A program made the position numbers and the translations under genes. Below are positions 1-64,000 of a stretch of 64,000 nt of DNA, in pieces (the first letter of the stretch is position 1; every line of letters begins with the position of its first letter). Below the pieces are notes generated by a model, which saw only the letters and a program-made list of their open reading frames with translations, had not been told where the DNA came from and made no database searches. Source of the DNA: Candidatus Enteromonas sp. (GTDB taxonomy: Bacteria; Bacillota_I; Bacilli_A; RFN20; CAG-826); assembly GCA_034171505.1 (NCBI GenBank), contig JAXFGC010000027.1, forward strand, positions 15,745 through 79,744, given 5' to 3'.

Positions 1-180
1 AAAGGAAGAAGGCATCAAGGATTTTGGAGCGTGAACGCCCAACGTTATTTCACCAAACTTTTTGGGGATTTTGGCGAAAAGAGCAAAGGACCTCTTGCAT
101 TACAGGGGGTGGATTTCCATAAACTTACGGAGGATGACCCCAAAATTATGAAAGCGATTATCGATTTTTTGGGGAATTGA
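1..180 (+). CDS. 3' end of an unidentified CDS entering from upstream of the window (ends ...IDFLGN*)
   Basis: Frame +1 is open from base 1 to TGA at 178-180. No family is recognisable from the 59 C-terminal residues. Confidence 0.35.
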   Translation, partial: KGRRHQGFWSVNAQRYFTKLFGDFGEKSKGPLALQGVDFHKLTEDDPKIMKAIIDFLGN

Positions 181-199
181 AGGTATATTGTTTATCGCT

Positions 200-284
200 G
201 CACTGATGGCGGAATTGGTATACGCGCTAGTCTCAGGAGCTAGTCGGGCGACCGGTATGGGTTCGAGTCCCATTCAGTGCACCA
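200..284 (+). tRNA. tRNA-Leu (anticodon CAG), class II with long variable arm, CCA encoded
   Basis: Acceptor stem gcactga/tcagtgc. D arm gcg-gaattggtata-cgc. Anticodon stem ctagt/gctag with loop ctCAGga. Variable stem cgg-gcga-ccg. T arm atggg-ttcgagt-cccat. Terminal acca. Confidence 0.85.
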
Positions 285-296
285 TATTGAAAGCGT

Positions 297-336
297 AGGT
301 TTGATACCAAAAATAATGGTTTCAAACCTTTTTTGT
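297..336 (+). terminator. Putative intrinsic terminator after tRNA-Leu(CAG)
   Basis: aggtttga (297-304) pairs with tcaaacct (322-329) and is followed by a T-run. The loop is large, so the call is only moderate. Confidence 0.45.
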
Positions 337-450
337 TGAACGACAACTTTCTTTCAATGCTCTGTAGAACAAATCTGTCTGCATACCTCATTCTTAGTTT
401 GCATATTTTTCGTTGCTATATATGCAAAAAAAAAGAAAAAGGGGGCAAAT

Positions 451-781
451 ATGAAACAATTTGATTATTCGTTTCTCAGAAATCCGAAGGTTCCTGTCGA
501 TTTCCTAAATATGGCGAATGTGTTTTTTCCGTGAAGGCAGTCGCCGAAATTATGAAGAAAGAGAACCCCGCCTTTTTACTAACTTGCAGAATATCGCCTT
601 TGTTCAATCTGTCAAAGGGAGCAATCCCATCGAAGGCATTGTGACTACCGACAAGAGAATTGAAGAAATCGTTAGCCAAAACTCAAATCCCTTGAATCGC
701 AACGAAGACGAAATCTGGGCCCGGGACAAGAAAATCGGAAAAATCGGATCGACAAGGAATGCGAAATATGTTCGGAAATAA
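451..781 (+). pseudogene. Frameshifted and truncated Fic-family remnant (N-terminal domain only)
   Basis: A strong RBS (aaaaaggggg) precedes ATG 451, giving MKQFDYSFLRNPKVPVDFLNMANVFF, which stops at 532-534. The +1 frame continues ...NLQNIAFVQSVKGSNPIEGIVTTDKRIEEIV..NRNEDEI. The S..IEGI.TT motif is typical of the N-terminal domain of Fic proteins. The frame break lies at a T6 run (522-527). No HxFx(D/E)GNGR Fic core follows. Confidence 0.6.
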
Positions 782-852
782 GATTTCTATAGGAAATCAA
801 GGTTGAGATAAGAGAATGAAACGGAGATTACCGAACTTTCAAAGACCTGATA

Positions 853-881
853 TTGAAAAAGAGAAAGTCTCCTTCTATAAT
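853..881 (+). promoter_or_regulatory. Near-consensus sigma-A/sigma-70 promoter for tRNA-Leu(CAA)
   Basis: TTGAAA (853-858), a 17-nt spacer, then TATAAT (876-881). The tRNA 5' end lies 27 nt downstream. Confidence 0.7.
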
Positions 882-907
882 TCTTTCGCGTTTCAAAAGA
901 AACGTAT

Positions 908-995
908 GCCCGCGTGGTGGAATCGGTAGACGCGTTGGACTCAAAATCCAATGTCTGAAGAGGACGTGCCAGTTCGAGTCTGGCCGCGGGCACCA
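908..995 (+). tRNA. tRNA-Leu (anticodon CAA), class II, CCA encoded
   Basis: Acceptor stem gcccgcg/cgcgggc. D arm gtg-gaatcggtaga-cgc. Anticodon stem ttgga/tccaa with loop ctCAAaa. Long variable arm. T arm gccag-ttcgagt-ctggc. Terminal acca. Confidence 0.9.
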
Positions 996-1315
996 TCGCG
1001 ATCATTACGGCGACGCATCTACAGCGTTGCCGTTTTTAATAGGATATATCCTCGTATGCGACGCGGGGTTGGCGGGACGCTTGGTTTATTCCTTGGAAGA
1101 TGCCAAAGAAGCGATGGATCAACGCTTAAGGAAACTCTTTGATCCAGCGGATTCCCAATGCAATGGCAAGATTTTGATGCTTTTTCAGGAACGAATCTCG
1201 ACTGAAATGTAAGGAAACATTAACCGAACGAAAGGCTGAAAATCAGATGCCTCTTTCGCGGAATTCTATATATTCCTTTTCGGAAACCTGAATAATCCTC
1301 GATGGAAAAAGCATC

Positions 1316-1345
1316 GAATATCGATAGATGTCCCCCTTATTTTTA
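1316..1345 (+). repeat. Copy A (most diverged) of a 30-nt direct repeat family: cgaatatcgatagatgtcccccttattttt
   Basis: 24/30 identical to copy B (26412-26441), same strand. It lies in the non-coding stretch upstream of the GGDEF gene. Confidence 0.7.
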
Positions 1346-1526
1346 GGTTTAAGGATCTTCGTTTGATTTTGCTCTATTTGAAACCCATTTCGATTTTTGT
1401 TTCATAAATGGTTAGGAATCTCTCGTTATTTAGTTACTGAAAAAGTTATGTTCGTATGTGCGTGCAGGCTTGTGTTAAAATCAACAAGCGTCTTTCAAGA
1501 CGCGTTCTCAAGAACTAGGGGGTTCT

Positions 1527-2570
1527 ATGAAGAAAAGCATAAATTTGATTGAAGCCAGCTTAAAGGAGAACGTGCGAGCGTATAAACTCTTCCTTTTGGT
1601 CATCATCGCTTTGGAAGCCATCATGTTGATTTATGGTTTTACGACTTTTAATTTCTCCGAATTACGCCGCATCGTATATATCGCCCTTTACTGCTCATTG
1701 CTGTTGATTTCGGTGCTCACCTTAATTTTGCTTAGCATTGGTGCCCGACGTCCTTTGTGGTCGCGCGGAATGGCCTACATGTGTATCGTATACAGCATTG
1801 TCCTGGTGATTTGGTCCGCCGCGATTTCTACTTGCGATATTTTGGGCGATGGATATCCCGTCACTTACATGACTCTTCTTGCCGCGGTTGGTAGCGTCAT
1901 CGCTTTCCATCCACTTGCTTTCGTGGGTATTTCGGTAATTTCCGCGGCTGGGCTCATTGTCTCGGTTTTGCTTGCGGATGCGAGCAAGATGGACGTCCCC
2001 TTCTACATTAATTTCTTCATCTTTATTCTGGTTTTGGTCCTCGTGGAAGCGAGAATGTATCGTGCCACCGTCAAACAATTCGTTTTGACGACTCGGCTAA
2101 AGGAACTCGCGACGAAAGACGGCTTAACCACCTTGTCCAATCGTCGTTCCTTGGACGATTACATCACCAGTTTATCCAAACAAGAGTATTCCTTTACCTT
2201 TGTTTTGCTCGACATTGATAACTTCAAAAGCATCAACGACACCTATGGCCACCGCGTGGGGGACGATGCCTTGGTTATGCTCGCCTCTTTCCTTTCGGAA
2301 GCTTTTGGCGCGAACGTCTTCCGTTATGGCGGAGACGAATTCGCGATTGTTTCCTACCGCGCTCCCGAAGATGTTGCCGCGACCTTGGATGCCGTGAATC
2401 GAAAGCTTAAAGAGAAGGAACTCCGTTTCTCCCTCCAAGTATCCTGCGGCATCTACTTGGTCGGAGCCGGTACCGACGAACAAAAGATCTTCGAATTTGC
2501 CGACGAAGCCCTCTATATGGCGAAGAAAGACGGTAAGGGCTGCAGCAGAATCTTCACCGCTACGGAATAA
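1527..2570 (+). CDS. Membrane-anchored diguanylate cyclase (GGDEF domain)
   Basis: About 6 N-terminal TM helices, then ...LDIDNFKSINDTYGHRVGDDAL...RYGGDEFAIV. No RxxD I-site is visible 5 residues upstream of the GGDEF motif. Confidence 0.9.
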   Translation: MKKSINLIEASLKENVRAYKLFLLVIIALEAIMLIYGFTTFNFSELRRIVYIALYCSLLLISVLTLILLSIGARRPLWSRGMAYMCIVYSIVLVIWSAAISTCDILGDGYPVTYMTLLAAVGSVIAFHPLAFVGISVISAAGLIVSVLLADASKMDVPFYINFFIFILVLVLVEARMYRATVKQFVLTTRLKELATKDGLTTLSNRRSLDDYITSLSKQEYSFTFVLLDIDNFKSINDTYGHRVGDDALVMLASFLSEAFGANVFRYGGDEFAIVSYRAPEDVAATLDAVNRKLKEKELRFSLQVSCGIYLVGAGTDEQKIFEFADEALYMAKKDGKGCSRIFTATE

Positions 2571-2578
2571 TTCACTAA

Positions 2579-4108
2579 ATGAAGCGGTTTCATCCTTCGC
2601 TTCATTTTCTTTTTGCTATGATATCGCCCGGTATGAAATTGCCTTCGATTCGCCACCTCTTTGATCCCATTGACTTAACCAAAGGGAATATCACAAAAAA
2701 TATTCTTCTATTTTCCGTTCCTATCGTCTTGTCGTTGATCTTTCAGCAACTTTACGTTTTGACCGATGCGGCGATTGTGGGGCAAAACCTCAGTCCCGCG
2801 GAAGTGGCGGGGGTCAATAACTCCTCCAGTCTCGTTTTTATGGTCCTCCAATTTGGCTTTGGCTGCGCGTCCGGCTTCAGCGTCGTCGTCGCGGAGGCGA
2901 TTGGGAGAAAGGATGATGCGGGGGTGCGTCGTTCCTTCTTTGTTCAAATTGTCCTTTCCCTGCTTGTAAGCCTATTCTTGACCGCGACCGCGATTGCTTT
3001 GCTTCCCATCTTGCTTGGGCTCATGGGAATTGAAGCGAATGCGGCCGATGTCTACATGAATTCCGTGTACGTTTCGGCGTATACGTATCTTGCGATTATC
3101 TTCGGCGGGATTGTCTGCCAACTCTTTTATAACATGATCGTTGCCATCCTCCGTTCTTTGGGGGACAGTTTCGTTCCCTTTTTGTTTTTGCTAGGTTCTA
3201 CCGCGTTAAACGCGGCTTTGGATTTGCTCTTTATTTTGGTTTTTTCCATGGGCGTCGCGGGGAGCGCTTTAGCGACCGTGGTCAGTCAAGGCTTAGCGGC
3301 CATCGGGGCGTTTATTTACGCTTGGAAGCGATATCCTGTCCTCCACTTCCAAAAAGAAGACGCAAAGGCTCCCTGGAAAGAATACGCGGTTCACCTGAGG
3401 AACGGGTTGCCCCTTGGGTTTCAATATAGTCTTTTGGCAATCGGCATGGTCATTATGCAGTCGTCCATCATCGCGTTTGACATCCTCCCCGAAGGAGGGG
3501 CGATGCGAGAAAGCATGAGCGCCCAACTCGGTTATGGGGCGGCTTGCAAAATCATTAACTTCCTGATGGTTCCATTGAATGCCTTAGGGACCGCGATGCT
3601 GTCCTTTATTGGTCAAAACGATGGGGCGAAAGATGGAAAAAGAATCAAGGACGGGGTCATTAAATCCACGATTTTATTGCTGATTATATGCGGCGTTTTG
3701 CTCGTGCTTGGAATGCTTTTGACCATCAACGGAGCCTACCAATACGTCTTCCTTTCCGCGGATAAAGTGAGCGAGGAAACCATCGCTTTTGGGAATGTTT
3801 ATCTCTATCTTTCGATTCCGACCTTATTCTTCCTGGGGATGCTTTTCTTGGCGAGAAATGTATTGCAAGGACTCCAAAAACCCTTCTGGCCTTTTATGGC
3901 AGGGATTGGAGAACTCTTCGCGCGTATCTTTGTCTGTGTTTTCGTGCCTTCTTGGATCGCGGGAGGCCCCATCAATTCGACATCTGGCCCGATTCCCTTT
4001 ATTGGCGCGGCGTTAGGGGATACGGTTTCGTGGTTGGTTGCGACCTTAATCCTCGTTCCCTCGATGATTTCCGCAATCCTTCATTATTCCAAATCCAAAG
4101 AGGAATAA
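2579..4108 (+). CDS. MATE-family efflux transporter
   Basis: 12-TM profile. The N-terminus ...ITKNILLFSVPIVLSLIFQQLYVLTDAAIVGQ is typical of MATE/NorM-like proteins. An alternative start at ATG 2633 (MKLPSIRHLF) is plausible. Confidence 0.85.
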   Translation: MKRFHPSLHFLFAMISPGMKLPSIRHLFDPIDLTKGNITKNILLFSVPIVLSLIFQQLYVLTDAAIVGQNLSPAEVAGVNNSSSLVFMVLQFGFGCASGFSVVVAEAIGRKDDAGVRRSFFVQIVLSLLVSLFLTATAIALLPILLGLMGIEANAADVYMNSVYVSAYTYLAIIFGGIVCQLFYNMIVAILRSLGDSFVPFLFLLGSTALNAALDLLFILVFSMGVAGSALATVVSQGLAAIGAFIYAWKRYPVLHFQKEDAKAPWKEYAVHLRNGLPLGFQYSLLAIGMVIMQSSIIAFDILPEGGAMRESMSAQLGYGAACKIINFLMVPLNALGTAMLSFIGQNDGAKDGKRIKDGVIKSTILLLIICGVLLVLGMLLTINGAYQYVFLSADKVSEETIAFGNVYLYLSIPTLFFLGMLFLARNVLQGLQKPFWPFMAGIGELFARIFVCVFVPSWIAGGPINSTSGPIPFIGAALGDTVSWLVATLILVPSMISAILHYSKSKEE

Positions 4109-4350
4109 GGACTTTCGCATTCCCCCCTTGAAAATACCCCGGGATAAAAGAGGTTTTGTCCGATGATTTTACCCCCTTGGAACAAAACGAATTCGAGTTC
4201 AGGAAGGTATTCCTTTTGCTTTCGAATGACGCGAAGAAGAAGATGTTCGACTGCTCCCGGACGGTAGACATCCCAAAAGTTGGAACGGACGAGTTCCTCA
4301 ACTTCCTTTTCGAAGGAAGGTGGATAACGTTCAATTCGGTATTCTGACAT
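4084..4350 (-). pseudogene. Truncated GNAT (COG3153-like) acetyltransferase fragment
   Basis: MSEYRIERYPPSFEKEVEELVRSNFWDVYRPGAVEHLLLRVIRKQKEYLPELEFVLFQGGKIIGQNLF... resembles the N-terminal half of small GNATs. The acetyl-CoA binding half is missing. The last 25 nt overlap the 3' end of the MATE gene. Confidence 0.45.
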
Positions 4351-4418
4351 GAAGATGGTACGGCCGAATCTCCTGGTTTGGGGGTCAAAAATAAGGACGA
4401 ATGTGTTAGAATTGGGGC

Positions 4419-5372
4419 ATGGCAAATCCTGTTATTTCCATTGTCATGCCCGTGCATCGTTCTTTCGCGACCATCGAACGGGCCCTCAAAAGTGTTCTTG
4501 GTCAAGACCTCCTCGTTCCTTTTGAACTGGTTGTCAGTTTCGATGACAAAGGGGATGGAACCAAGGAGATTTTGGAAAAATACGCGAGTACGTACCCCGA
4601 TATCGTTAGAATTCACCCCAAAAAGAAAGCGACCGGGGCAGCAGGATCCCGTTATGAAGGGGTTGAGGAAAGCCGTGGGGAATTTGTTTATTTCATGGAC
4701 TCGGATGACGAGCTTTTGCCAAATTGTCTGAGCACCCTTTATACCGCCCAAAAGATATCCAATGCCGACTGCGTCAACTGTTCTTTCTACACGGTGAAGA
4801 ATGGAAAACGAACCTCGAATATCTTTGCTTCCAAAGGAATATTGACCCATGCCCAATGGCTCGATGCCTATCTCCACGACACTTCCTTCCGAGCTTTCTT
4901 ATGGACCAAACTAATTCGAAAGAGTTTGCTCCAAAAGACGCCTCTCCTTTTGCTGGAAGAGTATCCGGATATGTTCGAGGACATCGCTTACGGATTCTCC
5001 GTTTTGATGAAAGCCGATACGGTCGCCTGCATCAGCGACAAACTTTATTTGTATCACAAAGACAACCCTTCCAGCGCGACTTCCACCCCACGCGCGGACC
5101 GGTCTCTTTATCACATCGCGATCTTCGCTTGCATGCGCCAATACATCGAAAGCTATGGAACCCCCGCGGATTTGCGTCGTTTCTTCGCACATAAGACCCG
5201 TTATTACTGGAGCGTTTGGTTTGATCGCCTCCTAGATAAAAAGCATGGCGCGACAAAAGAATATTTCATCCAGGTGAAACGGGAGTTCGACGAAGTGATG
5301 GATGAAAACCTCCCCCTTCGGAAGGTGGGGGCGTTCTATTCCCCCATCGTTTCGCGAGGGATTCTTAACTAA
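4419..5372 (+). CDS. Family 2 glycosyltransferase
   Basis: ISIVMPVHRSFATIERALKSVLGQ...ELVVSFDDKGDGT...FMDSDDEL shows the GT-A fold signatures, including the DxD motif. Confidence 0.85.
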   Translation: MANPVISIVMPVHRSFATIERALKSVLGQDLLVPFELVVSFDDKGDGTKEILEKYASTYPDIVRIHPKKKATGAAGSRYEGVEESRGEFVYFMDSDDELLPNCLSTLYTAQKISNADCVNCSFYTVKNGKRTSNIFASKGILTHAQWLDAYLHDTSFRAFLWTKLIRKSLLQKTPLLLLEEYPDMFEDIAYGFSVLMKADTVACISDKLYLYHKDNPSSATSTPRADRSLYHIAIFACMRQYIESYGTPADLRRFFAHKTRYYWSVWFDRLLDKKHGATKEYFIQVKREFDEVMDENLPLRKVGAFYSPIVSRGILN

Positions 5373-6376
5373 TCTTTGCTTAAGGATTCGTAAGCCGCTT
5401 TTAATTCGAGGCCCACTTTATCAAGGGTCTTTTTGGATACTTCCTCGTACCCCGCATCGAGGATTTTGGGATCCTCCCCTTCCTCGATGAGTTTACGGAG
5501 GATGGAGACGAATTCCTCGTCGTTTTTGCCCTTATGGCAATTGACTCCATCCACGAGCCAATCTTGGTAGACACCGATGTCGCGGACGAGCAATGGGGTG
5601 CGGGAGGCCAAAGCCTCGAGGACGACGATGCCTTCGGTCTCTTCCAGGGAAGGGAAAAACATAGCTTTCGCAAGTTGGTATGCCCCGTGGATGACATCCC
5701 CTTTTCGATATCCCGCCATGATTACATTGTCGGGTTTCTTGCGAATCCATCTTTTCACTTTGAGGTTTGTGATCAACGGGTTTAGCGCACCAAACCAGAT
5801 GAATTTTACATCCGGGAATTTCCGAGCGACTTCGATGAAGGATTGGAGGCCCTTCCGTTCAAAAAGAAAACCAACGCCCATCACGAATTTATCTTCTCGA
5901 GTCAATCCGAACTCGGAGAGGAACTTTTCTTGGGCGGCCTCATCCCTTTTATATTCGTCTAGGTCGATGCCGTTGGAGATGTCGATAACGTTTTGGCAAA
6001 GGCCATAACCTTTGATTAAATCGCGGGAATATGGGGTGGGGGTAATGATCAAATCCGCACGGGAATACATCCATTTGATGCGGTGATCGAAGATGGGTTC
6101 GATCAGCTGCCAGCAGGTAAAGGAACGCCGAAAATCTTCATAGGTGGAATGCCCGTGAACAATGACGGGGATTCCCTTCTTTTTGCATTTCTTGAGCAAA
6201 CGCCCGGACTTCCACCATAAGGTATTGATGTGGGCGACCGTGTAATCGGTGTCTTTCGCGTTGATGGTAAAGTCGACGCCCGCGCTTTTGCAGGCGCGCA
6301 TTTGATGGGACATCGCGCGTCCGATTCCGGAATTGGAAATCGCGTCCGCCCCCTCGAAGTAGATTAATGTCTTCAT
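5369..6376 (-). CDS. GT4-family (GT-B fold) glycosyltransferase, glycolipid-synthase-like
   Basis: MKTLIYFEGADAISNSGIGRAMSHQ... and C-terminal ...FPSLEETEGIVVLEALASRTPLLVRD, the E-x7-E region typical of GT4. Start chosen at ATG 6376. Confidence 0.8.
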   Translation of the reverse strand: MKTLIYFEGADAISNSGIGRAMSHQMRACKSAGVDFTINAKDTDYTVAHINTLWWKSGRLLKKCKKKGIPVIVHGHSTYEDFRRSFTCWQLIEPIFDHRIKWMYSRADLIITPTPYSRDLIKGYGLCQNVIDISNGIDLDEYKRDEAAQEKFLSEFGLTREDKFVMGVGFLFERKGLQSFIEVARKFPDVKFIWFGALNPLITNLKVKRWIRKKPDNVIMAGYRKGDVIHGAYQLAKAMFFPSLEETEGIVVLEALASRTPLLVRDIGVYQDWLVDGVNCHKGKNDEEFVSILRKLIEEGEDPKILDAGYEEVSKKTLDKVGLELKAAYESLSKD

Positions 6377-6451
6377 GCTTCTAATTATCAAATCCCTTGA
6401 AAGGGAAGTAAAGGTGTTGCCAAGCTTAATAGACTCGCGTTTCCTTTGAAA

Positions 6452-6486
6452 GAAAAAGTCCCCAAGAGGAATGATTTCTTAGGGAC
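6452..6486 (-). terminator. Putative intrinsic terminator after the rhamnosidase gene
   Basis: On the minus strand, an imperfect long hairpin (gtccct...aagagg..ggggac) is followed by tttttctttc. Confidence 0.5.
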
Positions 6487-6506
6487 GTAGGAGGATCCGA
6501 TTCGGA

Positions 6507-9077
6507 TTAATCGGTGGTTTCGAAGCAATGGATTCCCGCTTCCAAGGTGTGGTTCTCACCGTTTGGCAAGACGAGTTCCGCGGTGCAGTTGGAGGGAACG
6601 GAAACGGAATAAACCGTTTTCCCATCCTTCTTTTCCCACCCGCTTTCCACGCGTCCATAGACGCTTTGGTAGCTTGCTTTCGCATGGGTGATCGTTCCGC
6701 CGGGAATCGGCTGGATGAGGAACGTGTGGGGGTTCTTGCCCATTTTGATTCCGCACATCGAACCAATGAGCCATTCGCACAAGGCACCTTTGCTGTAATG
6801 GTTGAGGGAGGCGATTCCGCGGTCGCTCGTTAAGTTCCCTTCCCAGGATTCCCAGATGGTGGTCGCGCCGTTTTTTGGCATGAACAACCATCCCGGGCAC
6901 TCCTCGTTTTCCAAGAGACGATAGGCGTATTTGACATCGATGGAAGCCAAAACGTTTAGGATGAAGGGAGTGGAAAGGAATCCGGTCCCAAGCCTCCATT
7001 TGTAGTTCTCCATCGCTTTGACGAGCCGCTTTTTGGCGAACTCGGTTTGTCCTTCGTCGAGCAAACCCATGTATAAGGGGCGGACGAGCCGCGCTTGGCG
7101 GTCAGTGTCGAGGGTATATTTTTTCGTGGTGACGAGTTCTTGATAGGCTCGTTTCGCCCCTTCACTGTACTCCTTGATCTTCGCGAGATTTTTGTCCTCT
7201 TTTTTACCGAGTATTTTCGCGATTTCCAGGACGTGTTTTAGGGTGAAATAGGTGTAAGCGGTCGATACTTCGGGGTGTGGGCTTGCGAAGTCGTACCATT
7301 GGAAGGCGCAGACGTCGTTTGGCTCCGCCCATTCCCCATAGGATTGGCCACAGTTGACCGCGTATTTCCGATTCTTGTGGGAGAGATGCATTGGATGAGC
7401 GTAGACCCCGCCCCATTTCCCTGCGCGGCGAATCATGAATTTCGCGTATTTGAGCATGCCTTCGTAATTGTCCTCGAGGATGCGTTCGTCGCCATATTTC
7501 CTATAGTAATAATAAGGAATATAGACTCCTGCACAGGCCCAGCCAACCGATCCGTTCATGACCCACATGAACCAGTCTTCGTTCGCGAAAGGAGCGATTT
7601 GGGGGAGACGTCCATTCTTCCATTGACGGTCGAAGATATCCCGGACGTGCTTTTTGGCAAACGAAGCGTAATCCACGAGATAAGAGGCTGTATTGAAGAA
7701 GAGCTGGCTATCCCCGGTCCAGCCCATTCTTTCGCGTGTGGGGCAGTCGGAGGGGAGGTCGGTGGAGTTGCTCTTCAAGGACCAAATCGTGTTTTTGTAG
7801 AACTGGTTGATCAAGGGGTGGGAACATTCGAAGGTGGAAGCCTCCTCAAAAGCGCTATAGACGGCGATTGCTTGGAAATCCTCTTTGGTAAAAGGAATGT
7901 CCGTATCAATCTGGGCGTATTGGAATCCGCCATAGAAGTACTTTGGACGATAGTCGTTTTCTCCTTCTTTACAGATGTAGGTGAATTCCTGAAGTGGAGA
8001 GCGCTTGCCCTTGTGGATGCATTGGATGTTCTCCAAGGTGAGTTCCCCGTCTTTCCCGAGCATTTCCCCGAGGGTGATGTGGATTTTGTCGCCTTTGTGG
8101 GCCTTCAAACAGAAATGAATATATCCCGAGAGGTTTTGAGGGAACCGGAGAACTTTCTTTCCTTTGGGGGTGATGATGAGTTCTACTGGGGAGAAAGATT
8201 CCCGTTCCTTCACCGTCACGTTGTTGGAGGCGGTGAGGTTCGCGTGGAAACGAACTTCCTTCGCTTGATCTTTGTAGGAGGGAGCATTGTTCGCGTCCAC
8301 GATTTCCCCATCTTCCAGGTCCGCGAAGAGGGTGGGCCCATCGCTGGACCAAGACCAGGAAGCGTCGCTGCAAAGCGTGATGAGGCTCCCGTCTTCCTTT
8401 TTCACTTCCAGTTGGGCAATGAATTTGGTTTGTTTTCCGTAAGTGTTCGTGCGGCCTTTTGCTCCACTAGAACCGCGGTACCATCCATCCGCGAGTTCGA
8501 CGGATAAGGCGTTCTCTCCCATTTGGAGGAGATTCGTGACGTCATAAACCTGATATTGGATGCGCTTGTTATAGTCTGTGGATCCCGGGGTTAAGAGGTC
8601 GTTGCCAACTTTCTTGCCGTTGATGTTAGCTTCGTAAAGTCCGCAGGCGGTGATGTAGAGACGAGCATGGGCGATGCTGGTGAGGTGAAAGGTTTTTCGG
8701 AAGCAGTCGACGGGGTAACGGTGATTCTTTTTGGGAGAGTAATTGCCGGTGATCCATTTCGCTTTCCAATCCTCTTCATGGAGCAAACCCATTTCGAAGA
8801 ATGCGTTTTCGCTTTCCCCTTCGTTGTCCTTTTCGTCGAACAAGGTGATGGTCCATTCGACACGTTGGCGGGAGAAAAGGGGGGTGGGGAAATCAACCCA
8901 CATGGAAGAAGAAACGACTTTTCCACTGTCCCAGACGACTTTTTCCCCACTCTTTGCGATGATGTGGAAAGCCGTTTGGCGGATTCCCCCGTGGCAATTC
9001 CACATCAAGCGAGGATGGGGGATATCAATCCCAATGGGATTCTCCAAATATTCGGTTCGTAAATGTATGGCCTTCAT
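6507..9077 (-). CDS. Alpha-L-rhamnosidase (GH78)
   Basis: N-terminus MKAIHLRTEYLENPIGIDIPHPRLMWNC. The 856-aa length and ...DCPTRERMGWTGD... are characteristic of bacterial GH78 enzymes. Confidence 0.9.
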   Translation of the reverse strand: MKAIHLRTEYLENPIGIDIPHPRLMWNCHGGIRQTAFHIIAKSGEKVVWDSGKVVSSSMWVDFPTPLFSRQRVEWTITLFDEKDNEGESENAFFEMGLLHEEDWKAKWITGNYSPKKNHRYPVDCFRKTFHLTSIAHARLYITACGLYEANINGKKVGNDLLTPGSTDYNKRIQYQVYDVTNLLQMGENALSVELADGWYRGSSGAKGRTNTYGKQTKFIAQLEVKKEDGSLITLCSDASWSWSSDGPTLFADLEDGEIVDANNAPSYKDQAKEVRFHANLTASNNVTVKERESFSPVELIITPKGKKVLRFPQNLSGYIHFCLKAHKGDKIHITLGEMLGKDGELTLENIQCIHKGKRSPLQEFTYICKEGENDYRPKYFYGGFQYAQIDTDIPFTKEDFQAIAVYSAFEEASTFECSHPLINQFYKNTIWSLKSNSTDLPSDCPTRERMGWTGDSQLFFNTASYLVDYASFAKKHVRDIFDRQWKNGRLPQIAPFANEDWFMWVMNGSVGWACAGVYIPYYYYRKYGDERILEDNYEGMLKYAKFMIRRAGKWGGVYAHPMHLSHKNRKYAVNCGQSYGEWAEPNDVCAFQWYDFASPHPEVSTAYTYFTLKHVLEIAKILGKKEDKNLAKIKEYSEGAKRAYQELVTTKKYTLDTDRQARLVRPLYMGLLDEGQTEFAKKRLVKAMENYKWRLGTGFLSTPFILNVLASIDVKYAYRLLENEECPGWLFMPKNGATTIWESWEGNLTSDRGIASLNHYSKGALCEWLIGSMCGIKMGKNPHTFLIQPIPGGTITHAKASYQSVYGRVESGWEKKDGKTVYSVSVPSNCTAELVLPNGENHTLEAGIHCFETTD

Positions 9078-9089
9078 TTTTGCTTACCG

Positions 9090-10952
9090 TTATTGCTTCG
9101 CCGCGAGTTCGGCTTGGATTTTGGCGTAGAAGACTTCGCCTTTTTGCATCTCCTTCGCCCAAAGTTCTTCTTCGCGTTCGCGGCGAGCTTTGGCTTTGGC
9201 TTCCTTGGCGGCCTTCTTTTCCGGGGTGAGGGCGGCTTCCTTGGCGGCTTTCTTGCTCTCGGCTTTCTTCGCCTTCATCGCTTCTTTTTCTTTGGCTAGG
9301 CGTTTCTTTTCTTCTCGTTTGGCGCGATCCGCGGCGATTTGATCTTGGTGTTTCTTGAGTTCGGTTTCGAAGTCGAGTCCTTTCTTTTCGCATTTGACTT
9401 TGAGTTCTTCGGCAAAGACTTTTTCTCCTTCAGCTACGAAACGTTCTTCGTCTCTTTCTGCTTGAATTTCCGGAGAGACCCATTCTTCTCCGCGGGCTTC
9501 GCAGGCCTCTTTTTGACGGGCGAGAATCATAGCTTGTTTGCGGCCGATGTTCTTTTCCAAAGAGAGGAAGGCCAAGAGGAGGGCGAGGATGATACCGGTG
9601 ATGCTCTCCAAGCCAACGAAGGCAAAGGTGATGACGTCTTTGACGGTTTGGCTTTGTTCAAAAGCGGTGGTTACGCCATTGACGAGTTCGGGGGCAACGT
9701 AACCGGCATTGGCGAGCAAGGCATTGAATACGGCGGTGGAAACCCCGCCAACTGCGACGGCGATGATGTTATAGATGGACATGGCGGTGCCGTCACAACG
9801 GATGCCGCTCTTCCATTCCACGTGGTCTAGGCCATCCGCGAAGAGGGCCATGAAGACGTAGGCGCAGGGGAGACCGCCGATGTTCTTGATGAATTGTCCG
9901 ATGAGGACGATGACGAGGTTGTTCGGGACCATCCAGCAAATGGCGGAACCAAGGGAGTAGAGCAAGAACCCGGCAAGGGTCACGTTGCGTTTACCGAATT
10001 TTTTGGCAAGCGGCCAGACGGCAAAGATGCCGATGCCCATCGGGATGCCGCCGATGACGGAGACCATCATCTGGGTAATGCCGTCGTTATAGCTGCCCAA
10101 AACGTAGTTGCAGTAGTAGACGAGGCCCATGTTCTTCAAATAGGAAGCAAAGGTATAGATGAGGAAATAAATGAACATGATAAGCATGTACTTATCGGTC
10201 AACACGATTTTGAGTTGGGTGAGGAAGGGAATCTTTTTCTCTTCACTGTCGGCTTGTTCATCGGTGACGCGTTCCTTGGTGAAGTAGTATTCAATGAGTG
10301 TGAAGGGCAAGGTGATGCCGGAGAGGATGCCCATCACCAAAATCCAGAGGTCTTTGTCCACGCCAACCATCGGCATGATGGCCATTGGGAAGACGAGGGC
10401 GACCAGGATACCGCTCATCATGATGGTGGAGATTTGGTTGAAGACGGAAAGACTGCCGCGTTGAAGGGTGTTTCTCGTGGAGAGGGGAACCATGAGGTTG
10501 TGGCTCATGTTGTAGATGGTGAAGGCAAAGGAATAGAAGAGGTTGTACGAAATCATGACCCAGACGACCTGGAGGGTTTCGTTTCCGCTTGGAACAATGA
10601 ACAACAAAAGGCCGGTGATGAGGAGCAAGGGGGCCGAGAGCAAAAGCCACGGACGAGCTTTGCCTTGTTTGGTCTTCGTGCGGTCAATGATGTAACCCAT
10701 CACGACGTTGGTGATCGCGTCAATCACTTTTGAAACGAGGGGGAACAGGACCAAGAAGAGGCCACCCCAAACGCTTGTGAGTTTCAAAACGTCTGTGTAA
10801 TAGACGTTAAGATAAGTTGCCAATACGGCGTTGAGAAGCAACGCTCCGCAGGGACCGAGCAAATAGCCCAGCCACTTTTCTTTCCCCTCCACGTTTTTGG
10901 AGTGGATTCGGCTGTCGAAGAATCGCCCCGACAAAACTTTTCCTTTTCCCAT
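9090..10952 (-). CDS. Glycoside-pentoside-hexuronide (GPH/MelB-type) cation symporter with a ~150-aa highly charged C-terminal tail
   Basis: The GPH-type N-terminus is ...[34 protein letters not shown], with a 12-TM profile. The tail from about residue 470 is Lys/Glu/Ala-rich (…[30 protein letters not shown]…). Confidence 0.85.
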
Positions 10953-10954
10953 GA

Positions 10955-13393
10955 TTAGTTTTCCTCCTTATCTTTTGGCAATTTAGGTACTTTTATTTTG
11001 GTGCAGAAGGATTTAATTCCTTTAATGAGATGACCGTTGGAGAAATGGATGAAGCCTTCGGCGAAGTTGTAGGGGCAACTTTTCGCCGCGGACATAGACA
11101 TGGTGATGAGGGAATTGCTCTCCAAGATTCGTTTCAGGAACATCGCCCCTTTGATTTTGTTGTCCCTTTCGGTCCCTTCTGGTAGTTTTTTGGCTTTTCT
11201 CATATCGTTTTTGGCGACGCCAAGCACCGCGGAGAAGAGGATTTTGCCCATGAGGGAAACTTCCTTTAAGTCGGAGAAACGACTTTCCATCCAGATGGGC
11301 TTCTTGCTGGGAAGAGGTGGGATTATTAACCCCGACATTTCTTCAAAAAGGGCATCATCGATATCCAGACGGCAAGTGGAATACTTTTCCTCGACCCTTT
11401 CCGAATAGGGGTTGGCAGCCTCCTCTTTTGGCAGCATAACCGACCGTGAGAGTTGGATCGTTTGGGAGTCCGAGGCGATTTGAAGGATGTATTCCCCGCC
11501 TTCAAGAACCCAGGAGTTGCAGGCGGTGTTCCAGTAACGAAGGTCGGCTTTTGGGACGGTGATTTCCACTCGTTTGCTTTCTCCTGGTTTGAGGTAAACT
11601 TTCGCAAATCCCTTTAATTCTCGAAGGGGTTTATGCACGCCTTTGGGAGATTGGACGTAGAGTTGCGCGATTTCCGCGCCATCGAACTCGCCGGTATTCC
11701 GAATATGGAAGGAGACGCGGAATTCGTTTTCGTTCTCTTCGACTTTCATGTCGGCGTATTCGAAGGTCGTATACGACAAGCCATAACCGAAGGGGTAACG
11801 CACCTCTTTGCTTGCGGTCAGATAATAGCGGTATCCGACGTAGATGCTTTCTTTATAGACCTCGTGGATGCTCTTGGAATATTCTTTGCCAAAGGGGACG
11901 TCGTCGTAGCTTTTGACCCAGGTTTCCGCAAGCTTTCCCGAAGGGGTATGGATGCCATAGAGGAGGTCGAAGGTGGCCTTGCCTCCGTTTTGGCCAGGGA
12001 GATACATGTTGAGGATCGCGTTGACTTTGTCGGCGAAGGGAAGTTCCATTGGGGAGCCACCATATAGCACCACCACGATTCTCTTTCCGCTTTGGAGAAG
12101 GGCGTCGATTAGGGCGAGTTGGTTTTCCGGCAACCCCATCGTTGCCCGATCGCATCCTTCACTTTCTACATAGTCGGTCAAACCAGCGAAAACGCATACC
12201 GTTTTGAAGTCTTTTGCCTTTTCGAGGGCTTCCGCAATCAGCGTTTCATCTGGGCTTAAGGAGTTTTCTTTATAGCCTCGGGCGAAAGCGTAGTTCACTT
12301 GATTACGGTCAAACTCGGTTCGCGGGGTCGTTAGATAGGTGGGATTGATCATCGAACTGCCCGCCCCTTGGTAACGCATCTTGTCGAAGAGGTCGCCCAC
12401 CACGAGGATTCGTTCGGTTTTTCGAAGGGGAAGGGACCCATCGTTCTTTAATAAGACGGCACAGTCTTCGGCAATTTCCGCGGCTAAGTCATTATGGGCC
12501 TTCCAATCGACTTTACCGCCTTTGGGGTTGTCTTTGTATCGTTCCACAAGACGTAAGACGTTCGCAACGGCTTTGTTTAGGTCTTCTTCGCTTAATGTTC
12601 CGTTGTTGACGGCATCAATAATCCACTTCCGGCAGATCGCGGTATCGCCTGGCATTTCGAGGTCGAGTCCGGCTTGTATGCCTTTGACGCGGTCGTGGGT
12701 CGCGCCCCAATCGGACATTACGAGCCCATCGAATCCCCATTCTTGGCGGAGGATGTCGGTTAAGAGCCAATGATTCTGGCAACAATACTCCCCGTTGATT
12801 TGGTTGTAGGCGCACATCATCGTGTCGGGTTTGCCTTCCTTGACGATGATTTCAAATACCTTTAGATAGATTTCGCGTATGGCGCGCATGTCGCAGATGC
12901 TATTGCCATTGAAACGGTAGTTCTCTGCATTATTCAGGGCAAAATGTTTGACGGATGTGCCAACCCCTTTGCTTTGGATCCCTTGGACTTCGGCGGCACC
13001 GAGTTTTCCGGCCAGAAGTGGATCCTCTGAGAAGTACTCAAAGTTCCGTCCGCATAAGGGGTTGCGTTTGATGCAGGCCCCTGGGCCAAGCACGACGCCT
13101 ACCCCATAATGGAGGGCTTCTTCGGCGATGGCTTGCCCCATTTTGTAGGCGTTTTCGGGATTCCATCCGGAAGCGGTCGTAACCGCGGTTGGGAAACAGG
13201 TGGCTGGTTCGCTTTCCGAAACCCCGTTGTCGCGGGCGTCTTTTTGAACTCGGAGTCCATGAGGCCCATCGGAAAGGAAAATGGAGGGGATGCCAAGGCG
13301 TGGAATCGGATTGGTAAACATGAAATCCGTTCCCGAGAGAAGAGCGGCCTTTTCCTCGAGTGTCAGTTGCGACAGCAAATCGTTGATGTTCAA
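10955..13393 (-). CDS. GH3 beta-glucosidase
   Basis: ...[12 protein letters not shown]...[15 protein letters not shown]... and GLVMSDWGA (nucleophile Asp region). The C-terminus has a fibronectin-like region. Confidence 0.9.
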
Positions 13394-13456
13394 AATTTAA
13401 CCCTCGCTATGTTGGTTGGTTGTCATTGTTATAATCTAGACGAGTTTTTGAAATAT

Positions 13457-13489
13457 ATAATATTTGTTTTGAACTCATAATATTTGTTT
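13457..13489. promoter_or_regulatory. Two 13-nt direct repeats (ATAATATTTGTTT) spaced 20 nt start-to-start in the divergent GH3/AraC intergenic region; candidate AraC-type operator
   Basis: Exact repeats at 13457-13469 and 13477-13489. AraC-family regulators typically bind direct repeats about two helical turns apart. Confidence 0.5.
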
Positions 13490-13512
13490 CGTTGTTTTGA
13501 TATACTCTTTTT

Positions 13513-14715
13513 ATGAAAAAACTGGACCTCCATTATATTTGCACGACTCTTGGGAACCTTTCGGGCATCCCCATTCGCCTTTATCAAGGGGGCGAACTCC
13601 TTTATTTTCATTCGTATGTGAAACTTTCCAAGGACCCTTTACTTCTTTATCAAGATAAGATTTCGCAAATCGCCAAACCGGTCGGCTATTTCATTACCCC
13701 GAGTTTCGATTATTACGGTTTTGTCCATTTCGGCGATAAACGGATCATCATCGGCCCCACCCGCCAAATCACCGCAAGTGAGAAAGACCTCAAACAGCTC
13801 GCGTTTGAACTCGATTTAGTGGAAGAAAGCGCGGAAGATTTCGTGCACGCTATGCAAAGTATCTCCCCGATGTCTTTGGATAGCCTCATGCAGTTGATTT
13901 GTCTCCTAAATCACGTTTTTAGCGGAGAGAAATTGGAACTGAAAGACATTGAAATTTATGACGTCGAACAAATAGAACTCGCGAAGGAGATGGAACGAGA
14001 ACGGAGCGAAAGACACTTTGAACCATCCTTTGATTCGATGGAAAGAAGAACCGTCCACAATTCTTTGGAAGTGGAACAAACTCTCATGAACATCGTTCGA
14101 AAAGGCGATACTGCCGCCTTAAGGGAATGGACCAAAACCGCCCCCGCGGTGCGGGGAGGGAACATCGCCGATAACGAACTCCGTCAACGAAAAAACATCT
14201 TAATCGTCACCGCCACCTTGGCATCCCGAAACGCGATTCGAGGAGGATTGGATGCCGAAGAGGCCCTTTCCCTGAGTGATTCCTACATCCAAAAAGTAGA
14301 ACTCATTCAGTCCATCGATTCGTTAATGAACCTCCAATTCCGAATGGTTGCGGATTTCACCGAACGGGTCGAACGGATTCGCGTTGGCAAGCACCCATCC
14401 AAACTTGTTACGGAGGTTGCCAACTACGTTCAGCAACATATCTCAGACACAATCACCACCAAAGCCATTGCAAAGCATCTTTTCATCAGTCGTTCCCGCC
14501 TTTCCACCAAATTTAAGGCGGAGTCCGGAATGAACCTTTCCCAGTTTATTGCGCGTGAGAAAATCGATGAAGCCAAACGTCTGCTCCGTTATTCGGACAA
14601 GTCTTTGCTCTCTATCAGCGCTTACCTTGGTTTTGCTTCCCAAAGCCATTTTTCCCTGGTGTTCAAAAAGGTGACGGGAAAGACTCCCCACGAATATCGA
14701 GAAGCCCACGCCTAA
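13513..14715 (+). CDS. AraC-family transcriptional regulator
   Basis: The C-terminal double HTH reads ...VANYVQQHISDTITTKAIAKHLFISRSRLSTKFKAESGMNLSQFIAREKIDEAKRLLRYSDKSLLSISAYLGFASQSHFSLVFKKVTGKTPHEYR. Confidence 0.9.
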   Translation: MKKLDLHYICTTLGNLSGIPIRLYQGGELLYFHSYVKLSKDPLLLYQDKISQIAKPVGYFITPSFDYYGFVHFGDKRIIIGPTRQITASEKDLKQLAFELDLVEESAEDFVHAMQSISPMSLDSLMQLICLLNHVFSGEKLELKDIEIYDVEQIELAKEMERERSERHFEPSFDSMERRTVHNSLEVEQTLMNIVRKGDTAALREWTKTAPAVRGGNIADNELRQRKNILIVTATLASRNAIRGGLDAEEALSLSDSYIQKVELIQSIDSLMNLQFRMVADFTERVERIRVGKHPSKLVTEVANYVQQHISDTITTKAIAKHLFISRSRLSTKFKAESGMNLSQFIAREKIDEAKRLLRYSDKSLLSISAYLGFASQSHFSLVFKKVTGKTPHEYREAHA

Positions 14716-14921
14716 GCCCGGTGCGAAAATGAAAAACCCATCGTTTCTGAGAAGAAAAATCGATGGGTTTCTTCGCTGGATTCGTTATCAATGGGTTCGG
14801 TAACGTCGACGGTTCCTTCGTTTGGGACGCTGTCGCTGGAAGTGGGACGCGCGGGGCTCACGCATCCGGTGAGGAGCAATATGAATGCTGCGGTGAGTCC
14901 GAATATCAGGTTCTTTTTCAT
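14712..14921 (-). CDS. Small putative lipoprotein
   Basis: MKKNLIFGLTAAFILLLTGC has a lipobox (LLTGC). A hairpin (14734-14743 / 14761-14770) lies inside its 3' part, so the C-terminus and even the gene's reality are uncertain. Confidence 0.45.
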   Translation of the reverse strand: MKKNLIFGLTAAFILLLTGCVSPARPTSSDSVPNEGTVDVTEPIDNESSEETHRFFFSETMGFSFSHRA

Positions 14922-15100
14922 GACGGATTTCCTTTCCTTTGGGGTCTATTCTGATTGAATTACAAATTCAAAACAACGTTTTTTAAGGTGGCAAAATTAT
15001 GTTTTGTTATGTTCGTTTAGCGCCCTCTTTTTTTGGCCAAATGGAAACCCGGGGCTTCGAACCGATGAAGAAGGTAGAAGAACCAAACGGAAACTGGAAA

Positions 15101-15147
15101 CAAAAAAAGGGGGATGTCCCCCAATTCTCTCCTTTCGAGGGAGAGAA
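15101..15147 (-). terminator. Tandem hairpins with U-tract downstream of tRNA-Arg
   Basis: On the minus strand, ttctctcc-ctcgaa-aggagagaa is followed by ggggg-acat-ccccc and then ttttttt. Confidence 0.7.
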
Positions 15148-15158
15148 GAATATTATCG

Positions 15159-15235
15159 TGGCGCGCCCGAGGCGATTCGAACGCCTGACCCCAACCTTCG
15201 GAGGGTTGTACTCTATCCAGCTGAGCTACGAGCGC
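15159..15235 (-). tRNA. tRNA-Arg (anticodon CCG), CCA encoded
   Basis: The reverse complement reads gcgctcg-ta-gctc-agctggata-gagt-a-caacc-ctCCGaa-ggttg-gggtc-aggcg-ttcgaat-cgcct-cgggcgc-g-cca. Confidence 0.9.
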
Positions 15236-15303
15236 GTGATGCTCTTTCGAGCGGGATTATTGTAGGTATCGGCGGTATAAAAATCAATCGGGGAAAGACA
15301 AAC

Positions 15304-15325
15304 AAAAAAGTCGAGTTTCCTCGAC
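15304..15325 (-). terminator. Intrinsic terminator after the ArsR-family gene
   Basis: The minus strand reads gtcgag-gaaa-ctcgac followed by tttttt. Confidence 0.65.
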
Positions 15326-15342
15326 TTAAGTGGTGATTGGGC

Positions 15343-15630
15343 TTATTCCCTGTCGCAGCAGCAGCACGGCGTGGAAATGAAGGCAGCCAACTCATTGATG
15401 AGATCCACGTTCGCGGAGTAGTGGACCCACTTCCAATCCCGACGCAATTTAATGAGACCGGCATCCACCAAAATCTTGGTGTGATGGGAAAGAGTTGGTT
15501 GGGTGCATCCGACGATCTTGATTAAGTCAGAGGCGGTGATATCCTGCTTTTTCAGAACGACTTTGATGATTCGGATTCGCACCTCGTGGCCGAGTGCTTT
15601 TAAAAGTTCGGCCGCTTCTTTTCTATGCAT
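15343..15630 (-). CDS. ArsR/SmtB-family metalloregulator with C-terminal Cys4 run
   Basis: MHRKEAAELLKALGHEVRIRIIKVV...ITASDLIKIVGCTQPTLSHHTKILVDAGLI is a winged HTH. It ends ...STPCCCCDRE. The RBS aaagggggg precedes ATG 15630. Confidence 0.85.
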   Translation of the reverse strand: MHRKEAAELLKALGHEVRIRIIKVVLKKQDITASDLIKIVGCTQPTLSHHTKILVDAGLIKLRRDWKWVHYSANVDLINELAAFISTPCCCCDRE

Positions 15631-15950
15631 TTTGTAGTTCCCCCCTTTAAAGAAAACTATTCGTATTTTAAAGCATTTTTCCCGTTTCACAACATAAAAA
15701 CTGCCGAAAGGGGCAACTTTGTACTTGAAATACGAAAAAATGGAAACTGTAGGGCATCCTTTAAGTTTCTTCAGTTTTGGAAAAGATTCGATACCTCCTG
15801 TGCTTGATTTGCTCGATTTTTGGAAAACTCGGGGAATTTAAGTAAGGATTCTTTTTGCGCTTTCGCGGGTGCGTATTCCTTCCAAAGCTTCCCGAAACGC
15901 GAAGAAAATGAAACCTCAAAAAAACAAAGTTTTCACATTCATTGGATGAA

Positions 15951-16880
15951 TTATGAGAAGAGGAATAAGACGGTAGCGACCAAGGTTATCCCAAACCCGA
16001 TTTTGGAGAACAAACCGGTTTTCTCGTGAAAGAGAATTCGGCAGACAAGGAAGGAAAGAAGGATGCAAAGTCCCGAGGAGACGGGGAAGAACATGGAAGC
16101 ATCCACCCGCATGACGCCTTCCATTCCGGTGTAACTGCCGAAGGTCATGCATAAGCCGTAGGCGATCGCCAGAAGAAGGGGAGCCCAGGAGAAGGAGGCC
16201 TTGGCTTTCGCCTTCTCCTCTTTGCTTTTGGAAAACAAGAAGGAAACCCCGAATCCAATCGCGGAGAAAATCGCGGTGAATAAGCAATAGAAACCCGTGA
16301 ACACGAAGGGGGTGGTTCCCGTGACGCTTCGAGAATGGAGGCTTAGGATGACGCAGTTGCTGCCGTTGCTCACCAAAGCAAGCAAACAAAGGAGAACGAA
16401 AAGAACGCTTGTTTTCTTGCTTTTGCCTTCTCCTTTTTTGGAAAGGAAGTCGAACAAAGGGACAATGAGGGAAATGACCATCAGGACAATCGCGATGATT
16501 TTGGCGATTTTCGCGGATTCGTGTTCCCAGAATACCCCATAGAAAAAGGGCAATATCATGCCTCCTAACATGAAGGATTGGCTATAGAAGGACATGTTTT
16601 CAAGTTTCGACGCTAGCACCCCGCTGATTTGGGTGAAGACGAAGAGAACGCCATAGATTGATGCGAAGATGAGGGAAATGGGATTTAGGGAAAAGCCCTG
16701 AATCCAAGACATCAGGAAGAAAACGATGGCGCTGCCCCCACTAGCGAGCAAAGCGAAAAGAAGGGCGTTGAACACGTTTCCTTTCAAACGTGTGCTATAG
16801 ACCTTATTGACCGCGAACAACGCGGTGAAAAGGATGGCGTTAATGGGCAGGAGAAGGTACCCAACGGTCTTGGGACTCAT
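15951..16880 (-). CDS. 10-TM membrane protein, DMT/EamA-like transporter (weak assignment)
   Basis: The hydrophobicity pattern shows two 5-TM halves. The start lies 3 nt after the stop of the ABC-2 permease gene. Confidence 0.6.
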   Translation of the reverse strand: MSPKTVGYLLLPINAILFTALFAVNKVYSTRLKGNVFNALLFALLASGGSAIVFFLMSWIQGFSLNPISLIFASIYGVLFVFTQISGVLASKLENMSFYSQSFMLGGMILPFFYGVFWEHESAKIAKIIAIVLMVISLIVPLFDFLSKKGEGKSKKTSVLFVLLCLLALVSNGSNCVILSLHSRSVTGTTPFVFTGFYCLFTAIFSAIGFGVSFLFSKSKEEKAKAKASFSWAPLLLAIAYGLCMTFGSYTGMEGVMRVDASMFFPVSSGLCILLSFLVCRILFHEKTGLFSKIGFGITLVATVLFLFS

Positions 16881-16883
16881 GGA

Positions 16884-17528
16884 TTATTCGGATCGTAAGT
16901 AATTTCGTGTGGCAAGAGTATACGCAAGAACGGTGAGGACGGCAAAGAGAATTACGCCAACCCCCGCCATCGAAAGCTGAATCCAAATATCACCAGGAGC
17001 AAACGAATTGATGAGACGGGCCACTTCGGGAAGGGCTCCACAGACGCCGATATAGGCGCCAAATACCACCGCGGAGAGGAGGCAAGAAACCAAAATCGAC
17101 CAAATGGGTTTTTCGGGTTTGGCAAATAGCCAAGGTAAAAAGACGATGTTAAAAAGGCCGTACATAAGCAACGCCACCCCAATGACTCCAAAATCCGCGC
17201 CCATCAAGAATTTAAAATAAGGTTGGATGAAGAAGTAACGCGGAATCAGGAGCAATCCCCCGATGAGCAAGGAAAGAACTTCGATGAAGAGAATCAAAAG
17301 GAACTTGCCTTTCACGATGTCCTTTTTGGCAATCGGCAACAGTTGGGAATAAAGGAAATCGCGGTTGGCTAGGGCCAAGGGGAAGATGATGTTGCAGGCG
17401 ACGAGCGGCATATAAAATCCGATGATCGGAGGCCAATTTGGCACTACGACGGTGATGATGAGAAGGAAATAAATCCAGGCTTGGACCGGCATGCAAAGCC
17501 GTAATTCCTTATATAGGAGATTCTTCAT
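16884..17528 (-). CDS. ABC-2 type transporter permease
   Basis: MKNLLYKELRLCMPVQAW... with 6 TM helices, typical of ABC-2 permeases coupled to the upstream ATPase. RBS aaagggggg. Overlaps the ATPase gene by 20 nt. Confidence 0.75.
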   Translation of the reverse strand: MKNLLYKELRLCMPVQAWIYFLLIITVVVPNWPPIIGFYMPLVACNIIFPLALANRDFLYSQLLPIAKKDIVKGKFLLILFIEVLSLLIGGLLLIPRYFFIQPYFKFLMGADFGVIGVALLMYGLFNIVFLPWLFAKPEKPIWSILVSCLLSAVVFGAYIGVCGALPEVARLINSFAPGDIWIQLSMAGVGVILFAVLTVLAYTLATRNYLRSE

Positions 17529-18372
17529 TTTCGACCCCCCTTTCAATGCCGAGCATGATTTCTTCGAGATGCGCCTCTTGGTAGGTTAAACCTTCGACTT
17601 TTTCCTCGCTTGCAGGAACCACCCCTTCGAAATGGTCGCCCCTTTTCCGGATGTGAAGCGCGCTTTTGGGGAAGAGGCTTTCTTCTTTCCCTTCGACGTG
17701 AAGATAGGCTTTGGAGAATTCCTCTAAAGTCGTGAAAGCGACCACTTTTCCATTTTGGATGTAGGTGATGTCGTCCGCGACTTTTTCCAAATCCGAGATG
17801 ACGTGGGTGGAAAAGAGAACCGCGGTCCCGTATTTGTCCGCGATTTTCCGAAAGCAATCGAGGAGCTCGTCCCGGCTCACGGGATCAAGGCCGCTCGTGG
17901 GCTCGTCGAGGATGAGGAGCTTCGCCCCATGGGATAAAGCAATCGCGAGGTTGAATTTCACCCGCATTCCGTTGGAGAGTTCTTTGATTCGCTTGTTCAA
18001 ATCGATGTCGAAATAACGAATCCATTTGTCGAACAAGGCTTCATCCCACCGGGGGAAGAAACGTTTCGTGACGTCCGCGATGGTCTTCGCGCTGACGCTC
18101 GGATAATAATCCACCCCGCCGAAAAGGAGGCCGATGTCGGATTTGGACTCGAAGTTCTCCGGGGAGATGCGTTTCCCTTCGAAATAGACCTCTCCCGAGG
18201 TTGCGGAGATCATTCCATAAATGGCCTTGATGGTCGTCGTTTTGCCCGCGCCGTTTCGCCCGATGAACCCCATAATCCGCCCTTTTTTCAAAGAGAAAGA
18301 AACGTTTTCGAGGGAGAATCCCGGATAACGCTTGCAAAGGTCAACGACGGATAAGATGTCAGTCGTTTCCAT
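17509..18372 (-). CDS. ABC transporter ATP-binding protein
   Basis: Walker A GRNGAGKTT, signature LSNGMRVK, Walker B LLILDEPTSGLD. Start chosen at ATG 18372 (METTDILSV...). Confidence 0.9.
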   Translation of the reverse strand: METTDILSVVDLCKRYPGFSLENVSFSLKKGRIMGFIGRNGAGKTTTIKAIYGMISATSGEVYFEGKRISPENFESKSDIGLLFGGVDYYPSVSAKTIADVTKRFFPRWDEALFDKWIRYFDIDLNKRIKELSNGMRVKFNLAIALSHGAKLLILDEPTSGLDPVSRDELLDCFRKIADKYGTAVLFSTHVISDLEKVADDITYIQNGKVVAFTTLEEFSKAYLHVEGKEESLFPKSALHIRKRGDHFEGVVPASEEKVEGLTYQEAHLEEIMLGIERGVENEESPI

Positions 18373-18559
18373 CGAAAGCCTTTCCCGCGATATCTTCGAT
18401 GAAATCGCTTTTGACAAGGGCGATCCCGCGGGTTTTGTCCGCGAGGACGACGATTGTATCCCCCGGATGAATGTCAAACATTTCCCGGACGCTTTGGGGA
18501 ATGACGATCTGCCCTTTGGCTCCGACGGTCGCCACCCCGATGCATTTGTTAGGGTCCAT
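18359..18559 (-). CDS. AbrB/MazE/SpoVT-family DNA-binding protein
   Basis: ...VGAKGQIVIPQSVREMFDIHPGDTIVVLAD... is the SpoVT-AbrB swapped-hairpin motif. A perfect RBS aaggagg precedes ATG 18559. Confidence 0.8.
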   Translation of the reverse strand: MDPNKCIGVATVGAKGQIVIPQSVREMFDIHPGDTIVVLADKTRGIALVKSDFIEDIAGKAFDGND

Positions 18560-18572
18560 ATGCTCCTCCTTG

Positions 18573-18596
18573 GTTATATGAGTTATACTAGTTATA
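18573..18596. repeat. Three GTTATA hexamers at 9-nt periodicity directly upstream of the AbrB-like gene RBS
   Basis: gttatatga gttatacta gttatacc sits in the divergent abrB-like/uxaC intergenic region. It may be an operator or overlapping -10-like boxes. Confidence 0.4.
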
Positions 18597-18699
18597 CCAA
18601 TCTTCATCAAACGAAACGTGAATTCTTTTTCGAAAACAATTCCCGTATACGTCTCCATAAGGAGTCGTGGTATTCTAAATTCAGTATCGAGGTTTTTGT

Positions 18700-20103
18700 A
18701 TGAAACAGTTCTTAGGAAACGACTTCCTCTTAAATAGCCCTTTGGCGGTTCGCCTTTACGAAGAGCATGCCTCCAAGATGCCGATTTTCGACTTCCATTG
18801 TCATCTATCCCCGAAGCAAATCTATGAGGACCATCGATTTGAAACCATTACCGAGGTTTGGCTCGGCGGAAAAGGGTATGGCGACCATTACAAGTGGCGA
18901 CTCCTGCGCGAGATGGGGGTAGACGAATCCTACATCACGGGCGATAAATCCCCATATGAACGTTTTGAGAAATACGCGGAATGCATGCCCTATTTCATTG
19001 GAAACCCCATCTACGAATGGACTCATCTCGAGCTCAAGATTTTCTTTGGCATCACCACCCCCTTATGCAAGGAAAATGCCAAAGAGATTTACGAAGAATG
19101 CAACCGTCAACTCCAGACGATGACCGCGCGCAAAATGATGGAAAAGTGCAACGTCACCGCGGTTTATACCACCGATGACCCCGTCGATAGCCTCGAATAT
19201 CACGTTTTGATGCGGAAAGACCCGACCTTGAAAGTCGAGGTCGCTCCCTGCTGGAGACCGGATAAAGCCATCAACGTCGAACGGGCGACTTTCTTGCCTT
19301 GGCTCCATCAACTCGAAGAAGTGGTGGGACGTAAACTCCCAACCTTGAAGGATTTGCTGGGGGCCCTTGATGAACGCCTCGCCTTCTTTGTGGAGAATGG
19401 ATGCTGTGCCGCCGACCACGGCTTAGACACTTTCCATTACAAGAAAGCCTCCTACGAAGAAGCGGAAGCGGTTTATCAAAAAGGATTGAAGGGAGAACCC
19501 ATTTCCTTCGAGGAAGAGGACATCTACAAAGGATATCTCCTCGTTCATTTGGGCAAGGAATACCATCGCTACGGCCTCGTTCAGCAGTACCATATCGGCG
19601 CCCTCCGCGACAATTCGAAACGGAACTTTGAACTTCTTGGACCCGATTCGGGATTCGATGCGGTCAACGATCGCACCTACGCCGAAAAACTTTCGGGCTT
19701 ATTAAACGAACTCGATCTCGATAACTCGTTACCAAAGACGGTTCTCTATTGCCTCAACGAAAAGGACTACATCGTGATGATGTCCCTCATGAACTGCTTT
19801 CAAGGTGGTCGAAAAGGCAAGATCCAAGTGGGAACCGCTTGGTGGTTCAACGACCACTACGAAGGCATGCTCAATCAATTCAAAAAGCTTTCGATGGATG
19901 GTCTCCTTTCCTGCTTCATCGGCATGTTGACCGATTCCCGCAGCTTCTTAAGCTATCCCCGTCACGATTATTTCCGTCGCGAGCTTTGCTCCTACATCGC
20001 TTCGTTGGTAGAAGAAGGGCGTTATCCGAACGACGAGAAAATCCTCGGGGAAATCGTCGAAGATATCTGCTATAAAAACGCGAAAGAGTATTTCACGCGG
20101 TAA
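18700..20103 (+). CDS. uxaC: Glucuronate (uronate) isomerase
   Basis: MKQFLGNDFLLNSPLAVRLYEEHASKMPIFDFHCHLSPKQIYED is the canonical UxaC N-terminus. Length 467 aa. Confidence 0.92.
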   Translation: MKQFLGNDFLLNSPLAVRLYEEHASKMPIFDFHCHLSPKQIYEDHRFETITEVWLGGKGYGDHYKWRLLREMGVDESYITGDKSPYERFEKYAECMPYFIGNPIYEWTHLELKIFFGITTPLCKENAKEIYEECNRQLQTMTARKMMEKCNVTAVYTTDDPVDSLEYHVLMRKDPTLKVEVAPCWRPDKAINVERATFLPWLHQLEEVVGRKLPTLKDLLGALDERLAFFVENGCCAADHGLDTFHYKKASYEEAEAVYQKGLKGEPISFEEEDIYKGYLLVHLGKEYHRYGLVQQYHIGALRDNSKRNFELLGPDSGFDAVNDRTYAEKLSGLLNELDLDNSLPKTVLYCLNEKDYIVMMSLMNCFQGGRKGKIQVGTAWWFNDHYEGMLNQFKKLSMDGLLSCFIGMLTDSRSFLSYPRHDYFRRELCSYIASLVEEGRYPNDEKILGEIVEDICYKNAKEYFTR

Positions 20104-20169
20104 AAATAGTGATTTTCTAATAAAAGAAGATATAATGATTTCAAACATGTATACAAGAAGGAAAAGTGT

Positions 20170-20820
20170 ATGAAGAAATTCGATGTGATTTCGAAGCTCG
20201 TTGATTGTGGCGTTGTCGCCGTCATTCGCGCCAATTCGGTGGAAGAAGCGAGCAAACTCAGCCACGCCGTTGCCGAAGGAGGCATCTTAGGCTTGGAGGT
20301 GACCTTCACCGTTCCTGGAGCGGAAAAAGTGATCGCTGCCCTCTGCGAAGAGCTTGGGGATTCCGCGATTGTCGGGGCGGGAACCGTTCTCGATGCCCCG
20401 ACCGCCCGCACCGCCATTCTCGCCGGGGCCAAGTTTGTCGTCTCCCCTGGCTTTGACAAAGAGACCGCGGAACTCTGCAACGTCTACCAAGTCCCCTATA
20501 TGGCGGGATGTTTCACCATCACCGAGATCATCACCGCGATGAAAGCCGGCGTGGATATTTTGAAAATCTTCCCCGGATCCTCGGCCACCCCCGAATACTT
20601 CAAAGCGGTCCACGGACCTCTTCCCCAAGCAAACTTGATGCCAACCGGAGGCGTCTCGTTGGAGAACGCGAAAGACTGGATTAAGTCCGGCGCGGTCGCT
20701 ATCGGAACCGGTGGACAACTCACCGCCCCCGCAAAGAAAGGGGATTACGCGGGAGTTACCAAAATCGCCGCAGAATTCGTCCGCCTTGTCAAAGAAGCGC
20801 GTGATGAAATGAAGAAATAA
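20170..20820 (+). CDS. eda: 2-dehydro-3-deoxyphosphogluconate (KDPG) aldolase
   Basis: ...GVVAVIRANSVEEA...GLEVTFTVPGA...ILKIFPG... is the class I KDPG/KHG aldolase pattern. Confidence 0.88.
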   Translation: MKKFDVISKLVDCGVVAVIRANSVEEASKLSHAVAEGGILGLEVTFTVPGAEKVIAALCEELGDSAIVGAGTVLDAPTARTAILAGAKFVVSPGFDKETAELCNVYQVPYMAGCFTITEIITAMKAGVDILKIFPGSSATPEYFKAVHGPLPQANLMPTGGVSLENAKDWIKSGAVAIGTGGQLTAPAKKGDYAGVTKIAAEFVRLVKEARDEMKK

Positions 20821-20832
20821 GGAGAAATTTCC

Positions 20833-21849
20833 ATGATTTACGCAACTCTTGGAGAAATCATGCTTCGTTTGTCGACCCCCGGCAACGAACGCTTTGTTCA
20901 ATCCACTTCCTTCGACATCAACTACGGTGGAGGTGAGGCCAACGTCGCCCTTTCCCTTTGCAATTTGGGAGAAGAAGCCCGCTTCCTTTCCAAGATTCCA
21001 AACAACGATATCGGACAAGCCGCGATCAATTCCCTCCGTCAATTTGGCGTTGACACCTCGGGGATTGTCCGTGGGGGAGATCGCCTTGGTATTTACTTCT
21101 TGGAAACCGGCGCCTCCGTCCGTCCTTCCAAAGTGATTTACGACCGCGCCCACAGCGCCATTTGCGAGGCCAAACCGAGCGAATTCAACTTCCGTAAACT
21201 TCTCAAAGGAGTTTCTTGGCTCCATATCACCGGCATTACCCCGGCCCTTGGGAAGAACTGCCAGGCCATCACTTTGAAAGCCCTCCAAGCCGCCAAAGCC
21301 ATGGGTATCACGGTTTCCTTCGACCTCAATTACCGCGCCAAACTTTGGACCAAAGAAGAGGCCCAATCCGTCATGATCCCCTTCATGGAATACGTCGATT
21401 ACGTCATCGGCAATGAAGAAGACGCGGAAGCTTGCCTTGGCTTCTCCGCGGGAGGAGACGTCTCCAAAGGGAAGCTCGACGCTCAAGGGTATGGAAATAT
21501 GCTCCGCGCGATGTGCGAGAAGTTCCACCTCCGTGGAGCCGCTGCCTCGCTTCGGGAATCCCACAGCGCCTCCGACAATGGTTGGAGCGGGGTTCTTTAC
21601 ACGAATGGCAAGGCGTATGTCTCTGCCCATTACGACCTTCGCATCGTTGACCGCGTTGGGGGAGGAGATTCCTTCGCCGCGGGTCTCATCTATGGCTTGA
21701 CCCATTACGAAGATTCCCAAAAGGCCATTGATTGCGCCGTCGCTCACAGCGCTTTGAAACACACCATCCCCGGGGATTTCAACCACGTTGGCATCAAAGA
21801 AGTTGAATCCTTGATGGCCGGCAACACCAACGGACGCGTCCAACGGTAA
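20833..21849 (+). CDS. kdgK: 2-dehydro-3-deoxygluconokinase (PfkB family)
   Basis: ...FDINYGGGEANVA... and C-terminal ...VDRVGGGDSFAAGLIYG (PfkB signature 2). Sits between eda and a GntR regulator gene. Confidence 0.88.
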   Translation: MIYATLGEIMLRLSTPGNERFVQSTSFDINYGGGEANVALSLCNLGEEARFLSKIPNNDIGQAAINSLRQFGVDTSGIVRGGDRLGIYFLETGASVRPSKVIYDRAHSAICEAKPSEFNFRKLLKGVSWLHITGITPALGKNCQAITLKALQAAKAMGITVSFDLNYRAKLWTKEEAQSVMIPFMEYVDYVIGNEEDAEACLGFSAGGDVSKGKLDAQGYGNMLRAMCEKFHLRGAAASLRESHSASDNGWSGVLYTNGKAYVSAHYDLRIVDRVGGGDSFAAGLIYGLTHYEDSQKAIDCAVAHSALKHTIPGDFNHVGIKEVESLMAGNTNGRVQR

Positions 21850-21851
21850 GT

Positions 21852-22520
21852 ATGACCAGTGACGTCCTCCCGATTTACCAAGAACTCCGTCAAGAAATCG
21901 AAAGCCTCCAAATCGTCCCGGGAACTCGACTCGGAGAAATCGAGTTAACTACCCGTTTTGGCGTTTCGCGCACACCCATACGCGATGTGCTAAAGAAGTT
22001 AGAGGAAGACGGGCTCGTTCGTATCGTCCCCAAAAGCGGAACTTATGTCACTCCCCTCGACATGGAGGGGTTCGAAGACGAGATGTTCCTCCGCTTTTCC
22101 ATCGAAACCGCGGTGATGAAAACCCTCTTTGGCCGTCTATCCGAAAATGACATCGATGTTCTCCGCCAAATCTTGAATGAACAAAAACAAACGTTGACGG
22201 AGTCCGAGAATTTTCGGGCGCCGGAACGGTTCTATGGATTGGATGAGGCCTTCCATAAAGCGATTTATTCTTTCGCGAACAAAGAAGGTATCTACCATCG
22301 GATGCAAACCAAATCCCCCACTTTTTCGAGATATCGTCACGTTACCTTTTTCCGTGATATTCGATACCTGTCCTCGCTCTTTTCGATTCACGAACGCCTT
22401 CTAGAGGCCCTTGTCGCCCAAGATGGAGATGCCCTTGAGGCGGCGTCCCGCGAACATAATTACTCGGGGCTAGAAGGCTTAGCGGAAGTCCGCAAGACCC
22501 ACCCCACCTGGTTCGCTTAG
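21852..22520 (+). CDS. GntR-family (FadR/FCD-type) transcriptional regulator
   Basis: ...LGEIELTTRFGVSRTPIRDVLKKLEEDGLVRIVPKSGTYV is a GntR winged HTH, followed by a helical FCD-like C-terminal domain. Confidence 0.88.
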   Translation: MTSDVLPIYQELRQEIESLQIVPGTRLGEIELTTRFGVSRTPIRDVLKKLEEDGLVRIVPKSGTYVTPLDMEGFEDEMFLRFSIETAVMKTLFGRLSENDIDVLRQILNEQKQTLTESENFRAPERFYGLDEAFHKAIYSFANKEGIYHRMQTKSPTFSRYRHVTFFRDIRYLSSLFSIHERLLEALVAQDGDALEAASREHNYSGLEGLAEVRKTHPTWFA

Positions 22521-22544
22521 AAAGCGCTTACATTTCACCCTGTT

Positions 22545-22574
22545 AACGATTGCGTATTTTGCGATCGTTTTTTA
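22545..22574 (+). terminator. Intrinsic terminator after the GntR gene
   Basis: aacgattgc (22545-53) pairs with gcgatcgtt (22561-69) and is followed by tttt. Confidence 0.7.
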
Positions 22575-22602
22575 TCATTTAACTGTGTGAACAATTCACG
22601 GG

Positions 22603-23085
22603 GTGAAACAGATGGAAAATAACGGTAAAAGCAGAGAATACACAGAACGAATCGTTCGAATGTTCCAAGATGGTTCCAACGCATCGTTGATCGCGAAAGC
22701 GCAGAAGGTTTTCAATGCGCCGCACGCGATGTCTTGTGCCTTGCTTTCCCGCCCGGAAGGCATGACCGCGAGCGAACTTGCGTCCATCGGGGATTGTTCC
22801 CCTTCCCGCGTCACCGCTATCCTCGATACCTGGGAAGAAAAAGGGCTCGCCGAACGATTCCAGCAGGAGGGAGACCGACTGCACACGTTTGTCCGATTGA
22901 CCGAGAAGGGACGTAAAGGCGTTCTCCTTTCGGGCAATATCATCTTCGACTTTATATGTAGGGTGTTCGATGTGCTCGGACCCGAAAAGTCGGAGATCGT
23001 CATTGAGGCCATCCAAAACATCATCACGATGGGGCTTGAGACCGTGAAGAAATATGAGGAGGGTTATGAACCATGCTGCGATTAG
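22603..23085 (+). CDS. MarR-family transcriptional regulator
   Basis: ...GMTASELASIGDCSPSRVTAILDTWEEKGLAERFQQEGDRLHTFVRLTEKG is a MarR winged helix. A small inverted repeat GTGAAcaaTTCAC (22587-22599) sits just upstream. Confidence 0.8.
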   Translation: MKQMENNGKSREYTERIVRMFQDGSNASLIAKAQKVFNAPHAMSCALLSRPEGMTASELASIGDCSPSRVTAILDTWEEKGLAERFQQEGDRLHTFVRLTEKGRKGVLLSGNIIFDFICRVFDVLGPEKSEIVIEAIQNIITMGLETVKKYEEGYEPCCD

Positions 23086-25847
23086 TTGACATCACCAAGG
23101 TTTATCCAGTCAAAGACAATCCCGTTTACGCGTTAAAAGGGATTTCTTTGAACTTCCGTAAAAACGAATTCGTCTCTATCCTTGGCCCTTCGGGATGCGG
23201 AAAGACCACGACCCTCAACATCATCGGAGGGCTCGACCATTACACGGACGGGGACCTCATCATCAATGGGGTTTCCACCAAACGTTACGACGACCACGAT
23301 TGGGACGTTTACCGCAACCATAAGATTGGCTTCATTTTCCAATCCTACAATTTGATTCCCCACGAGAATATTTTGGAGAACGTGGAACTCGCCCTTACCA
23401 TCGCGGGATTAGGGAAAGAAGAACGGACCCGTCGGGCAAAAGAGGCTCTCGATAACGTCGGCTTGAAAGGGATGTACTACAAGCATCCGAACCAACTTTC
23501 GGGTGGCCAATGTCAACGTGTCGCGATTGCCCGCGCCCTCGTCAACGAACCCGACATCCTTTTGGCGGACGAACCCACGGGTGCCCTCGACTCCCAAACC
23601 TCCATCCAAATCATGGATTTGGTCAAGAAAATCTCGAAAGAGAAGCTCGTCATCATGGTCACTCATAATCCGGATTTGGCCCAAAAATACTCGACCCGTA
23701 TCATCGAATTGCTCGATGGGGAGGTCAAAAGCGACTCCAACCCCTATAGCGTAGAAGAGGAAGAAGCGGAACGGGTAACCCCCCAAGCAACCATAGTGGA
23801 CGAAAAGGCCAAGATGAGTTGGTGGACCGCTTTCAAACTCTCCGCGAAAAACCTCTGGTCGAAGATTCGTCGCACCTCTTTGATCGTCGTGGCTAGTTCC
23901 ATCGGCATTGTCGGTGTCTCCGCGGTTTTGGCCGTCTCCCAAGGGGTGCGCGGCTATATCGTGGACATGCAGGATGACATGCTTTCGGGTAACCCGATTG
24001 AAGTCGCCGAAAGCGGACTTAGCCTCACTTCCTTGATGAACGCCGCCGGCAGCATGGGCCAAACCGAAGCGGTGATTCACTCGGTCAAAGACGGCAAAAT
24101 CGACATCCAATTCTTGATGGAAGCCTTGATCAAGACCTCCGATACCCTCGATGGGGCGATGGTCAGCAACACGATCACTCCGGAATACGAAGCCTTCATC
24201 GATGACATGCCGAGCGATTATTACGCCGCCCTTGCCAAGGATTATGGCGTCAACGTGAAGAACAACATCTACACCGATTGCGAAATGGACATCAAGAACT
24301 GGGACCCCGACAACCGGTATTCCATTTCCTGCATCACGACCGTCTGCTCCAACATCCTCGAAGTCATGGAGGATGGCAAGTACAAAGATTATTCCCCGAT
24401 GGTGGACCAATACACGAACACGATTGGCCAATGCCTCGACAACAAGGAATACGTCTTGGAACAATACGATGTCCTCGAAGGGCATTACCCGACCGAGGAA
24501 AACGAGATGATGCTCGTTTTGAATTCGAAGAAAACCGTCCCCGAATTCGTCCTCACGTTGTTGGGCTTCTATTCCCAAGAAGAATTCGCGAACGCCGCCT
24601 ACCACTTCTCCCATTCGGATAAATTCGATCCGGACCTTTGGGAAACTCAGCAGTCGATTACCTTCGATGAAATCTTGAATAAGAAGTACTATTACTACCC
24701 CAACAATACCATCTATGAGAAGAACCCCGCCTATGGGGGAAGCGCTACGGAAGACGATACCTGCTACCAACCCTATTTCTATTCTTACCAAGAAGATCCG
24801 TCTTGGGACGAAGGAATGGAACTCCGGATTGTCGGCATCCTCGCTCCAAAGGAAACCACTTTCTATGGATGCATGTCCGCTGGACTTTATTACACCCCGA
24901 AACTCGCCGACCGCATGATGGCGGATAACGCCCAAAGCGATGTCACCCGCTTTGTTCGGAACTTTGAGGAAGATAATGGCAACAACGGCTACTCTTCGAT
25001 GATTATCAAACAAACGGTCAGTTCCTTAAGCGTCCGCATGATCAGCGGCTTTGGGTACCGATTCAATTTCTTCTTTGAGGATGACCCCTATGTTGGTTAT
25101 GGAGTCGTCGGCTCCCAAAACGGGCTCTCGAGTTTCCTCGCAAGCATGGGAGGAGGGTCTTCCGGGGGTAGCGGCGGTTCCTCTAGCGGCAGCGGTTTAT
25201 CCATCGAAAAGACCGCAACCATCACCACTCGAGATTTGGGCGGAGCCACTACCCCGGCAAACATCTATATCTACCCCAAAAACTTTGATACCAAGTATAT
25301 GGTCACCGATTATCTTTCCCAATGGGGCAAAGGAGACATCACATTAAGCGATGGAACGGTCATCAGAATCGAAGACCAAACCGAGATCGATTACACGGAT
25401 AATCTCGAAGTCGTCATCACGATGATCAACGGGGTCATCGACATCGTCACCATCGCCCTCGTTTGCTTCACCGCCCTCAGTTTGGTGGTCTCCACGGTCA
25501 TGATTGGTATCATCACCTATGTTTCGGTCATGGAACGCGTCAAGGAAATCGGTGTTATCCGAAGCCTTGGCGGACGAAAGAAAGACGTCTCCCACCTCTT
25601 TAACGCCGAAACCTTCATGATCGGCGCCGCGAGCGGTTTATTCGGCTTGGCGATAACCTATCTCTTCGAGCTCATCTTGAACTTGACCATTGGACGCACG
25701 TTTAACCTCGGAATGATCGCGAACCTCAACTGGTATACCGCGATTATCGTCTTCCTGATTTCCATCTTGCTCACCATGGTCGCGGGCTTGATTCCGTCCC
25801 TTGCCGCGGCCAAACAAGACCCGGTCAACGCCCTTCGTAGCGAGTAA
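23073..25847 (+). CDS. Fused ABC ATPase + FtsX/MacB-type permease with very large extracytoplasmic domain
   Basis: Walker A GPSGCGKTT, signature LSGGQCQRVAIARAL, Walker B ILLADEPTGALD. One TM helix at about residue 270, then about 500 aa of extracytoplasmic region containing GGGSSGGSGGSSSGSG, then a C-terminal FtsX-type TM bundle. Overlaps marR by 13 nt. Confidence 0.88.
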   Translation: MLRLVDITKVYPVKDNPVYALKGISLNFRKNEFVSILGPSGCGKTTTLNIIGGLDHYTDGDLIINGVSTKRYDDHDWDVYRNHKIGFIFQSYNLIPHENILENVELALTIAGLGKEERTRRAKEALDNVGLKGMYYKHPNQLSGGQCQRVAIARALVNEPDILLADEPTGALDSQTSIQIMDLVKKISKEKLVIMVTHNPDLAQKYSTRIIELLDGEVKSDSNPYSVEEEEAERVTPQATIVDEKAKMSWWTAFKLSAKNLWSKIRRTSLIVVASSIGIVGVSAVLAVSQGVRGYIVDMQDDMLSGNPIEVAESGLSLTSLMNAAGSMGQTEAVIHSVKDGKIDIQFLMEALIKTSDTLDGAMVSNTITPEYEAFIDDMPSDYYAALAKDYGVNVKNNIYTDCEMDIKNWDPDNRYSISCITTVCSNILEVMEDGKYKDYSPMVDQYTNTIGQCLDNKEYVLEQYDVLEGHYPTEENEMMLVLNSKKTVPEFVLTLLGFYSQEEFANAAYHFSHSDKFDPDLWETQQSITFDEILNKKYYYYPNNTIYEKNPAYGGSATEDDTCYQPYFYSYQEDPSWDEGMELRIVGILAPKETTFYGCMSAGLYYTPKLADRMMADNAQSDVTRFVRNFEEDNGNNGYSSMIIKQTVSSLSVRMISGFGYRFNFFFEDDPYVGYGVVGSQNGLSSFLASMGGGSSGGSGGSSSGSGLSIEKTATITTRDLGGATTPANIYIYPKNFDTKYMVTDYLSQWGKGDITLSDGTVIRIEDQTEIDYTDNLEVVITMINGVIDIVTIALVCFTALSLVVSTVMIGIITYVSVMERVKEIGVIRSLGGRKKDVSHLFNAETFMIGAASGLFGLAITYLFELILNLTIGRTFNLGMIANLNWYTAIIVFLISILLTMVAGLIPSLAAAKQDPVNALRSE

Positions 25848-25863
25848 AAGAAAGGACCCATGT

Positions 25864-26424
25864 ATGCATAAACCCATTAAAACCGCTCCTTACGTCTATC
25901 CCTTACCGGTGGCGATCCTCCTCACTTACAATGCGGACGGAACGCCAAATGCGATGACGGCCGCCTGGGCGGTCCCCGTCGATAGTGATATCCTCGCGGT
26001 CTGCTTAAGCCCCGAACATAAGACCAACGCGAATTTCCACCGCGACCCCCACGTCACGGTTTCCTTTGCAACCAAGTCCACGATGGCGGAAGCTGCGTAT
26101 TTTGGCACTTGCAGCGGAAACGACGTCCCGAACAAAGTCGCCGCGACTTCGCTTCACGACCTTAAGCTCGCCGCTTCCCCGGTGATGGAAGAGTTCCCCG
26201 TCGCGATTCTCTGCCTCTTCGACCATGAAGACGAATCCACGGGCATGAACTACTTCAAAATCGAGAAGGTCCTCGCGGATGAAAAGACGTTGGGCGAAAA
26301 CGGACGCGTGGACCTCGTGGAGGCGGAAGCCATCGTCTATGATTCGTTCCACCGCGCTTATCGCGAGGTTGGGAAGGAACTTGGCGACGCTTATTCGATG
26401 GGCGAAAAGTTCGTAAACGAATAG
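25864..26424 (+). CDS. Flavin reductase-like (FMN-binding split-barrel) protein
   Basis: ...YPLPVAILLTYNADGTPNAMTAAWAVPVDSD...VCLSPEHKTNANF resembles the flavoredoxin/flavin-reductase domain. Start chosen at ATG 25864. Confidence 0.7.
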   Translation: MHKPIKTAPYVYPLPVAILLTYNADGTPNAMTAAWAVPVDSDILAVCLSPEHKTNANFHRDPHVTVSFATKSTMAEAAYFGTCSGNDVPNKVAATSLHDLKLAASPVMEEFPVAILCLFDHEDESTGMNYFKIEKVLADEKTLGENGRVDLVEAEAIVYDSFHRAYREVGKELGDAYSMGEKFVNE

Positions 26425-26441
26425 ACGTCCCCCTTATTTTT
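26412..26441 (+). repeat. Copy B of the 30-nt direct repeat: cgtaaacgaatagacgtcccccttattttt
   Basis: 27/30 identical to copy C (37461-37490). It spans the last two codons and the TAG stop of the flavin-reductase-like gene. Confidence 0.85.
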
Positions 26442-26457
26442 GGGACTGGCTCCATTA

Positions 26458-26484
26458 AGTGCCTTCTTCGGAGGGCGCTTTTGC
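26458..26484 (+). terminator. Intrinsic terminator (UUCG tetraloop hairpin)
   Basis: agtgccttc-ttcg-gagggcgct followed by tttt. Confidence 0.7.
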
Positions 26485-26526
26485 TTCTATTGCGCGAACC
26501 TTTTAGGTTCATTATAGTTTGGTCGT

Positions 26527-27936
26527 ATGTCCGAAGCCTCGATTTCTAAGCGTTCCCCTCTGAGTCAAAAGACGTATTTCCTGAAGTTTTTGTTTTTGCT
26601 TGGGGCGATCGGCTGGGGGATCATGCTGATCTTCATTTTGATCCATAAACTCGTCATCGAGAATATTCCCGAGATTCCGTTGCAGGTGGCGACTACTTTA
26701 TTCACGGGCAAGTTCGTTTTTGGGGACTTTTTGGAGACGATGGCCTTTTGCTTCATGGAGAATCCTTATTTGGATGTGCCATGTGGCAGGACCATCTATT
26801 TCCCGATTTCCTATCTGATCATTTATCCCTTTGCCCTGCTTGGGAAAGACGCCGCGATGGCGTATTTGGCCAATCCCGAGCTGCTCGCGACCCCCGAGCG
26901 GTTGCCTGGATTATTGCCCGCGTATTTGCTTTACGCGTTCGTTTGCATCGCTTTGATTCTCTTAGTTAGTGCGTATTTGTCTCACCTCAAAGGCTGGGAT
27001 TTGTTTTACCTAATGGGTGGAATATTGCTACATGGGTCGATTTCTTTTGCTTTGGGGAGGGGAAATACCATCTTCGTGACTTTCCTTGGCATTCTCCTTT
27101 TCTTTGGGCTTTACCATCACAAGAAGTGGTGGCTGCGGGAACTCGGTTACGTTTGTTTCGCCCTTGCGATTTCCATCAAGGTTTATCCCGTCCTTTTGGC
27201 AATGGTTTTCTTCCGGGAACGTCGTTACTTCCCCTTGCTCCGTACCGCGATTTATACCTTGGTTTTCCTTTTTGCGCCGTTTTTCTTCGTTCCCGGGGGA
27301 CTTTCCAACGTTGGCCGATTGCTCCAAAACATGAGTGCTTTCTCCGTGGACTCGGACCGTTTCTTGGTGTTTACCAACATCTCTTGGGCGGGGTTGCTCG
27401 GAAAAGTCCAATTCGTCCTCGATTTCCTCCCATATCTAGCCTCTCCTGAAGCGTTGATGGGGCACGTTTTGGAAATGATCCAACAGAACGCCTTCCTCTT
27501 TACGATCGGGAGGTCGACCTTGGTAATTTCTCAAGTGCTTGGACTTGCTTGTTGCGTATTGACCCTCGTGTTCTCTTTCTTCCAACCGAAGAAGGGGTCT
27601 GCTTTCCCTTACATGACCTTGCTAATCATGAATTTCTTCGCTTTCCCCTCCGTCCATTTCTGTTACGTCCATTTGCTTTTTGTCCTTTTGACGATCGTCT
27701 ACCTCCACGAGATGGAGAACATGAATCTCCAACAAAAAGTCATCTACGGGATGTGCCTCCTTTTCGCGGCCTTCCCCTTCCAATATTTCTACCAAATTCC
27801 GCTTCTATCGAGCTTTGCCCAGGGTATTTTGCTCGTCTTCTCCATTATTGACCTCATCCATCTTTACCTCCGAAAGACCCCCGCTTGTAAGGAAGCGGTA
27901 TCTTCCCCTGAGACCTCAACGGAAAGAAGCGTATAA
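26527..27936 (+). CDS. Polytopic (>10 TM) membrane protein, candidate GT-C-fold glycosyltransferase or polymerase-like enzyme
   Basis: 469 aa, almost entirely hydrophobic helices with short loops. It lies immediately upstream of a polyprenyl-phosphate glycosyltransferase gene. The CDS is confident. The function is inferred from topology and context only. Confidence 0.6.
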   Translation: MSEASISKRSPLSQKTYFLKFLFLLGAIGWGIMLIFILIHKLVIENIPEIPLQVATTLFTGKFVFGDFLETMAFCFMENPYLDVPCGRTIYFPISYLIIYPFALLGKDAAMAYLANPELLATPERLPGLLPAYLLYAFVCIALILLVSAYLSHLKGWDLFYLMGGILLHGSISFALGRGNTIFVTFLGILLFFGLYHHKKWWLRELGYVCFALAISIKVYPVLLAMVFFRERRYFPLLRTAIYTLVFLFAPFFFVPGGLSNVGRLLQNMSAFSVDSDRFLVFTNISWAGLLGKVQFVLDFLPYLASPEALMGHVLEMIQQNAFLFTIGRSTLVISQVLGLACCVLTLVFSFFQPKKGSAFPYMTLLIMNFFAFPSVHFCYVHLLFVLLTIVYLHEMENMNLQQKVIYGMCLLFAAFPFQYFYQIPLLSSFAQGILLVFSIIDLIHLYLRKTPACKEAVSSPETSTERSV

Positions 27937-27945
27937 TAAAGCGGT

Positions 27946-28893
27946 ATGCCGAAACAAAAGAAAACCCTGACGATCGTCATCCCTTGTTACAACGAGGTCG
28001 ATAACGTCGTCCCCTTAAGTGAAGAAATCCAGAAAGTCTGTAAGGAAAAACTTCCCAAGTATAACCTCGAAATCCTTTTCATCGACAACGACTCCCACGA
28101 TGGAACGCGGGATAAGATTCGCTTGTTATGCGAGAAGGACCCCTCCATCAAAGCCATCTTTAACGCGAAGAATTTCGGCCACATCCGTTCCCCTTATTAC
28201 GGCTTAACTCAGGCCAAAGGGGATTTGGTGATGCTCATGTGCGCCGACTTCCAAGACCCTCCCGAACTCATTCCTGAATTCGTTGCCAAATACGAAGAAG
28301 GGTACCGCGTGGTCGTCGGGGTCAAGGAAAAGAGCAAAACGAATCCGTTCGTGAATTCCATTCGGAAACTCTATTACCGGATCATCCACCGGGTTTCCGA
28401 TGTGGAACAAATTGAAAATTTCACCGGATTCGGGCTTTACGACCAAGGCTTCATCCAAGTTCTCGCCAAACTCGATGACCCTTATCCCTATATGCGGGGA
28501 ATCGTGGCCGAACTCGGATATAAGATGACCCTTCTCCCTTACGTCCAACCCGAACGTCGATTTGGGAAAACCCATAATAATTTTTCCACCCTTTACGACA
28601 TGGCGATGAACGGGATTACCTCCTATTCAAAGTTCTTTTTGCGCGCCGCGACGTTTGTCGGGGTGGGATTCGTTCTCGCGGGATTCTTGCTCCTCATCCC
28701 TTATATCGTTTTCTTAATCCTCCAATGGAACGGAGTCCATCCGAGCATTTTCTATCCGATTCTCGATGCTATTTTCATCGTCGGAGGCATCATTCTTTTC
28801 TTCCTTGGAATCCTTGGGGAATATGTCCTCCAAATCAACACGAGGGTCCTAAAACGCCCCTTCGTGATCGAAGAAGAACGCATCAACTTCTGA
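27946..28893 (+). CDS. GT2 polyprenyl-phosphate glycosyltransferase (GtrB/CsbB/DPM1-like) with two C-terminal TM helices
   Basis: LTIVIPCYNEVDNVVPL...ILFIDNDSHDGT...LMCADFQDPPELIPEF... plus a C-terminal TM pair (FVGVGFVLAGFLLLIPYIVFL / ILDAIFIVGGIILFFLGILGEY). Confidence 0.85.
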   Translation: MPKQKKTLTIVIPCYNEVDNVVPLSEEIQKVCKEKLPKYNLEILFIDNDSHDGTRDKIRLLCEKDPSIKAIFNAKNFGHIRSPYYGLTQAKGDLVMLMCADFQDPPELIPEFVAKYEEGYRVVVGVKEKSKTNPFVNSIRKLYYRIIHRVSDVEQIENFTGFGLYDQGFIQVLAKLDDPYPYMRGIVAELGYKMTLLPYVQPERRFGKTHNNFSTLYDMAMNGITSYSKFFLRAATFVGVGFVLAGFLLLIPYIVFLILQWNGVHPSIFYPILDAIFIVGGIILFFLGILGEYVLQINTRVLKRPFVIEEERINF

Positions 28894-28976
28894 CCCCTTT
28901 TGCGTACACGCGTGTTCCGCGACATGGGGAAACTAGTATATAATGATTTACGAATCGTAAAGGGCGAGACTTTCTT

Positions 28977-30305
28977 ATGGCCAACCGAGAGAAAATTCAT
29001 CAAGACATCATCGAGTATTTCCAAGAGGAATACCGAAGCAAACCTTATCAAAAAGGCGACCGCATCCGTTATGCGGGGCGCGTATTTGACGAAAGGGAAT
29101 TGATTGCCGGCGTTGATAGCGTCCTTGATTTTTGGCTGACCTCCGGCAAATACTGCGCCAAACTCGAAAAGGAACTCGCCGAGTATATCGGTGTCCATAG
29201 CGCTTTCTTGACCACTTCAGGGTCGAGCGCCAACCTCCTTGCCTTCATGGCCTTGACCTCCTCTTCTTTGGGGGAACGGAGAATCTGCAGGGGAGATGAA
29301 GTCATCACGGTCGCCGCGGGATTCCCGACGACCGTCTCCCCGATGCTTAATTTCGGGGCGGTCCCCGTATTCGTGGACGTCACCATTCCCGAATACAACA
29401 TCGACGTGAGTAAACTCGAAGAGGCCCTATCCCCCAAAACGAAGGCGGTTATGATCGCCCATACCTTGGGAAATCCCTTTGACCTAAAAGCCGTCAAAGC
29501 CTTCTGCGATAAACACCACCTTTGGTTAATCGAAGACAATTGCGATGCGCTCGGAAGCGAATTCACGATCGATGGGGTCACCAAAAAGACCGGTGCGTGG
29601 GGCGATATCGGCACCGCATCGTTTTATCCCGCCCACCACATGACCATGGGCGAAGGAGGGGCGGTATTCACCAACAACCCCTTCTTGGCCAAGACGATCT
29701 TGGCGTTCCGTGATTGGGGCAGAGACTACTCTTGCCCACCGGGGGTGGATAATTCCTGCGGCCATCGTTTCTCCGGACAATACGGGGAATTGCCTTATGG
29801 CTATGACCATAAATACGTTTACAGCGAATTCGGATACAACCTCAAAGTCACGGAGATGCAAGCCGCGATTGGTCTAGAACAACTCCATAAAGTCCCAGGG
29901 TTCGTGGAAGCGAGAAAGAAAAACTGGAAGCGTTTGACCGAGCTCTTAAGCGACCTCCAAGATCGTTTGATTTTGCCTCGCCCCACCCCTGGAAGCGACC
30001 CAAGTTGGTTTGGCTATGTCATTACCTGCAAAGAAGGGGTGAGCCGAAACGCCCTTACGACGTTCTTGGAGAAGCGCCTCATTCAAACCCGAAACCTTTT
30101 CGCGGGGAACTTGCTCCGCCACCCTTGCTTTGACGAAATGCGGGAAAGCGGCGCGGGGTACCGCGTCGTTGGGGACCTCAAGAATACCGACACCATCATG
30201 AATTCCACGTTCTGGATTGGCGTTTATCCCGGCATGAGCGATGAAATGCTTTGCGATATGTCGGAAGCCATCCACGATTTCTTTGCCAAGGAGGATCGTC
30301 AATGA
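28977..30305 (+). CDS. rfbH: CDP-4-keto-6-deoxy-D-glucose 3-dehydrase-like protein (RfbH/DdhC family, DegT superfamily)
   Basis: ...RYAGRVFDERELIAGVDSVLDFWLTSGKYCAKLEKELAEYIGVHSAFLTTSGSSANLLAF... and ...GYNLKVTEMQAAIGLEQL. The RfbH-type N-terminus and 442-aa length fit. Sits next to rfbF and rfbG. Confidence 0.8.
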   Translation: MANREKIHQDIIEYFQEEYRSKPYQKGDRIRYAGRVFDERELIAGVDSVLDFWLTSGKYCAKLEKELAEYIGVHSAFLTTSGSSANLLAFMALTSSSLGERRICRGDEVITVAAGFPTTVSPMLNFGAVPVFVDVTIPEYNIDVSKLEEALSPKTKAVMIAHTLGNPFDLKAVKAFCDKHHLWLIEDNCDALGSEFTIDGVTKKTGAWGDIGTASFYPAHHMTMGEGGAVFTNNPFLAKTILAFRDWGRDYSCPPGVDNSCGHRFSGQYGELPYGYDHKYVYSEFGYNLKVTEMQAAIGLEQLHKVPGFVEARKKNWKRLTELLSDLQDRLILPRPTPGSDPSWFGYVITCKEGVSRNALTTFLEKRLIQTRNLFAGNLLRHPCFDEMRESGAGYRVVGDLKNTDTIMNSTFWIGVYPGMSDEMLCDMSEAIHDFFAKEDRQ

Positions 30306-31081
30306 AAGTATTGATTCTCGCGGGAGGCTATGGGACCCGCATTTCCGAAGAAAGCCAATACAAACCCAAGCCCATGATCGAAATCGGGGGAATGCCGATT
30401 CTTTGGCACATCATGAAGACCTACTCCAAATATGGATTCAACGAATTCGTCATTCTCGGGGGATACCGTCAATACATCATTAAGGAATACTTCAAGAACT
30501 ATTTCTTGCACCATTCCGACGTCACTTTTGACATGACCTGCGACCAAATCACCATCCATAAGCAATACGCCGAACCATGGAAAGTCACCGTTCTCGACAC
30601 CGGGCTAAACACCATGACCGGAGGGCGAATCAAACGGGCGAAGGATTACATCGGGGATGAAACCTTTATGTTAACTTATGGGGATGGTTTGGCGGACGTG
30701 AACCTTCAAAAGCTCCTGGAATTCCATCAAAAAGGCCATTGTTTTTGCACGTTGACGGCCGTGTCGCTTGCTTCCACCAAAGGGGTGTTGGACCTCTCAA
30801 AGGATGGAACGGTTTCCTCCTTCCGCGAGAAGGACCACGATGAAGACGGGGCGATCATCAACGGAGGCTTCATGGTCTGCGAACCCGAGGTCCTTGATTT
30901 CATCGATGGGGATTCCACCGCGTTTGAAAAGAAACCTTTGTCCGACCTTGCCCACCAAGGCCAACTCAAAGCCTACCTCCACAAAGGGTTCTGGCATTGT
31001 ATGGACACCAAACGCGACCACGATGAACTCGAAGAACTTTGGAGAACGGGCAACGCCCCGTGGAAGGTTTGGGATGATTGA
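30302..31081 (+). CDS. rfbF: Glucose-1-phosphate cytidylyltransferase
   Basis: MKVLILAGGYGTRISEESQYKPKPMIEIGGMPILWHIMKTYSKYGFNEFVILGGY is the canonical RfbF/DdhA N-terminus. ATGA overlap with rfbH. Confidence 0.92.
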   Translation: MKVLILAGGYGTRISEESQYKPKPMIEIGGMPILWHIMKTYSKYGFNEFVILGGYRQYIIKEYFKNYFLHHSDVTFDMTCDQITIHKQYAEPWKVTVLDTGLNTMTGGRIKRAKDYIGDETFMLTYGDGLADVNLQKLLEFHQKGHCFCTLTAVSLASTKGVLDLSKDGTVSSFREKDHDEDGAIINGGFMVCEPEVLDFIDGDSTAFEKKPLSDLAHQGQLKAYLHKGFWHCMDTKRDHDELEELWRTGNAPWKVWDD

Positions 31082-32141
31082 TTTTTCGTTGCGCGCCTAC
31101 CGTGGGAAACGGGTCCTCATCACCGGCCATAGCGGATTTAAGGGTTCCTGGCTATCCGAAATCCTCCTTCTTTCGGGAGCGGAGGTTTTGGGCTACTCGC
31201 TAAATCCCCCCACCGACCCCTCCTTATTTGAACTTTTGGGGCTCGAAAAACGGATGAAATCGGTGATCGCTGATATCCGCGACTACGATTCTTTGAAGAA
31301 AACGTTCGACGAGTTCCAACCCGAGTTTGTCTTTCATTTGGCCGCCCAACCGATTGTTCGAGCCTCCTACCGCGAACCTTTGTATACCTATGAAACCAAC
31401 GTCATGGGGACTGCGAATCTCCTCGAATGCGTCCGTTTGACCCCAAGTGTTCGAAGCGTGGTCAACATCACGACCGACAAAGTCTATTTCAATCCGGATA
31501 TCCCCGGGCACGCGTTTATGGAAGACGAACCTTTGGACGGGTATGACCCCTATTCCAATTCCAAGTCCTGCTCCGAATTGGTTACCCATAGTTACAAACG
31601 TTCGTTTTTCGACCCCATCTTGCTCCCGGTGTCCACCTGTCGCGCGGGAAACGTCATCGGGGGAGGGGACTTCGCGGAAGACCGCATCATTCCCGACGCG
31701 GTTCGCGCGATTCAGAAAGGACTTTCGATTGAAGTTCGAAACCCCCATTCCACCCGTCCCTTCCAACATGTTTTGGAACCTCTCTTCGTCTATCTCCTTT
31801 TGGCCGTTGCCCAGGAAAAAGATTTCTCTTTCGCGGGATATTACAACGTTGGACCTGAGGAAGAGGATTGCCTATCTACAGGTGAATTGATGGACCGATT
31901 CTGCGAAATCTATGGGGAGGGAGCCTCTTGGATCACCCATCGTCAAGACGGACCCCATGAAGCGAATTTCCTGCGTTTGTCCACGGATAAAGTGAAACGC
32001 GTCTTCGGGTGGAAACCCCGCACCCATATCGACGAAGCCTTGATGATGGTCGCCGAATGGACCAAAGTCTATCTCGCTGGGGACACAGAAGCCCTAAAGA
32101 GAATAACCGATGAACAGATCCGGAGGTTCTTCGGTGAGTGA
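31074..32141 (+). CDS. rfbG: CDP-glucose 4,6-dehydratase
   Basis: ...GKRVLITGHSGFKGSWLSEILLLSGAEVLGYSL... and the YSNSK catalytic YxxxK. Start at ATG 31074 overlaps the rfbF stop by 8 nt. Confidence 0.9.
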   Translation: MIDFSLRAYRGKRVLITGHSGFKGSWLSEILLLSGAEVLGYSLNPPTDPSLFELLGLEKRMKSVIADIRDYDSLKKTFDEFQPEFVFHLAAQPIVRASYREPLYTYETNVMGTANLLECVRLTPSVRSVVNITTDKVYFNPDIPGHAFMEDEPLDGYDPYSNSKSCSELVTHSYKRSFFDPILLPVSTCRAGNVIGGGDFAEDRIIPDAVRAIQKGLSIEVRNPHSTRPFQHVLEPLFVYLLLAVAQEKDFSFAGYYNVGPEEEDCLSTGELMDRFCEIYGEGASWITHRQDGPHEANFLRLSTDKVKRVFGWKPRTHIDEALMMVAEWTKVYLAGDTEALKRITDEQIRRFFGE

Positions 32142-33039
32142 AGAAGTTCTCTTGACCGGTTGTACGGGAATCGTGGGGCGGAGCATCGTTCGTTCCCTTT
32201 TGGATAAAGGCTACTTTGTGACCGCCTATCTTTTGGACATCCCTTCCACCGATGCGTTCCATCAAGATTTCAAAGAAGTGAGAATCGTTCGGGGAACCTT
32301 GGATGAAATCGATCTCCATAAGGCGGAACTTGGACACCCCACCGCCGTATTTCACCTCGCTTGGGCAGGAACGACATCAACCGACCGAATGGACGAAACC
32401 CTTCAAGAGAAGAACTACCACTGGTCCATGAAAACATTGGATGTGGCGGTTTCTCTGGGAGCGAAAACCTTCCTGTTCTCGGGTTCTCAAGCGGAATACG
32501 GGAGGGTTGGAGATACCCAAGAGGAAATCGAAGATGGACCCGCGGAACCTTTCTCTGCCTACGGCAAGGAAAAGAAACATTTTGGGGAAGACGGGCAGGC
32601 TTATTCATCGCTTCATGGTATCCGTTTTGTCCATGGGCGCATCTTCTCCGTTTACGGTCCCCACGACCGCCCGAACAGCTTGATTTCTTCTCTTGCGGAA
32701 GCGGAAAGAAACGGTAAGAAGGTGATGCTTGGGCCTTGCACCCATTTATGGAACTTTACCCACGAAGACGATATCGGGGAGCTTTTTGTTGAAGCGTTAG
32801 AAAACGGAAATGCCGAAGGAATCATCAACATGGTTTCCCCGGATACCCGTCCTTTAAAGGATTTTGTCGTTTCTTCTTTTGGTGAAAAAAGTTATGAATT
32901 TGGAACGGTGAATCCGAACCCCGAAGGTTTGGTTTGCCTTCGCCCTTCCCTAACGAAAGTGAAGCGTTTGTTTCCGCTTCATCGTTTTCGGAGGTTCGAA
33001 GAGGAAATCGCGAAGATGAAAAAGGAGAAGATCCAATGA
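32110..33039 (+). CDS. NAD(P)-dependent SDR (epimerase/reductase family), candidate sugar 4-keto or branch-carbonyl reductase
   Basis: Rossmann motif LLTGCTGIVGRSIV and YGKEK (YxxxK). A GTG at 32134 is an alternative start. ATGA overlap with the next gene. Confidence 0.8.
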   Translation: MNRSGGSSVSEEVLLTGCTGIVGRSIVRSLLDKGYFVTAYLLDIPSTDAFHQDFKEVRIVRGTLDEIDLHKAELGHPTAVFHLAWAGTTSTDRMDETLQEKNYHWSMKTLDVAVSLGAKTFLFSGSQAEYGRVGDTQEEIEDGPAEPFSAYGKEKKHFGEDGQAYSSLHGIRFVHGRIFSVYGPHDRPNSLISSLAEAERNGKKVMLGPCTHLWNFTHEDDIGELFVEALENGNAEGIINMVSPDTRPLKDFVVSSFGEKSYEFGTVNPNPEGLVCLRPSLTKVKRLFPLHRFRRFEEEIAKMKKEKIQ

Positions 33040-34859
33040 AAGTTCGCGTCGCGGATTATATTGCCTCCGCCTGTGAAAAGGCGGGGATACGTACGGCGTT
33101 TTCGGTCGTCGGAGGGGGTGCGATGCACCTCAACGACGCCTTTGGCCATCATCCTGGAATCGAAGTGGTCTATCCCCATCACGAGCAAACCTGCGCGATT
33201 GCAGCGGAAGGCTATGCCCGCGTGAATAACGAAATGGCCGCGGTGGTTGTGACCACGGGCCCAGGGGGGACGAACGCCTTAACCGGTGTGGTCGGGGCCT
33301 ATGTCGACTCCGTCCCTATGGTTGTGATTTCCGGACAAGTCCGTCGCGATTCATTTTCCCTAACAACCGGACTTCCTCTCCGGGCGATGGGGGACCAAGA
33401 ATACAATATCATCCCTTCGGTCAAACCGATGACGAAATACGCGGAATGCATCCTAAAAGAAGAAGATGTCCGTTATATCGTGGAGAAAGCTCTTTATCTC
33501 GCCAACCACGGCCGAAAAGGGCCCACCTGGATTGATGTCCCCGGGGATGTCCAAAGCGCGTATATCGATCCGGAAACCCTGCGCGGTTACGACCCGAAGG
33601 AAGACGAACTCGCTTTGGGCGTAACCGAAAAGGAACTCGAGACTTTGTTTGCGAAGATGAAAAAGGCGAAACGTCCTGTCATCTACGCGGGAAGCGCGAT
33701 TCGTTTAAGCGGGGGTTACGCGGTTTTCCGTCGTTTGATTGATGTCTTGGGCATTCCTGTTGTCACCGCCTGGAACAGCACCGACGTGATACCGAACGAT
33801 CATCCTCTTTACGCCGGAAGAGCGGGAAATTTCGGCGATCGATTTGGAAACTTCGCGGTTCAAAACGCGGACTTCATCCTCTCTCTTGGTTGCCGCCTTT
33901 CCATTCGCCAAACCGGGTTCAACTATGCCTCTTGGGCAAGAGAAGCCTATGTGGCGATGGTCGACATCGATGAAGCAGAGATGAAGAAACCCACTATCCA
34001 CGTGGAACTTCCCCTTCATGACGATGTGAAGCATTTCATGGAGACGTTCCTTTCCTTTTTGCAAGGCAAAGAGCTTCCGAGTTACGCCCGTTACGTCAAA
34101 CGTTGCCAAAAATGGAAGAAAGACTATCCCGTCATTTCCAAAGAACAACGAAGCCAAACGGGGATTTGCAATGCCTACGCGGTGATGGAGATGCTCTCCG
34201 AACACGTCAAAGAGGGGACTTTGGTGGTCTCCGGGAACGGCACCGCCTGCGTAGTCGGAGGACAGGTTTTCACCACGAAAGAAGGCACCCGTTTCATCGA
34301 GAACAGCGGGATGGCGTCCATGGGTTATGACCTGCCTGCCGCGATTGGGGCAAGCCTTGCCGCAGGACGGAGAGAAGTCCTTTTGTTAACCGGAGACGGT
34401 TCCATCCAAATGAACCTCCAAGAACTCCAAACGATCGTGGGTCAGAACCTGCCCATTAAGATCGTCATCTTCAACAACGATGGATACCATTCGATTCGCC
34501 AAAGCCAATCCAATTTTTTCAAGGATCGCAAGATGGTGGGAATCGGTCCGGAATCCAAGGATTTGACCTTCCCCGACATGTCTCGCATCGCTTGGGCGTA
34601 CCGCATTCCTTATTACCGCATCCAAACCAATCGGGGGATGAAACGTTTCTTGAAGGAACAATACGATTCCATCGACTCCTATGCGATTATCGAAGTCATG
34701 ACCGACACGGTCCAATTCTTCGAACCGAAAGCGGGCTCGATGCGGCTATCCGATGGCAAGATGGTTTCCGCGCCTCTAGAAGACCTTAAGCCTTATCTAG
34801 AACGAGAGGAACTCGAAAAAGAGATGATCATCCCTTTGTTTGACGGGAAAGAAAAATGA
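33036..34859 (+). CDS. Thiamine-diphosphate-dependent enzyme of the acetolactate-synthase superfamily, YerE-like candidate
   Basis: 607 aa. N-terminal Pyr domain ...AFSVVGGGAMHLNDAF...HEQTCAIAAEGYAR...TTGPGGTNALTGV. C-terminal ThDP motif GDGSIQMNLQELQTIVGQNLPIKIVIFNNDGY (GDG...NN). RBS aaaggag. Confidence 0.8.
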   Translation: MKVRVADYIASACEKAGIRTAFSVVGGGAMHLNDAFGHHPGIEVVYPHHEQTCAIAAEGYARVNNEMAAVVVTTGPGGTNALTGVVGAYVDSVPMVVISGQVRRDSFSLTTGLPLRAMGDQEYNIIPSVKPMTKYAECILKEEDVRYIVEKALYLANHGRKGPTWIDVPGDVQSAYIDPETLRGYDPKEDELALGVTEKELETLFAKMKKAKRPVIYAGSAIRLSGGYAVFRRLIDVLGIPVVTAWNSTDVIPNDHPLYAGRAGNFGDRFGNFAVQNADFILSLGCRLSIRQTGFNYASWAREAYVAMVDIDEAEMKKPTIHVELPLHDDVKHFMETFLSFLQGKELPSYARYVKRCQKWKKDYPVISKEQRSQTGICNAYAVMEMLSEHVKEGTLVVSGNGTACVVGGQVFTTKEGTRFIENSGMASMGYDLPAAIGASLAAGRREVLLLTGDGSIQMNLQELQTIVGQNLPIKIVIFNNDGYHSIRQSQSNFFKDRKMVGIGPESKDLTFPDMSRIAWAYRIPYYRIQTNRGMKRFLKEQYDSIDSYAIIEVMTDTVQFFEPKAGSMRLSDGKMVSAPLEDLKPYLEREELEKEMIIPLFDGKEK

Positions 34860-36124
34860 AAGAAGCGGCGAAAGGATTGTCGAAAGACATTTTCTGGCAT
34901 ACGGTAGGCACGTTCGCCTATATGATCGCCCTTTGGGTGATTTCCATTCTTTCCGCGAAGTTGCTCGATTACGAATCCGCGGGGGTATTTTCCCTGTGTT
35001 TGGTCGCCTCCAACATCGCGATGTCTTTTGGCAGTTTCTATGTCCGCGTCTTTTATGCGGGGGACATCAATCATCTTTATAGCGATGCGGATTATTGGTT
35101 TTCCCGGGTTTTTACGAGCGCCGCAAGCCTGCTTGTCGCGGTGGTTTATTCCTTGGGCATGAAATATCCTCCCGATGTTTTCTGGGCGATATTCCTTTTC
35201 TATATCTATAAGATTTTTGAACTTTTCACCGAGATCCATTCGGGGGCGTTCCAACGTCATGGGAAGATGTATCTCTCGGGGATTTTGAACACCGTCAAAG
35301 GGGTGGCATCCCTTGGGGGATTTGTCCTTGGAGCGGTTCTCACCCATACCTTAATCGGAGGATTCGCCTTCATGATTGGGGTGGGATTATTGGTTTTCAT
35401 TGCCGAACTCATCCTCTTAAAATCTTCGGTGAACGTCACCTTCTCCTTGCGTGATTTTTCCATTCAACGCGTGGGGAAATTGCTCCTTCATTGCCTACCG
35501 TTCTTCGTTGTTTTGCTTTGTTCCAACGTTTTACCGTCGATCCCCAAAGCGATGTTTGAAAAGATGTATACGACCACCGAATACGGGTACTACTCTTCCA
35601 TCGCGACCATCTCGGTTCTCATCCAGACCGCGGCGGGATCGATTCTCCTTCCCGTGCTTCCGCGGATTGGGAAAGCTTACGCGGAAAAGAACTTGAAGGG
35701 GTTCTTGCTTTCCTGCGGAGGTTTGGTGGGATTCACGGTTGTTTTGGGGCTCGTCGCCTTCGTCCTTGTTTTGTTCCTTGGGGATTGGGCCTTAAGTCTT
35801 GTCTTCGACCCTTCGATTCTTCAATATTCCTCGACCTTCAAATTCACGATTATCGCGGGGACGGCGACGGGTTTGTTCGTGGTCCTAAACCAAATCCTTA
35901 TCGCGATGAACGACAAGTTCGGGGTGATTCTCGGAAGCGTGCTCGGCACCTTAACTTGTTTTGGGGTCTCGCGTTTCTTTATCCAACGTTACTACATGGA
36001 TGGGGTCTCTTTCTCCCTAATTCTATCCGTCATGGTGGAAGTGGTCATCTTCGTTTTCTTTCTAGTGATCGATTGGAAAAAAGCATTGCATTCTCCTTCT
36101 TGCAATAATGACGTAAAGGAATAA
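34856..36124 (+). CDS. MOP/Wzx-type polysaccharide (lipid-linked sugar) flippase
   Basis: 422 aa with about 12 TM helices and a Wzx-like N-terminus. ATGA overlap with the ThDP enzyme gene. Confidence 0.75.
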   Translation: MKEAAKGLSKDIFWHTVGTFAYMIALWVISILSAKLLDYESAGVFSLCLVASNIAMSFGSFYVRVFYAGDINHLYSDADYWFSRVFTSAASLLVAVVYSLGMKYPPDVFWAIFLFYIYKIFELFTEIHSGAFQRHGKMYLSGILNTVKGVASLGGFVLGAVLTHTLIGGFAFMIGVGLLVFIAELILLKSSVNVTFSLRDFSIQRVGKLLLHCLPFFVVLLCSNVLPSIPKAMFEKMYTTTEYGYYSSIATISVLIQTAAGSILLPVLPRIGKAYAEKNLKGFLLSCGGLVGFTVVLGLVAFVLVLFLGDWALSLVFDPSILQYSSTFKFTIIAGTATGLFVVLNQILIAMNDKFGVILGSVLGTLTCFGVSRFFIQRYYMDGVSFSLILSVMVEVVIFVFFLVIDWKKALHSPSCNNDVKE

Positions 36125-36134
36125 GATTTCTCCC

Positions 36135-36644
36135 ATGAAAAAGAAACTCGACGAAGTCACGAAAGTGAAATTGATTTATTCCGGGGAACTCCTCGTATTC
36201 TCGGTGGTGTTCTTGGTCCTGGGGATTTTGTTTTTGCTCGGGATCATCACGGTTGCCGACTGGAAACGTTGGGCGTTTGCCATCCTCACCTGCGGAGGCG
36301 GAGCCTATTTCATCGGCGATTTCATTTGGTGTTTGGTTTCGAAAAAGCATCGCGCGAAGGTTTCGATGCTCGACAAAGCCTTGGTCCTTCCGATGGCCAT
36401 CCCCGTCTTTGTCTTCGATATCCTCTCCTTCGTTTTTGGCTGGGTCAGCAACGAAGAAGGCATCACCTACTTCCGTTATGCCTTAGGAATCAGTTTGCTT
36501 TATTATGCGGCGGTTTATCTCTTCCAAGCTTTTTATCACTGGAAACATCCGATTCCAGGGCTCCTCGAAGGGCTGGATGAAGAAGAACCCATCTCCCCTT
36601 TGGAAGAACCCGTGCCTCCCGAAGAAGATAATCCGAATGAATGA
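36135..36644 (+). CDS. Small 4-TM membrane protein with acidic Pro/Glu C-terminal tail, unknown function
   Basis: Last gene of the glycan operon, followed by a clean terminator. No family recognised. Confidence 0.65.
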   Translation: MKKKLDEVTKVKLIYSGELLVFSVVFLVLGILFLLGIITVADWKRWAFAILTCGGGAYFIGDFIWCLVSKKHRAKVSMLDKALVLPMAIPVFVFDILSFVFGWVSNEEGITYFRYALGISLLYYAAVYLFQAFYHWKHPIPGLLEGLDEEEPISPLEEPVPPEEDNPNE

Positions 36645-36672
36645 AGACGACCCCAAAATGGGTCGTCTTTTG
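36644..36672 (+). terminator. Intrinsic terminator ending the glycan operon
   Basis: aagacgaccc-caaaat-gggtcgtctt followed by tt. Confidence 0.8.
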
Positions 36673-36757
36673 ATAAAGAAAGAATCCGTATACGCGGTTT
36701 GGCTTTTTATCGCTTTATGGTAATCTATAGGGGCTTCGGATTATGAAGCTCTGCCTG

Positions 36758-36851
36758 CTAAGAGTAGGCGTGGCGCGTTAAGTGCCTTGGGATGGGAGGT
36801 CGCCCAAGGACGAAGGGAAGTTTCCCGCGGTGCCCCGTCGCAGCCGCTTAG
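36758..36851 (+). promoter_or_regulatory. THF-I (tetrahydrofolate, folT-motif) riboswitch
   Basis: The conserved blocks of the THF riboswitch, as I recall them from the Eubacterium siraeum aptamer, appear in order: AGAGUAG, GCGCGUUAAGUG, UGGGAGGUCG, ACGAAG, GCGGUG, GCAGCCGCU. P1 is ctaag/cttag. It sits 58 nt upstream of a folT-like gene. Confidence 0.88.
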
Positions 36852-36909
36852 GGCGAAATCGTTCGGTTTTGTTTGGGCAGACCCACCTCCCAGATCAAGG
36901 AGTTTTGAG

Positions 36910-37473
36910 ATGGGAAACGCTAAAATTCGTCGGATGTGCATCGACGGAATGTTGGTCGCGGTATTTATCGTCCTGGCCAAGTTCACGATTAAGGTGCCGC
37001 CCCTCCACATTTCCTTCGCCGGCCTAGCGGTCGTTTTCGCCACGTGCTATTTCGGCCTCACGGACGGGCTGATCGTGGCGTTCTTGGGGGAAGTCGTCAT
37101 TCAAATGACCTCCTCTTATGGCATAGGGCCCACCACCCCTTTATGGTTTTGGTCGCCGTGCTTTCGGGCGTTGGTCATCGGCCTATTCGACCTTATCTAC
37201 CGAAAGAAAGGGGATCACATCGATTCCCATCCTTTGGTGTTTGGGATCGCAAGCGCCTTAGCCGCCCTCGTGGTCACCCTTGTAAACGCGGGGGTGGAGG
37301 TTCTCGATGGACTCATCATCGGTTACGACCCGAAGGTCACCTTGGTCTTGGTTGGGACGCGAATCCTCTTGAGTTTTGTCACAAGCATCGCCATAACAGT
37401 CCTTGCGATTCCCTTGCTTCGGGCGATACGAAAAGCTCATGGGGAGAATCCGACTCCCACCGAAAACAAATAG
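36910..37473 (+). CDS. folT: ECF-transporter S component, folate family
   Basis: A 187-aa protein with 5-6 TM helices, beginning MGNAKIRRMCIDGMLVAVFIVLAKF..., directly downstream of the THF riboswitch. RBS aaggag. Confidence 0.8.
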   Translation: MGNAKIRRMCIDGMLVAVFIVLAKFTIKVPPLHISFAGLAVVFATCYFGLTDGLIVAFLGEVVIQMTSSYGIGPTTPLWFWSPCFRALVIGLFDLIYRKKGDHIDSHPLVFGIASALAALVVTLVNAGVEVLDGLIIGYDPKVTLVLVGTRILLSFVTSIAITVLAIPLLRAIRKAHGENPTPTENK

Positions 37474-37490
37474 ACGTCCCTCTTATTTTT
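37461..37490 (+). repeat. Copy C of the 30-nt direct repeat: cgaaaacaaatagacgtccctcttattttt
   Basis: 27/30 identical to copy B. It spans the last codons and the TAG stop of folT and fills most of the 20-nt gap to the convergent mntP gene. Confidence 0.85.
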
Positions 37491-37493
37491 ACT

Positions 37494-38075
37494 TTAGAGG
37501 ATTCCTTCTAAAAGGATTTTTATCGCGATTCCAAAGAAGACGATTGAGGCGAACAAACCCGCGTAGGAAGAGAGGAACTTCGATAGTTTTTTCGCCAGCA
37601 AGGCGGTCAGGAGGGAGAGGACCATCGTGGTCACCCCGATGATGCCAAAGAAAATCATCGCGTCGACGATCGGCGCGTTCATGTAGGCGAATCCGATGCA
37701 CAGGGCATCAATGGAGGTCGCGATGGCTTCCACGAATAAAGTCCCGATGGAGATTTTCTTTTCTTCGATCGGCTCCTCATCCTTCCGGTGACGGAAGTCC
37801 TTAATCCAATCGATGAGGGATTTGACTCCGAGCGAACCCAATAATCCGAACCCGATCCAAGGGATAAAGGGGGTTACGTATTGTTGAAAGGTTTGGGCGC
37901 AGAAGTATCCAATCGTCGGCATCAACGCTTGGAATAAGCCAAATAGGAAACTCGCAAGGAGGACTTTTTTGAAGGCGATCTTCTTTTCTTGTAGCCCGTT
38001 GGTGGCGTTGACGGTCATCGCATCCACCGAAAGGGAGACGCTTGTTAAGGCAATGGTGATGGCATCGATGGTCAT
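37494..38075 (-). CDS. mntP: Manganese efflux pump MntP
   Basis: MTIDAITIALTSVSLSVDAMTVNATNGL... and a second half ...VEAIATSIDALCIGFAY give the duplicated DUF204-type architecture. The start overlaps the SNF2 stop (ATGA). Confidence 0.85.
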   Translation of the reverse strand: MTIDAITIALTSVSLSVDAMTVNATNGLQEKKIAFKKVLLASFLFGLFQALMPTIGYFCAQTFQQYVTPFIPWIGFGLLGSLGVKSLIDWIKDFRHRKDEEPIEEKKISIGTLFVEAIATSIDALCIGFAYMNAPIVDAMIFFGIIGVTTMVLSLLTALLAKKLSKFLSSYAGLFASIVFFGIAIKILLEGIL

Positions 38076-41000
38076 GATAACAGGAACGCAATGTCCTCCT
38101 CCGTAAGTCCGCTGGCGCTGCCATCGGATACCCGGATGATTCCGCTCAGGTTTTTCTTCATTTCTTGAAGGGCGATCATCTTTTCCTCAACGGTCCCTTC
38201 CGCGACGAGTTTGAAGACGGATACGGGTCGCGTTTGTCCAATGCGATGGGCGCGGTCACTCGCCTGGTTTTCGGCCGCCACATTCCACCAAGGATCGAGG
38301 TGGATTACGATGTCCGCCCCCACGAGGTTTAATCCGGTTCCGCCGGCCTTTAACGACACCAGCATGACGGAGAGGTTCGAGGAACGGTTGAATTCCTCCG
38401 CCAATTCCAGGCGCTTTTCCGCGGGGATATCCCCATAAATCAGTTCGGAACGGATGTCGTTTTGGTTCAAACAATCCTGAAGATGTTTAAGGACGCTCAC
38501 GAAACTTGAGAACACGAGGACTTTGTGGCCGCTTTGGAGGGCGTCCCCGATCATGGAAATCGTGTAGCTGAGCTTCGAGGAAAGGTCATGGAAATTGTCC
38601 ATGAAGGAAGAGGGGTCCACGCAAAGCTGACGAAGGCGGGTAATCTCCGCGAGGATCGCGATTCGATTGGTATCCTGGTGGCGTTGGTTGTTGATGTTGG
38701 CCAGATACGCTTCGTAGAGTTTCTTTTCCTTGGGTTCCATCGCAATCGTGAGGATGTCCTCACTTTTGGGAGGAAGGTCCTGCAAAACCTCTTCCTTGGT
38801 GCGGCGGAGGATGAAAGGGGCGACCTGAGATTCTAGGGCTTTGAGTTCGGCCTCCTTGGAATCGCTATAACCTTGATAGACGGAACGGAACTCGTTAAAT
38901 CCGTCGAGGTATCCCGGCAATAGGAAATCCATGATAGACCAAAGATCCATTAAACTGTTCTGGATGGGGGTACCGGTTAAGACGAAACGATGGGTGGCGT
39001 CGAGGGATTTGACCGCTTTCGTCTTTTTGGCCAAGGCGTTGGCGATGTATTGGGCTTCATCGAGGATGACGTTAGAGAAGTGGGTGCCTTGGAACAGTTC
39101 TTCGTCAATACGTAAAGAATCATAGGAAATCACAAAGACGGCCTTCGTGAGTTTCTTCGCGGAGAGAATCGCTTCCGTTCTCCCCTTTTTGGAACCGGTG
39201 ATGATGACAACATTCGTCGATGGGTTCCATTTACGGAACTCGTTTCTCCAGTTGAAGAGGAGGGATTTGGGACAGACGATGAGGGTGGGGGCGTCTTCTT
39301 TTTCTTGGCTTAAGTAGGCGATCATCTCGAGGGTTTTTCCAAGGCCCATATCATCCGCGAGGATCCCCCCGAGGTTTTCTTTCGCCAAAACGCTCAGCCA
39401 TTGAACCCCGTTTTTCTGATAGGGGCGAAGCGAATCGAGGATGGTAGGCGGGCAAGTGAGGGCATAGGAAGAATAATGGAGGAGACGTTCAAACAAATTT
39501 TGGAGGCCTTCGTCAAAAGTGACGTGGACGTCTTCCGTGTTTTTGAGCCGCAAAGCCTTGTATAAGGGTAAATGCTCTTGGGTCAAATCTTCCGTCGGAT
39601 CGACATAGAAAGCATCGACGATTTCCTTCATGTTTGGGTCATCGAGGGAGAAAAAGGAGGACCCCACCCGTACGAATTTCTTCTTTTTCTTGTATCCTCC
39701 AAGGATCACCGCGATGGTCTCGGGGTCGTAATCCTTGTTTTGGAAATTCACTTCAAACCAGTCCAAACCCGATTCGGTGGAGATGGAGAATCTCGAAGGG
39801 GTTTTGACGATGTTGGGGACGATGTTATTGGACAAGTAGAGGGAACAGGAGTCCGCCAAAGAAGAGAGGTTGGCGGATAAAATCGAACCGATGGTATCCT
39901 CGCTTGTGAACTTGCCTTGCTGAGGTAAGCCTAATGTTTTTATGGCGGAGACGAACTTGTTATAGACGGAAGGGTCGATTTCTTTAAACTCTTCTTCGTT
40001 GACCTCTTCCCCGTGGCTCATGTAACGGGTTTTGACTTCGAGATAGGCGTCTCCTTCCGTTTCGAGGGTGAGGTAATATTCCACGAGGTTTTTATAACGG
40101 GCGATTTTCTTTTGATAACCATCCGAAAGCTGGACGGAGTTTTCCAATACCGGAAGAATCTCGGTCGCGAACTCCTCTTCAAATAACTCATAAGGGAATT
40201 TCGGGTTGGCCGCGACGAAATCCGCGAAGAGCATTTGGCGTTGGGATTTATAGGAATAGATGTAGATTTTTTGCTCCTCGTCCGAATAACGGATTTCGGT
40301 GTTTTGGTGCGCGAAAAGGAGGGTGCCGTCTCGTTTTGTCACCGTCAAAGTACCGTTTTCCTCGATTGTCGTATCGATAGAACGGACCTCATCCTCGATT
40401 TTGTAATTGCGGTCATCGGTGAGGACCTCAACCCCAAGGGAGGTAAGGAAGATCCGACAAAGATCCGCGTTATCGTAATCGCGGTAGGAATAATAACGGC
40501 TTTCGACTTCCCGAACGACCGCGGCGATGCCGAACAATACCTGTTGATCGGATTTGGACCAGTTGGGCATGCCGACATGCATGACCCTCCCCTTGCCGTC
40601 GTTTACGATTCCGTTGCTTTCCACTTGCTTGAGGAAGGCGGAGAAAGAACGGCTCTTATGGACGGTTTTTCCCACGACTGCGGGGACCATTTTCTCGTAA
40701 TCGGTGATGCCGCCGGGGATGGCGAGGGCAAATTTTGGGGCAATTTCAATCAGGTTGCTCGTGCTCGTGGGCTTCTTTTTCTTGGTCTCGTTGATTTCAC
40801 ATAAACGGTTTTTGAGACGTAAAAGCTGTTCTCTCCCTTTGATGTATTCCTTTCGTTCTTCTTTGGACAGGGATGTAATCCGATAAAGAGAAGAGAAAGA
40901 AGACTTATAACGACGACGCAAGGTGGCTTCATCCGCCTTCGCGTCTTCTTCGGCGACGTAGATGGCTAACGCGATGGAATAGGCTTGAAGCAAAGGGGCG

Positions 41001-41224
41001 GTTGGGATGATTTCGCATTCTCCTTTGGGGGAGAGGTCCAGCCGAATAATCGTGCGATCGCTTTTTAACGCTTCATAGACGATCGAAGAGTCGGAATGGA
41101 CCGAAACGAAAACGGGGACTTCCTTGTTTCGCATCTGTTCCAAAAAGGCGGCGGCTTCGGGAAATGCGGAAACCCTCTCTTCCCAAGAACGGAGGGTGGA
41201 TTTTTTGGTGCTGCGTAAATACAT
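38072..41224 (-). CDS. SNF2-family helicase/ATPase (YwqA-like) with ~600-aa unassigned N-terminal region
   Basis: LRPYQKNGVQWL...GGILADDMGLGKTLEMIAYL (motif I), ILDEAQYIAN (II), LTGTPIQNSLMDLWS (III), LKAGGTGLNLVGADIVIHLDPWWNVAAENQASDRAHRIGQTRPV (V/VI). Start ATG 41224 lies 2 nt after the SWIM gene stop. Confidence 0.9.
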   Translation of the reverse strand: MYLRSTKKSTLRSWEERVSAFPEAAAFLEQMRNKEVPVFVSVHSDSSIVYEALKSDRTIIRLDLSPKGECEIIPTAPLLQAYSIALAIYVAEEDAKADEATLRRRYKSSFSSLYRITSLSKEERKEYIKGREQLLRLKNRLCEINETKKKKPTSTSNLIEIAPKFALAIPGGITDYEKMVPAVVGKTVHKSRSFSAFLKQVESNGIVNDGKGRVMHVGMPNWSKSDQQVLFGIAAVVREVESRYYSYRDYDNADLCRIFLTSLGVEVLTDDRNYKIEDEVRSIDTTIEENGTLTVTKRDGTLLFAHQNTEIRYSDEEQKIYIYSYKSQRQMLFADFVAANPKFPYELFEEEFATEILPVLENSVQLSDGYQKKIARYKNLVEYYLTLETEGDAYLEVKTRYMSHGEEVNEEEFKEIDPSVYNKFVSAIKTLGLPQQGKFTSEDTIGSILSANLSSLADSCSLYLSNNIVPNIVKTPSRFSISTESGLDWFEVNFQNKDYDPETIAVILGGYKKKKKFVRVGSSFFSLDDPNMKEIVDAFYVDPTEDLTQEHLPLYKALRLKNTEDVHVTFDEGLQNLFERLLHYSSYALTCPPTILDSLRPYQKNGVQWLSVLAKENLGGILADDMGLGKTLEMIAYLSQEKEDAPTLIVCPKSLLFNWRNEFRKWNPSTNVVIITGSKKGRTEAILSAKKLTKAVFVISYDSLRIDEELFQGTHFSNVILDEAQYIANALAKKTKAVKSLDATHRFVLTGTPIQNSLMDLWSIMDFLLPGYLDGFNEFRSVYQGYSDSKEAELKALESQVAPFILRRTKEEVLQDLPPKSEDILTIAMEPKEKKLYEAYLANINNQRHQDTNRIAILAEITRLRQLCVDPSSFMDNFHDLSSKLSYTISMIGDALQSGHKVLVFSSFVSVLKHLQDCLNQNDIRSELIYGDIPAEKRLELAEEFNRSSNLSVMLVSLKAGGTGLNLVGADIVIHLDPWWNVAAENQASDRAHRIGQTRPVSVFKLVAEGTVEEKMIALQEMKKNLSGIIRVSDGSASGLTEEDIAFLLS

Positions 41225-41226
41225 AT

Positions 41227-42729
41227 CTAGAACTCCGTGCAATTCCCAACTCCTGGATGTCGATGAAGGAAATCCAAGTAATACCAACGGGAAAATTCAT
41301 CGCCTCGGATGGATTCACGCACCGCATCCTCTTCCACTTTGTGGTAAATCTCCGGATAAAGAGGCCCGTAGGTTTCCAAGATTTTTAGGAACAAAAACAA
41401 AAGGCTGAAGGGGCGGACTTCCCAACTTGAAAGACCGTTGATGGCGTTCCGGACAATCACGAGAATGGTTTCCTTGGTCGCTTTAAACTGGGGGTGTTTG
41501 AGAAGTTCCTCTCCAAAGAAGGCATGGAAAATCCAACAAGTGTTCTGTTTGAACTCCAAAACGGTGGGAACCGGGGTTTGGAAAAGGAGATAGGAACGAA
41601 GAGAAGGATCGATTTCATACCACTCTCTGTCTCGACTGAGGGATTCTCGGAACTGCTTTCGCTCTTCGGGAGGGAAACAGGCTAAACCTAATAGAATTTC
41701 GAGCTCCCCATCCACGGAATGATTCTTCAAAAGACTCCAACCCAAGGTTTTTAGGGAACGGGTATCTCCTTTTTCTTTTAGGGAGAAGAAGGTTTCAATC
41801 CAGATATCGGGTTCGACCGAATGGGGGTAATGGAAGATGATATCGAGGGCCAAATCATCGAGATGACGACGAATCGCCTCCTCATGGAGATAGTTCACGA
41901 ACCAATCCGGAAGGGCGGGAGTGCCTTCGATGAACGCGCTTAACAAATCATTGGAGAACAAAGGGAACACGTTTTCCCAATAATTGAGCATAACGCGGCT
42001 CGCCCGATTGATTTTATCCAGAAGCGTTCCGTTCTTTTTGACGATTTCGGGCAAATACATCGCGGTCGAGGGATTCTTCGCGATGATTCGGAACAAATTC
42101 GCCAAGGTGTCCAGACGTTTCGCGGTGACAAACGTGGAGAAGACAAATTTCTCTGCGGAGGCTTTATCTAATAAAGATAAGGTATCCAAATACAGGTGTT
42201 GACCCATGGCCCCATCGATAAACGCGGGATTGACGCTCGTCATGGCCATTAAGATCTTTTGGACGAAATATTGGAACGCTTCTTTTGAAACGCTGGATTG
42301 AACGGAAGAAAGAAGCTGACGGATTAAAGAACAAACGTATGCAACATCTTTGGAATAAAAGGAAATCGAAGATAAAACCTTTTCGGCTTGGAAGAGTTCG
42401 GAAAAATAGGGATTCTTCGGATCCAAAGACAAAACTTGCCGACTCTCCTCGATCGCGGAGGCGGCGCATAATGTGGCGTAGATGTGCTTACAAGGGACTC
42501 CAGTCCGATAGTATTGGGGGCAATCGCAGCGACTCGAAAGCATGCTGCCGGATTTTGAGAAGGCGATGGTGACGTTGTAATCGGTTCCTGTCCCCTTCAC
42601 TTTTGCTCGCACCGAATTGGAGGCAAACTCCTTGATTTCGACTCGGCCATTATCAAAATAATCGCTTCCTCGAGAGATGGACGCGTAAGAGAATCGAGTG
42701 CTGTTTTTATCCCGTAACGACATAGGCAA
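41227..42729 (-). CDS. SWIM zinc-finger protein (YwqB-like)
   Basis: CDCPQYYRTGVPCKHIYA is the CxCx(n)CxH SWIM motif near the N-terminus. The remaining roughly 400 aa are helical and unassigned. Confidence 0.85.
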   Translation of the reverse strand: MPMSLRDKNSTRFSYASISRGSDYFDNGRVEIKEFASNSVRAKVKGTGTDYNVTIAFSKSGSMLSSRCDCPQYYRTGVPCKHIYATLCAASAIEESRQVLSLDPKNPYFSELFQAEKVLSSISFYSKDVAYVCSLIRQLLSSVQSSVSKEAFQYFVQKILMAMTSVNPAFIDGAMGQHLYLDTLSLLDKASAEKFVFSTFVTAKRLDTLANLFRIIAKNPSTAMYLPEIVKKNGTLLDKINRASRVMLNYWENVFPLFSNDLLSAFIEGTPALPDWFVNYLHEEAIRRHLDDLALDIIFHYPHSVEPDIWIETFFSLKEKGDTRSLKTLGWSLLKNHSVDGELEILLGLACFPPEERKQFRESLSRDREWYEIDPSLRSYLLFQTPVPTVLEFKQNTCWIFHAFFGEELLKHPQFKATKETILVIVRNAINGLSSWEVRPFSLLFLFLKILETYGPLYPEIYHKVEEDAVRESIRGDEFSRWYYLDFLHRHPGVGNCTEF

Positions 42730-42798
42730 AGAATACTTTAACCTATCCGCACGCGTTAAAGGAAGCAGAAAAGGGGCGTTAAGGAAAGTTTGTTTACT

Positions 42799-43566
42799 TT
42801 AGTCAACGTCAATGACGAGACTGACGGGGCAATGGTCGCTCCCAAAGACGTCGTTATGGATTTCGCTTTCTTTGACTTTTGGCAAGAGGGACTCGGAAAC
42901 AACGAAGTAGTCAATTCGCCAGCCAATGCCTTTTTCCCTTGCGTGGAAACGATAACTCCACCAGGAATATTTGACGGTGTCGGGGTGGAGCTCGCGGAAG
43001 GTGTCTTTGTATCCGTGGGATAAAAGAGTGGAGAACGCCCCTCTTTCTTCGGGGGTATAGCCCGGGTTCCCTTCGTTGGACTTGGGGTTCTTGAGGTCAA
43101 TCGGATTGTGGGCAACGTTGAGGTCCCCGGTATAAATGATGGGTTTTTTCGCGGAAAGTTCTTCGAAATATTCGAGGAGATCTTTCTCGTATTGCATGCG
43201 GAAATCAAGGCGTTTCAGCCCATCTCCCGCGTTTGGGACGTAAGCCCCAACCACAAAACAATTCTCGTATTCTAGGGTGATGACACGTCCTTCTTCGTCG
43301 TATTTGCCATCCTTCAGGCCGTAATGGATGCTTAAGGGCTCCTTTTTGCAATAGGCGACTACCCCGGAATATCCCTTTCGGACTTTGGAGACAGTCCAAT
43401 AGACGTGGTATCCCTCCGGGGTGAATGGGAAGAAGTCATGATTGTCTTCACTCCACTTGGATTCCTGAAGGAAAAAGATGTCGGCGTCGAAGGAGGCAAA
43501 GGATTCGGGAAAGCCTTTTCCCAGGATGGCGCGGATGCCATTTACATTGAAGGATACGATTTTCAT
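42799..43566 (-). CDS. xthA: Exodeoxyribonuclease III (AP endonuclease)
   Basis: MKIVSFNVNGIRAILGKGF..., GDLNVAHNPIDL, ...SDHCPVSLVIDVD. The ORF-track N-terminal extension to 43914 is rejected. Confidence 0.9.
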   Translation of the reverse strand: MKIVSFNVNGIRAILGKGFPESFASFDADIFFLQESKWSEDNHDFFPFTPEGYHVYWTVSKVRKGYSGVVAYCKKEPLSIHYGLKDGKYDEEGRVITLEYENCFVVGAYVPNAGDGLKRLDFRMQYEKDLLEYFEELSAKKPIIYTGDLNVAHNPIDLKNPKSNEGNPGYTPEERGAFSTLLSHGYKDTFRELHPDTVKYSWWSYRFHAREKGIGWRIDYFVVSESLLPKVKESEIHNDVFGSDHCPVSLVIDVD

Positions 43567-43623
43567 GGGTTTATTGATGGATTCGAGAAGTATTTTATCG
43601 CGGGTTGGGTTACAATTCACGTT

Positions 43624-44055
43624 ATGATGAACATACCGATTGAAGAGTTTCACCAATACGTGGGGGAAATCCTTATGTATTGCCAGTGCATTGAGGAAAA
43701 CGTGAAGCGCATCTGCGCGCAGATGATGCAGGGAAATGCCCGCCTCAATCGGTTGCGAATCGAAGAAGAGAAGATGACGCTTGGCCAAGTGATCACCTTG
43801 ATGAAGGAGATGGACGAGCGTCGTCCTCGGCGCTTCTTCTCCCAAGAGGATTACAACCGTCTGTTCGAAGTCACGCGTACCCGTAACGCCTATGCCCATA
43901 ACGTCTATATTCATTTCTGCTATTTGGAAGATGAAGACGAGTTCGAACGTAGTTACAACACGTGCGTTGCTGGGGTGATGCGCGACAAAGAGTGGCTCTT
44001 TAACCTATATGCCGCGGTAGAGGACGCACGATTAAATTTCGAACGTCAAAACTGA
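43624..44055 (+). CDS. Small helical protein with HEPN-like R-x4-H motif, unknown function
   Basis: 143 aa. ...LFEVTRTRNAYAHNVY... (RNxxAH, nt 43882-43899) resembles the RNxxxH motif of DUF86/HepT-type HEPN domains. The RBS is weak, so both the gene call and the family are tentative. Confidence 0.45.
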   Translation: MMNIPIEEFHQYVGEILMYCQCIEENVKRICAQMMQGNARLNRLRIEEEKMTLGQVITLMKEMDERRPRRFFSQEDYNRLFEVTRTRNAYAHNVYIHFCYLEDEDEFERSYNTCVAGVMRDKEWLFNLYAAVEDARLNFERQN

Positions 44056-44083
44056 GGATTGCGTCAATTTCGGAGGAAAAACG

Positions 44084-45385
44084 ATGTCTAGTTTGGATTT
44101 GGTAATGGGTTGTTTGGATGCTTCCAAAAGCCCCTTTCACGTGGTGGATTTGCTTGCAAGGATCTTGCGGGATGGAGGGTATAACGAACTCCTCGAGCAA
44201 GAGGGAGCAAACATCGTTCCGGGCGGAAAATACTTCATTCGTAGAAACGGCTCATCCCTTATTGCCGTCCGCATCCCGAAGACCCCAAAGCCCATGTTCA
44301 AGGTGGCGAGCTGCCATACGGACTCCCCTTCCTTCAAGGTTAAGCCAAACCCTGTATTATTCTCCCAAGGCCTTATCAAACTCGATGTAGAACCTTATGG
44401 AGGCATGATCATGTCTTCCTGGTTGGACCGTCCTCTTTCAATGGCGGGGCGGGTGATGGTGGAAACGCAGAATGGAGTGGAAACCCGTCTTCTTGCCTTT
44501 GATTCGGATTTGATGGTGATTCCCAATGTCGCGATTCACATGAACCGTGAGGTCAATAAGGGTTTTGCCTTTAACCCCGCGGTGGATATGCAACCCGTTT
44601 TGTGCGGGGCCAAAGAAGGCTTTGATTTCCAGAACTTCCTTCTAGAACAAATGAACGACCCCACCATCAAAAAGGTATTGTCCCACGATTTGTATTTGTT
44701 TGTGAGGGATTCCGCGCGTCGCTTGGGCCTCAATCACGAATTCATCTCTTCCCCAAAATTGGATGACCTCGCCTCTTTGTATAGCGTTGCCCTTGGCTTC
44801 CTCCGATCGGGTGGGGAAGATGCAATCAACGTCTTCGCCGCGTTTGATAATGAAGAAGTCGGTTCTTTGACCCGTCAGGGAGCGAATTCCACTTTCCTCA
44901 AAGACACTTTGGCCACGGTTTCCCGTGCAGTGTTTGGAGATGAAGGAACTTTTGCCCGCGCGGTGGCGCGCGGAATCAATCTTTCGGTGGATAACGCGCA
45001 CGCGAACCATCCGAATCATCCTGAATACAGTGCTCCGACGACTCATGTTCAACTCAACGGTGGGATTGTTCTGAAATACAACGCCGCCCAAAAGTACACG
45101 ACCGACGCCTTGTCGGCCGCGATTGTGAAAAAAGTCGCGGAAATCGCGAAAGTGAACGTCCAAGAATATACGAATCGAAGTGACCTTCCGGGCGGATCGA
45201 CTCTTGGGAATATCTCCAATAGTGAGGTCAGTTTCTTAAGCGCGGATATTGGTTTGCCGCAACTTGCAATGCATAGCTCCGTCGAACTTTGCGGAGCCTC
45301 CGACATTGATGCGATGATTCAATTCATCGAGGCCTACTACGATTGCAAACTCGCGCGTACGGATTTAGGCTTCACGATTGCCTAA
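44084..45385 (+). CDS. M18-family aminopeptidase
   Basis: ...SPFHVVDLLARIL...GGKYFIRRNGSSLIAV...ASCHTDSPSFKVKP... is the typical M18 N-terminal region. Length 433 aa. Confidence 0.85.
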   Translation: MSSLDLVMGCLDASKSPFHVVDLLARILRDGGYNELLEQEGANIVPGGKYFIRRNGSSLIAVRIPKTPKPMFKVASCHTDSPSFKVKPNPVLFSQGLIKLDVEPYGGMIMSSWLDRPLSMAGRVMVETQNGVETRLLAFDSDLMVIPNVAIHMNREVNKGFAFNPAVDMQPVLCGAKEGFDFQNFLLEQMNDPTIKKVLSHDLYLFVRDSARRLGLNHEFISSPKLDDLASLYSVALGFLRSGGEDAINVFAAFDNEEVGSLTRQGANSTFLKDTLATVSRAVFGDEGTFARAVARGINLSVDNAHANHPNHPEYSAPTTHVQLNGGIVLKYNAAQKYTTDALSAAIVKKVAEIAKVNVQEYTNRSDLPGGSTLGNISNSEVSFLSADIGLPQLAMHSSVELCGASDIDAMIQFIEAYYDCKLARTDLGFTIA

Positions 45386-46200
45386 TCGGCGAAATAGTCC
45401 TTGATTAATCGATAAATCCTCTCTTTTAGGTTTTCTAGGCTTGGGGGAGGATTTTTGCTTTTCTCTTGGTGGATCTGGAATCGTTTGTTCAAGTAATCCG
45501 TAAAGGACGAAAGGTCGCGCGCAATTTCGGATTCTTCGAGAGAACCGGTTTTAATACGGAGAACAAGATTTCTTTCTTCTTCCATGCCTTTAAACGTGAG
45601 GAGGGATTGATAAACCGTAAATGGACTTTGAATATTCGCGCCTCCAGCCTCTTCCAAACCATGGATGAGGTAGTAGATGCGAAAGGCATGGGAAGCGCTT
45701 TTGATGTCGTAGCCGTATTCCTTAACGACGGGAATACGTATCGCGGAAGGCTTATGAATTTCATCGACCTTCTTTCGAAAATAAGAAATAGAGGCACGAA
45801 TCAGGACGTCATAATTTGTGATGAACAAGTCGTTGAAAAGTAGAGAATCTAGAGGAGACGTTACCTTAGCAAATTGACCGTTTGGCTTTCGAACAAAGAG
45901 GCATTTGGAAAAGAAACTCTCTAGGTAAACCGGATTCATTTTGTATAACAATTCTGGAAGCATCCTGGCGTCATGAATCGTGATCTGTCCATGCTCATAA
46001 TCTATTGTCAATGAAATTAGTGATCGAGTGTAGAAATCATCGAAAGATGGAATGCAAAAAGCTTTGAGATCATAATCACTAGATGAAGTTTGAAGACCGT
46101 AATTCTGGGATCCTTGAAGGTACACGAAAAGAAGTTTCCTTTGAATTTTGGCTTCTGCGAACTCAATCGCTTTTCGGATGATTTCCTCGCATATTTCCAT
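45382..46200 (-). CDS. Pol-beta-fold nucleotidyltransferase (COG3541/YcgL-like)
   Basis: ...LLFVYLQGSQNYGLQTSSSDYDLKAF... is the GS-x-YG...SD-x-D nucleotidyltransferase motif. 272 aa with a helical C-terminal half. Confidence 0.7.
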   Translation of the reverse strand: MEICEEIIRKAIEFAEAKIQRKLLFVYLQGSQNYGLQTSSSDYDLKAFCIPSFDDFYTRSLISLTIDYEHGQITIHDARMLPELLYKMNPVYLESFFSKCLFVRKPNGQFAKVTSPLDSLLFNDLFITNYDVLIRASISYFRKKVDEIHKPSAIRIPVVKEYGYDIKSASHAFRIYYLIHGLEEAGGANIQSPFTVYQSLLTFKGMEEERNLVLRIKTGSLEESEIARDLSSFTDYLNKRFQIHQEKSKNPPPSLENLKERIYRLIKDYFAD

Positions 46201-46222
46201 ATTTCGTAAATTGATTTTATTT

Positions 46223-46244
46223 AATTAGTAAAAATATTTTATTA
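46223..46244. promoter_or_regulatory. AT-rich palindromic operator-like site upstream of the nucleotidyltransferase gene
   Basis: aattagtaaaaatattttatta is 20/22 identical to 47440-47461. The core TAAAA-N-TATTTTA is an inverted repeat. Confidence 0.55.
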
Positions 46245-47384
46245 ATTGTTCGTTCCTGCAAGAGCGTCCGTCACAGGAATTAGGACGCATGCTTCGGAAG
46301 AAGAGGTTCGGTATTTGGGCTTTTTGACTTCAGCTTTGGATGGATTGGTTCCTTTAGTCTTCTCCCGCAAGGATTTTTCGAGTTTTGCTAGGTAACGATC
46401 TGGCAAGGAGGCCGCTTCTCCTCCGAGAATGATGATTTCCGGGTGGAACAAGTTGATATACCCCACGGCAGCCGTGGCAATCTTGTCCATCATATCCTTT
46501 AGCGCCCAGTCAATTCGAGAATCATTCTTTTTGGTTTGGAGTTCGCAGAAAGAACGGAAATCAATCTTTAGTTTGGTGATATCTCGTAACTTCTTTTCCA
46601 TTGCCGCGGTGGAGGCGTATGTCTCTAGGCATCCACGGTTTCCGCAGTCGCAAGAAAGTCCGTTGTAATCGATGGAAATGTGACCAAACTCACTGGCTTG
46701 ATTATCGAAACGAAGGATTTTTCCTTGATGGACCATCGTCGCGTAGATGTGTTTGCCGATATGCAAATAAAGAGCTTCTTTTTTACCGGATAATGTCCCG
46801 CTACGAAGTTCAAGCGAACAATCGCAATAACGGCTGTTTTCTACATAGATTGGAAGGGAGTAACGTTTTTTGAGCTCGGCTAATAAAGCAAAGTCTTTGA
46901 TTCCGAAGAGTTCGATGGAATCAACAATTTTGTCTCCCTGGACGGTTCCGTTTACCGAAATAGAAATCCCACATACGGAATCATTGAGGGATTGACGGGC
47001 GATTCGATCGATTTCCTCGATGATTTGGGGAAGAAAGTTCTTTTCTTCGCCTTCAATGCAAAGGATCTCTTTGCTTGAAATGATTTCGCCCAAAAGATTC
47101 ATGAAAAGAACCTTGGCTTTGTGAACATCCAGGAGAACCCCAATAAAACGGGGAGAAGAGGAAGACAAAAGAAGGATTTTAGCTGGCCTTCCACGTGTTT
47201 CGCCTTCCGGAGCGTTTCTTTCTTCGACAAAATGAGCCGTGAGCAAAAAATTAACGATATTGGTGACCGTCATCTTGGATAATCCGAGATCTTTGGCCAT
47301 TTGAACACGGGTGACTCCAGAATGACTCATTAGGTAGTTACGTACTGCCTGAATATTGGTTTCTTTAATCGAGGAACTGTTCAT
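46242..47384 (-). CDS. ROK-family transcriptional regulator (NagC/XylR-like)
   Basis: An N-terminal wHTH (...HSGVTRVQMAKDLGLSKMTVTNIVNFLL...) is followed by a ROK sugar-kinase-like domain with a Cys motif (...GLSCDCGNRGCLETY). Confidence 0.88.
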   Translation of the reverse strand: MNSSSIKETNIQAVRNYLMSHSGVTRVQMAKDLGLSKMTVTNIVNFLLTAHFVEERNAPEGETRGRPAKILLLSSSSPRFIGVLLDVHKAKVLFMNLLGEIISSKEILCIEGEEKNFLPQIIEEIDRIARQSLNDSVCGISISVNGTVQGDKIVDSIELFGIKDFALLAELKKRYSLPIYVENSRYCDCSLELRSGTLSGKKEALYLHIGKHIYATMVHQGKILRFDNQASEFGHISIDYNGLSCDCGNRGCLETYASTAAMEKKLRDITKLKIDFRSFCELQTKKNDSRIDWALKDMMDKIATAAVGYINLFHPEIIILGGEAASLPDRYLAKLEKSLREKTKGTNPSKAEVKKPKYRTSSSEACVLIPVTDALAGTNN

Positions 47385-47439
47385 GAGAATAGTATAGTAA
47401 ATGATTTTTACAAATGGAAATGAATTAAGAATTCTTCAT

Positions 47440-47461
47440 AATTAGTAAAATTATTTTATAA
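47440..47461. promoter_or_regulatory. Second copy of the AT-rich operator-like site, upstream of the ROK gene
   Basis: aattagtaaaattattttataa has a perfect TAAAAT-T-ATTTTA core and lies 56-77 nt upstream of the ROK start. Confidence 0.55.
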
Positions 47462-47751
47462 AATGGAATTAGCAAATCAAAAGAGTGGACAATTTGTAGT
47501 TAGGAAAGACATCAGCAGAAGCTAACTGAGGCGTTTGCTTTCGACCAGTTTGCTCTTTGTTTTCTATATCCCTCATTTGACGCTTATCTTCTTTCGCAAT
47601 GGGTTTGGTAGGAAATATTTTGATACGTTGAAAATCGTCAATGAAAAACTATATTGAACGTCCTTCGAAGAGAAAAGAAGAAATATTCTGCTTTGGAAAC
47701 TCACGCTTGAAAAGTCCATTAGAATTTCCTGTTTATTGTTGATGGAAATTC

Positions 47752-47788
47752 AGGCAAAAGAAAACCGCGACCAGAATGGATCGCGGTT
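47752..47788 (-). terminator. Intrinsic terminator after the MscS gene
   Basis: The minus strand reads aaccgcga-tccattctgg-tcgcggtt followed by ttcttttg. Confidence 0.75.
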
Positions 47789-47798
47789 AAGGAGCGGA

Positions 47799-48995
47799 TT
47801 ACTCGCCGTCGTCTTCGAAGCTTTGCAAAGCGGCTTCGCGAATGCTTTCGCCGACTTTCTTGATGACGCTCTTGGACGCCTTTTGTTTCTTTGGCGCGGT
47901 GGTTCCGCGTAAAGCATCAGTCGCCTTCTTCGAGACTGCCATTTCCGCAGGGCTTGCTTTTGGGCGGGGGTTGGTGTCCGCGGTGTTGACCGTGATTTGA
48001 TTGAATGGAACGTTCACGTTGTTCTCCACAAAGAGGAGGTAGAATTCACGATTCATATCCCGGGTGACTTGGAAACGGTCCGCCTCTTTGCAGTTGGCGA
48101 TGATCAAATAATTGATGCCTGCATCCCCGAAACTGCTGATTCCCTTATAGAAGGGCCCGGCGGTAATCGCGGGAATCTTCTTCCGAATATCGTCGAGGTG
48201 GGTGGCGATGATGGCTTCCACGCGGTGGACGTCTTCTTCGTAAGCGGCGGTCATTTCAACTTTGGCTAACGAATCAATTCGAGCGAGGTTCGCGACCGTG
48301 GAAATCGAGGAATTGGTGATGGATTTGATGTTTCCACCGGCGTCTTCGAGTTTTGTAGTGCGAAGCCCAACGTAGGTGACCGTTCCGCGGAATCCGTCGA
48401 TGATTACCACATCGCCGACGGCGAAGTAGTCGTCAAATACGATGAAGAGTCCACTGACGACGTCCTGGACCAAGGATTGACACCCTAAGCCAACAACGAG
48501 GGTGATGATCCCAACCCCTGCAACAATGCCTGCAACATTGACGCCCCAAGCGGTGAGAATCAATCCGAGGGTGATGATGACGATCGCGTAATGGAGGAGG
48601 GATTTCACCAATGAAGAGATGGTCTTGCCTCTCCGAGAACGGGGACTCACCAAACGTACGATAATATCAAGGAGGATGGAGAAGACAGAGGCGACCGCGA
48701 GGTAAATGAAGGTTAAGAACCAGGCTCCGCTAGAAGAAGTGATCGAGGAGATGAGGAAGTCCCATCCGTTCGCCCCCTCCCCATATATCGCATCTCCGAA
48801 TTCGTTCCCGAAGATTTGGCGTCCGAATAAGTAGAAGAGCATTGCGAGAACCCCAACAGTTAAGAAGGCAATCCTTAGAATCGCGAATACCTTAGAACTG
48901 GTGGTTTTCGCTTTCCACTTTTCTCGGCGGGTGGGTTTATGCGGTGGTTTATTTTGGGGTTCGGTTTCCGGCGTTTCTTTTGGTTTTTCGTTCAT
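47799..48995 (-). CDS. Small-conductance mechanosensitive channel (MscS family)
   Basis: ...LVQDVVSGLFIVFDDYFAVGDVVIIDGFRGTVTYVGLRTTKLEDAGGN... is the MscS pore helix and beta-domain signature. Confidence 0.88.
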   Translation of the reverse strand: MNEKPKETPETEPQNKPPHKPTRREKWKAKTTSSKVFAILRIAFLTVGVLAMLFYLFGRQIFGNEFGDAIYGEGANGWDFLISSITSSSGAWFLTFIYLAVASVFSILLDIIVRLVSPRSRRGKTISSLVKSLLHYAIVIITLGLILTAWGVNVAGIVAGVGIITLVVGLGCQSLVQDVVSGLFIVFDDYFAVGDVVIIDGFRGTVTYVGLRTTKLEDAGGNIKSITNSSISTVANLARIDSLAKVEMTAAYEEDVHRVEAIIATHLDDIRKKIPAITAGPFYKGISSFGDAGINYLIIANCKEADRFQVTRDMNREFYLLFVENNVNVPFNQITVNTADTNPRPKASPAEMAVSKKATDALRGTTAPKKQKASKSVIKKVGESIREAALQSFEDDGE

Positions 48996-49531
48996 GGATC
49001 AATCCTTTCTTGAGTGGTGTAGACAACTCCTTCCGCGAGAATTTCCGAGAAGTTTTCGTTATTCCACAGTTCAAAGTAATAATTCACTTTGACGTTGTAC
49101 CCGAGGTTTTTGACGACTCCTTCGTAATCGGAGGATTTCGTGACATCGAGTTCAAAGGCCTTTTCTTCCTCTTTATCCTTAACTAGATAAAAACGGAGGA
49201 AATTGGAACTTTCGTTGCTCGTGGAAAAGGAATAGGAAAGCGAGTCTTCCGTTTCGACGGCCAAGATTTTGATGTTGTTGACCGATGGGGAGGAACCGAA
49301 TAACGAAGAAAGGGAGGAGGTGCCCATTAAGATCCCGGCGGTCACCGTAAGTGCCCCAAGGGCGATGATGCCACGGGAAACCCCTTTGCCTAGAGAAGCG
49401 TATTTGGTGAGATTTTGGTAGTCGTAAACTTCCGTAGCCTCCACTTCATCAAGGGTTTCGTTGTTATTCGGCGAGGGATCGAAGGTACCGTCGTTCCTCG
49501 CTAAATCGAATACGTTAACTTCGCTGTCCAT
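48992..49531 (-). CDS. Single-pass membrane protein, unknown function
   Basis: RBS aaggggaaagg precedes ATG 49531. One TM helix (GIIALGALTVTAGILMG) is followed by a beta-rich ectodomain. ATGA-type 4-nt overlap with the MscS gene. Confidence 0.6.
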   Translation of the reverse strand: MDSEVNVFDLARNDGTFDPSPNNNETLDEVEATEVYDYQNLTKYASLGKGVSRGIIALGALTVTAGILMGTSSLSSLFGSSPSVNNIKILAVETEDSLSYSFSTSNESSNFLRFYLVKDKEEEKAFELDVTKSSDYEGVVKNLGYNVKVNYYFELWNNENFSEILAEGVVYTTQERIDP

Positions 49532-49625
49532 GTTTGCCTTTCCCCTTAAATATAGCAATGTTATTTGGCTTTTCAATTCACATTGGATGACCGCGTTCGG
49601 GCAATGGTTTAGAATAGGGCTGAAT

Positions 49626-50678
49626 ATGATTTACCCACTCATTTTTGATCTCGATGGAACCCTTTGGGATTCCTCCGTCCAAGTCGCGGAATCCTGGACC
49701 TTAACCGGACGAAGAATCGTCGGTCCCGACTTTGTCGTGACCCCCGAGCAAGTCCGGGCCGAAATGGGCAAAACCATGACGGAAATCGTCGCCGACATCG
49801 TCCCCAATATGGAAGAAGAGGCGAGGAAAGAATTCGCGGAAGTCTTACTTTCGGAGGAAAACGATTACTTGATGGAGCATCCTGGGGTTTTCTTCCCTGA
49901 TTTGTTGCTTTCCCTCAAGATTTTGTCCGAGAAAGGCCATCGCCTGTTCATCGTATCCAATTGCCAATCCGGATACATCGAAACCTTCCTTCACGCTTTA
50001 GGGCCCGATGCCAAATTATTTGAAGGCCATCTTTGTTGGGGGGATACCCATGAAGAGAAGAACATTACCATCCAATTGTTGATGATCCGTCATACCTTGA
50101 GGGATGCGATTTACATCGGGGACACCCATGGGGATGAAATCCAAACCCGAAAAGCGGATCTGCCATTCATCCACGCTGGATACGGATTCGGAAAGGCGGA
50201 ATCCCCCGATGCCTCCATCAATTCCCTTTACGATCTCGACATGGCGATTCTCTCTTTGGAGAAGTATTTCAAGGAGAGGGAAGCGGACAAAGACAAAATG
50301 CGTTCGACGGCATATACCTTGCCTCAGCTTGAAGAACTTCAAACCGAATTCCTCTCCCTTCGGCCGGATTCCAACTACCTTCGTTTTCTTAGGAAAGCCA
50401 AACGAATCGCGAAAGCCAACGGATGCGCGGATAAGGCCTTCTTCGCCATTTTGTCCATCGTGACTGACGCGACCAAGGCCAAAGAGATCCGCAAAACCTG
50501 CATTCCCGGGGTTCAAGCGGGAATCTTCTCCATCTTCCTGCAATCTTGGGTTTTATTCCTCCTCCACACCCATATCGTCAAATACGGGAAGGCTCATCTT
50601 ATCGATGGAGTCTTCGGCACGGACCCCAATGAAACCGAGGACGGAAATCCCACTTCCGGGAACACAAATGCTGCCTAA
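49626..50678 (+). CDS. HAD-superfamily phosphatase with ~130-aa C-terminal extension
   Basis: Motif I FDLDGTLWDS, motif II VSNC, motif IV GDTHGD. The C-terminal part (from about ...KYFKEREADKDK) is unassigned and contains a hydrophobic segment. Confidence 0.8.
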   Translation: MIYPLIFDLDGTLWDSSVQVAESWTLTGRRIVGPDFVVTPEQVRAEMGKTMTEIVADIVPNMEEEARKEFAEVLLSEENDYLMEHPGVFFPDLLLSLKILSEKGHRLFIVSNCQSGYIETFLHALGPDAKLFEGHLCWGDTHEEKNITIQLLMIRHTLRDAIYIGDTHGDEIQTRKADLPFIHAGYGFGKAESPDASINSLYDLDMAILSLEKYFKEREADKDKMRSTAYTLPQLEELQTEFLSLRPDSNYLRFLRKAKRIAKANGCADKAFFAILSIVTDATKAKEIRKTCIPGVQAGIFSIFLQSWVLFLLHTHIVKYGKAHLIDGVFGTDPNETEDGNPTSGNTNAA

Positions 50679-50725
50679 ATCTTCGATTTCCTTGCAAAAG
50701 GAAGGATAGAGACTAGAATCTAGAT

Positions 50726-51025
50726 ATGCCAAATTCCGAACTAGAGACGATTCGTTTTGAGGACGTCGAAGCTGACGTCCAACAAAAGAACGCGGATATT
50801 GCGGAGATTTCCTTACAGGCGGACGAGGCCATGGCCCCGTCTTTGGAAGCCTATCGTACCCACTCCGAAAATGTTCTTTCCGTTGCCGCCGCCAGTGTGG
50901 TGGAAAGCACCAATGCCCTCGCGCTTTGCACTCGAAAAGCCTTCGAAAAGAAAGATGAAGCCTTGACCAACCGCTTGCTTCATCTCTATCGCGTATTCGA
51001 GGGAGGGGAGGCCGAAAATGAATAA
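50726..51025 (+). CDS. 99-aa acidic helical protein, unknown function
   Basis: First gene of a translationally coupled trio. No family recognised. Confidence 0.6.
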   Translation: MPNSELETIRFEDVEADVQQKNADIAEISLQADEAMAPSLEAYRTHSENVLSVAAASVVESTNALALCTRKAFEKKDEALTNRLLHLYRVFEGGEAENE

Positions 51026-51305
51026 GAAAAAGGAAATTCGGATCCTCTCCGAACAAACCGCGACCATCACCCGTCAAAAGGAATTGCTCCAAGAAGAAAA
51101 TGCCAAGAAGCTTAAAATGGTCGCTTCTTCCCTTCGCCAAGATTACCAAAAGACATTGGATGGGGCGAACGCCTTCCTTCAGGCCCTTTCGAATGAACAG
51201 GTGGCCCTCATGGAACAAATGTCGGATGAGATCCATTCGTTCAACACCAAAAGCAAAGAACTCCGAGACATCTTTCAAGATATGTTAGGAGGCGACCTCG
51301 CATGA
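51018..51305 (+). CDS. 95-aa coiled-coil protein, unknown function
   Basis: The start overlaps the upstream stop (ATGAATAA). The heptad-like sequence is rich in Q/E/K/L. Confidence 0.6.
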   Translation: MNKKKEIRILSEQTATITRQKELLQEENAKKLKMVASSLRQDYQKTLDGANAFLQALSNEQVALMEQMSDEIHSFNTKSKELRDIFQDMLGGDLA

Positions 51306-53188
51306 GTAAGACCAAGAAACCAACCAAGGACGCCTTGCTCGCCGAAGCCTCCGCCGCCAAGAAAGCCGCGGTTGACGCCCTCGCCGCCGAAACCAAACGC
51401 TCCGAAGAAATCGACTCCCTTCACATCGATTCCATTTCCTTGCCTCGGGCGGACGCGGTTTTGTCCTACCTCCCAAGCGCGGTGGAAACCTTAAAGAAAG
51501 AGGAAGAAAAAATCGACGGACTCATCGAAAAAGCCAAAATGGTCGAAGGATCGTTGAAGGCGTTTGAAGAAGTGGAACGCCAATGCGAGTTCATCCTTTA
51601 TGAAACCCGACTCCTTGTGGAAGCGGGACATTACGAAGAAGCTTCGACGACGATTTCCGAACTCTCGGAATATTGGAACCTCGATTATGGGGTCGAACTC
51701 AAATTTGAGGGACTCCTTCACGAGATTCACGATTGGACGATGGCCAAAATCCGTCTCCTCGATGAGCAACATCGTTTGTTTGCCCATCAAGAATCGCTTC
51801 CAAAAGACGCGTTGTTCGCTTTGAAAGAGGACGCCAAAAAGCTTCCGACCCAATACCACACGGAGAAAGACAAACTCTCCTATATTGACCAAGCTTTCTA
51901 TGTCTTGGGCCTTTATTATCAAACCTTGGGAGAAATCTCTTCCCCCGAAGAACTCTCCGAACGTTTCGTGGAGATCAATGATTTCACTTCCTGTGTTTCC
52001 CCGACTCCTGCCACCAAAGAGGTCTATGAGGAATTGAGAAAAGACGCGATTGATGCCTATGTTCGTTTGTCTTTCCTCTATGGCCAAAAGAATGCCAAAT
52101 ACGAAGATGCTTTAACCTTATTCCGGATTCGCTCCAACATCCCCGAAGGAACGGAGATGAATCCTTTGTTCCTCGGCCCCAAAGACGAAAAGGAATTCCG
52201 TCTTGCCTTCTTGCGCAACGTCTGTCGTTTCCAGGAGGATGAGGAATTCGCCCAATACGCCCTTACGCTTCGTTCTTCCCTTGAATTCGATAATCCCGAA
52301 TCCTCCGCGCTTGTCGCTTTGCTTTTTGCCGATGCCTCGATGAGTGAGAAGAAGCAAACGACCCTCCATGAACTCTTTAAGGCTCTGACTTTTGAACGGA
52401 AGATCGACGTGTTCTCCAATGTCTTGCTCGAGGAAGTCCCTGAGCCGGTTGTCCAATCGCTTTTCCTCGCCCTCCGCGATTCGAAGAAGAAAGCCCTCGA
52501 CCTCGAGAAGAAAGCGGATGCCTTATTAACCATCCGCGATCATCTCCCGAAGTCCCTTCGCAAGGACTACAAACGTTTGATTGCCGCTTTGCTCCGTTCC
52601 CCTTTGGCGAAGAAAACGATCACCAAGAGCGCCAATCCCGCCCTCCACGCTTTGGCGGGCCACAAAGAGAATTTCAAGATGCCCGTTGGCAAAAAGGCGA
52701 GGGACACCTATGTGAATTCGTGGGGAAAAGCCAAAAACGGTGCCTTCGTTTTCTTCCTCATCATCCTTCCGATTTTGCTTCTTGCGGCGAATGTCTATTA
52801 CCTTGTGGTCTACCAACAAACTTCGCCCTTCTATCCATTTTATTCGCTCGTCCCCATCGCCCTCCTTGCGATGCTTGTAATCGTCATCACCTATGGGTAT
52901 GCGGGGCGCGATGAACGTCCAAGCGCGGTCGTCCGTCGCCTCTTCTCCGTGGTAGGCATTCTCGCCGCGGTGGCCAGCGCCCTTTATTACTTGTTGCCGG
53001 CTTACACCTCATTCCTAGCCCCTTATGAATACACTCTCATTATTTCGGGCGCCTTCTTCTTGCTTGCGGGACATGTGATGCTTAAGGATTTCCACAAGAG
53101 GTGGAACTTCATCTTGAACCTCCCCCTTGCCCTTATCGAACTATTGGACGTTGTCCTCTTATTGCTTCGTTTAATGAACCGATTGTAA
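51302..53188 (+). CDS. 628-aa protein with a ~470-aa helical soluble region and a C-terminal ~5-TM bundle, unknown function
   Basis: ATGA overlap with the upstream gene. TM helices include AFVFFLIILPILLLAANVYYLVVY and SLVPIALLAMLVIVITYGYAG. No family recognised. Confidence 0.7.
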   Translation: MSKTKKPTKDALLAEASAAKKAAVDALAAETKRSEEIDSLHIDSISLPRADAVLSYLPSAVETLKKEEEKIDGLIEKAKMVEGSLKAFEEVERQCEFILYETRLLVEAGHYEEASTTISELSEYWNLDYGVELKFEGLLHEIHDWTMAKIRLLDEQHRLFAHQESLPKDALFALKEDAKKLPTQYHTEKDKLSYIDQAFYVLGLYYQTLGEISSPEELSERFVEINDFTSCVSPTPATKEVYEELRKDAIDAYVRLSFLYGQKNAKYEDALTLFRIRSNIPEGTEMNPLFLGPKDEKEFRLAFLRNVCRFQEDEEFAQYALTLRSSLEFDNPESSALVALLFADASMSEKKQTTLHELFKALTFERKIDVFSNVLLEEVPEPVVQSLFLALRDSKKKALDLEKKADALLTIRDHLPKSLRKDYKRLIAALLRSPLAKKTITKSANPALHALAGHKENFKMPVGKKARDTYVNSWGKAKNGAFVFFLIILPILLLAANVYYLVVYQQTSPFYPFYSLVPIALLAMLVIVITYGYAGRDERPSAVVRRLFSVVGILAAVASALYYLLPAYTSFLAPYEYTLIISGAFFLLAGHVMLKDFHKRWNFILNLPLALIELLDVVLLLLRLMNRL

Positions 53189-53263
53189 AGAAAAATACAA
53201 TTTTCTTTCGCGATTTACTTTGCACTTTCCGCGCGTGCGTGTACCATAAACTAAACCCTAGGA

Positions 53264-54832
53264 GTGATGTCTATGACAAAAACCAAATCCAGACGCTTTC
53301 CCCTTATCGCGGCGATTATCCTTGCCGTGGTGTCCATTCTCGTCGTGGTGATTGCCACGGTGGCGGGTTGGATCCCGAGCGATGCCGTGAAGGGAGAATT
53401 CCATTTCGGCACGATAGCCGCTATCAAAGAATATTTTGGATCGTTCATCCCGGATCCCGGACTCGTTGGAGGCACCGGGCGTCTCTGGTGGGCCGCGAGC
53501 CAATCCCCCGCTGGTATGCCGGCGGCGATCTTCACCATCGCGATGCTCGTAATCGGAATCATCTTCCTTGTTATCTCCGCGAAGAAAAAATCCGGACGTG
53601 TGGGCGATAGCATCGTCCTCGTCCTCGTGAGCATTCTCGTCGCTTATCTTGTTTCTTTCCTCGTCAATGGCTACATCCGTGAAGTCGCCGAGCGCGCCGC
53701 CACCTTCTGGCTCATCATCGCCGCCGTCCTCGCGGTGGTCGCTTATCTCCTCTTGCTCATTGAAATCCCCGTTTCCTTCAAATCCAAGAAGGTCGTGGAA
53801 GCCGTTTCCGAAGAGTCCGCTCCTTCCATCGATGAGGACGCTGCCCGCGTCATCGTTGGGGAAGAAATCGACAAACACGTCGATATGGGTGGGGAACTCG
53901 CGACCGAAGAAGTCGTTGCCGAAAAGGCCGATGCCGCTGTGAAAGCCCACGAAGAAGAACGCCATGAGGCCAAAGAAGCGGTCGAGGAAGAACCCGTAGA
54001 AACTCCGGTCGAGGAAGAACCCGTTCCCGAAGTCGAAGAAGAAACCCCCGTCGCGGAAGAAACTTCTGTTGAAGAGCCCAAAGGCGCCAAAACCCTTGGA
54101 AAATACGAAGTCTTCCCCGAGGCCGGATTCTTCAAATACCGTCTTAAGGCCAACAACGGACAAATCCTCTTAGTCTCCAACTCCTATACCACCCAAGCCG
54201 GTGCATTACGCGGCATCGAAACCCTTCGTAAGAATCTGAAAGTCGGAACCCACCGCGTCATCACCGACAAGAAAGGGCGCGGCCAATTCCGCATCTTCAC
54301 CGCCAACGACTCCCGTTTGGTCGTTGCCGGGGAAATCTATCCCGATGCTGCCGGAGCCCAAAAGGCCCTCGATTCCGTCCTTCGCTTCTACATGACGGAT
54401 AAGGTCGTCAAACTCGACGAAATCCCCGAATCCGAAATCCGCGAATGGAAGTTTGACCTCACCGAGGCCAAGGCTTCCGCGAACGGTAAGCTTGAAGTCG
54501 TCTTGGACGAAAACGGCAAGTACATCGGTCGTTTGATCGCTTCCAATGGCGAATTGCTCCTCCTCACTCCGAGTTACGCGAATAAGTCTGGACTCCTCGC
54601 GGGGATGGCCAACATCAAGGAGAAAGCCCTCGCTGGCAACGTCACCGTCGTCTGCGATAAGCAAGGCTCCTACCAATTCAAGATCTACACCGATAACGGC
54701 ATGGTCCTCGTGATGGGCGAAACCTATCCCTCGAGAGACTCCGCGATTTCCGCGGCGCGCTCGGTGAGAAACTTCTTACTCGGCGATCCCAAGGTCATCG
54801 ATTTGACCAAACCGGAAGAACCGGCGCAATAA
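53264..54832 (+). CDS. Membrane-anchored protein with acidic linker and four YegP/DUF1508-type repeats
   Basis: About 5 N-terminal TM helices, then an E/P/V-rich linker. Four repeats match the YegP pattern G.F.F.L.A.NG..I..S..Y....a...gi..v, for example GKYEVFPEAGFFKYRLKANNGQILLVSNSYTTQAGALRGIETLRKN. The true start is probably ATG 53273, about 10 nt after the aggag RBS. Confidence 0.8.
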   Translation: MMSMTKTKSRRFPLIAAIILAVVSILVVVIATVAGWIPSDAVKGEFHFGTIAAIKEYFGSFIPDPGLVGGTGRLWWAASQSPAGMPAAIFTIAMLVIGIIFLVISAKKKSGRVGDSIVLVLVSILVAYLVSFLVNGYIREVAERAATFWLIIAAVLAVVAYLLLLIEIPVSFKSKKVVEAVSEESAPSIDEDAARVIVGEEIDKHVDMGGELATEEVVAEKADAAVKAHEEERHEAKEAVEEEPVETPVEEEPVPEVEEETPVAEETSVEEPKGAKTLGKYEVFPEAGFFKYRLKANNGQILLVSNSYTTQAGALRGIETLRKNLKVGTHRVITDKKGRGQFRIFTANDSRLVVAGEIYPDAAGAQKALDSVLRFYMTDKVVKLDEIPESEIREWKFDLTEAKASANGKLEVVLDENGKYIGRLIASNGELLLLTPSYANKSGLLAGMANIKEKALAGNVTVVCDKQGSYQFKIYTDNGMVLVMGETYPSRDSAISAARSVRNFLLGDPKVIDLTKPEEPAQ

Positions 54833-54841
54833 CATCTGTCT

Positions 54842-54865
54842 GGGGCCGATTTTCGGCCCCTTTTC
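54842..54865 (+). terminator. Intrinsic terminator
   Basis: ggggccg-atttt-cggcccc followed by tttt. Confidence 0.8.
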
Positions 54866-54866
54866 T

Positions 54867-55586
54867 ATGGCCAAAGGAGACAATATGCCACGAATCATTT
54901 TGGTGGGAGGGGGTTCCTCCTCGGGAAAAAGTTACTTAACGAGTCGCGTCATCGAACTCATTGGGGCAGACAAAGTTACCCGGATTACGATCGACGACTA
55001 TTACAAAGACCAAGCGAATATGACCGAAGAAGAAAGAATCGCGGTCAACTACGACCATCCGAAGGCTTTTGATTGGCCGCTCATGCGCCGGCAAATCGCC
55101 GCCTTGAAGGAAGGGCGTACCATCAAGAAACCGATTTACGACTTCGTTCAACGCACCCGTGGGGAAAAGGTGGAGGAAATCACTCCAAAAAGCCTCATTA
55201 TCATCGAAGGCATCATGGCCTTGGTCGATAAGAACATCCGTGACATGGCGGACCTTCGCGTCTTCATCGATGCGGGGGCGGAACGCCGCTTCCTCCGTCG
55301 AATCATCCGCGACTCCAAGGAACGCGGGAGAAGTTTTGAATCCATCGTGAACCAATATTTCTCCACGGTTCAACCGATGTACGATGAAATCGTGAAGCCC
55401 TCCTCAATGTACGCGGACTTAATCGTCAATAACGACGGGGTTGAAAACTTGGCGGTGGAAGTCCTTACCTGCGTCTTCAACGAACAGCTCAATATCGCGA
55501 ATGGAACCTCCGTTCCCAAGGAAGAAGAGGATACCGAGTTCAACGAAGAGGTCCTCGCTTCGGTTTTCCGCGGCGGCAAAAACTGA
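54867..55586 (+). CDS. udk: Uridine kinase
   Basis: P-loop GGGSSSGKSYL, then ...DDYYKDQ...NYDHPKAFD...P.YDF, the typical Udk pattern. An alternative start at ATG 54885 is possible. Confidence 0.85.
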   Translation: MAKGDNMPRIILVGGGSSSGKSYLTSRVIELIGADKVTRITIDDYYKDQANMTEEERIAVNYDHPKAFDWPLMRRQIAALKEGRTIKKPIYDFVQRTRGEKVEEITPKSLIIIEGIMALVDKNIRDMADLRVFIDAGAERRFLRRIIRDSKERGRSFESIVNQYFSTVQPMYDEIVKPSSMYADLIVNNDGVENLAVEVLTCVFNEQLNIANGTSVPKEEEDTEFNEEVLASVFRGGKN

Positions 55587-55651
55587 TTCTCCTGCCTTTT
55601 TCTCCGCTCTTCTAGTGGTATCATTTTCCTAAAGAACGGGAGGATTTTGGG

Positions 55652-56767
55652 ATGCGCTTTTTGCACTTAGGGGATTTGCATCTTGGCAAACGGATGAATG
55701 GCTATTCTCTTTTGGAGGATCAACGGTTCTTTCTTTTTAACGTGGTGCTCCCCGCGTTAAGGGAAAACAATACCAAAGTCGTTTTGATTTCAGGGGATAT
55801 CTTCGATGTTTCTTCGCCTAGTGGAGAAGCGTTGGACCTATTTGACGCCTTCCTCCAGGCTTTGGCGGAAAGGCAGGTTCAATTAATTGCCATTCCTGGA
55901 AATCACGACTCCGCGGAACGGATTCATTACGCCTCTTTCTTCTTGAAAAACAGCGGGATTCACTTCATCACTTCCTTAAAAGAAGCGAGAACGTATATCG
56001 AAATCGAGGGAGTTCGCTTCTATGGCATCCCTTTTAGCCATGGCAGCGATTTTCTGAATGAACTGGAAAATCCTCCAAGCGAATTCCCTGAGCGTTTCCT
56101 AGCTTTCGTGGAAAGCCTGCAGATCGATAAAACGAAAAAGAACGTCTTGCTTCTCCACCAGGCCGTCAGCGATTCCAAAGGAGCGTTATCTTTCGCGGGC
56201 TCGGAAGCCACCTATATTGGATTAAGCGCCTATCTCCCCGCTTCCATTTTCTCCGATTTCACTTATGTGGCATTGGGACATATTCATAAGGCGTATGCCC
56301 CATCCCCCAATTCCTATTACGCGGGCAGTCCTTTGAAGTACCACATCGACGAAGCGAAGGAAAACAAATCCCTCACCTTTATCGACATCGAAGGAGATGA
56401 AGTGCATAGAATCCATGTCCCTTTCTCTCCCCTTCGCGATCTCGTTGAAGTCGAAGGAACTTTCCAAGAGCTCATGGACCATCCCAATCCCAAAGATTAC
56501 GTCGCGGTGACGTTGCTGGATGGAGAAGGCATTGATCATCCCAAGGACCGCCTCCAAAAGGGCGCATACCCTTATATCCTCTGCGTGAAACGAAAGGACA
56601 TCGTGACCTCCTTGCCCCAAGAGCCCGACGGACAGGAATTCACGAACTTGTCCTTGGAGGAATCCTTTGTCTCCTTTTTTGGGGAAACGATGGGAAAAGA
56701 GCTATCCCCCTTCCAAAAGAAACTCATCCATGAGGCGGAACTCTCGTCCAAGGAGGAAGAAGAATGA
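55652..56767 (+). CDS. sbcD: Exonuclease SbcCD, nuclease subunit D
   Basis: MRFLHLGDLHLGK..., ISGDIFD, IPGNHDS and GHIH are the calcineurin-like phosphoesterase motifs of Mre11/SbcD. Confidence 0.9.
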   Translation: MRFLHLGDLHLGKRMNGYSLLEDQRFFLFNVVLPALRENNTKVVLISGDIFDVSSPSGEALDLFDAFLQALAERQVQLIAIPGNHDSAERIHYASFFLKNSGIHFITSLKEARTYIEIEGVRFYGIPFSHGSDFLNELENPPSEFPERFLAFVESLQIDKTKKNVLLLHQAVSDSKGALSFAGSEATYIGLSAYLPASIFSDFTYVALGHIHKAYAPSPNSYYAGSPLKYHIDEAKENKSLTFIDIEGDEVHRIHVPFSPLRDLVEVEGTFQELMDHPNPKDYVAVTLLDGEGIDHPKDRLQKGAYPYILCVKRKDIVTSLPQEPDGQEFTNLSLEESFVSFFGETMGKELSPFQKKLIHEAELSSKEEEE

Positions 56768-59700
56768 AACCGATTCGTTTGACGTTGTCCGCTTTTGGGC
56801 CGTATGGGGGAAAATCGGAGATTGATTTTGACCCATTAAACTCCTCCCTTTTCGCGATTACGGGAAATACGGGCGCTGGAAAAACCACCTTGTTTGACGC
56901 GATTTCCTTTGCCTTGTTCGGCACCCCCAATGGATCTCGATCCCCCGATTCCCTTTTCAGCGCTTTCGCGGAGAAAGACGCGAAAAGTTATGTGGAATTC
57001 ACCTTTGAGATTGGGCGTTCCGTCTACACGGTGAACCGGACCGTCCCAAGCAAGTACACCAACCGGAAAGGCGGAATCTCGGTCCGCCCAAGCGAAGTGT
57101 CTTTGACTTTAGAAGGCGGACGAACGATTTCGGGTTTCAAAAACGTCGGGGACAAACTCAAGGAAATCCTCCCCTTAACCAAAGAACAATTCTGGATGAC
57201 CATCATGATCGCCCAAGGGCAATTCATGCAACTTGTCACCGCGAACACCTCCGAACGTATGGGGGTATTCCGAAGCATCTTAAGCGATTCGGGGGTCCAT
57301 GCTTTCTCGGATTACCTCGATGAAGAGGCCAAACAAAGGCGGGAGGCGGTTTCTTTTGCCTCTACCTCCGCGGCCCAATACTTGGAACATTTTGAAGCCA
57401 GCGACCCCGAACTTGCCGCCTTATTAAAAGACCCCTCCATTTCGGAAATCCTATCCCTTTGTAAACGAGTTCAAGAGGACTTGGAGGTTCAACGGATCGC
57501 CAAAGAGGAATCCGCGAAATCCAAGCAAGAACAAGAGGCCTCGATTCGCGATTTGGAAGAGACCATCCGTCAAAGGGAAACGAACAACAAAGCCCGAAAG
57601 GAATACGACGATAATCTGTTCGAAGAAAAGCGCCTTCAAGAAGAGGAACCTTTGATTGCATCCCTCAAAGAAGAAATACAGAGGAGCAAGAAAGCGGAGG
57701 CGGTCCTTTTATCCTTCCGTTTGTTCTCGCAGGCCAAGAAAGCCTATGAGGATACGGCATCTTCTTTGTCAACTTCGGAAGCCTCTCTTCCTGAAGCCGA
57801 AAAGGCTCTTGAAGAAGCAAAGAAAGCAAAAGAAGAAGAATTGCCAAAACTCGAAAAGGAAGAACGTTCTCTTCGCGAAACCTTATCTTCCTTATCTTCG
57901 ATCGAAAGCAAATTCGAGGAACTCTCTTCCAAAAAGAAGGACCTTGATTCCATTGCGGAAGAAGTTCAAAAGGATCAAGAGGAACTCGATTCATTGAAAG
58001 CGAAAAAGAAACACCTCGCGGATATCCAAGAAGGCTTTGCCAAGGAATACAAGGACTATTCCGGGGAAAGCGAATACTCCAAACTTCAAGCGGAAGAATC
58101 TTCCCTAAAGAAAGCCTTGCAACAAGAGGAGCAAGAATACAAATCGGCGATGGAGACGTATACCCGTTCCCGCGATACCTCTTTCCGTTCCCAAAAAGAG
58201 TACCAAGAGGCGGTAGAGGAAAACACGATTGCCCAGGCCGCGTATACCGCGTATCAACAGATGTATTTTGATAACCTCGCGGGGGTTTTGGCCTCTTCTC
58301 TGCAAGAAGGAACCCCTTGCCCCGTATGTGGTTCGATCTCCCATCCTTCCCCGGCGATAAAAGAAGGAGACGGGATCACCAAGGAAAATTTGGACGCGAT
58401 TGAAAAGAAGGCCAAAGCCAAAGCCGAGAAGGCGGAGAAAGCCGCGGTTCAAGCGGGGAAGGACCATGCGAGTTACGAAGCCGCGATACTTCGAATCAAA
58501 GAGTTGACGACGAAGTATCTTGGTGTCGAATTCGACCCCCTGTCCCCCGTAAATTTGGTTCAAGAACTCCAAAAGAAGCATACCAAAGACTTGGAGGGAA
58601 TCGGGAAGAGAATCAAAGAACTCCAATCGTCTGTTGAAGCCTATAAGAAAGCAAAAACGGAATCCGAATCCGCCTCCAAAGAAGAAAAAGAAGTCGACCG
58701 TCGTTTGGAAGAGGCCAACAAGTCGTTCTTGGAGCATTCATCGAAAAAAGCCTCTTTGGAAACCGAATACACCAAATTGGAAGCGGAAGTCCAAGGACGG
58801 GACGGAGAATCCATCCGAAATGAAATAACAGAAACAAAGTCCAAACTCGATTCCTGCCTTGCCAAAGCAAAAAAGATTCGAGACGACTTTGTGTCCGTTT
58901 CTTCTCATCATTCCTCTTTGATGGGCTCGATATCCTCGTTGAAAGAGACTCTTGCCCGGAACAAGGCTGACCAAGAAACCCAAGAAAAAGCCTATCAAGA
59001 AGCCTTGTCCGTGCACGGGTTCCAAAACGAGGAAGAGGCGCGTTCTTTCTTGCTTCCAAGCAACGAGAAACTCGCCAAAGAAGAACAAATATCCACCCAC
59101 GGTCAACGTCTTTTCGCGGTGCTTCAAGCCTTGGAAAAGGCAAAGAAAGAAAAGGTGGATACCCTTTCGATTCAAGATATCACCCCTCTTGAAGAAGAGA
59201 GAAAGGAAAAGAAAGAACGATACGAAGTTTTCCTGAAGGAATACGATGAAATTCAAAGAAGGTTTGCGACGAACGAATCCTATTGTCGTTCGGCGATGGC
59301 AAGCCTTGAAGGATACGAAACCAAAATCCAAGAAGCCAAGGAAGCCGCGGAAATCGCGGATGTTTGTGCGGGACACGTCAGTGGCGCGGTGAAAATCAGC
59401 TTCGAAACCTATCGCATGCGCCCCCTCTTCCAACAGATTCTCTCCTTGGCGGGTCGGAAGTTCTATCAGATGAGCGATGGGGTCTATTCCTTCCTCCTTT
59501 CGGACTTAACGCAAGCCTCCAAGAAGGATCAAGTCGGCTTGGAAATCTATGTTCAGGACTCCTTAAACGGAGAAAAACGCGAAGTCAAATCCTTAAGTGG
59601 AGGGGAGATGTTTGAAGCCGCCTTGTCCCTTGCCCTTTCCTTCTGCGAGGTCATTGGGGCCACCGCTGGAGGAATCGACATGAACTGCATGTTCATCGAT

Positions 59701-59889
59701 GAAGGGTTTGGATCTCTTGACGCGGATGTTCTCCAACGTGCCATCAAAGTCCTCCAAGAACTATCCTCCACGACCGGAAAAATGATTGGGGTGATTTCCC
59801 ACGTCGCCTTGCTAGAGGAGTCTTTGCCCAATAAACTCGTGGTCACCAAAACCGACCACGGTTCCCATATTGAGCTCCACCAAGAATAA
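56764..59889 (+). CDS. sbcC: Exonuclease SbcCD, ATPase subunit C
   Basis: Walker A GNTGAGKTTLFDAISFALFG, long coiled coils, zinc hook CPVCGS, signature LSGGEMFEAALSLALS, Walker B MFIDEGFGSLD. ATGA overlap with sbcD. Confidence 0.92.
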   Translation: MKPIRLTLSAFGPYGGKSEIDFDPLNSSLFAITGNTGAGKTTLFDAISFALFGTPNGSRSPDSLFSAFAEKDAKSYVEFTFEIGRSVYTVNRTVPSKYTNRKGGISVRPSEVSLTLEGGRTISGFKNVGDKLKEILPLTKEQFWMTIMIAQGQFMQLVTANTSERMGVFRSILSDSGVHAFSDYLDEEAKQRREAVSFASTSAAQYLEHFEASDPELAALLKDPSISEILSLCKRVQEDLEVQRIAKEESAKSKQEQEASIRDLEETIRQRETNNKARKEYDDNLFEEKRLQEEEPLIASLKEEIQRSKKAEAVLLSFRLFSQAKKAYEDTASSLSTSEASLPEAEKALEEAKKAKEEELPKLEKEERSLRETLSSLSSIESKFEELSSKKKDLDSIAEEVQKDQEELDSLKAKKKHLADIQEGFAKEYKDYSGESEYSKLQAEESSLKKALQQEEQEYKSAMETYTRSRDTSFRSQKEYQEAVEENTIAQAAYTAYQQMYFDNLAGVLASSLQEGTPCPVCGSISHPSPAIKEGDGITKENLDAIEKKAKAKAEKAEKAAVQAGKDHASYEAAILRIKELTTKYLGVEFDPLSPVNLVQELQKKHTKDLEGIGKRIKELQSSVEAYKKAKTESESASKEEKEVDRRLEEANKSFLEHSSKKASLETEYTKLEAEVQGRDGESIRNEITETKSKLDSCLAKAKKIRDDFVSVSSHHSSLMGSISSLKETLARNKADQETQEKAYQEALSVHGFQNEEEARSFLLPSNEKLAKEEQISTHGQRLFAVLQALEKAKKEKVDTLSIQDITPLEEERKEKKERYEVFLKEYDEIQRRFATNESYCRSAMASLEGYETKIQEAKEAAEIADVCAGHVSGAVKISFETYRMRPLFQQILSLAGRKFYQMSDGVYSFLLSDLTQASKKDQVGLEIYVQDSLNGEKREVKSLSGGEMFEAALSLALSFCEVIGATAGGIDMNCMFIDEGFGSLDADVLQRAIKVLQELSSTTGKMIGVISHVALLEESLPNKLVVTKTDHGSHIELHQE

Positions 59890-59892
59890 AAA

Positions 59893-59922
59893 AGAGCGAA
59901 CCCATATAGTTGAATTCGCTCT
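59893..59922. terminator. Hairpin between convergent sbcC and the large surface-protein gene (possible bidirectional terminator)
   Basis: agagcgaa (59893-59900) pairs with ttcgctct (59915-59922) and is preceded by aaaaa. It overlaps the stop codon of the minus-strand gene. Confidence 0.5.
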
Positions 59923-62900
59923 AAGGAGATATGGTGACGCTCGTGGATCCGGGTGAAGTTGCCGTCTGAAGTATTGTGCCGTTTTGTACTATGTTCAGGG
60001 TGTAATTACTGTAGTAGAGGAAACACGTTAGTTTCACCTTTGTGGTGGTGGATATCGTCAAGGTATAGGTGCCTAGCAAATCGGTGCTGTCATCGGTATC
60101 CGCAACGTATTGCACTTGGACTTCAAAACTGCTTTGGACCCCCGCGGGATAAGTCAGGTAGAAGTTGAAAATGGTGTTATCTGCCTTATCTTCCGCGTCG
60201 CGATATTCGACCGAACCAAAGGTTCCTCCATACCCGTCTTCCGCTTTGTAAGAGAAGTCGACTTTTGTAATCCAGGTTCCGTAGTTGGTGTCATCTTTGC
60301 ATCCAAGTACCAAAACATAGGTGTCGATGGCACGTAACGCTTCCTCTTTGGACATGCTGGTAAAGTTGGTGAAGGCTGGCCGAGAAGTCAAGGAATTGGT
60401 TCCGCCTTCGAAACGCCCGATGATGTTGCCGTATTTATCAAGGGCGCAATAAGAGGCCGCCATAGTGCCGAATTCTGTTAGGTTATCGACGTTAACGTGG
60501 TAAACCAGGTTGGAAACGCTTTCCTTTTTTCCGTAATTATCTGCCAAGCGAATATTGTTAGTATTGCTCCCACCCTTAATAAACATTGGTTCGGAGGTCT
60601 CGATGAATTTGATTGAAAAAAGTGAAACAGTGACGTATTGAAAATCAATGGTTCCCAATGTGTCATTTGCATCGTCCGAGGCGTTCGAGGTATTTTTGAT
60701 GTACATAACAATCGAACTCGGTGTGTGTGTTGTCGCGTAGAATTTTTCTTTCTTCTCGGGGATTTTGATAGGGTTGTCATCCGCGTTCTCTTTTTGTCCC
60801 GGAATCGCGATGATGTTGATGCCGCGCCAAGAAAAGAAGTCAACGTCGCCCCCCACCAAGTCCATATTTTTGGCTTTGTAGCCACTTAATGTGATGGGGT
60901 TAGTGTCGACAGGATCGCTTCCGTCTGTGGGGCTTGTGTATGCGGGATCGGCAATGTAGGAAGTGGTGGTTTGAGATTCGTCTGGGTAATAACCCGTTGC
61001 TGTAGCGAGCCACGTTTCAGCGGTGTCTTCATCGGAGGGCGCGCTAGCCCCAGAGCCATCATCAATTTTGTACTTGTCGTAGCCAAAAATCGTCTCTTGC
61101 ATTTTGAGGGGTGAATAGGTGGCCACAAGGGTCGCGTATTCGTAGTCAAATTCGGAACCTTCTTCAGCGGTAACAACTTCGCGCCCATAGATGTCATACG
61201 AGGCGTGACCTTGTTTTAAAGAGACGGTGTCGCCCGCCACGTAAGCATCGCCGGGATTTAACGTAACACTATTGGCGGAAGACGAGGATACTTCAATGAG
61301 GCCTTGTCCTTTAGAGAAGGTACAAGAAGTTGTCGCAAGATTGCTACATTCTATATTTGTTTGAGGATCAACAGTAATGGTATTTTCATTTGCCGTTGTA
61401 GTGGAGCCATAACCAGCGATGTAGCGATAAGTTACTGTGTTGCTACCAAAAAGCGAGTATTTTATCGCAACCGAGCACTCAAGCCTGACGGAAAAAGAAT
61501 GCGTGCCGGGGGTTAATGAATAGGAAAAAACATCGGTCATGGCGTTTACCGAAAGGTAGGCGTAGTCGTCACCCCGGCTTTTGTTCACCGAGAACCATCC
61601 CGCGTCTGTGACGTTTCCGCTAAAGAGAGTTTGTTGATCGTTATTGTTATTATCGACTTGAAGGTAAGCGGTTAGGGTCGCGTTTGAAATTGAGGCGTTT
61701 CTAAAGAAATAATCGGAGGCATCGATGGTCACAGGACTCACCGCAGGGAAAGAAAAATTGACCACCGCTGGCATATCCGTTCCATTGCCGTCTCCGTCTG
61801 TACCCATCTTGAGTTCGACATATTTCCATTGCTCCCCAGAAAGGTCATAGTAAACGTATTTGCCGGTCACGAAATTTCGATTATCGGCGTTGCTTGGTTT
61901 CAGGTCGACGAGGGCTTGATACAGTTCGGTAATGCTTGTTTCGGTTCGAACTTCAACTTCCCCCACTTCTTCGTATTCCACCTCGGATTCGCCTGTTCCG
62001 GTTCCTTCTTTTTGAATAAATCTTTTTAGGGGAGGAATCTCAACGTAATTGTCATTGGCGTCTTTATAGAACGCTTGATAGTGCTTCGTTTCAAAAACGG
62101 ATGGGTAACCATAGGTTCCTAGGGTGGATAATGAGTAGTTATGCTTGGCGCCGGTCGCTTTTGGTGAGTCTCCGTTAAGCGTGTATGTAGTGGTGTTAAG
62201 CACAGATTCGTTGAGGGTATAAGTCACGGCGTTTTCTAGGGTAGCGCTGTTGCCGCTTTGCAAAACAAGCGGAGCTTCCCAATAGGAAACGGCCTCTTCT
62301 TCGGAAACGGGGTCGCCCATGGGATTGCCGTCTGGCCCAACGGCATAGAAAGTATAGGAAAGCAGAGAGGAATTCCAAACATAGGTATACCCATCTCTCA
62401 TAACAGGTTTTTTAGATTCGGATGCTGCTGCGGTTGCCGCTTCTTCGGTTCGGCGGGTGTAAACGGGTTTGCTTTTATCGGTGTCATAGGCGCCTGCGAA
62501 GTATTGGTGCGTGGCGTCCGCGCTTAAGGTGAACTCGTAGTTGCTCCCGATTCCGCTTTGTCCACCTAAGGAGTCCATGTTGACGTGACCATAATAGCCA
62601 TAACGGTCGGTGATATTGGATGTGGTGGAATCAAGCTCGCCTTTTAATGTGCACGAATTGACGTATACGTTTGTGAAATTTTTCGAGTCGTAAAGGTGTC
62701 CGCATAAAAAGCCAAAATAGCCATGGTCTTCTTGACCGCTTGCGTGTTCCGCGTGTGAATCGGAAACCGCCATGGGGCTCGCTTTGCTAACGTCGATCGT
62801 GAAAGAGGAGAAGTAGAGGTTCTCACAGGTGCCCCTTTCGCCGACATAGCCAAAGATACCCAAATCCCCATAACCTTCTCCGCCGACGGTGAAATTCTTG

Positions 62901-63394
62901 ATGGTGATGCTATTTCCCTTAATGTGGTTGGAGAAAGGGTTTGCGGTGGAACCAAGGGGTGGCAAAATATCGATCGCGTTGAGATTCAGGGTTCGGCTTG
63001 TCTTCTGGTCTTGTTGTGCCTTGCCTTCATCGTCGTAATTGTAGACAACATAGTCTCCGGTTCCGCCGATTTGTTTCCCAATTTCAAAGTAGTACTCTTT
63101 TGGGTTTTCGGTGTCGTTTCCGGAAAAGCCCGGCATCGCGTAATGGAGTTTTGCCAAATTTTCCCAATGTTTGGGACGGGTGATAACGAAGGGGTTTTGT
63201 TCCGATCCGTATTCATAAGCGCTGGCCCCTTCATAATCGACTTTGTCGAAATAAGAGGTCAGAACGCTGCCGGAGAGGTTATCGAATTCCACGAATCTCG
63301 CGGTGGTGAACCACGCCAAAGATAGGCCGAGAGTGCCGACGAGGGTAATCGTAAACAAACTGCCAAGGGCGATGGCGAGACGGGACTTTTTCAT
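59921..63394 (-). CDS. 1157-aa secreted/surface protein, N-terminal signal-anchor, beta-rich, unknown function
   Basis: MKKSRLAIALGSLFTITLVGTLGLSLAWFT... Composition is rich in T/S/N/Y/G. The N-terminal region has GLUG-like segments (GDLGIFGYVGERGTCENLYF, YFGFLCGHLYDSKNFTNVYVNSC). Confidence 0.8.
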   Translation of the reverse strand: MKKSRLAIALGSLFTITLVGTLGLSLAWFTTARFVEFDNLSGSVLTSYFDKVDYEGASAYEYGSEQNPFVITRPKHWENLAKLHYAMPGFSGNDTENPKEYYFEIGKQIGGTGDYVVYNYDDEGKAQQDQKTSRTLNLNAIDILPPLGSTANPFSNHIKGNSITIKNFTVGGEGYGDLGIFGYVGERGTCENLYFSSFTIDVSKASPMAVSDSHAEHASGQEDHGYFGFLCGHLYDSKNFTNVYVNSCTLKGELDSTTSNITDRYGYYGHVNMDSLGGQSGIGSNYEFTLSADATHQYFAGAYDTDKSKPVYTRRTEEAATAAASESKKPVMRDGYTYVWNSSLLSYTFYAVGPDGNPMGDPVSEEEAVSYWEAPLVLQSGNSATLENAVTYTLNESVLNTTTYTLNGDSPKATGAKHNYSLSTLGTYGYPSVFETKHYQAFYKDANDNYVEIPPLKRFIQKEGTGTGESEVEYEEVGEVEVRTETSITELYQALVDLKPSNADNRNFVTGKYVYYDLSGEQWKYVELKMGTDGDGNGTDMPAVVNFSFPAVSPVTIDASDYFFRNASISNATLTAYLQVDNNNNDQQTLFSGNVTDAGWFSVNKSRGDDYAYLSVNAMTDVFSYSLTPGTHSFSVRLECSVAIKYSLFGSNTVTYRYIAGYGSTTTANENTITVDPQTNIECSNLATTSCTFSKGQGLIEVSSSSANSVTLNPGDAYVAGDTVSLKQGHASYDIYGREVVTAEEGSEFDYEYATLVATYSPLKMQETIFGYDKYKIDDGSGASAPSDEDTAETWLATATGYYPDESQTTTSYIADPAYTSPTDGSDPVDTNPITLSGYKAKNMDLVGGDVDFFSWRGINIIAIPGQKENADDNPIKIPEKKEKFYATTHTPSSIVMYIKNTSNASDDANDTLGTIDFQYVTVSLFSIKFIETSEPMFIKGGSNTNNIRLADNYGKKESVSNLVYHVNVDNLTEFGTMAASYCALDKYGNIIGRFEGGTNSLTSRPAFTNFTSMSKEEALRAIDTYVLVLGCKDDTNYGTWITKVDFSYKAEDGYGGTFGSVEYRDAEDKADNTIFNFYLTYPAGVQSSFEVQVQYVADTDDSTDLLGTYTLTISTTTKVKLTCFLYYSNYTLNIVQNGTILQTATSPGSTSVTISP

Positions 63395-63395
63395 A

Positions 63396-64000
63396 TTAAC
63401 TCGCCTCTTCCAAATCCATACGTAAATACGAAATGTCTTTGCCGAATGTTACTACGTTGTTGCCCTGCAAAATGTCAGTGGATCCCCAGTTTTTCGCGCC
63501 GCTGAATAATCCGAGGGATTCGTAAGCAGAAATCAAGGGTTCGGAGTAATTGTATTCGATGAGAACGCGGGCAGAGGTGGATCCTGCGGGGATGCTAGGA
63601 GAACGGAACTCCAAAGTGTTGCCATCCACCTTGTTGAAAGAACTCAGGTTTTCCGGGGTGCCCGTGGACGTGACAAAACAAGTTGGATCCACGATGTTGG
63701 AGTCAAACAAGGCTTTGCCGGTTGTGTAAATCGCATTTTCGTCCGAAGCGTTGACCGCGTCGGTGTAAAGGGTGGAGGCGTCCACGCTTACCCCGTCAAT
63801 TGAAATTAAAAGAGTTCGGAAGTAGATGATGTTGGAAATGTATTCGGCGACGTGGCCATTCCCATCATCAAAGGCAGAAGTGGCGACGACCCGGGAAACA
63901 ATGGTTTTCGGGGTTTCGATTTCCTTGACGAACGTGACGTCGACGGCAATGATTCGGTTGTTATTCTTATTACGTTCCAAAATGAAGGTGTCGTACTCTT
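63396..64000 (-). CDS. 3' part of another beta-rich secreted protein gene running out of the window
   Basis: The reading frame stays open to base 64000. The stop at 63396-63398 is 1 nt from the start of the downstream 1157-aa gene. Confidence 0.6.
   Translation of the reverse strand, partial: EYDTFILERNKNNNRIIAVDVTFVKEIETPKTIVSRVVATSAFDDGNGHVAEYISNIIYFRTLLISIDGVSVDASTLYTDAVNASDENAIYTTGKALFDSNIVDPTCFVTSTGTPENLSSFNKVDGNTLEFRSPSIPAGSTSARVLIEYNYSEPLISAYESLGLFSGAKNWGSTDILQGNNVVTFGKDISYLRMDLEEAS

Follow-up and report, generated by a model that had tools for sequence, protein, structure and literature searches.

The closest described counterparts of the locus analysed here are the Gtr-type systems (GtrA/GtrB/GtrC, CsbB/YfhO, GtlA/GtlB and GacI-L), which combine a GtrB-type GT2 bearing a TM hairpin with a variable GT-C and contain no priming enzyme. 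These use UDP-Glc or UDP-GlcNAc as donors together with a flippase of the GtrA/GtcA family, and their GtrC/YfhO-type GT-C is the fast-evolving, specificity-determining component. A further point of reference is provided by the yersiniose and erwiniose O-antigen pathways (DdhA-D, YerE, YerF) of Yersinia and Pectobacterium, where cytoplasmic Leloir GTs are presumed to build the CDP-sugar into Wzx/Wzy O-units and an E3 is encoded. The operon described here shares the GT2, the variable GT-C and the absence of a priming enzyme with the former, and RfbF/G/H-type enzymes, a YerE-like carboligase and a reductase with the latter. However, unlike the Gtr-type systems its linked genes are predicted to make a CDP-activated branched dideoxyhexose, its candidate flippase is a Wzx-fold MOP protein and its GT-C is GT87-like, and unlike the yersiniose and erwiniose pathways it lacks both a Leloir repeat-unit GT and an E3, its sole cytoplasmic GT being GtrB-like.

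The window analysed is a 64,000 nt stretch from Candidatus Enteromonas sp., a gut member of the Bacilli (GCA_034171505.1, JAXFGC010000027.1), and all numbering is within it. Positions 26527-36644 form a single tightly packed operon with all genes on the + strand, in which, after start refinement, overlaps between neighbouring ORFs are 4-8 nt and gaps 9-83 nt, in the order GT-C, GT2, RfbH, RfbF, RfbG, SDR, ThDP carboligase, Wzx-fold MOP protein and 4-TM protein (Table 1). The RfbF start was moved from the ORF start at 30251 using homolog alignment and an ATG with GGAGG, and the upstream hairpin probably marks the 5' boundary of the operon. This arrangement is not due to chance, because the cluster recurs in independent genomes.

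Table 1. Features of the operon and its upstream boundary, with the evidence for each assignment.
Feature	Position	Strand	Length	Evidence
Terminator-like hairpin	26457..26480	+		3' of the upstream flavin-reductase-like gene; 10-pair stem with 5 G-C pairs and a T-rich tail; assigned from its match to the consensus only
GT-C fold membrane glycosyltransferase, GT87/PimE-like	26527..27936	+	469 aa	Near-threshold Pfam match, GT87 relatives, predicted fold
GtrB/ArnC-type polyprenyl-phosphate glycosyltransferase (GT2), C-terminal TM hairpin	27946..28893	+	315 aa	Homology to solved GtrB and ArnC
RfbH/E1-type CDP-4-keto-6-deoxyglucose 3-dehydrase	28977..30305	+	442 aa	NCBIfam RfbH equivalog, 675 bits (cut-off 423)
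RfbF glucose-1-phosphate cytidylyltransferase	30302..31081	+	259 aa	TIGR02623, 374 bits (cut-off 300)
RfbG CDP-glucose 4,6-dehydratase (start refined)	31074..32141	+	355 aa	TIGR02622, 399 bits (cut-off 278)
Extended SDR	32134..33039	+	~301 aa	Pfam Epimerase, E 2e-32
YerE/JanthE-like ThDP-dependent carboligase	33036..34859	+	607 aa	452 bits to PDB 8rph (JanthE)
Wzx-fold MOP-superfamily protein	34856..36124	+	422 aa	Predicted fold, Pfam matches of homologs
4-TM protein, acidic proline-rich C-terminal tail	36135..36644	+	169 aa	No family match

RfbF, RfbG and RfbH all scored above their curated cut-offs, and in RfbH the PLP lysine is replaced by His (SFYPAHH), with Cys189, Cys253 and Cys261 present. 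The ThDP-dependent enzyme scored 244 bits against plant AHAS compared with 452 for JanthE, carries a GDG...NN ThDP motif at residue 453, and would be expected from its sequence to place a C-branch on a 4-keto sugar. The SDR gene travels with the ThDP gene at most related loci, and from this context we propose that its product either reduces the acyl branch, like YerF, or acts as a 4-ketoreductase. Since neither the operon nor the 64-kb window contains an E3 (RfbI/AscD) reductase to serve RfbH, 3-deoxygenation would need a host electron donor.

The GT2 aligned end-to-end with solved GtrB (5ekp; E 2.5e-39, residues 8-308) and also matched ArnC (E 1e-26), with its C-terminal hydrophobic pair (residues 230-265 and 266-297) lying inside these alignments. 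Its best NCBIfam matches were PgfS and ArnC, the former at 174 bits and far under the equivalog cut-off of 500. Across the Bacilli/Clostridia GT2 clade the signature C99-A-D101 (CAD for the GtrB DAD) and G161 is invariant: Cys and Gly stand where GtrB has D94, part of its DXD motif, and D157, two positions that are functionally important in GtrB; because the clade lacks these residues, its chemistry may differ from that of GtrB in some respects. Based on gene linkage, we propose that the GT2 is a synthase of polyprenyl-P-branched-sugar.

The polytopic 469-aa protein scored 24.5 bits against Pfam GT87 (cut-off 25), and a profile of its family gave no match among solved structures, PimE included, while the 422-aa protein scored 22.6 bits against Polysacc_synt, under the cut-off of 28.2. 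Both assignments were therefore drawn from relatives and predicted folds. Of 1251 relatives of the 469-aa protein at E<=1e-3, 38 of the 40 closest full-length sequences match GT87 (best E 5.6e-20), and its AlphaFold model (pLDDT 88) gave PimE, ALG6, PIGU and ALG3 as top Foldseek matches, with no WaaL/Wzy-type structures among the top 50; likewise, Wzy_C, O-antigen polymerase and EpsG were not matched in Pfam. Residues D67, Y91, R178, K218 and Y380 are invariant in the 40 relatives, with D67 sitting in the first outside loop, and D67 and K218 mirror the catalytic D58 and phosphate-binding K195 of PimE. The PimE/GT87 mannosyltransferases are thus matched in both best structural hit and Pfam family neighbourhood, although identity to PimE is only 13%, and PimE is mycobacterial with a mannose donor, whereas the window GT-C is from Bacilli/Clostridia and its predicted donor is not mannose. 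PimE, ALG6 and ALG3 all use polyprenyl- or dolichyl-monophosphate sugars, and we propose that the 469-aa GT-C is an extracytoplasmic transferase using polyprenyl-P-sugar.

The model of the 422-aa protein (pLDDT 86) resembled WzxE most strongly (TM-score 0.72-0.76), with MATE and MurJ ranking next; four of five homologs match Polysacc_synt, and homologs were found alongside GT2 and CDP-sugar genes. We propose that it is a flippase, whose substrate would be the polyprenyl-P-sugar. Four hydrophobic segments were recognised in the 169-aa protein, two by a strict hydropathy cut-off and two by reading the sequence, and the protein matched no family in Pfam or NCBIfam even at E<=1. An Enteromonas MAG carries a counterpart with 79% identity, no other locus has one, and the protein is a lineage-specific accessory rather than a core component.

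Using Pfam on essentially all ORFs of at least 90 aa in the whole 64-kb window, we detected no Bac_transf or Glycos_transf_4 priming enzyme and no Wzy, O-antigen ligase or Wzz. The operon has no further GT beyond the GT-C and GT2, the only others in the window being a GT2 and a GT4 at 4419-6391, ~20 kb off, and no candidate acceptor-synthesis pathway was visible in the window. An earlier note on this DNA had singled out four glycan-operon ORFs (469, 315, 422 and 169 aa), all of which were found with exactly the coordinates and lengths it gave. Its GtrB/CsbB-type GT2 with a C-terminal TM pair holds over the full GtrB/ArnC length, its Wzx/MOP flippase is borne out in fold, its genes for a CDP-linked dideoxy or branched hexose stand, and classifying its "GT-C-like" protein by HMM and structure, as it had suggested, gave a GT87-like GT-C. 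The scans also confirm the lack it described of a priming enzyme, chain-length regulator and other cytoplasmic GT, and the priming transferase just outside the cluster that it had named as evidence against its reading was not found in the 64-kb window. The extra 4-TM protein does exist, but it does not belong to the core system, being confined to the window and a single close relative.

Related loci were gathered using the GT-C protein, the GT2 and the Wzx-like protein as anchors. Ten loci with GT2 relatives (35-91% identity) had usable flanks (L001/L002, L003, L004, L005, L007, L008, L009, L010, L012 and L013), spanning Bacilli, Clostridia and one gammaproteobacterium, and in all ten RfbF/G/H and/or a YerE-like gene lay within 10 kb of the GT2 relative, in several gene orders. 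L006, at only 5.6 kb, was left out of this count, and L011 has Wzx-like, GT87 and sugar genes with no GT2 within the available flanking DNA. An eight-gene core has housekeeping neighbours on both sides in three unrelated contexts (the window together with L001; L003; and L010), and constitutes a compact, portable, self-contained module in Bacilli/Clostridia. The cultured Christensenella intestinihominis, one of the ten, keeps the sugar genes, GT2 and Wzx-like gene with a PMT_2-type GT-C, and its cluster is adjoined by LicD and IspD-like genes; elsewhere, two GT87 paralogs or GT87 plus PMT_2 occur, and L004 has a PMT_2-type GT-C. The GT-C slot is interchangeable. Among 19 syntenic genes the GT-C had the lowest identity (48%, compared with 59-91% for the others), and was again lowest in L003 (34%) and L010 (30%), with the GT2 at ~80%; this fast evolution resembles a Gtr-like pattern, as for GtrC.

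The operon probably encodes a self-contained three-component system of the Gtr/Arn type for extracytoplasmic glycosylation, using a CDP-derived, yersiniose-type 4-C-branched 3,6-dideoxyhexose. The three-component reading had been put forward in the earlier note and is supported here, in that its structural premises hold and the GT2 is linked to CDP-sugar genes at every usable locus. RfbF would form CDP-glucose, RfbG would convert this to CDP-4-keto-6-deoxyglucose, and RfbH would strip O-3 with an electron donor from outside the operon, after which the YerE/JanthE-like enzyme would add a C-4 acyl branch from an alpha-keto acid and the SDR would reduce the branched product. The GtrB-like GT2 would then use the CDP-sugar to glycosylate undecaprenyl phosphate at the cytoplasmic face, the Wzx-fold protein would flip the polyprenyl-P-sugar outward, and the GT-C would transfer the single sugar to a pre-existing acceptor outside the membrane, made elsewhere and possibly a cell-wall/teichoic-type polymer, a glycolipid or a protein. 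Wzx classically flips Und-PP-oligosaccharides and not Und-P-monosaccharides, which counts against this explanation.

In a sub-variant of this reading the acceptor alone differs, with Pgf/PMT-type protein O-glycosylation delivering the sugar to Ser/Thr-rich surface or membrane proteins. PgfS belongs to the streptococcal Pgf system, PMT_2-type GT-Cs occur at the Christensenella and L004 loci, and three-component glycosylation of Ser/Thr-rich disordered regions in streptococci is documented (PMC12041528). We nevertheless find this variant rather unlikely, as the PgfS score of the GT2 is so far under its cut-off, characterised GT87 enzymes work on glycolipids and lipoglycans, the LicD and IspD-like genes suggest a teichoic-acid-like polymer, and no target protein gene was found nearby. 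The donor could also be an ordinary one, with the GT2, GT-C and MOP protein forming a three-component system on UDP-Glc or UDP-GlcNAc and the CDP-sugar going to an unlinked Leloir GT. To our knowledge all characterised GtrB, CsbB, GacI and ArnC relatives use UDP-sugars, which together with the PgfS and ArnC matches favours this view, and the proposed use of a CDP-sugar is drawn from gene linkage. However, an ordinary donor would leave the operon producing an activated sugar for which it encodes no transferase, whereas the linkage persists in all ten loci across Bacilli, Clostridia and a gammaproteobacterium despite shuffled order, the eight core genes travel together from one set of housekeeping flanks to another, and the nucleotide-sugar-site signature of the GT2 clade is both invariant and non-canonical; we judge an ordinary donor to be distinctly unlikely.

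A Wzx/Wzy polysaccharide locus, with the 469-aa protein as Wzy or ligase, the GT2 as a repeat-unit transferase and a priming enzyme elsewhere, is highly improbable. A Wzx-fold protein is present, polytopic ~450-aa proteins beside Wzx are frequently Wzy, and the GT87 score is slightly under threshold. Yet the 469-aa protein was rejected as a Wzy-type polymerase on its GT87 relatives, its PimE/ALG6/ALG3-like fold and the absence of Wzy matches in Pfam and the Foldseek top 50, the GT2 matches GtrB in its whole architecture, TM hairpin included, a single cytoplasmic GT with no PGT/Wzz is seen in the window and three other contexts, and Christensenella fills the same slot with a PMT_2 GT-C.

Two described systems come close to the proposed lipid-linked route. 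Pentofuranose three-component systems combine a lipid-linked monophosphate donor, a MATE-family (MOP superfamily) flippase and a GT-C (Kelly et al., PNAS 2024, PMC11127046), and the architecture therefore tolerates non-UDP-derived sugars and MOP flippases. These differ from the window in that the donor, rather than coming from a nucleotide sugar through a GT2, is made from PRPP via a UbiA-type phosphoribose synthase, and their GT-C founds GT136 in Gram-negative O-antigen producers, whereas the window GT-C is GT87-like. In M. marinum LOS biosynthesis (MMAR_2331-2333), the YerE-like ThDP enzyme MMAR_2332 adjoins the GT2 MMAR_2333, which is required for adding a 4-C-branched 3,6-dideoxyhexose in a step that published models put outside the membrane. 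Likewise, M. kansasii MKAN27435 is a DPM-synthase-like GT2 beside a Glc-1-P cytidylyltransferase, and was suggested to make a polyprenyl-linked sugar. For the related branched sugar caryophyllose in M. marinum LOS, Sarkar reportedly put forward a lipid-linked or extracytoplasmic route in 2011, with a lipid-linked donor. The caryophyllose addition offers a partial, hypothesis-level precedent for a lipid-linked branched sugar, based on genetic inference and, as far as we know, naming neither a GT-C nor a flippase. The earlier note knew of no description of its combination of features, a claim that was too strong given the M. marinum proposal and the 2024 MATE-family flippase system. We know of no demonstration of a Gtr-type lipid-linked route for CDP-activated branched dideoxy sugars. 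The M. marinum pathway is an actinobacterial glycolipid pathway within a large PKS/LOS locus, whereas the window holds a compact eight-gene Bacilli/Clostridia module, and while the route itself is well known, its use by a CDP-activated branched dideoxy sugar would be new.

The four ORFs singled out in the earlier note, which encode a GtrB-type GT2, a polytopic GT-C-like protein, a Wzx/MOP flippase and a 4-TM protein, are all present, with coordinates exactly as listed in the table below, and together with the five genes between them they form a single block on the + strand. With gene starts set by homolog support, neighbouring genes either overlap by 4-8 nt or are separated by gaps of 9-83 nt, and the GT2 gene lies 9 nt downstream of the GT-C gene. 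The next + strand gene encodes an ECF S-component and starts 265 nt downstream of the operon, while directly upstream there is a gene with a Flavin_Reduct domain (window 25864-26424), with a terminator-like hairpin in between. A mobile-element or prophage origin of the operon was rejected, as its surroundings contain no integrase or phage gene and the GC content stays level at about 0.50. Two long antisense ORFs, at 20287-21843 (-; 518 aa) and 23409-25013 (-; 534 aa), overlap well-supported + strand genes (aldolase/PfkB; ABC-FtsX fusion) and are almost certainly non-genes.

Features of the operon, in window coordinates
Feature	Length (aa)	Coordinates	Strand	Position
Terminator-like hairpin		26457-26480		3' of the gene preceding the operon
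GT-C-like protein	469	26527-27936	+	
GT2	315	27946-28893	+	
RfbH		28977-30305	+	
RfbF		30302-31081	+	
RfbG		31074-32141	+	
SDR		32134-33039	+	
ThDP enzyme	607	33036-34859	+	
Wzx-like protein	422	34856-36124	+	
4-TM protein	169	36135-36644	+	

Residues 8-308 of the GT2 align with the solved structure of GtrB (5ekp; E 2.5e-39) and residues 6-307 with ArnC (E about 1e-26), the C-terminal TM pair (230-297) falls inside this alignment, and the top NCBIfam models, PgfS and ArnC, are both matched over full length. The GtrB/ArnC architecture (GT-A domain, juxtamembrane helices, C-terminal TM pair) is therefore present, and the earlier description of a GtrB-type GT2 with a C-terminal TM pair is borne out. 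In GtrB from Synechocystis, residues D94, D96, R122, D157 and R200 are important by mutagenesis or structure, and their counterparts here are C99, D101, K127, G161 and R204, which means that the canonical active-site set is not retained and that the enzyme is not a GtrB sensu stricto by this feature. In the Bacilli/Clostridia clade of CDP-linked GT2 proteins neither C99 nor G161 varies: the DXD motif has Cys instead of Asp at its first position, and the functionally essential D157 of GtrB is replaced by Gly. Across this clade (59-91% identity) the motifs MCADFQDPPE, FTGFGLYD and NFGHIRSP vary little or not at all, whereas a gammaproteobacterial relative (L009) retains the canonical DCD and GDFRLID. 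This change in the active site is compatible with altered donor handling.

Searches of solved structures by sequence gave no match for the GT-C, either with the single sequence or with a 40-sequence profile, and none for the Wzx-like protein, and fold prediction was therefore needed for both. Against Pfam GT87 (PF09594) the GT-C scored 24.5 bits, with a gathering cut-off of 25. Word-indexed homolog searches returned very few relatives and an exhaustive HMMER search of representatives was needed, which yielded 1251; GT87 was matched at E<=1e-3 by 38 of the 40 best full-length relatives (best E 5.6e-20) and, at the same threshold, by the 48%-identical ortholog. An AlphaFold model built on the alignment of relatives (pLDDT 88, pTM 0.88) had PimE, ALG6, PIGU and ALG3 as its best PDB matches in Foldseek, with ArnT and Pmt weaker and no WaaL- or Wzy-type protein among the matches. 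Judged by its relatives and its predicted fold, the 469-aa protein is a GT87/PimE-like GT-C and not a Wzy. Residues D67, Y91, R178, K218 and Y380 are invariant in 40 GT-C sequences, and in the model D67 opens a short helix within the first outside loop, with K218 also in the expected region. In PimE, D58, at the tip of the first juxtamembrane helix, is catalytic and K195 binds phosphate, and D67 and K218 may be their equivalents by conservation and position. Two distant GT87 relatives, P0046 and P0153 (27-30% identity), stand alone beside unrelated genes, so the GT87 family as a whole is not tied to the cassette.

The Wzx-like protein scored 22.6 bits against Pfam Polysacc_synt (cut-off 28.2) in a match spanning nearly the whole model, and four of five homologs also matched this family (best E 9e-7). 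Its predicted structure (pLDDT 86) contains 12 long helices, in keeping with the 12-TM MOP fold, and is closest to WzxE (TM-score 0.72-0.76), followed by MATE and MurJ; best superposition of the model on WzxE argues for the MOP flippase that had been proposed at this position. GtrA (PF04138) was matched by none of the ORFs scanned, the 169-aa protein included at E<=1, and the classical small GtrA/GtcA flippase is absent, with a Wzx-fold MOP protein in its place. The 169-aa protein, whose gene begins 10 nt downstream of the Wzx-like gene, contains four hydrophobic segments and ends in a C-terminal tail that is acidic and rich in proline. It was considered as a GtrA-like flippase and rejected, having no Pfam or NCBIfam match even at E<=1. 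It was seen only in the window and in a syntenic Enteromonas MAG (79% identity), and was not accepted as a core component because it is absent from all other loci.

Among the sugar genes, RfbF, RfbG and RfbH (E1) score 374, 399 and 675 bits against NCBIfam equivalog cut-offs of 300, 278 and 423, respectively, and a dehydrase-type His replaces the PLP lysine in RfbH. The ThDP enzyme scored 452 bits against JanthE (PDB 8rph), a YerE-like ketone-accepting carboligase, and 215 bits against PpYerE, and the JanthE score is far above those for acetolactate synthases. YerE-like enzymes add acyl branches onto CDP-4-keto-3,6-dideoxyglucose. The SDR adjoining the ThDP gene is a candidate YerF-like reductase, judged by its neighbourhood. 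No FNR/Fer2-type ORF was detected in the operon or the window that could represent the E3 reductase (RfbI/AscD/DdhD, a [2Fe-2S] flavoprotein). The upstream Flavin_Reduct gene was examined as an E3 surrogate and left out of the system, because its conservation is confined to the syntenic Enteromonas MAG (70%) and does not extend to L003, L010 or L008.

The nearest genome is this 'Candidatus Enteromonas sp.' MAG, in which synteny extends over about 20 kb, flanks included. Of the 19 syntenic genes, 18 show 59-91% identity (GT2 91%, RfbH 88%, Wzx-like 76%) and the GT-C is the most divergent at 48% (window 26527-27936 compared with L001 10001-11395). An identity of 91% between genomes indicates that the GT2 is under strong constraint and is not decaying. 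The eight-gene core, from the GT-C to the Wzx-like gene, is also found in L003, an Erysipelotrichaceae MAG, with HAD hydrolase, GH43 and ThrRS at one end and ROK and pyruvate kinase at the other, and in L010, a metagenome contig, after enolase; this recurrence shows that the core is a module both portable and self-contained. The GT-C once more has the lowest identity in these two loci (34% and 30%, respectively, versus about 80% for the GT2), followed by the SDR (46% and 44%); in the comparison with the Enteromonas MAG, GntR and MarR rank below the SDR. Such divergence of the GT-C and SDR points to diversification of acceptor or linkage specificity and perhaps to differences in sugar stereochemistry.

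Gene order in the rearranged loci
Locus	Genes
L005, L013	Wzx-like, SDR, GT2, unassigned gene, two GT87, RfbF, RfbG, RfbH, ThDP
L012	ThDP, RfbG, RfbF on one strand; then GT87, GT2, Wzx-like, acyltransferase
L004	GT2, unassigned gene, GT87, PMT_2-type GT-C; adjoining HAD, HMGL-like aldolase and ThDP genes
L007 (Christensenellaceae MAG)	RfbF, RfbG, RfbH, ThDP, SDR, GT2; Wzx-like about 3 kb downstream
L008 (cultured Christensenella intestinihominis AF73-05CM02)	RfbF, RfbG, RfbH, kinase, ThDP, SDR, GT2, Wzx-like, LicD, 2-hydroxyacid dehydrogenase, IspD-like, 975-aa PMT_2-type GT-C
L009 (gammaproteobacterial)	GT2 of only 35% identity beside RfbF, RfbG, RfbH

In 10/10 loci that have a GT2 relative and usable flanks, CDP-sugar genes, YerE-like genes or both lie within 10 kb of the GT2, a count from which L006 is excluded as too short to judge. 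L011 carries Wzx-like, GT87 and sugar genes, with no GT2 in the flanking sequence examined, and a metagenome scan with the GT2 returned only one extra locus. Downstream of the GT2 in L008 (10975-17702), the run from the Wzx-like gene through LicD, the dehydrogenase and an IspD/TarI-like cytidylyltransferase to the PMT_2-type GT-C is a hint that the acceptor in that lineage resembles teichoic acid or is decorated with phospho-polyol. At L004 15771-19272 and L011 14819-18258 the YerE-like gene is joined by genes for a HAD phosphatase and an HMGL-like aldolase, an arrangement resembling the aldolases of erwiniose and caryophyllose clusters, which suggests longer, hydroxylated branch donors and hence a family of distinct branched sugars. 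The rearranged cassettes also contain conserved ORFs of 398-595 aa without a Pfam match (L004 10941-12728, L005 9043-10239, L011 13060-14826), located immediately downstream of the GT2 or amid the sugar genes.

A GtrB-type GT2, a GT-C and a MOP protein, with no priming enzyme found, support the three-component extracytoplasmic glycosylation system put forward in the earlier note. In the model with the most support, RfbF would form CDP-glucose, RfbG would convert this to the 4-keto-6-deoxy intermediate, RfbH would remove O-3 with electrons from a host donor, the YerE-like enzyme would add an acyl branch at C-4, and the SDR would reduce the branched product. The GtrB-like GT2 would then load the sugar onto polyprenyl phosphate, the Wzx-fold protein would flip the lipid-linked sugar, and the GT87-like GT-C would attach it, on the outer side of the membrane, to an acceptor synthesised elsewhere.

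When essentially all ORFs of at least 90 aa in the 64-kb window were scanned with Pfam, no priming phosphoglycosyltransferase, Wzy, ligase or Wzz was detected, and Pfam scans of the L003, L008 and L010 flanks likewise revealed no priming enzyme, polymerase or chain-length regulator, which agrees with the earlier statement that the operon has no priming enzyme, chain-length regulator or other cytoplasmic GT. A Wzx-type protein would also be expected were this a Wzx/Wzy locus with a remote primer, but the candidate polytopic protein is GT87/PimE-like and none of the hallmarks of such a locus (priming PGT, Wzy, several Leloir GTs) was found in the window, and we regard this explanation as highly improbable. 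To our knowledge, the GT2-made donors of known three-component systems derive from UDP- or GDP-sugars, and the GT2 could likewise take an ordinary UDP-sugar, with the CDP-sugar used elsewhere; gene context argues for the CDP-sugar as its donor, and we consider a UDP-sugar unlikely. A protein-glycosylation variant differs from the three-component model only in its acceptor and is nested within it, and we think it rather unlikely.

Other GTs in the window are limited to a GT2/GT4 pair (4419-6391) that lies 20 kb from the operon. These genes are convergent, and the GT2 (317 aa) is of cytoplasmic type and without a GtrB-like tail. The pair, which neighbours genes for a MatE transporter and a GGDEF protein, may be part of a different glycan pathway. 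Several large ORFs at 51302-54832 and 59921-63394 have little or no family assignment, and include a 628-aa membrane-like protein, a 522-aa protein with at least three DUF1508 repeats and a 1157-aa protein without a Pfam match.

Returning to the CDP-fed three-component system, we favour on balance the view that enzymes of the Bacilli/Clostridia MCADFQDPPE clade represent a new functional class of polyprenyl-phosphate glycosyltransferase, with a CDP-activated 4-C-branched 3,6-dideoxyhexose as substrate. Their product would be the first demonstrated lipid-monophosphate-linked donor of that sugar class. Combined with a dedicated Wzx-type flippase and an interchangeable GT87/PMT_2 GT-C, such an enzyme would make up a portable cassette through which gut commensals, Christensenella included, decorate their surfaces with a rare and probably antigenic sugar. 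If so, the donor range of the GtrB/DPM-synthase family would be widened, C-A-D with loss of the D157 equivalent would provide a sequence signature predicting CDP-fed GT2s, and the use of branched dideoxyhexose clusters without any Leloir transferase would be explained. Yersiniose-type sugars have so far come mainly from Gram-negative LPS and mycobacterial LOS, and health-associated gut taxa (Christensenellaceae, Erysipelotrichaceae-like Bacilli) would then be predicted to display them. The system is directly testable in cultured Christensenella.

Variation in surface glycans, and escape from phages and from immunity, stem in large part from three-component systems, and the operon shares its architecture with the Gtr, CsbB/YfhO and ArnC/ArnT systems. 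Nowhere in the literature searched was a CDP-sugar-fed system of this kind described; the new elements are the predicted donor class, the putative Wzx-type flippase, the GT87-like GT-C in Bacilli/Clostridia gut commensals and the distinctive active-site signature of the GT2. A MATE-family (MOP superfamily) flippase was shown in 2024 to act in three-component pentofuranose addition (Kelly 2024, PMC11127046), and here, similarly, a Wzx-fold MOP protein stands in place of GtrA. In Mycobacterium marinum LOS, the GT2 MMAR_2333, which adjoins the YerE-like MMAR_2332, is required for caryophyllose addition, which in the published model occurs outside the membrane, and in M. kansasii a DPM-synthase-like GT2 next to a Glc-1-P cytidylyltransferase has been suggested to make a polyprenyl-linked sugar. 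At the level of hypothesis, the mycobacterial caryophyllose case is a precedent for the route proposed for the operon. A 'lipid-linked caryophyllose donor' was reportedly proposed explicitly by Sarkar in 2011, and the operon, if our reading is correct, would offer an experimentally tractable parallel to this long-standing, unproven mycobacterial hypothesis.
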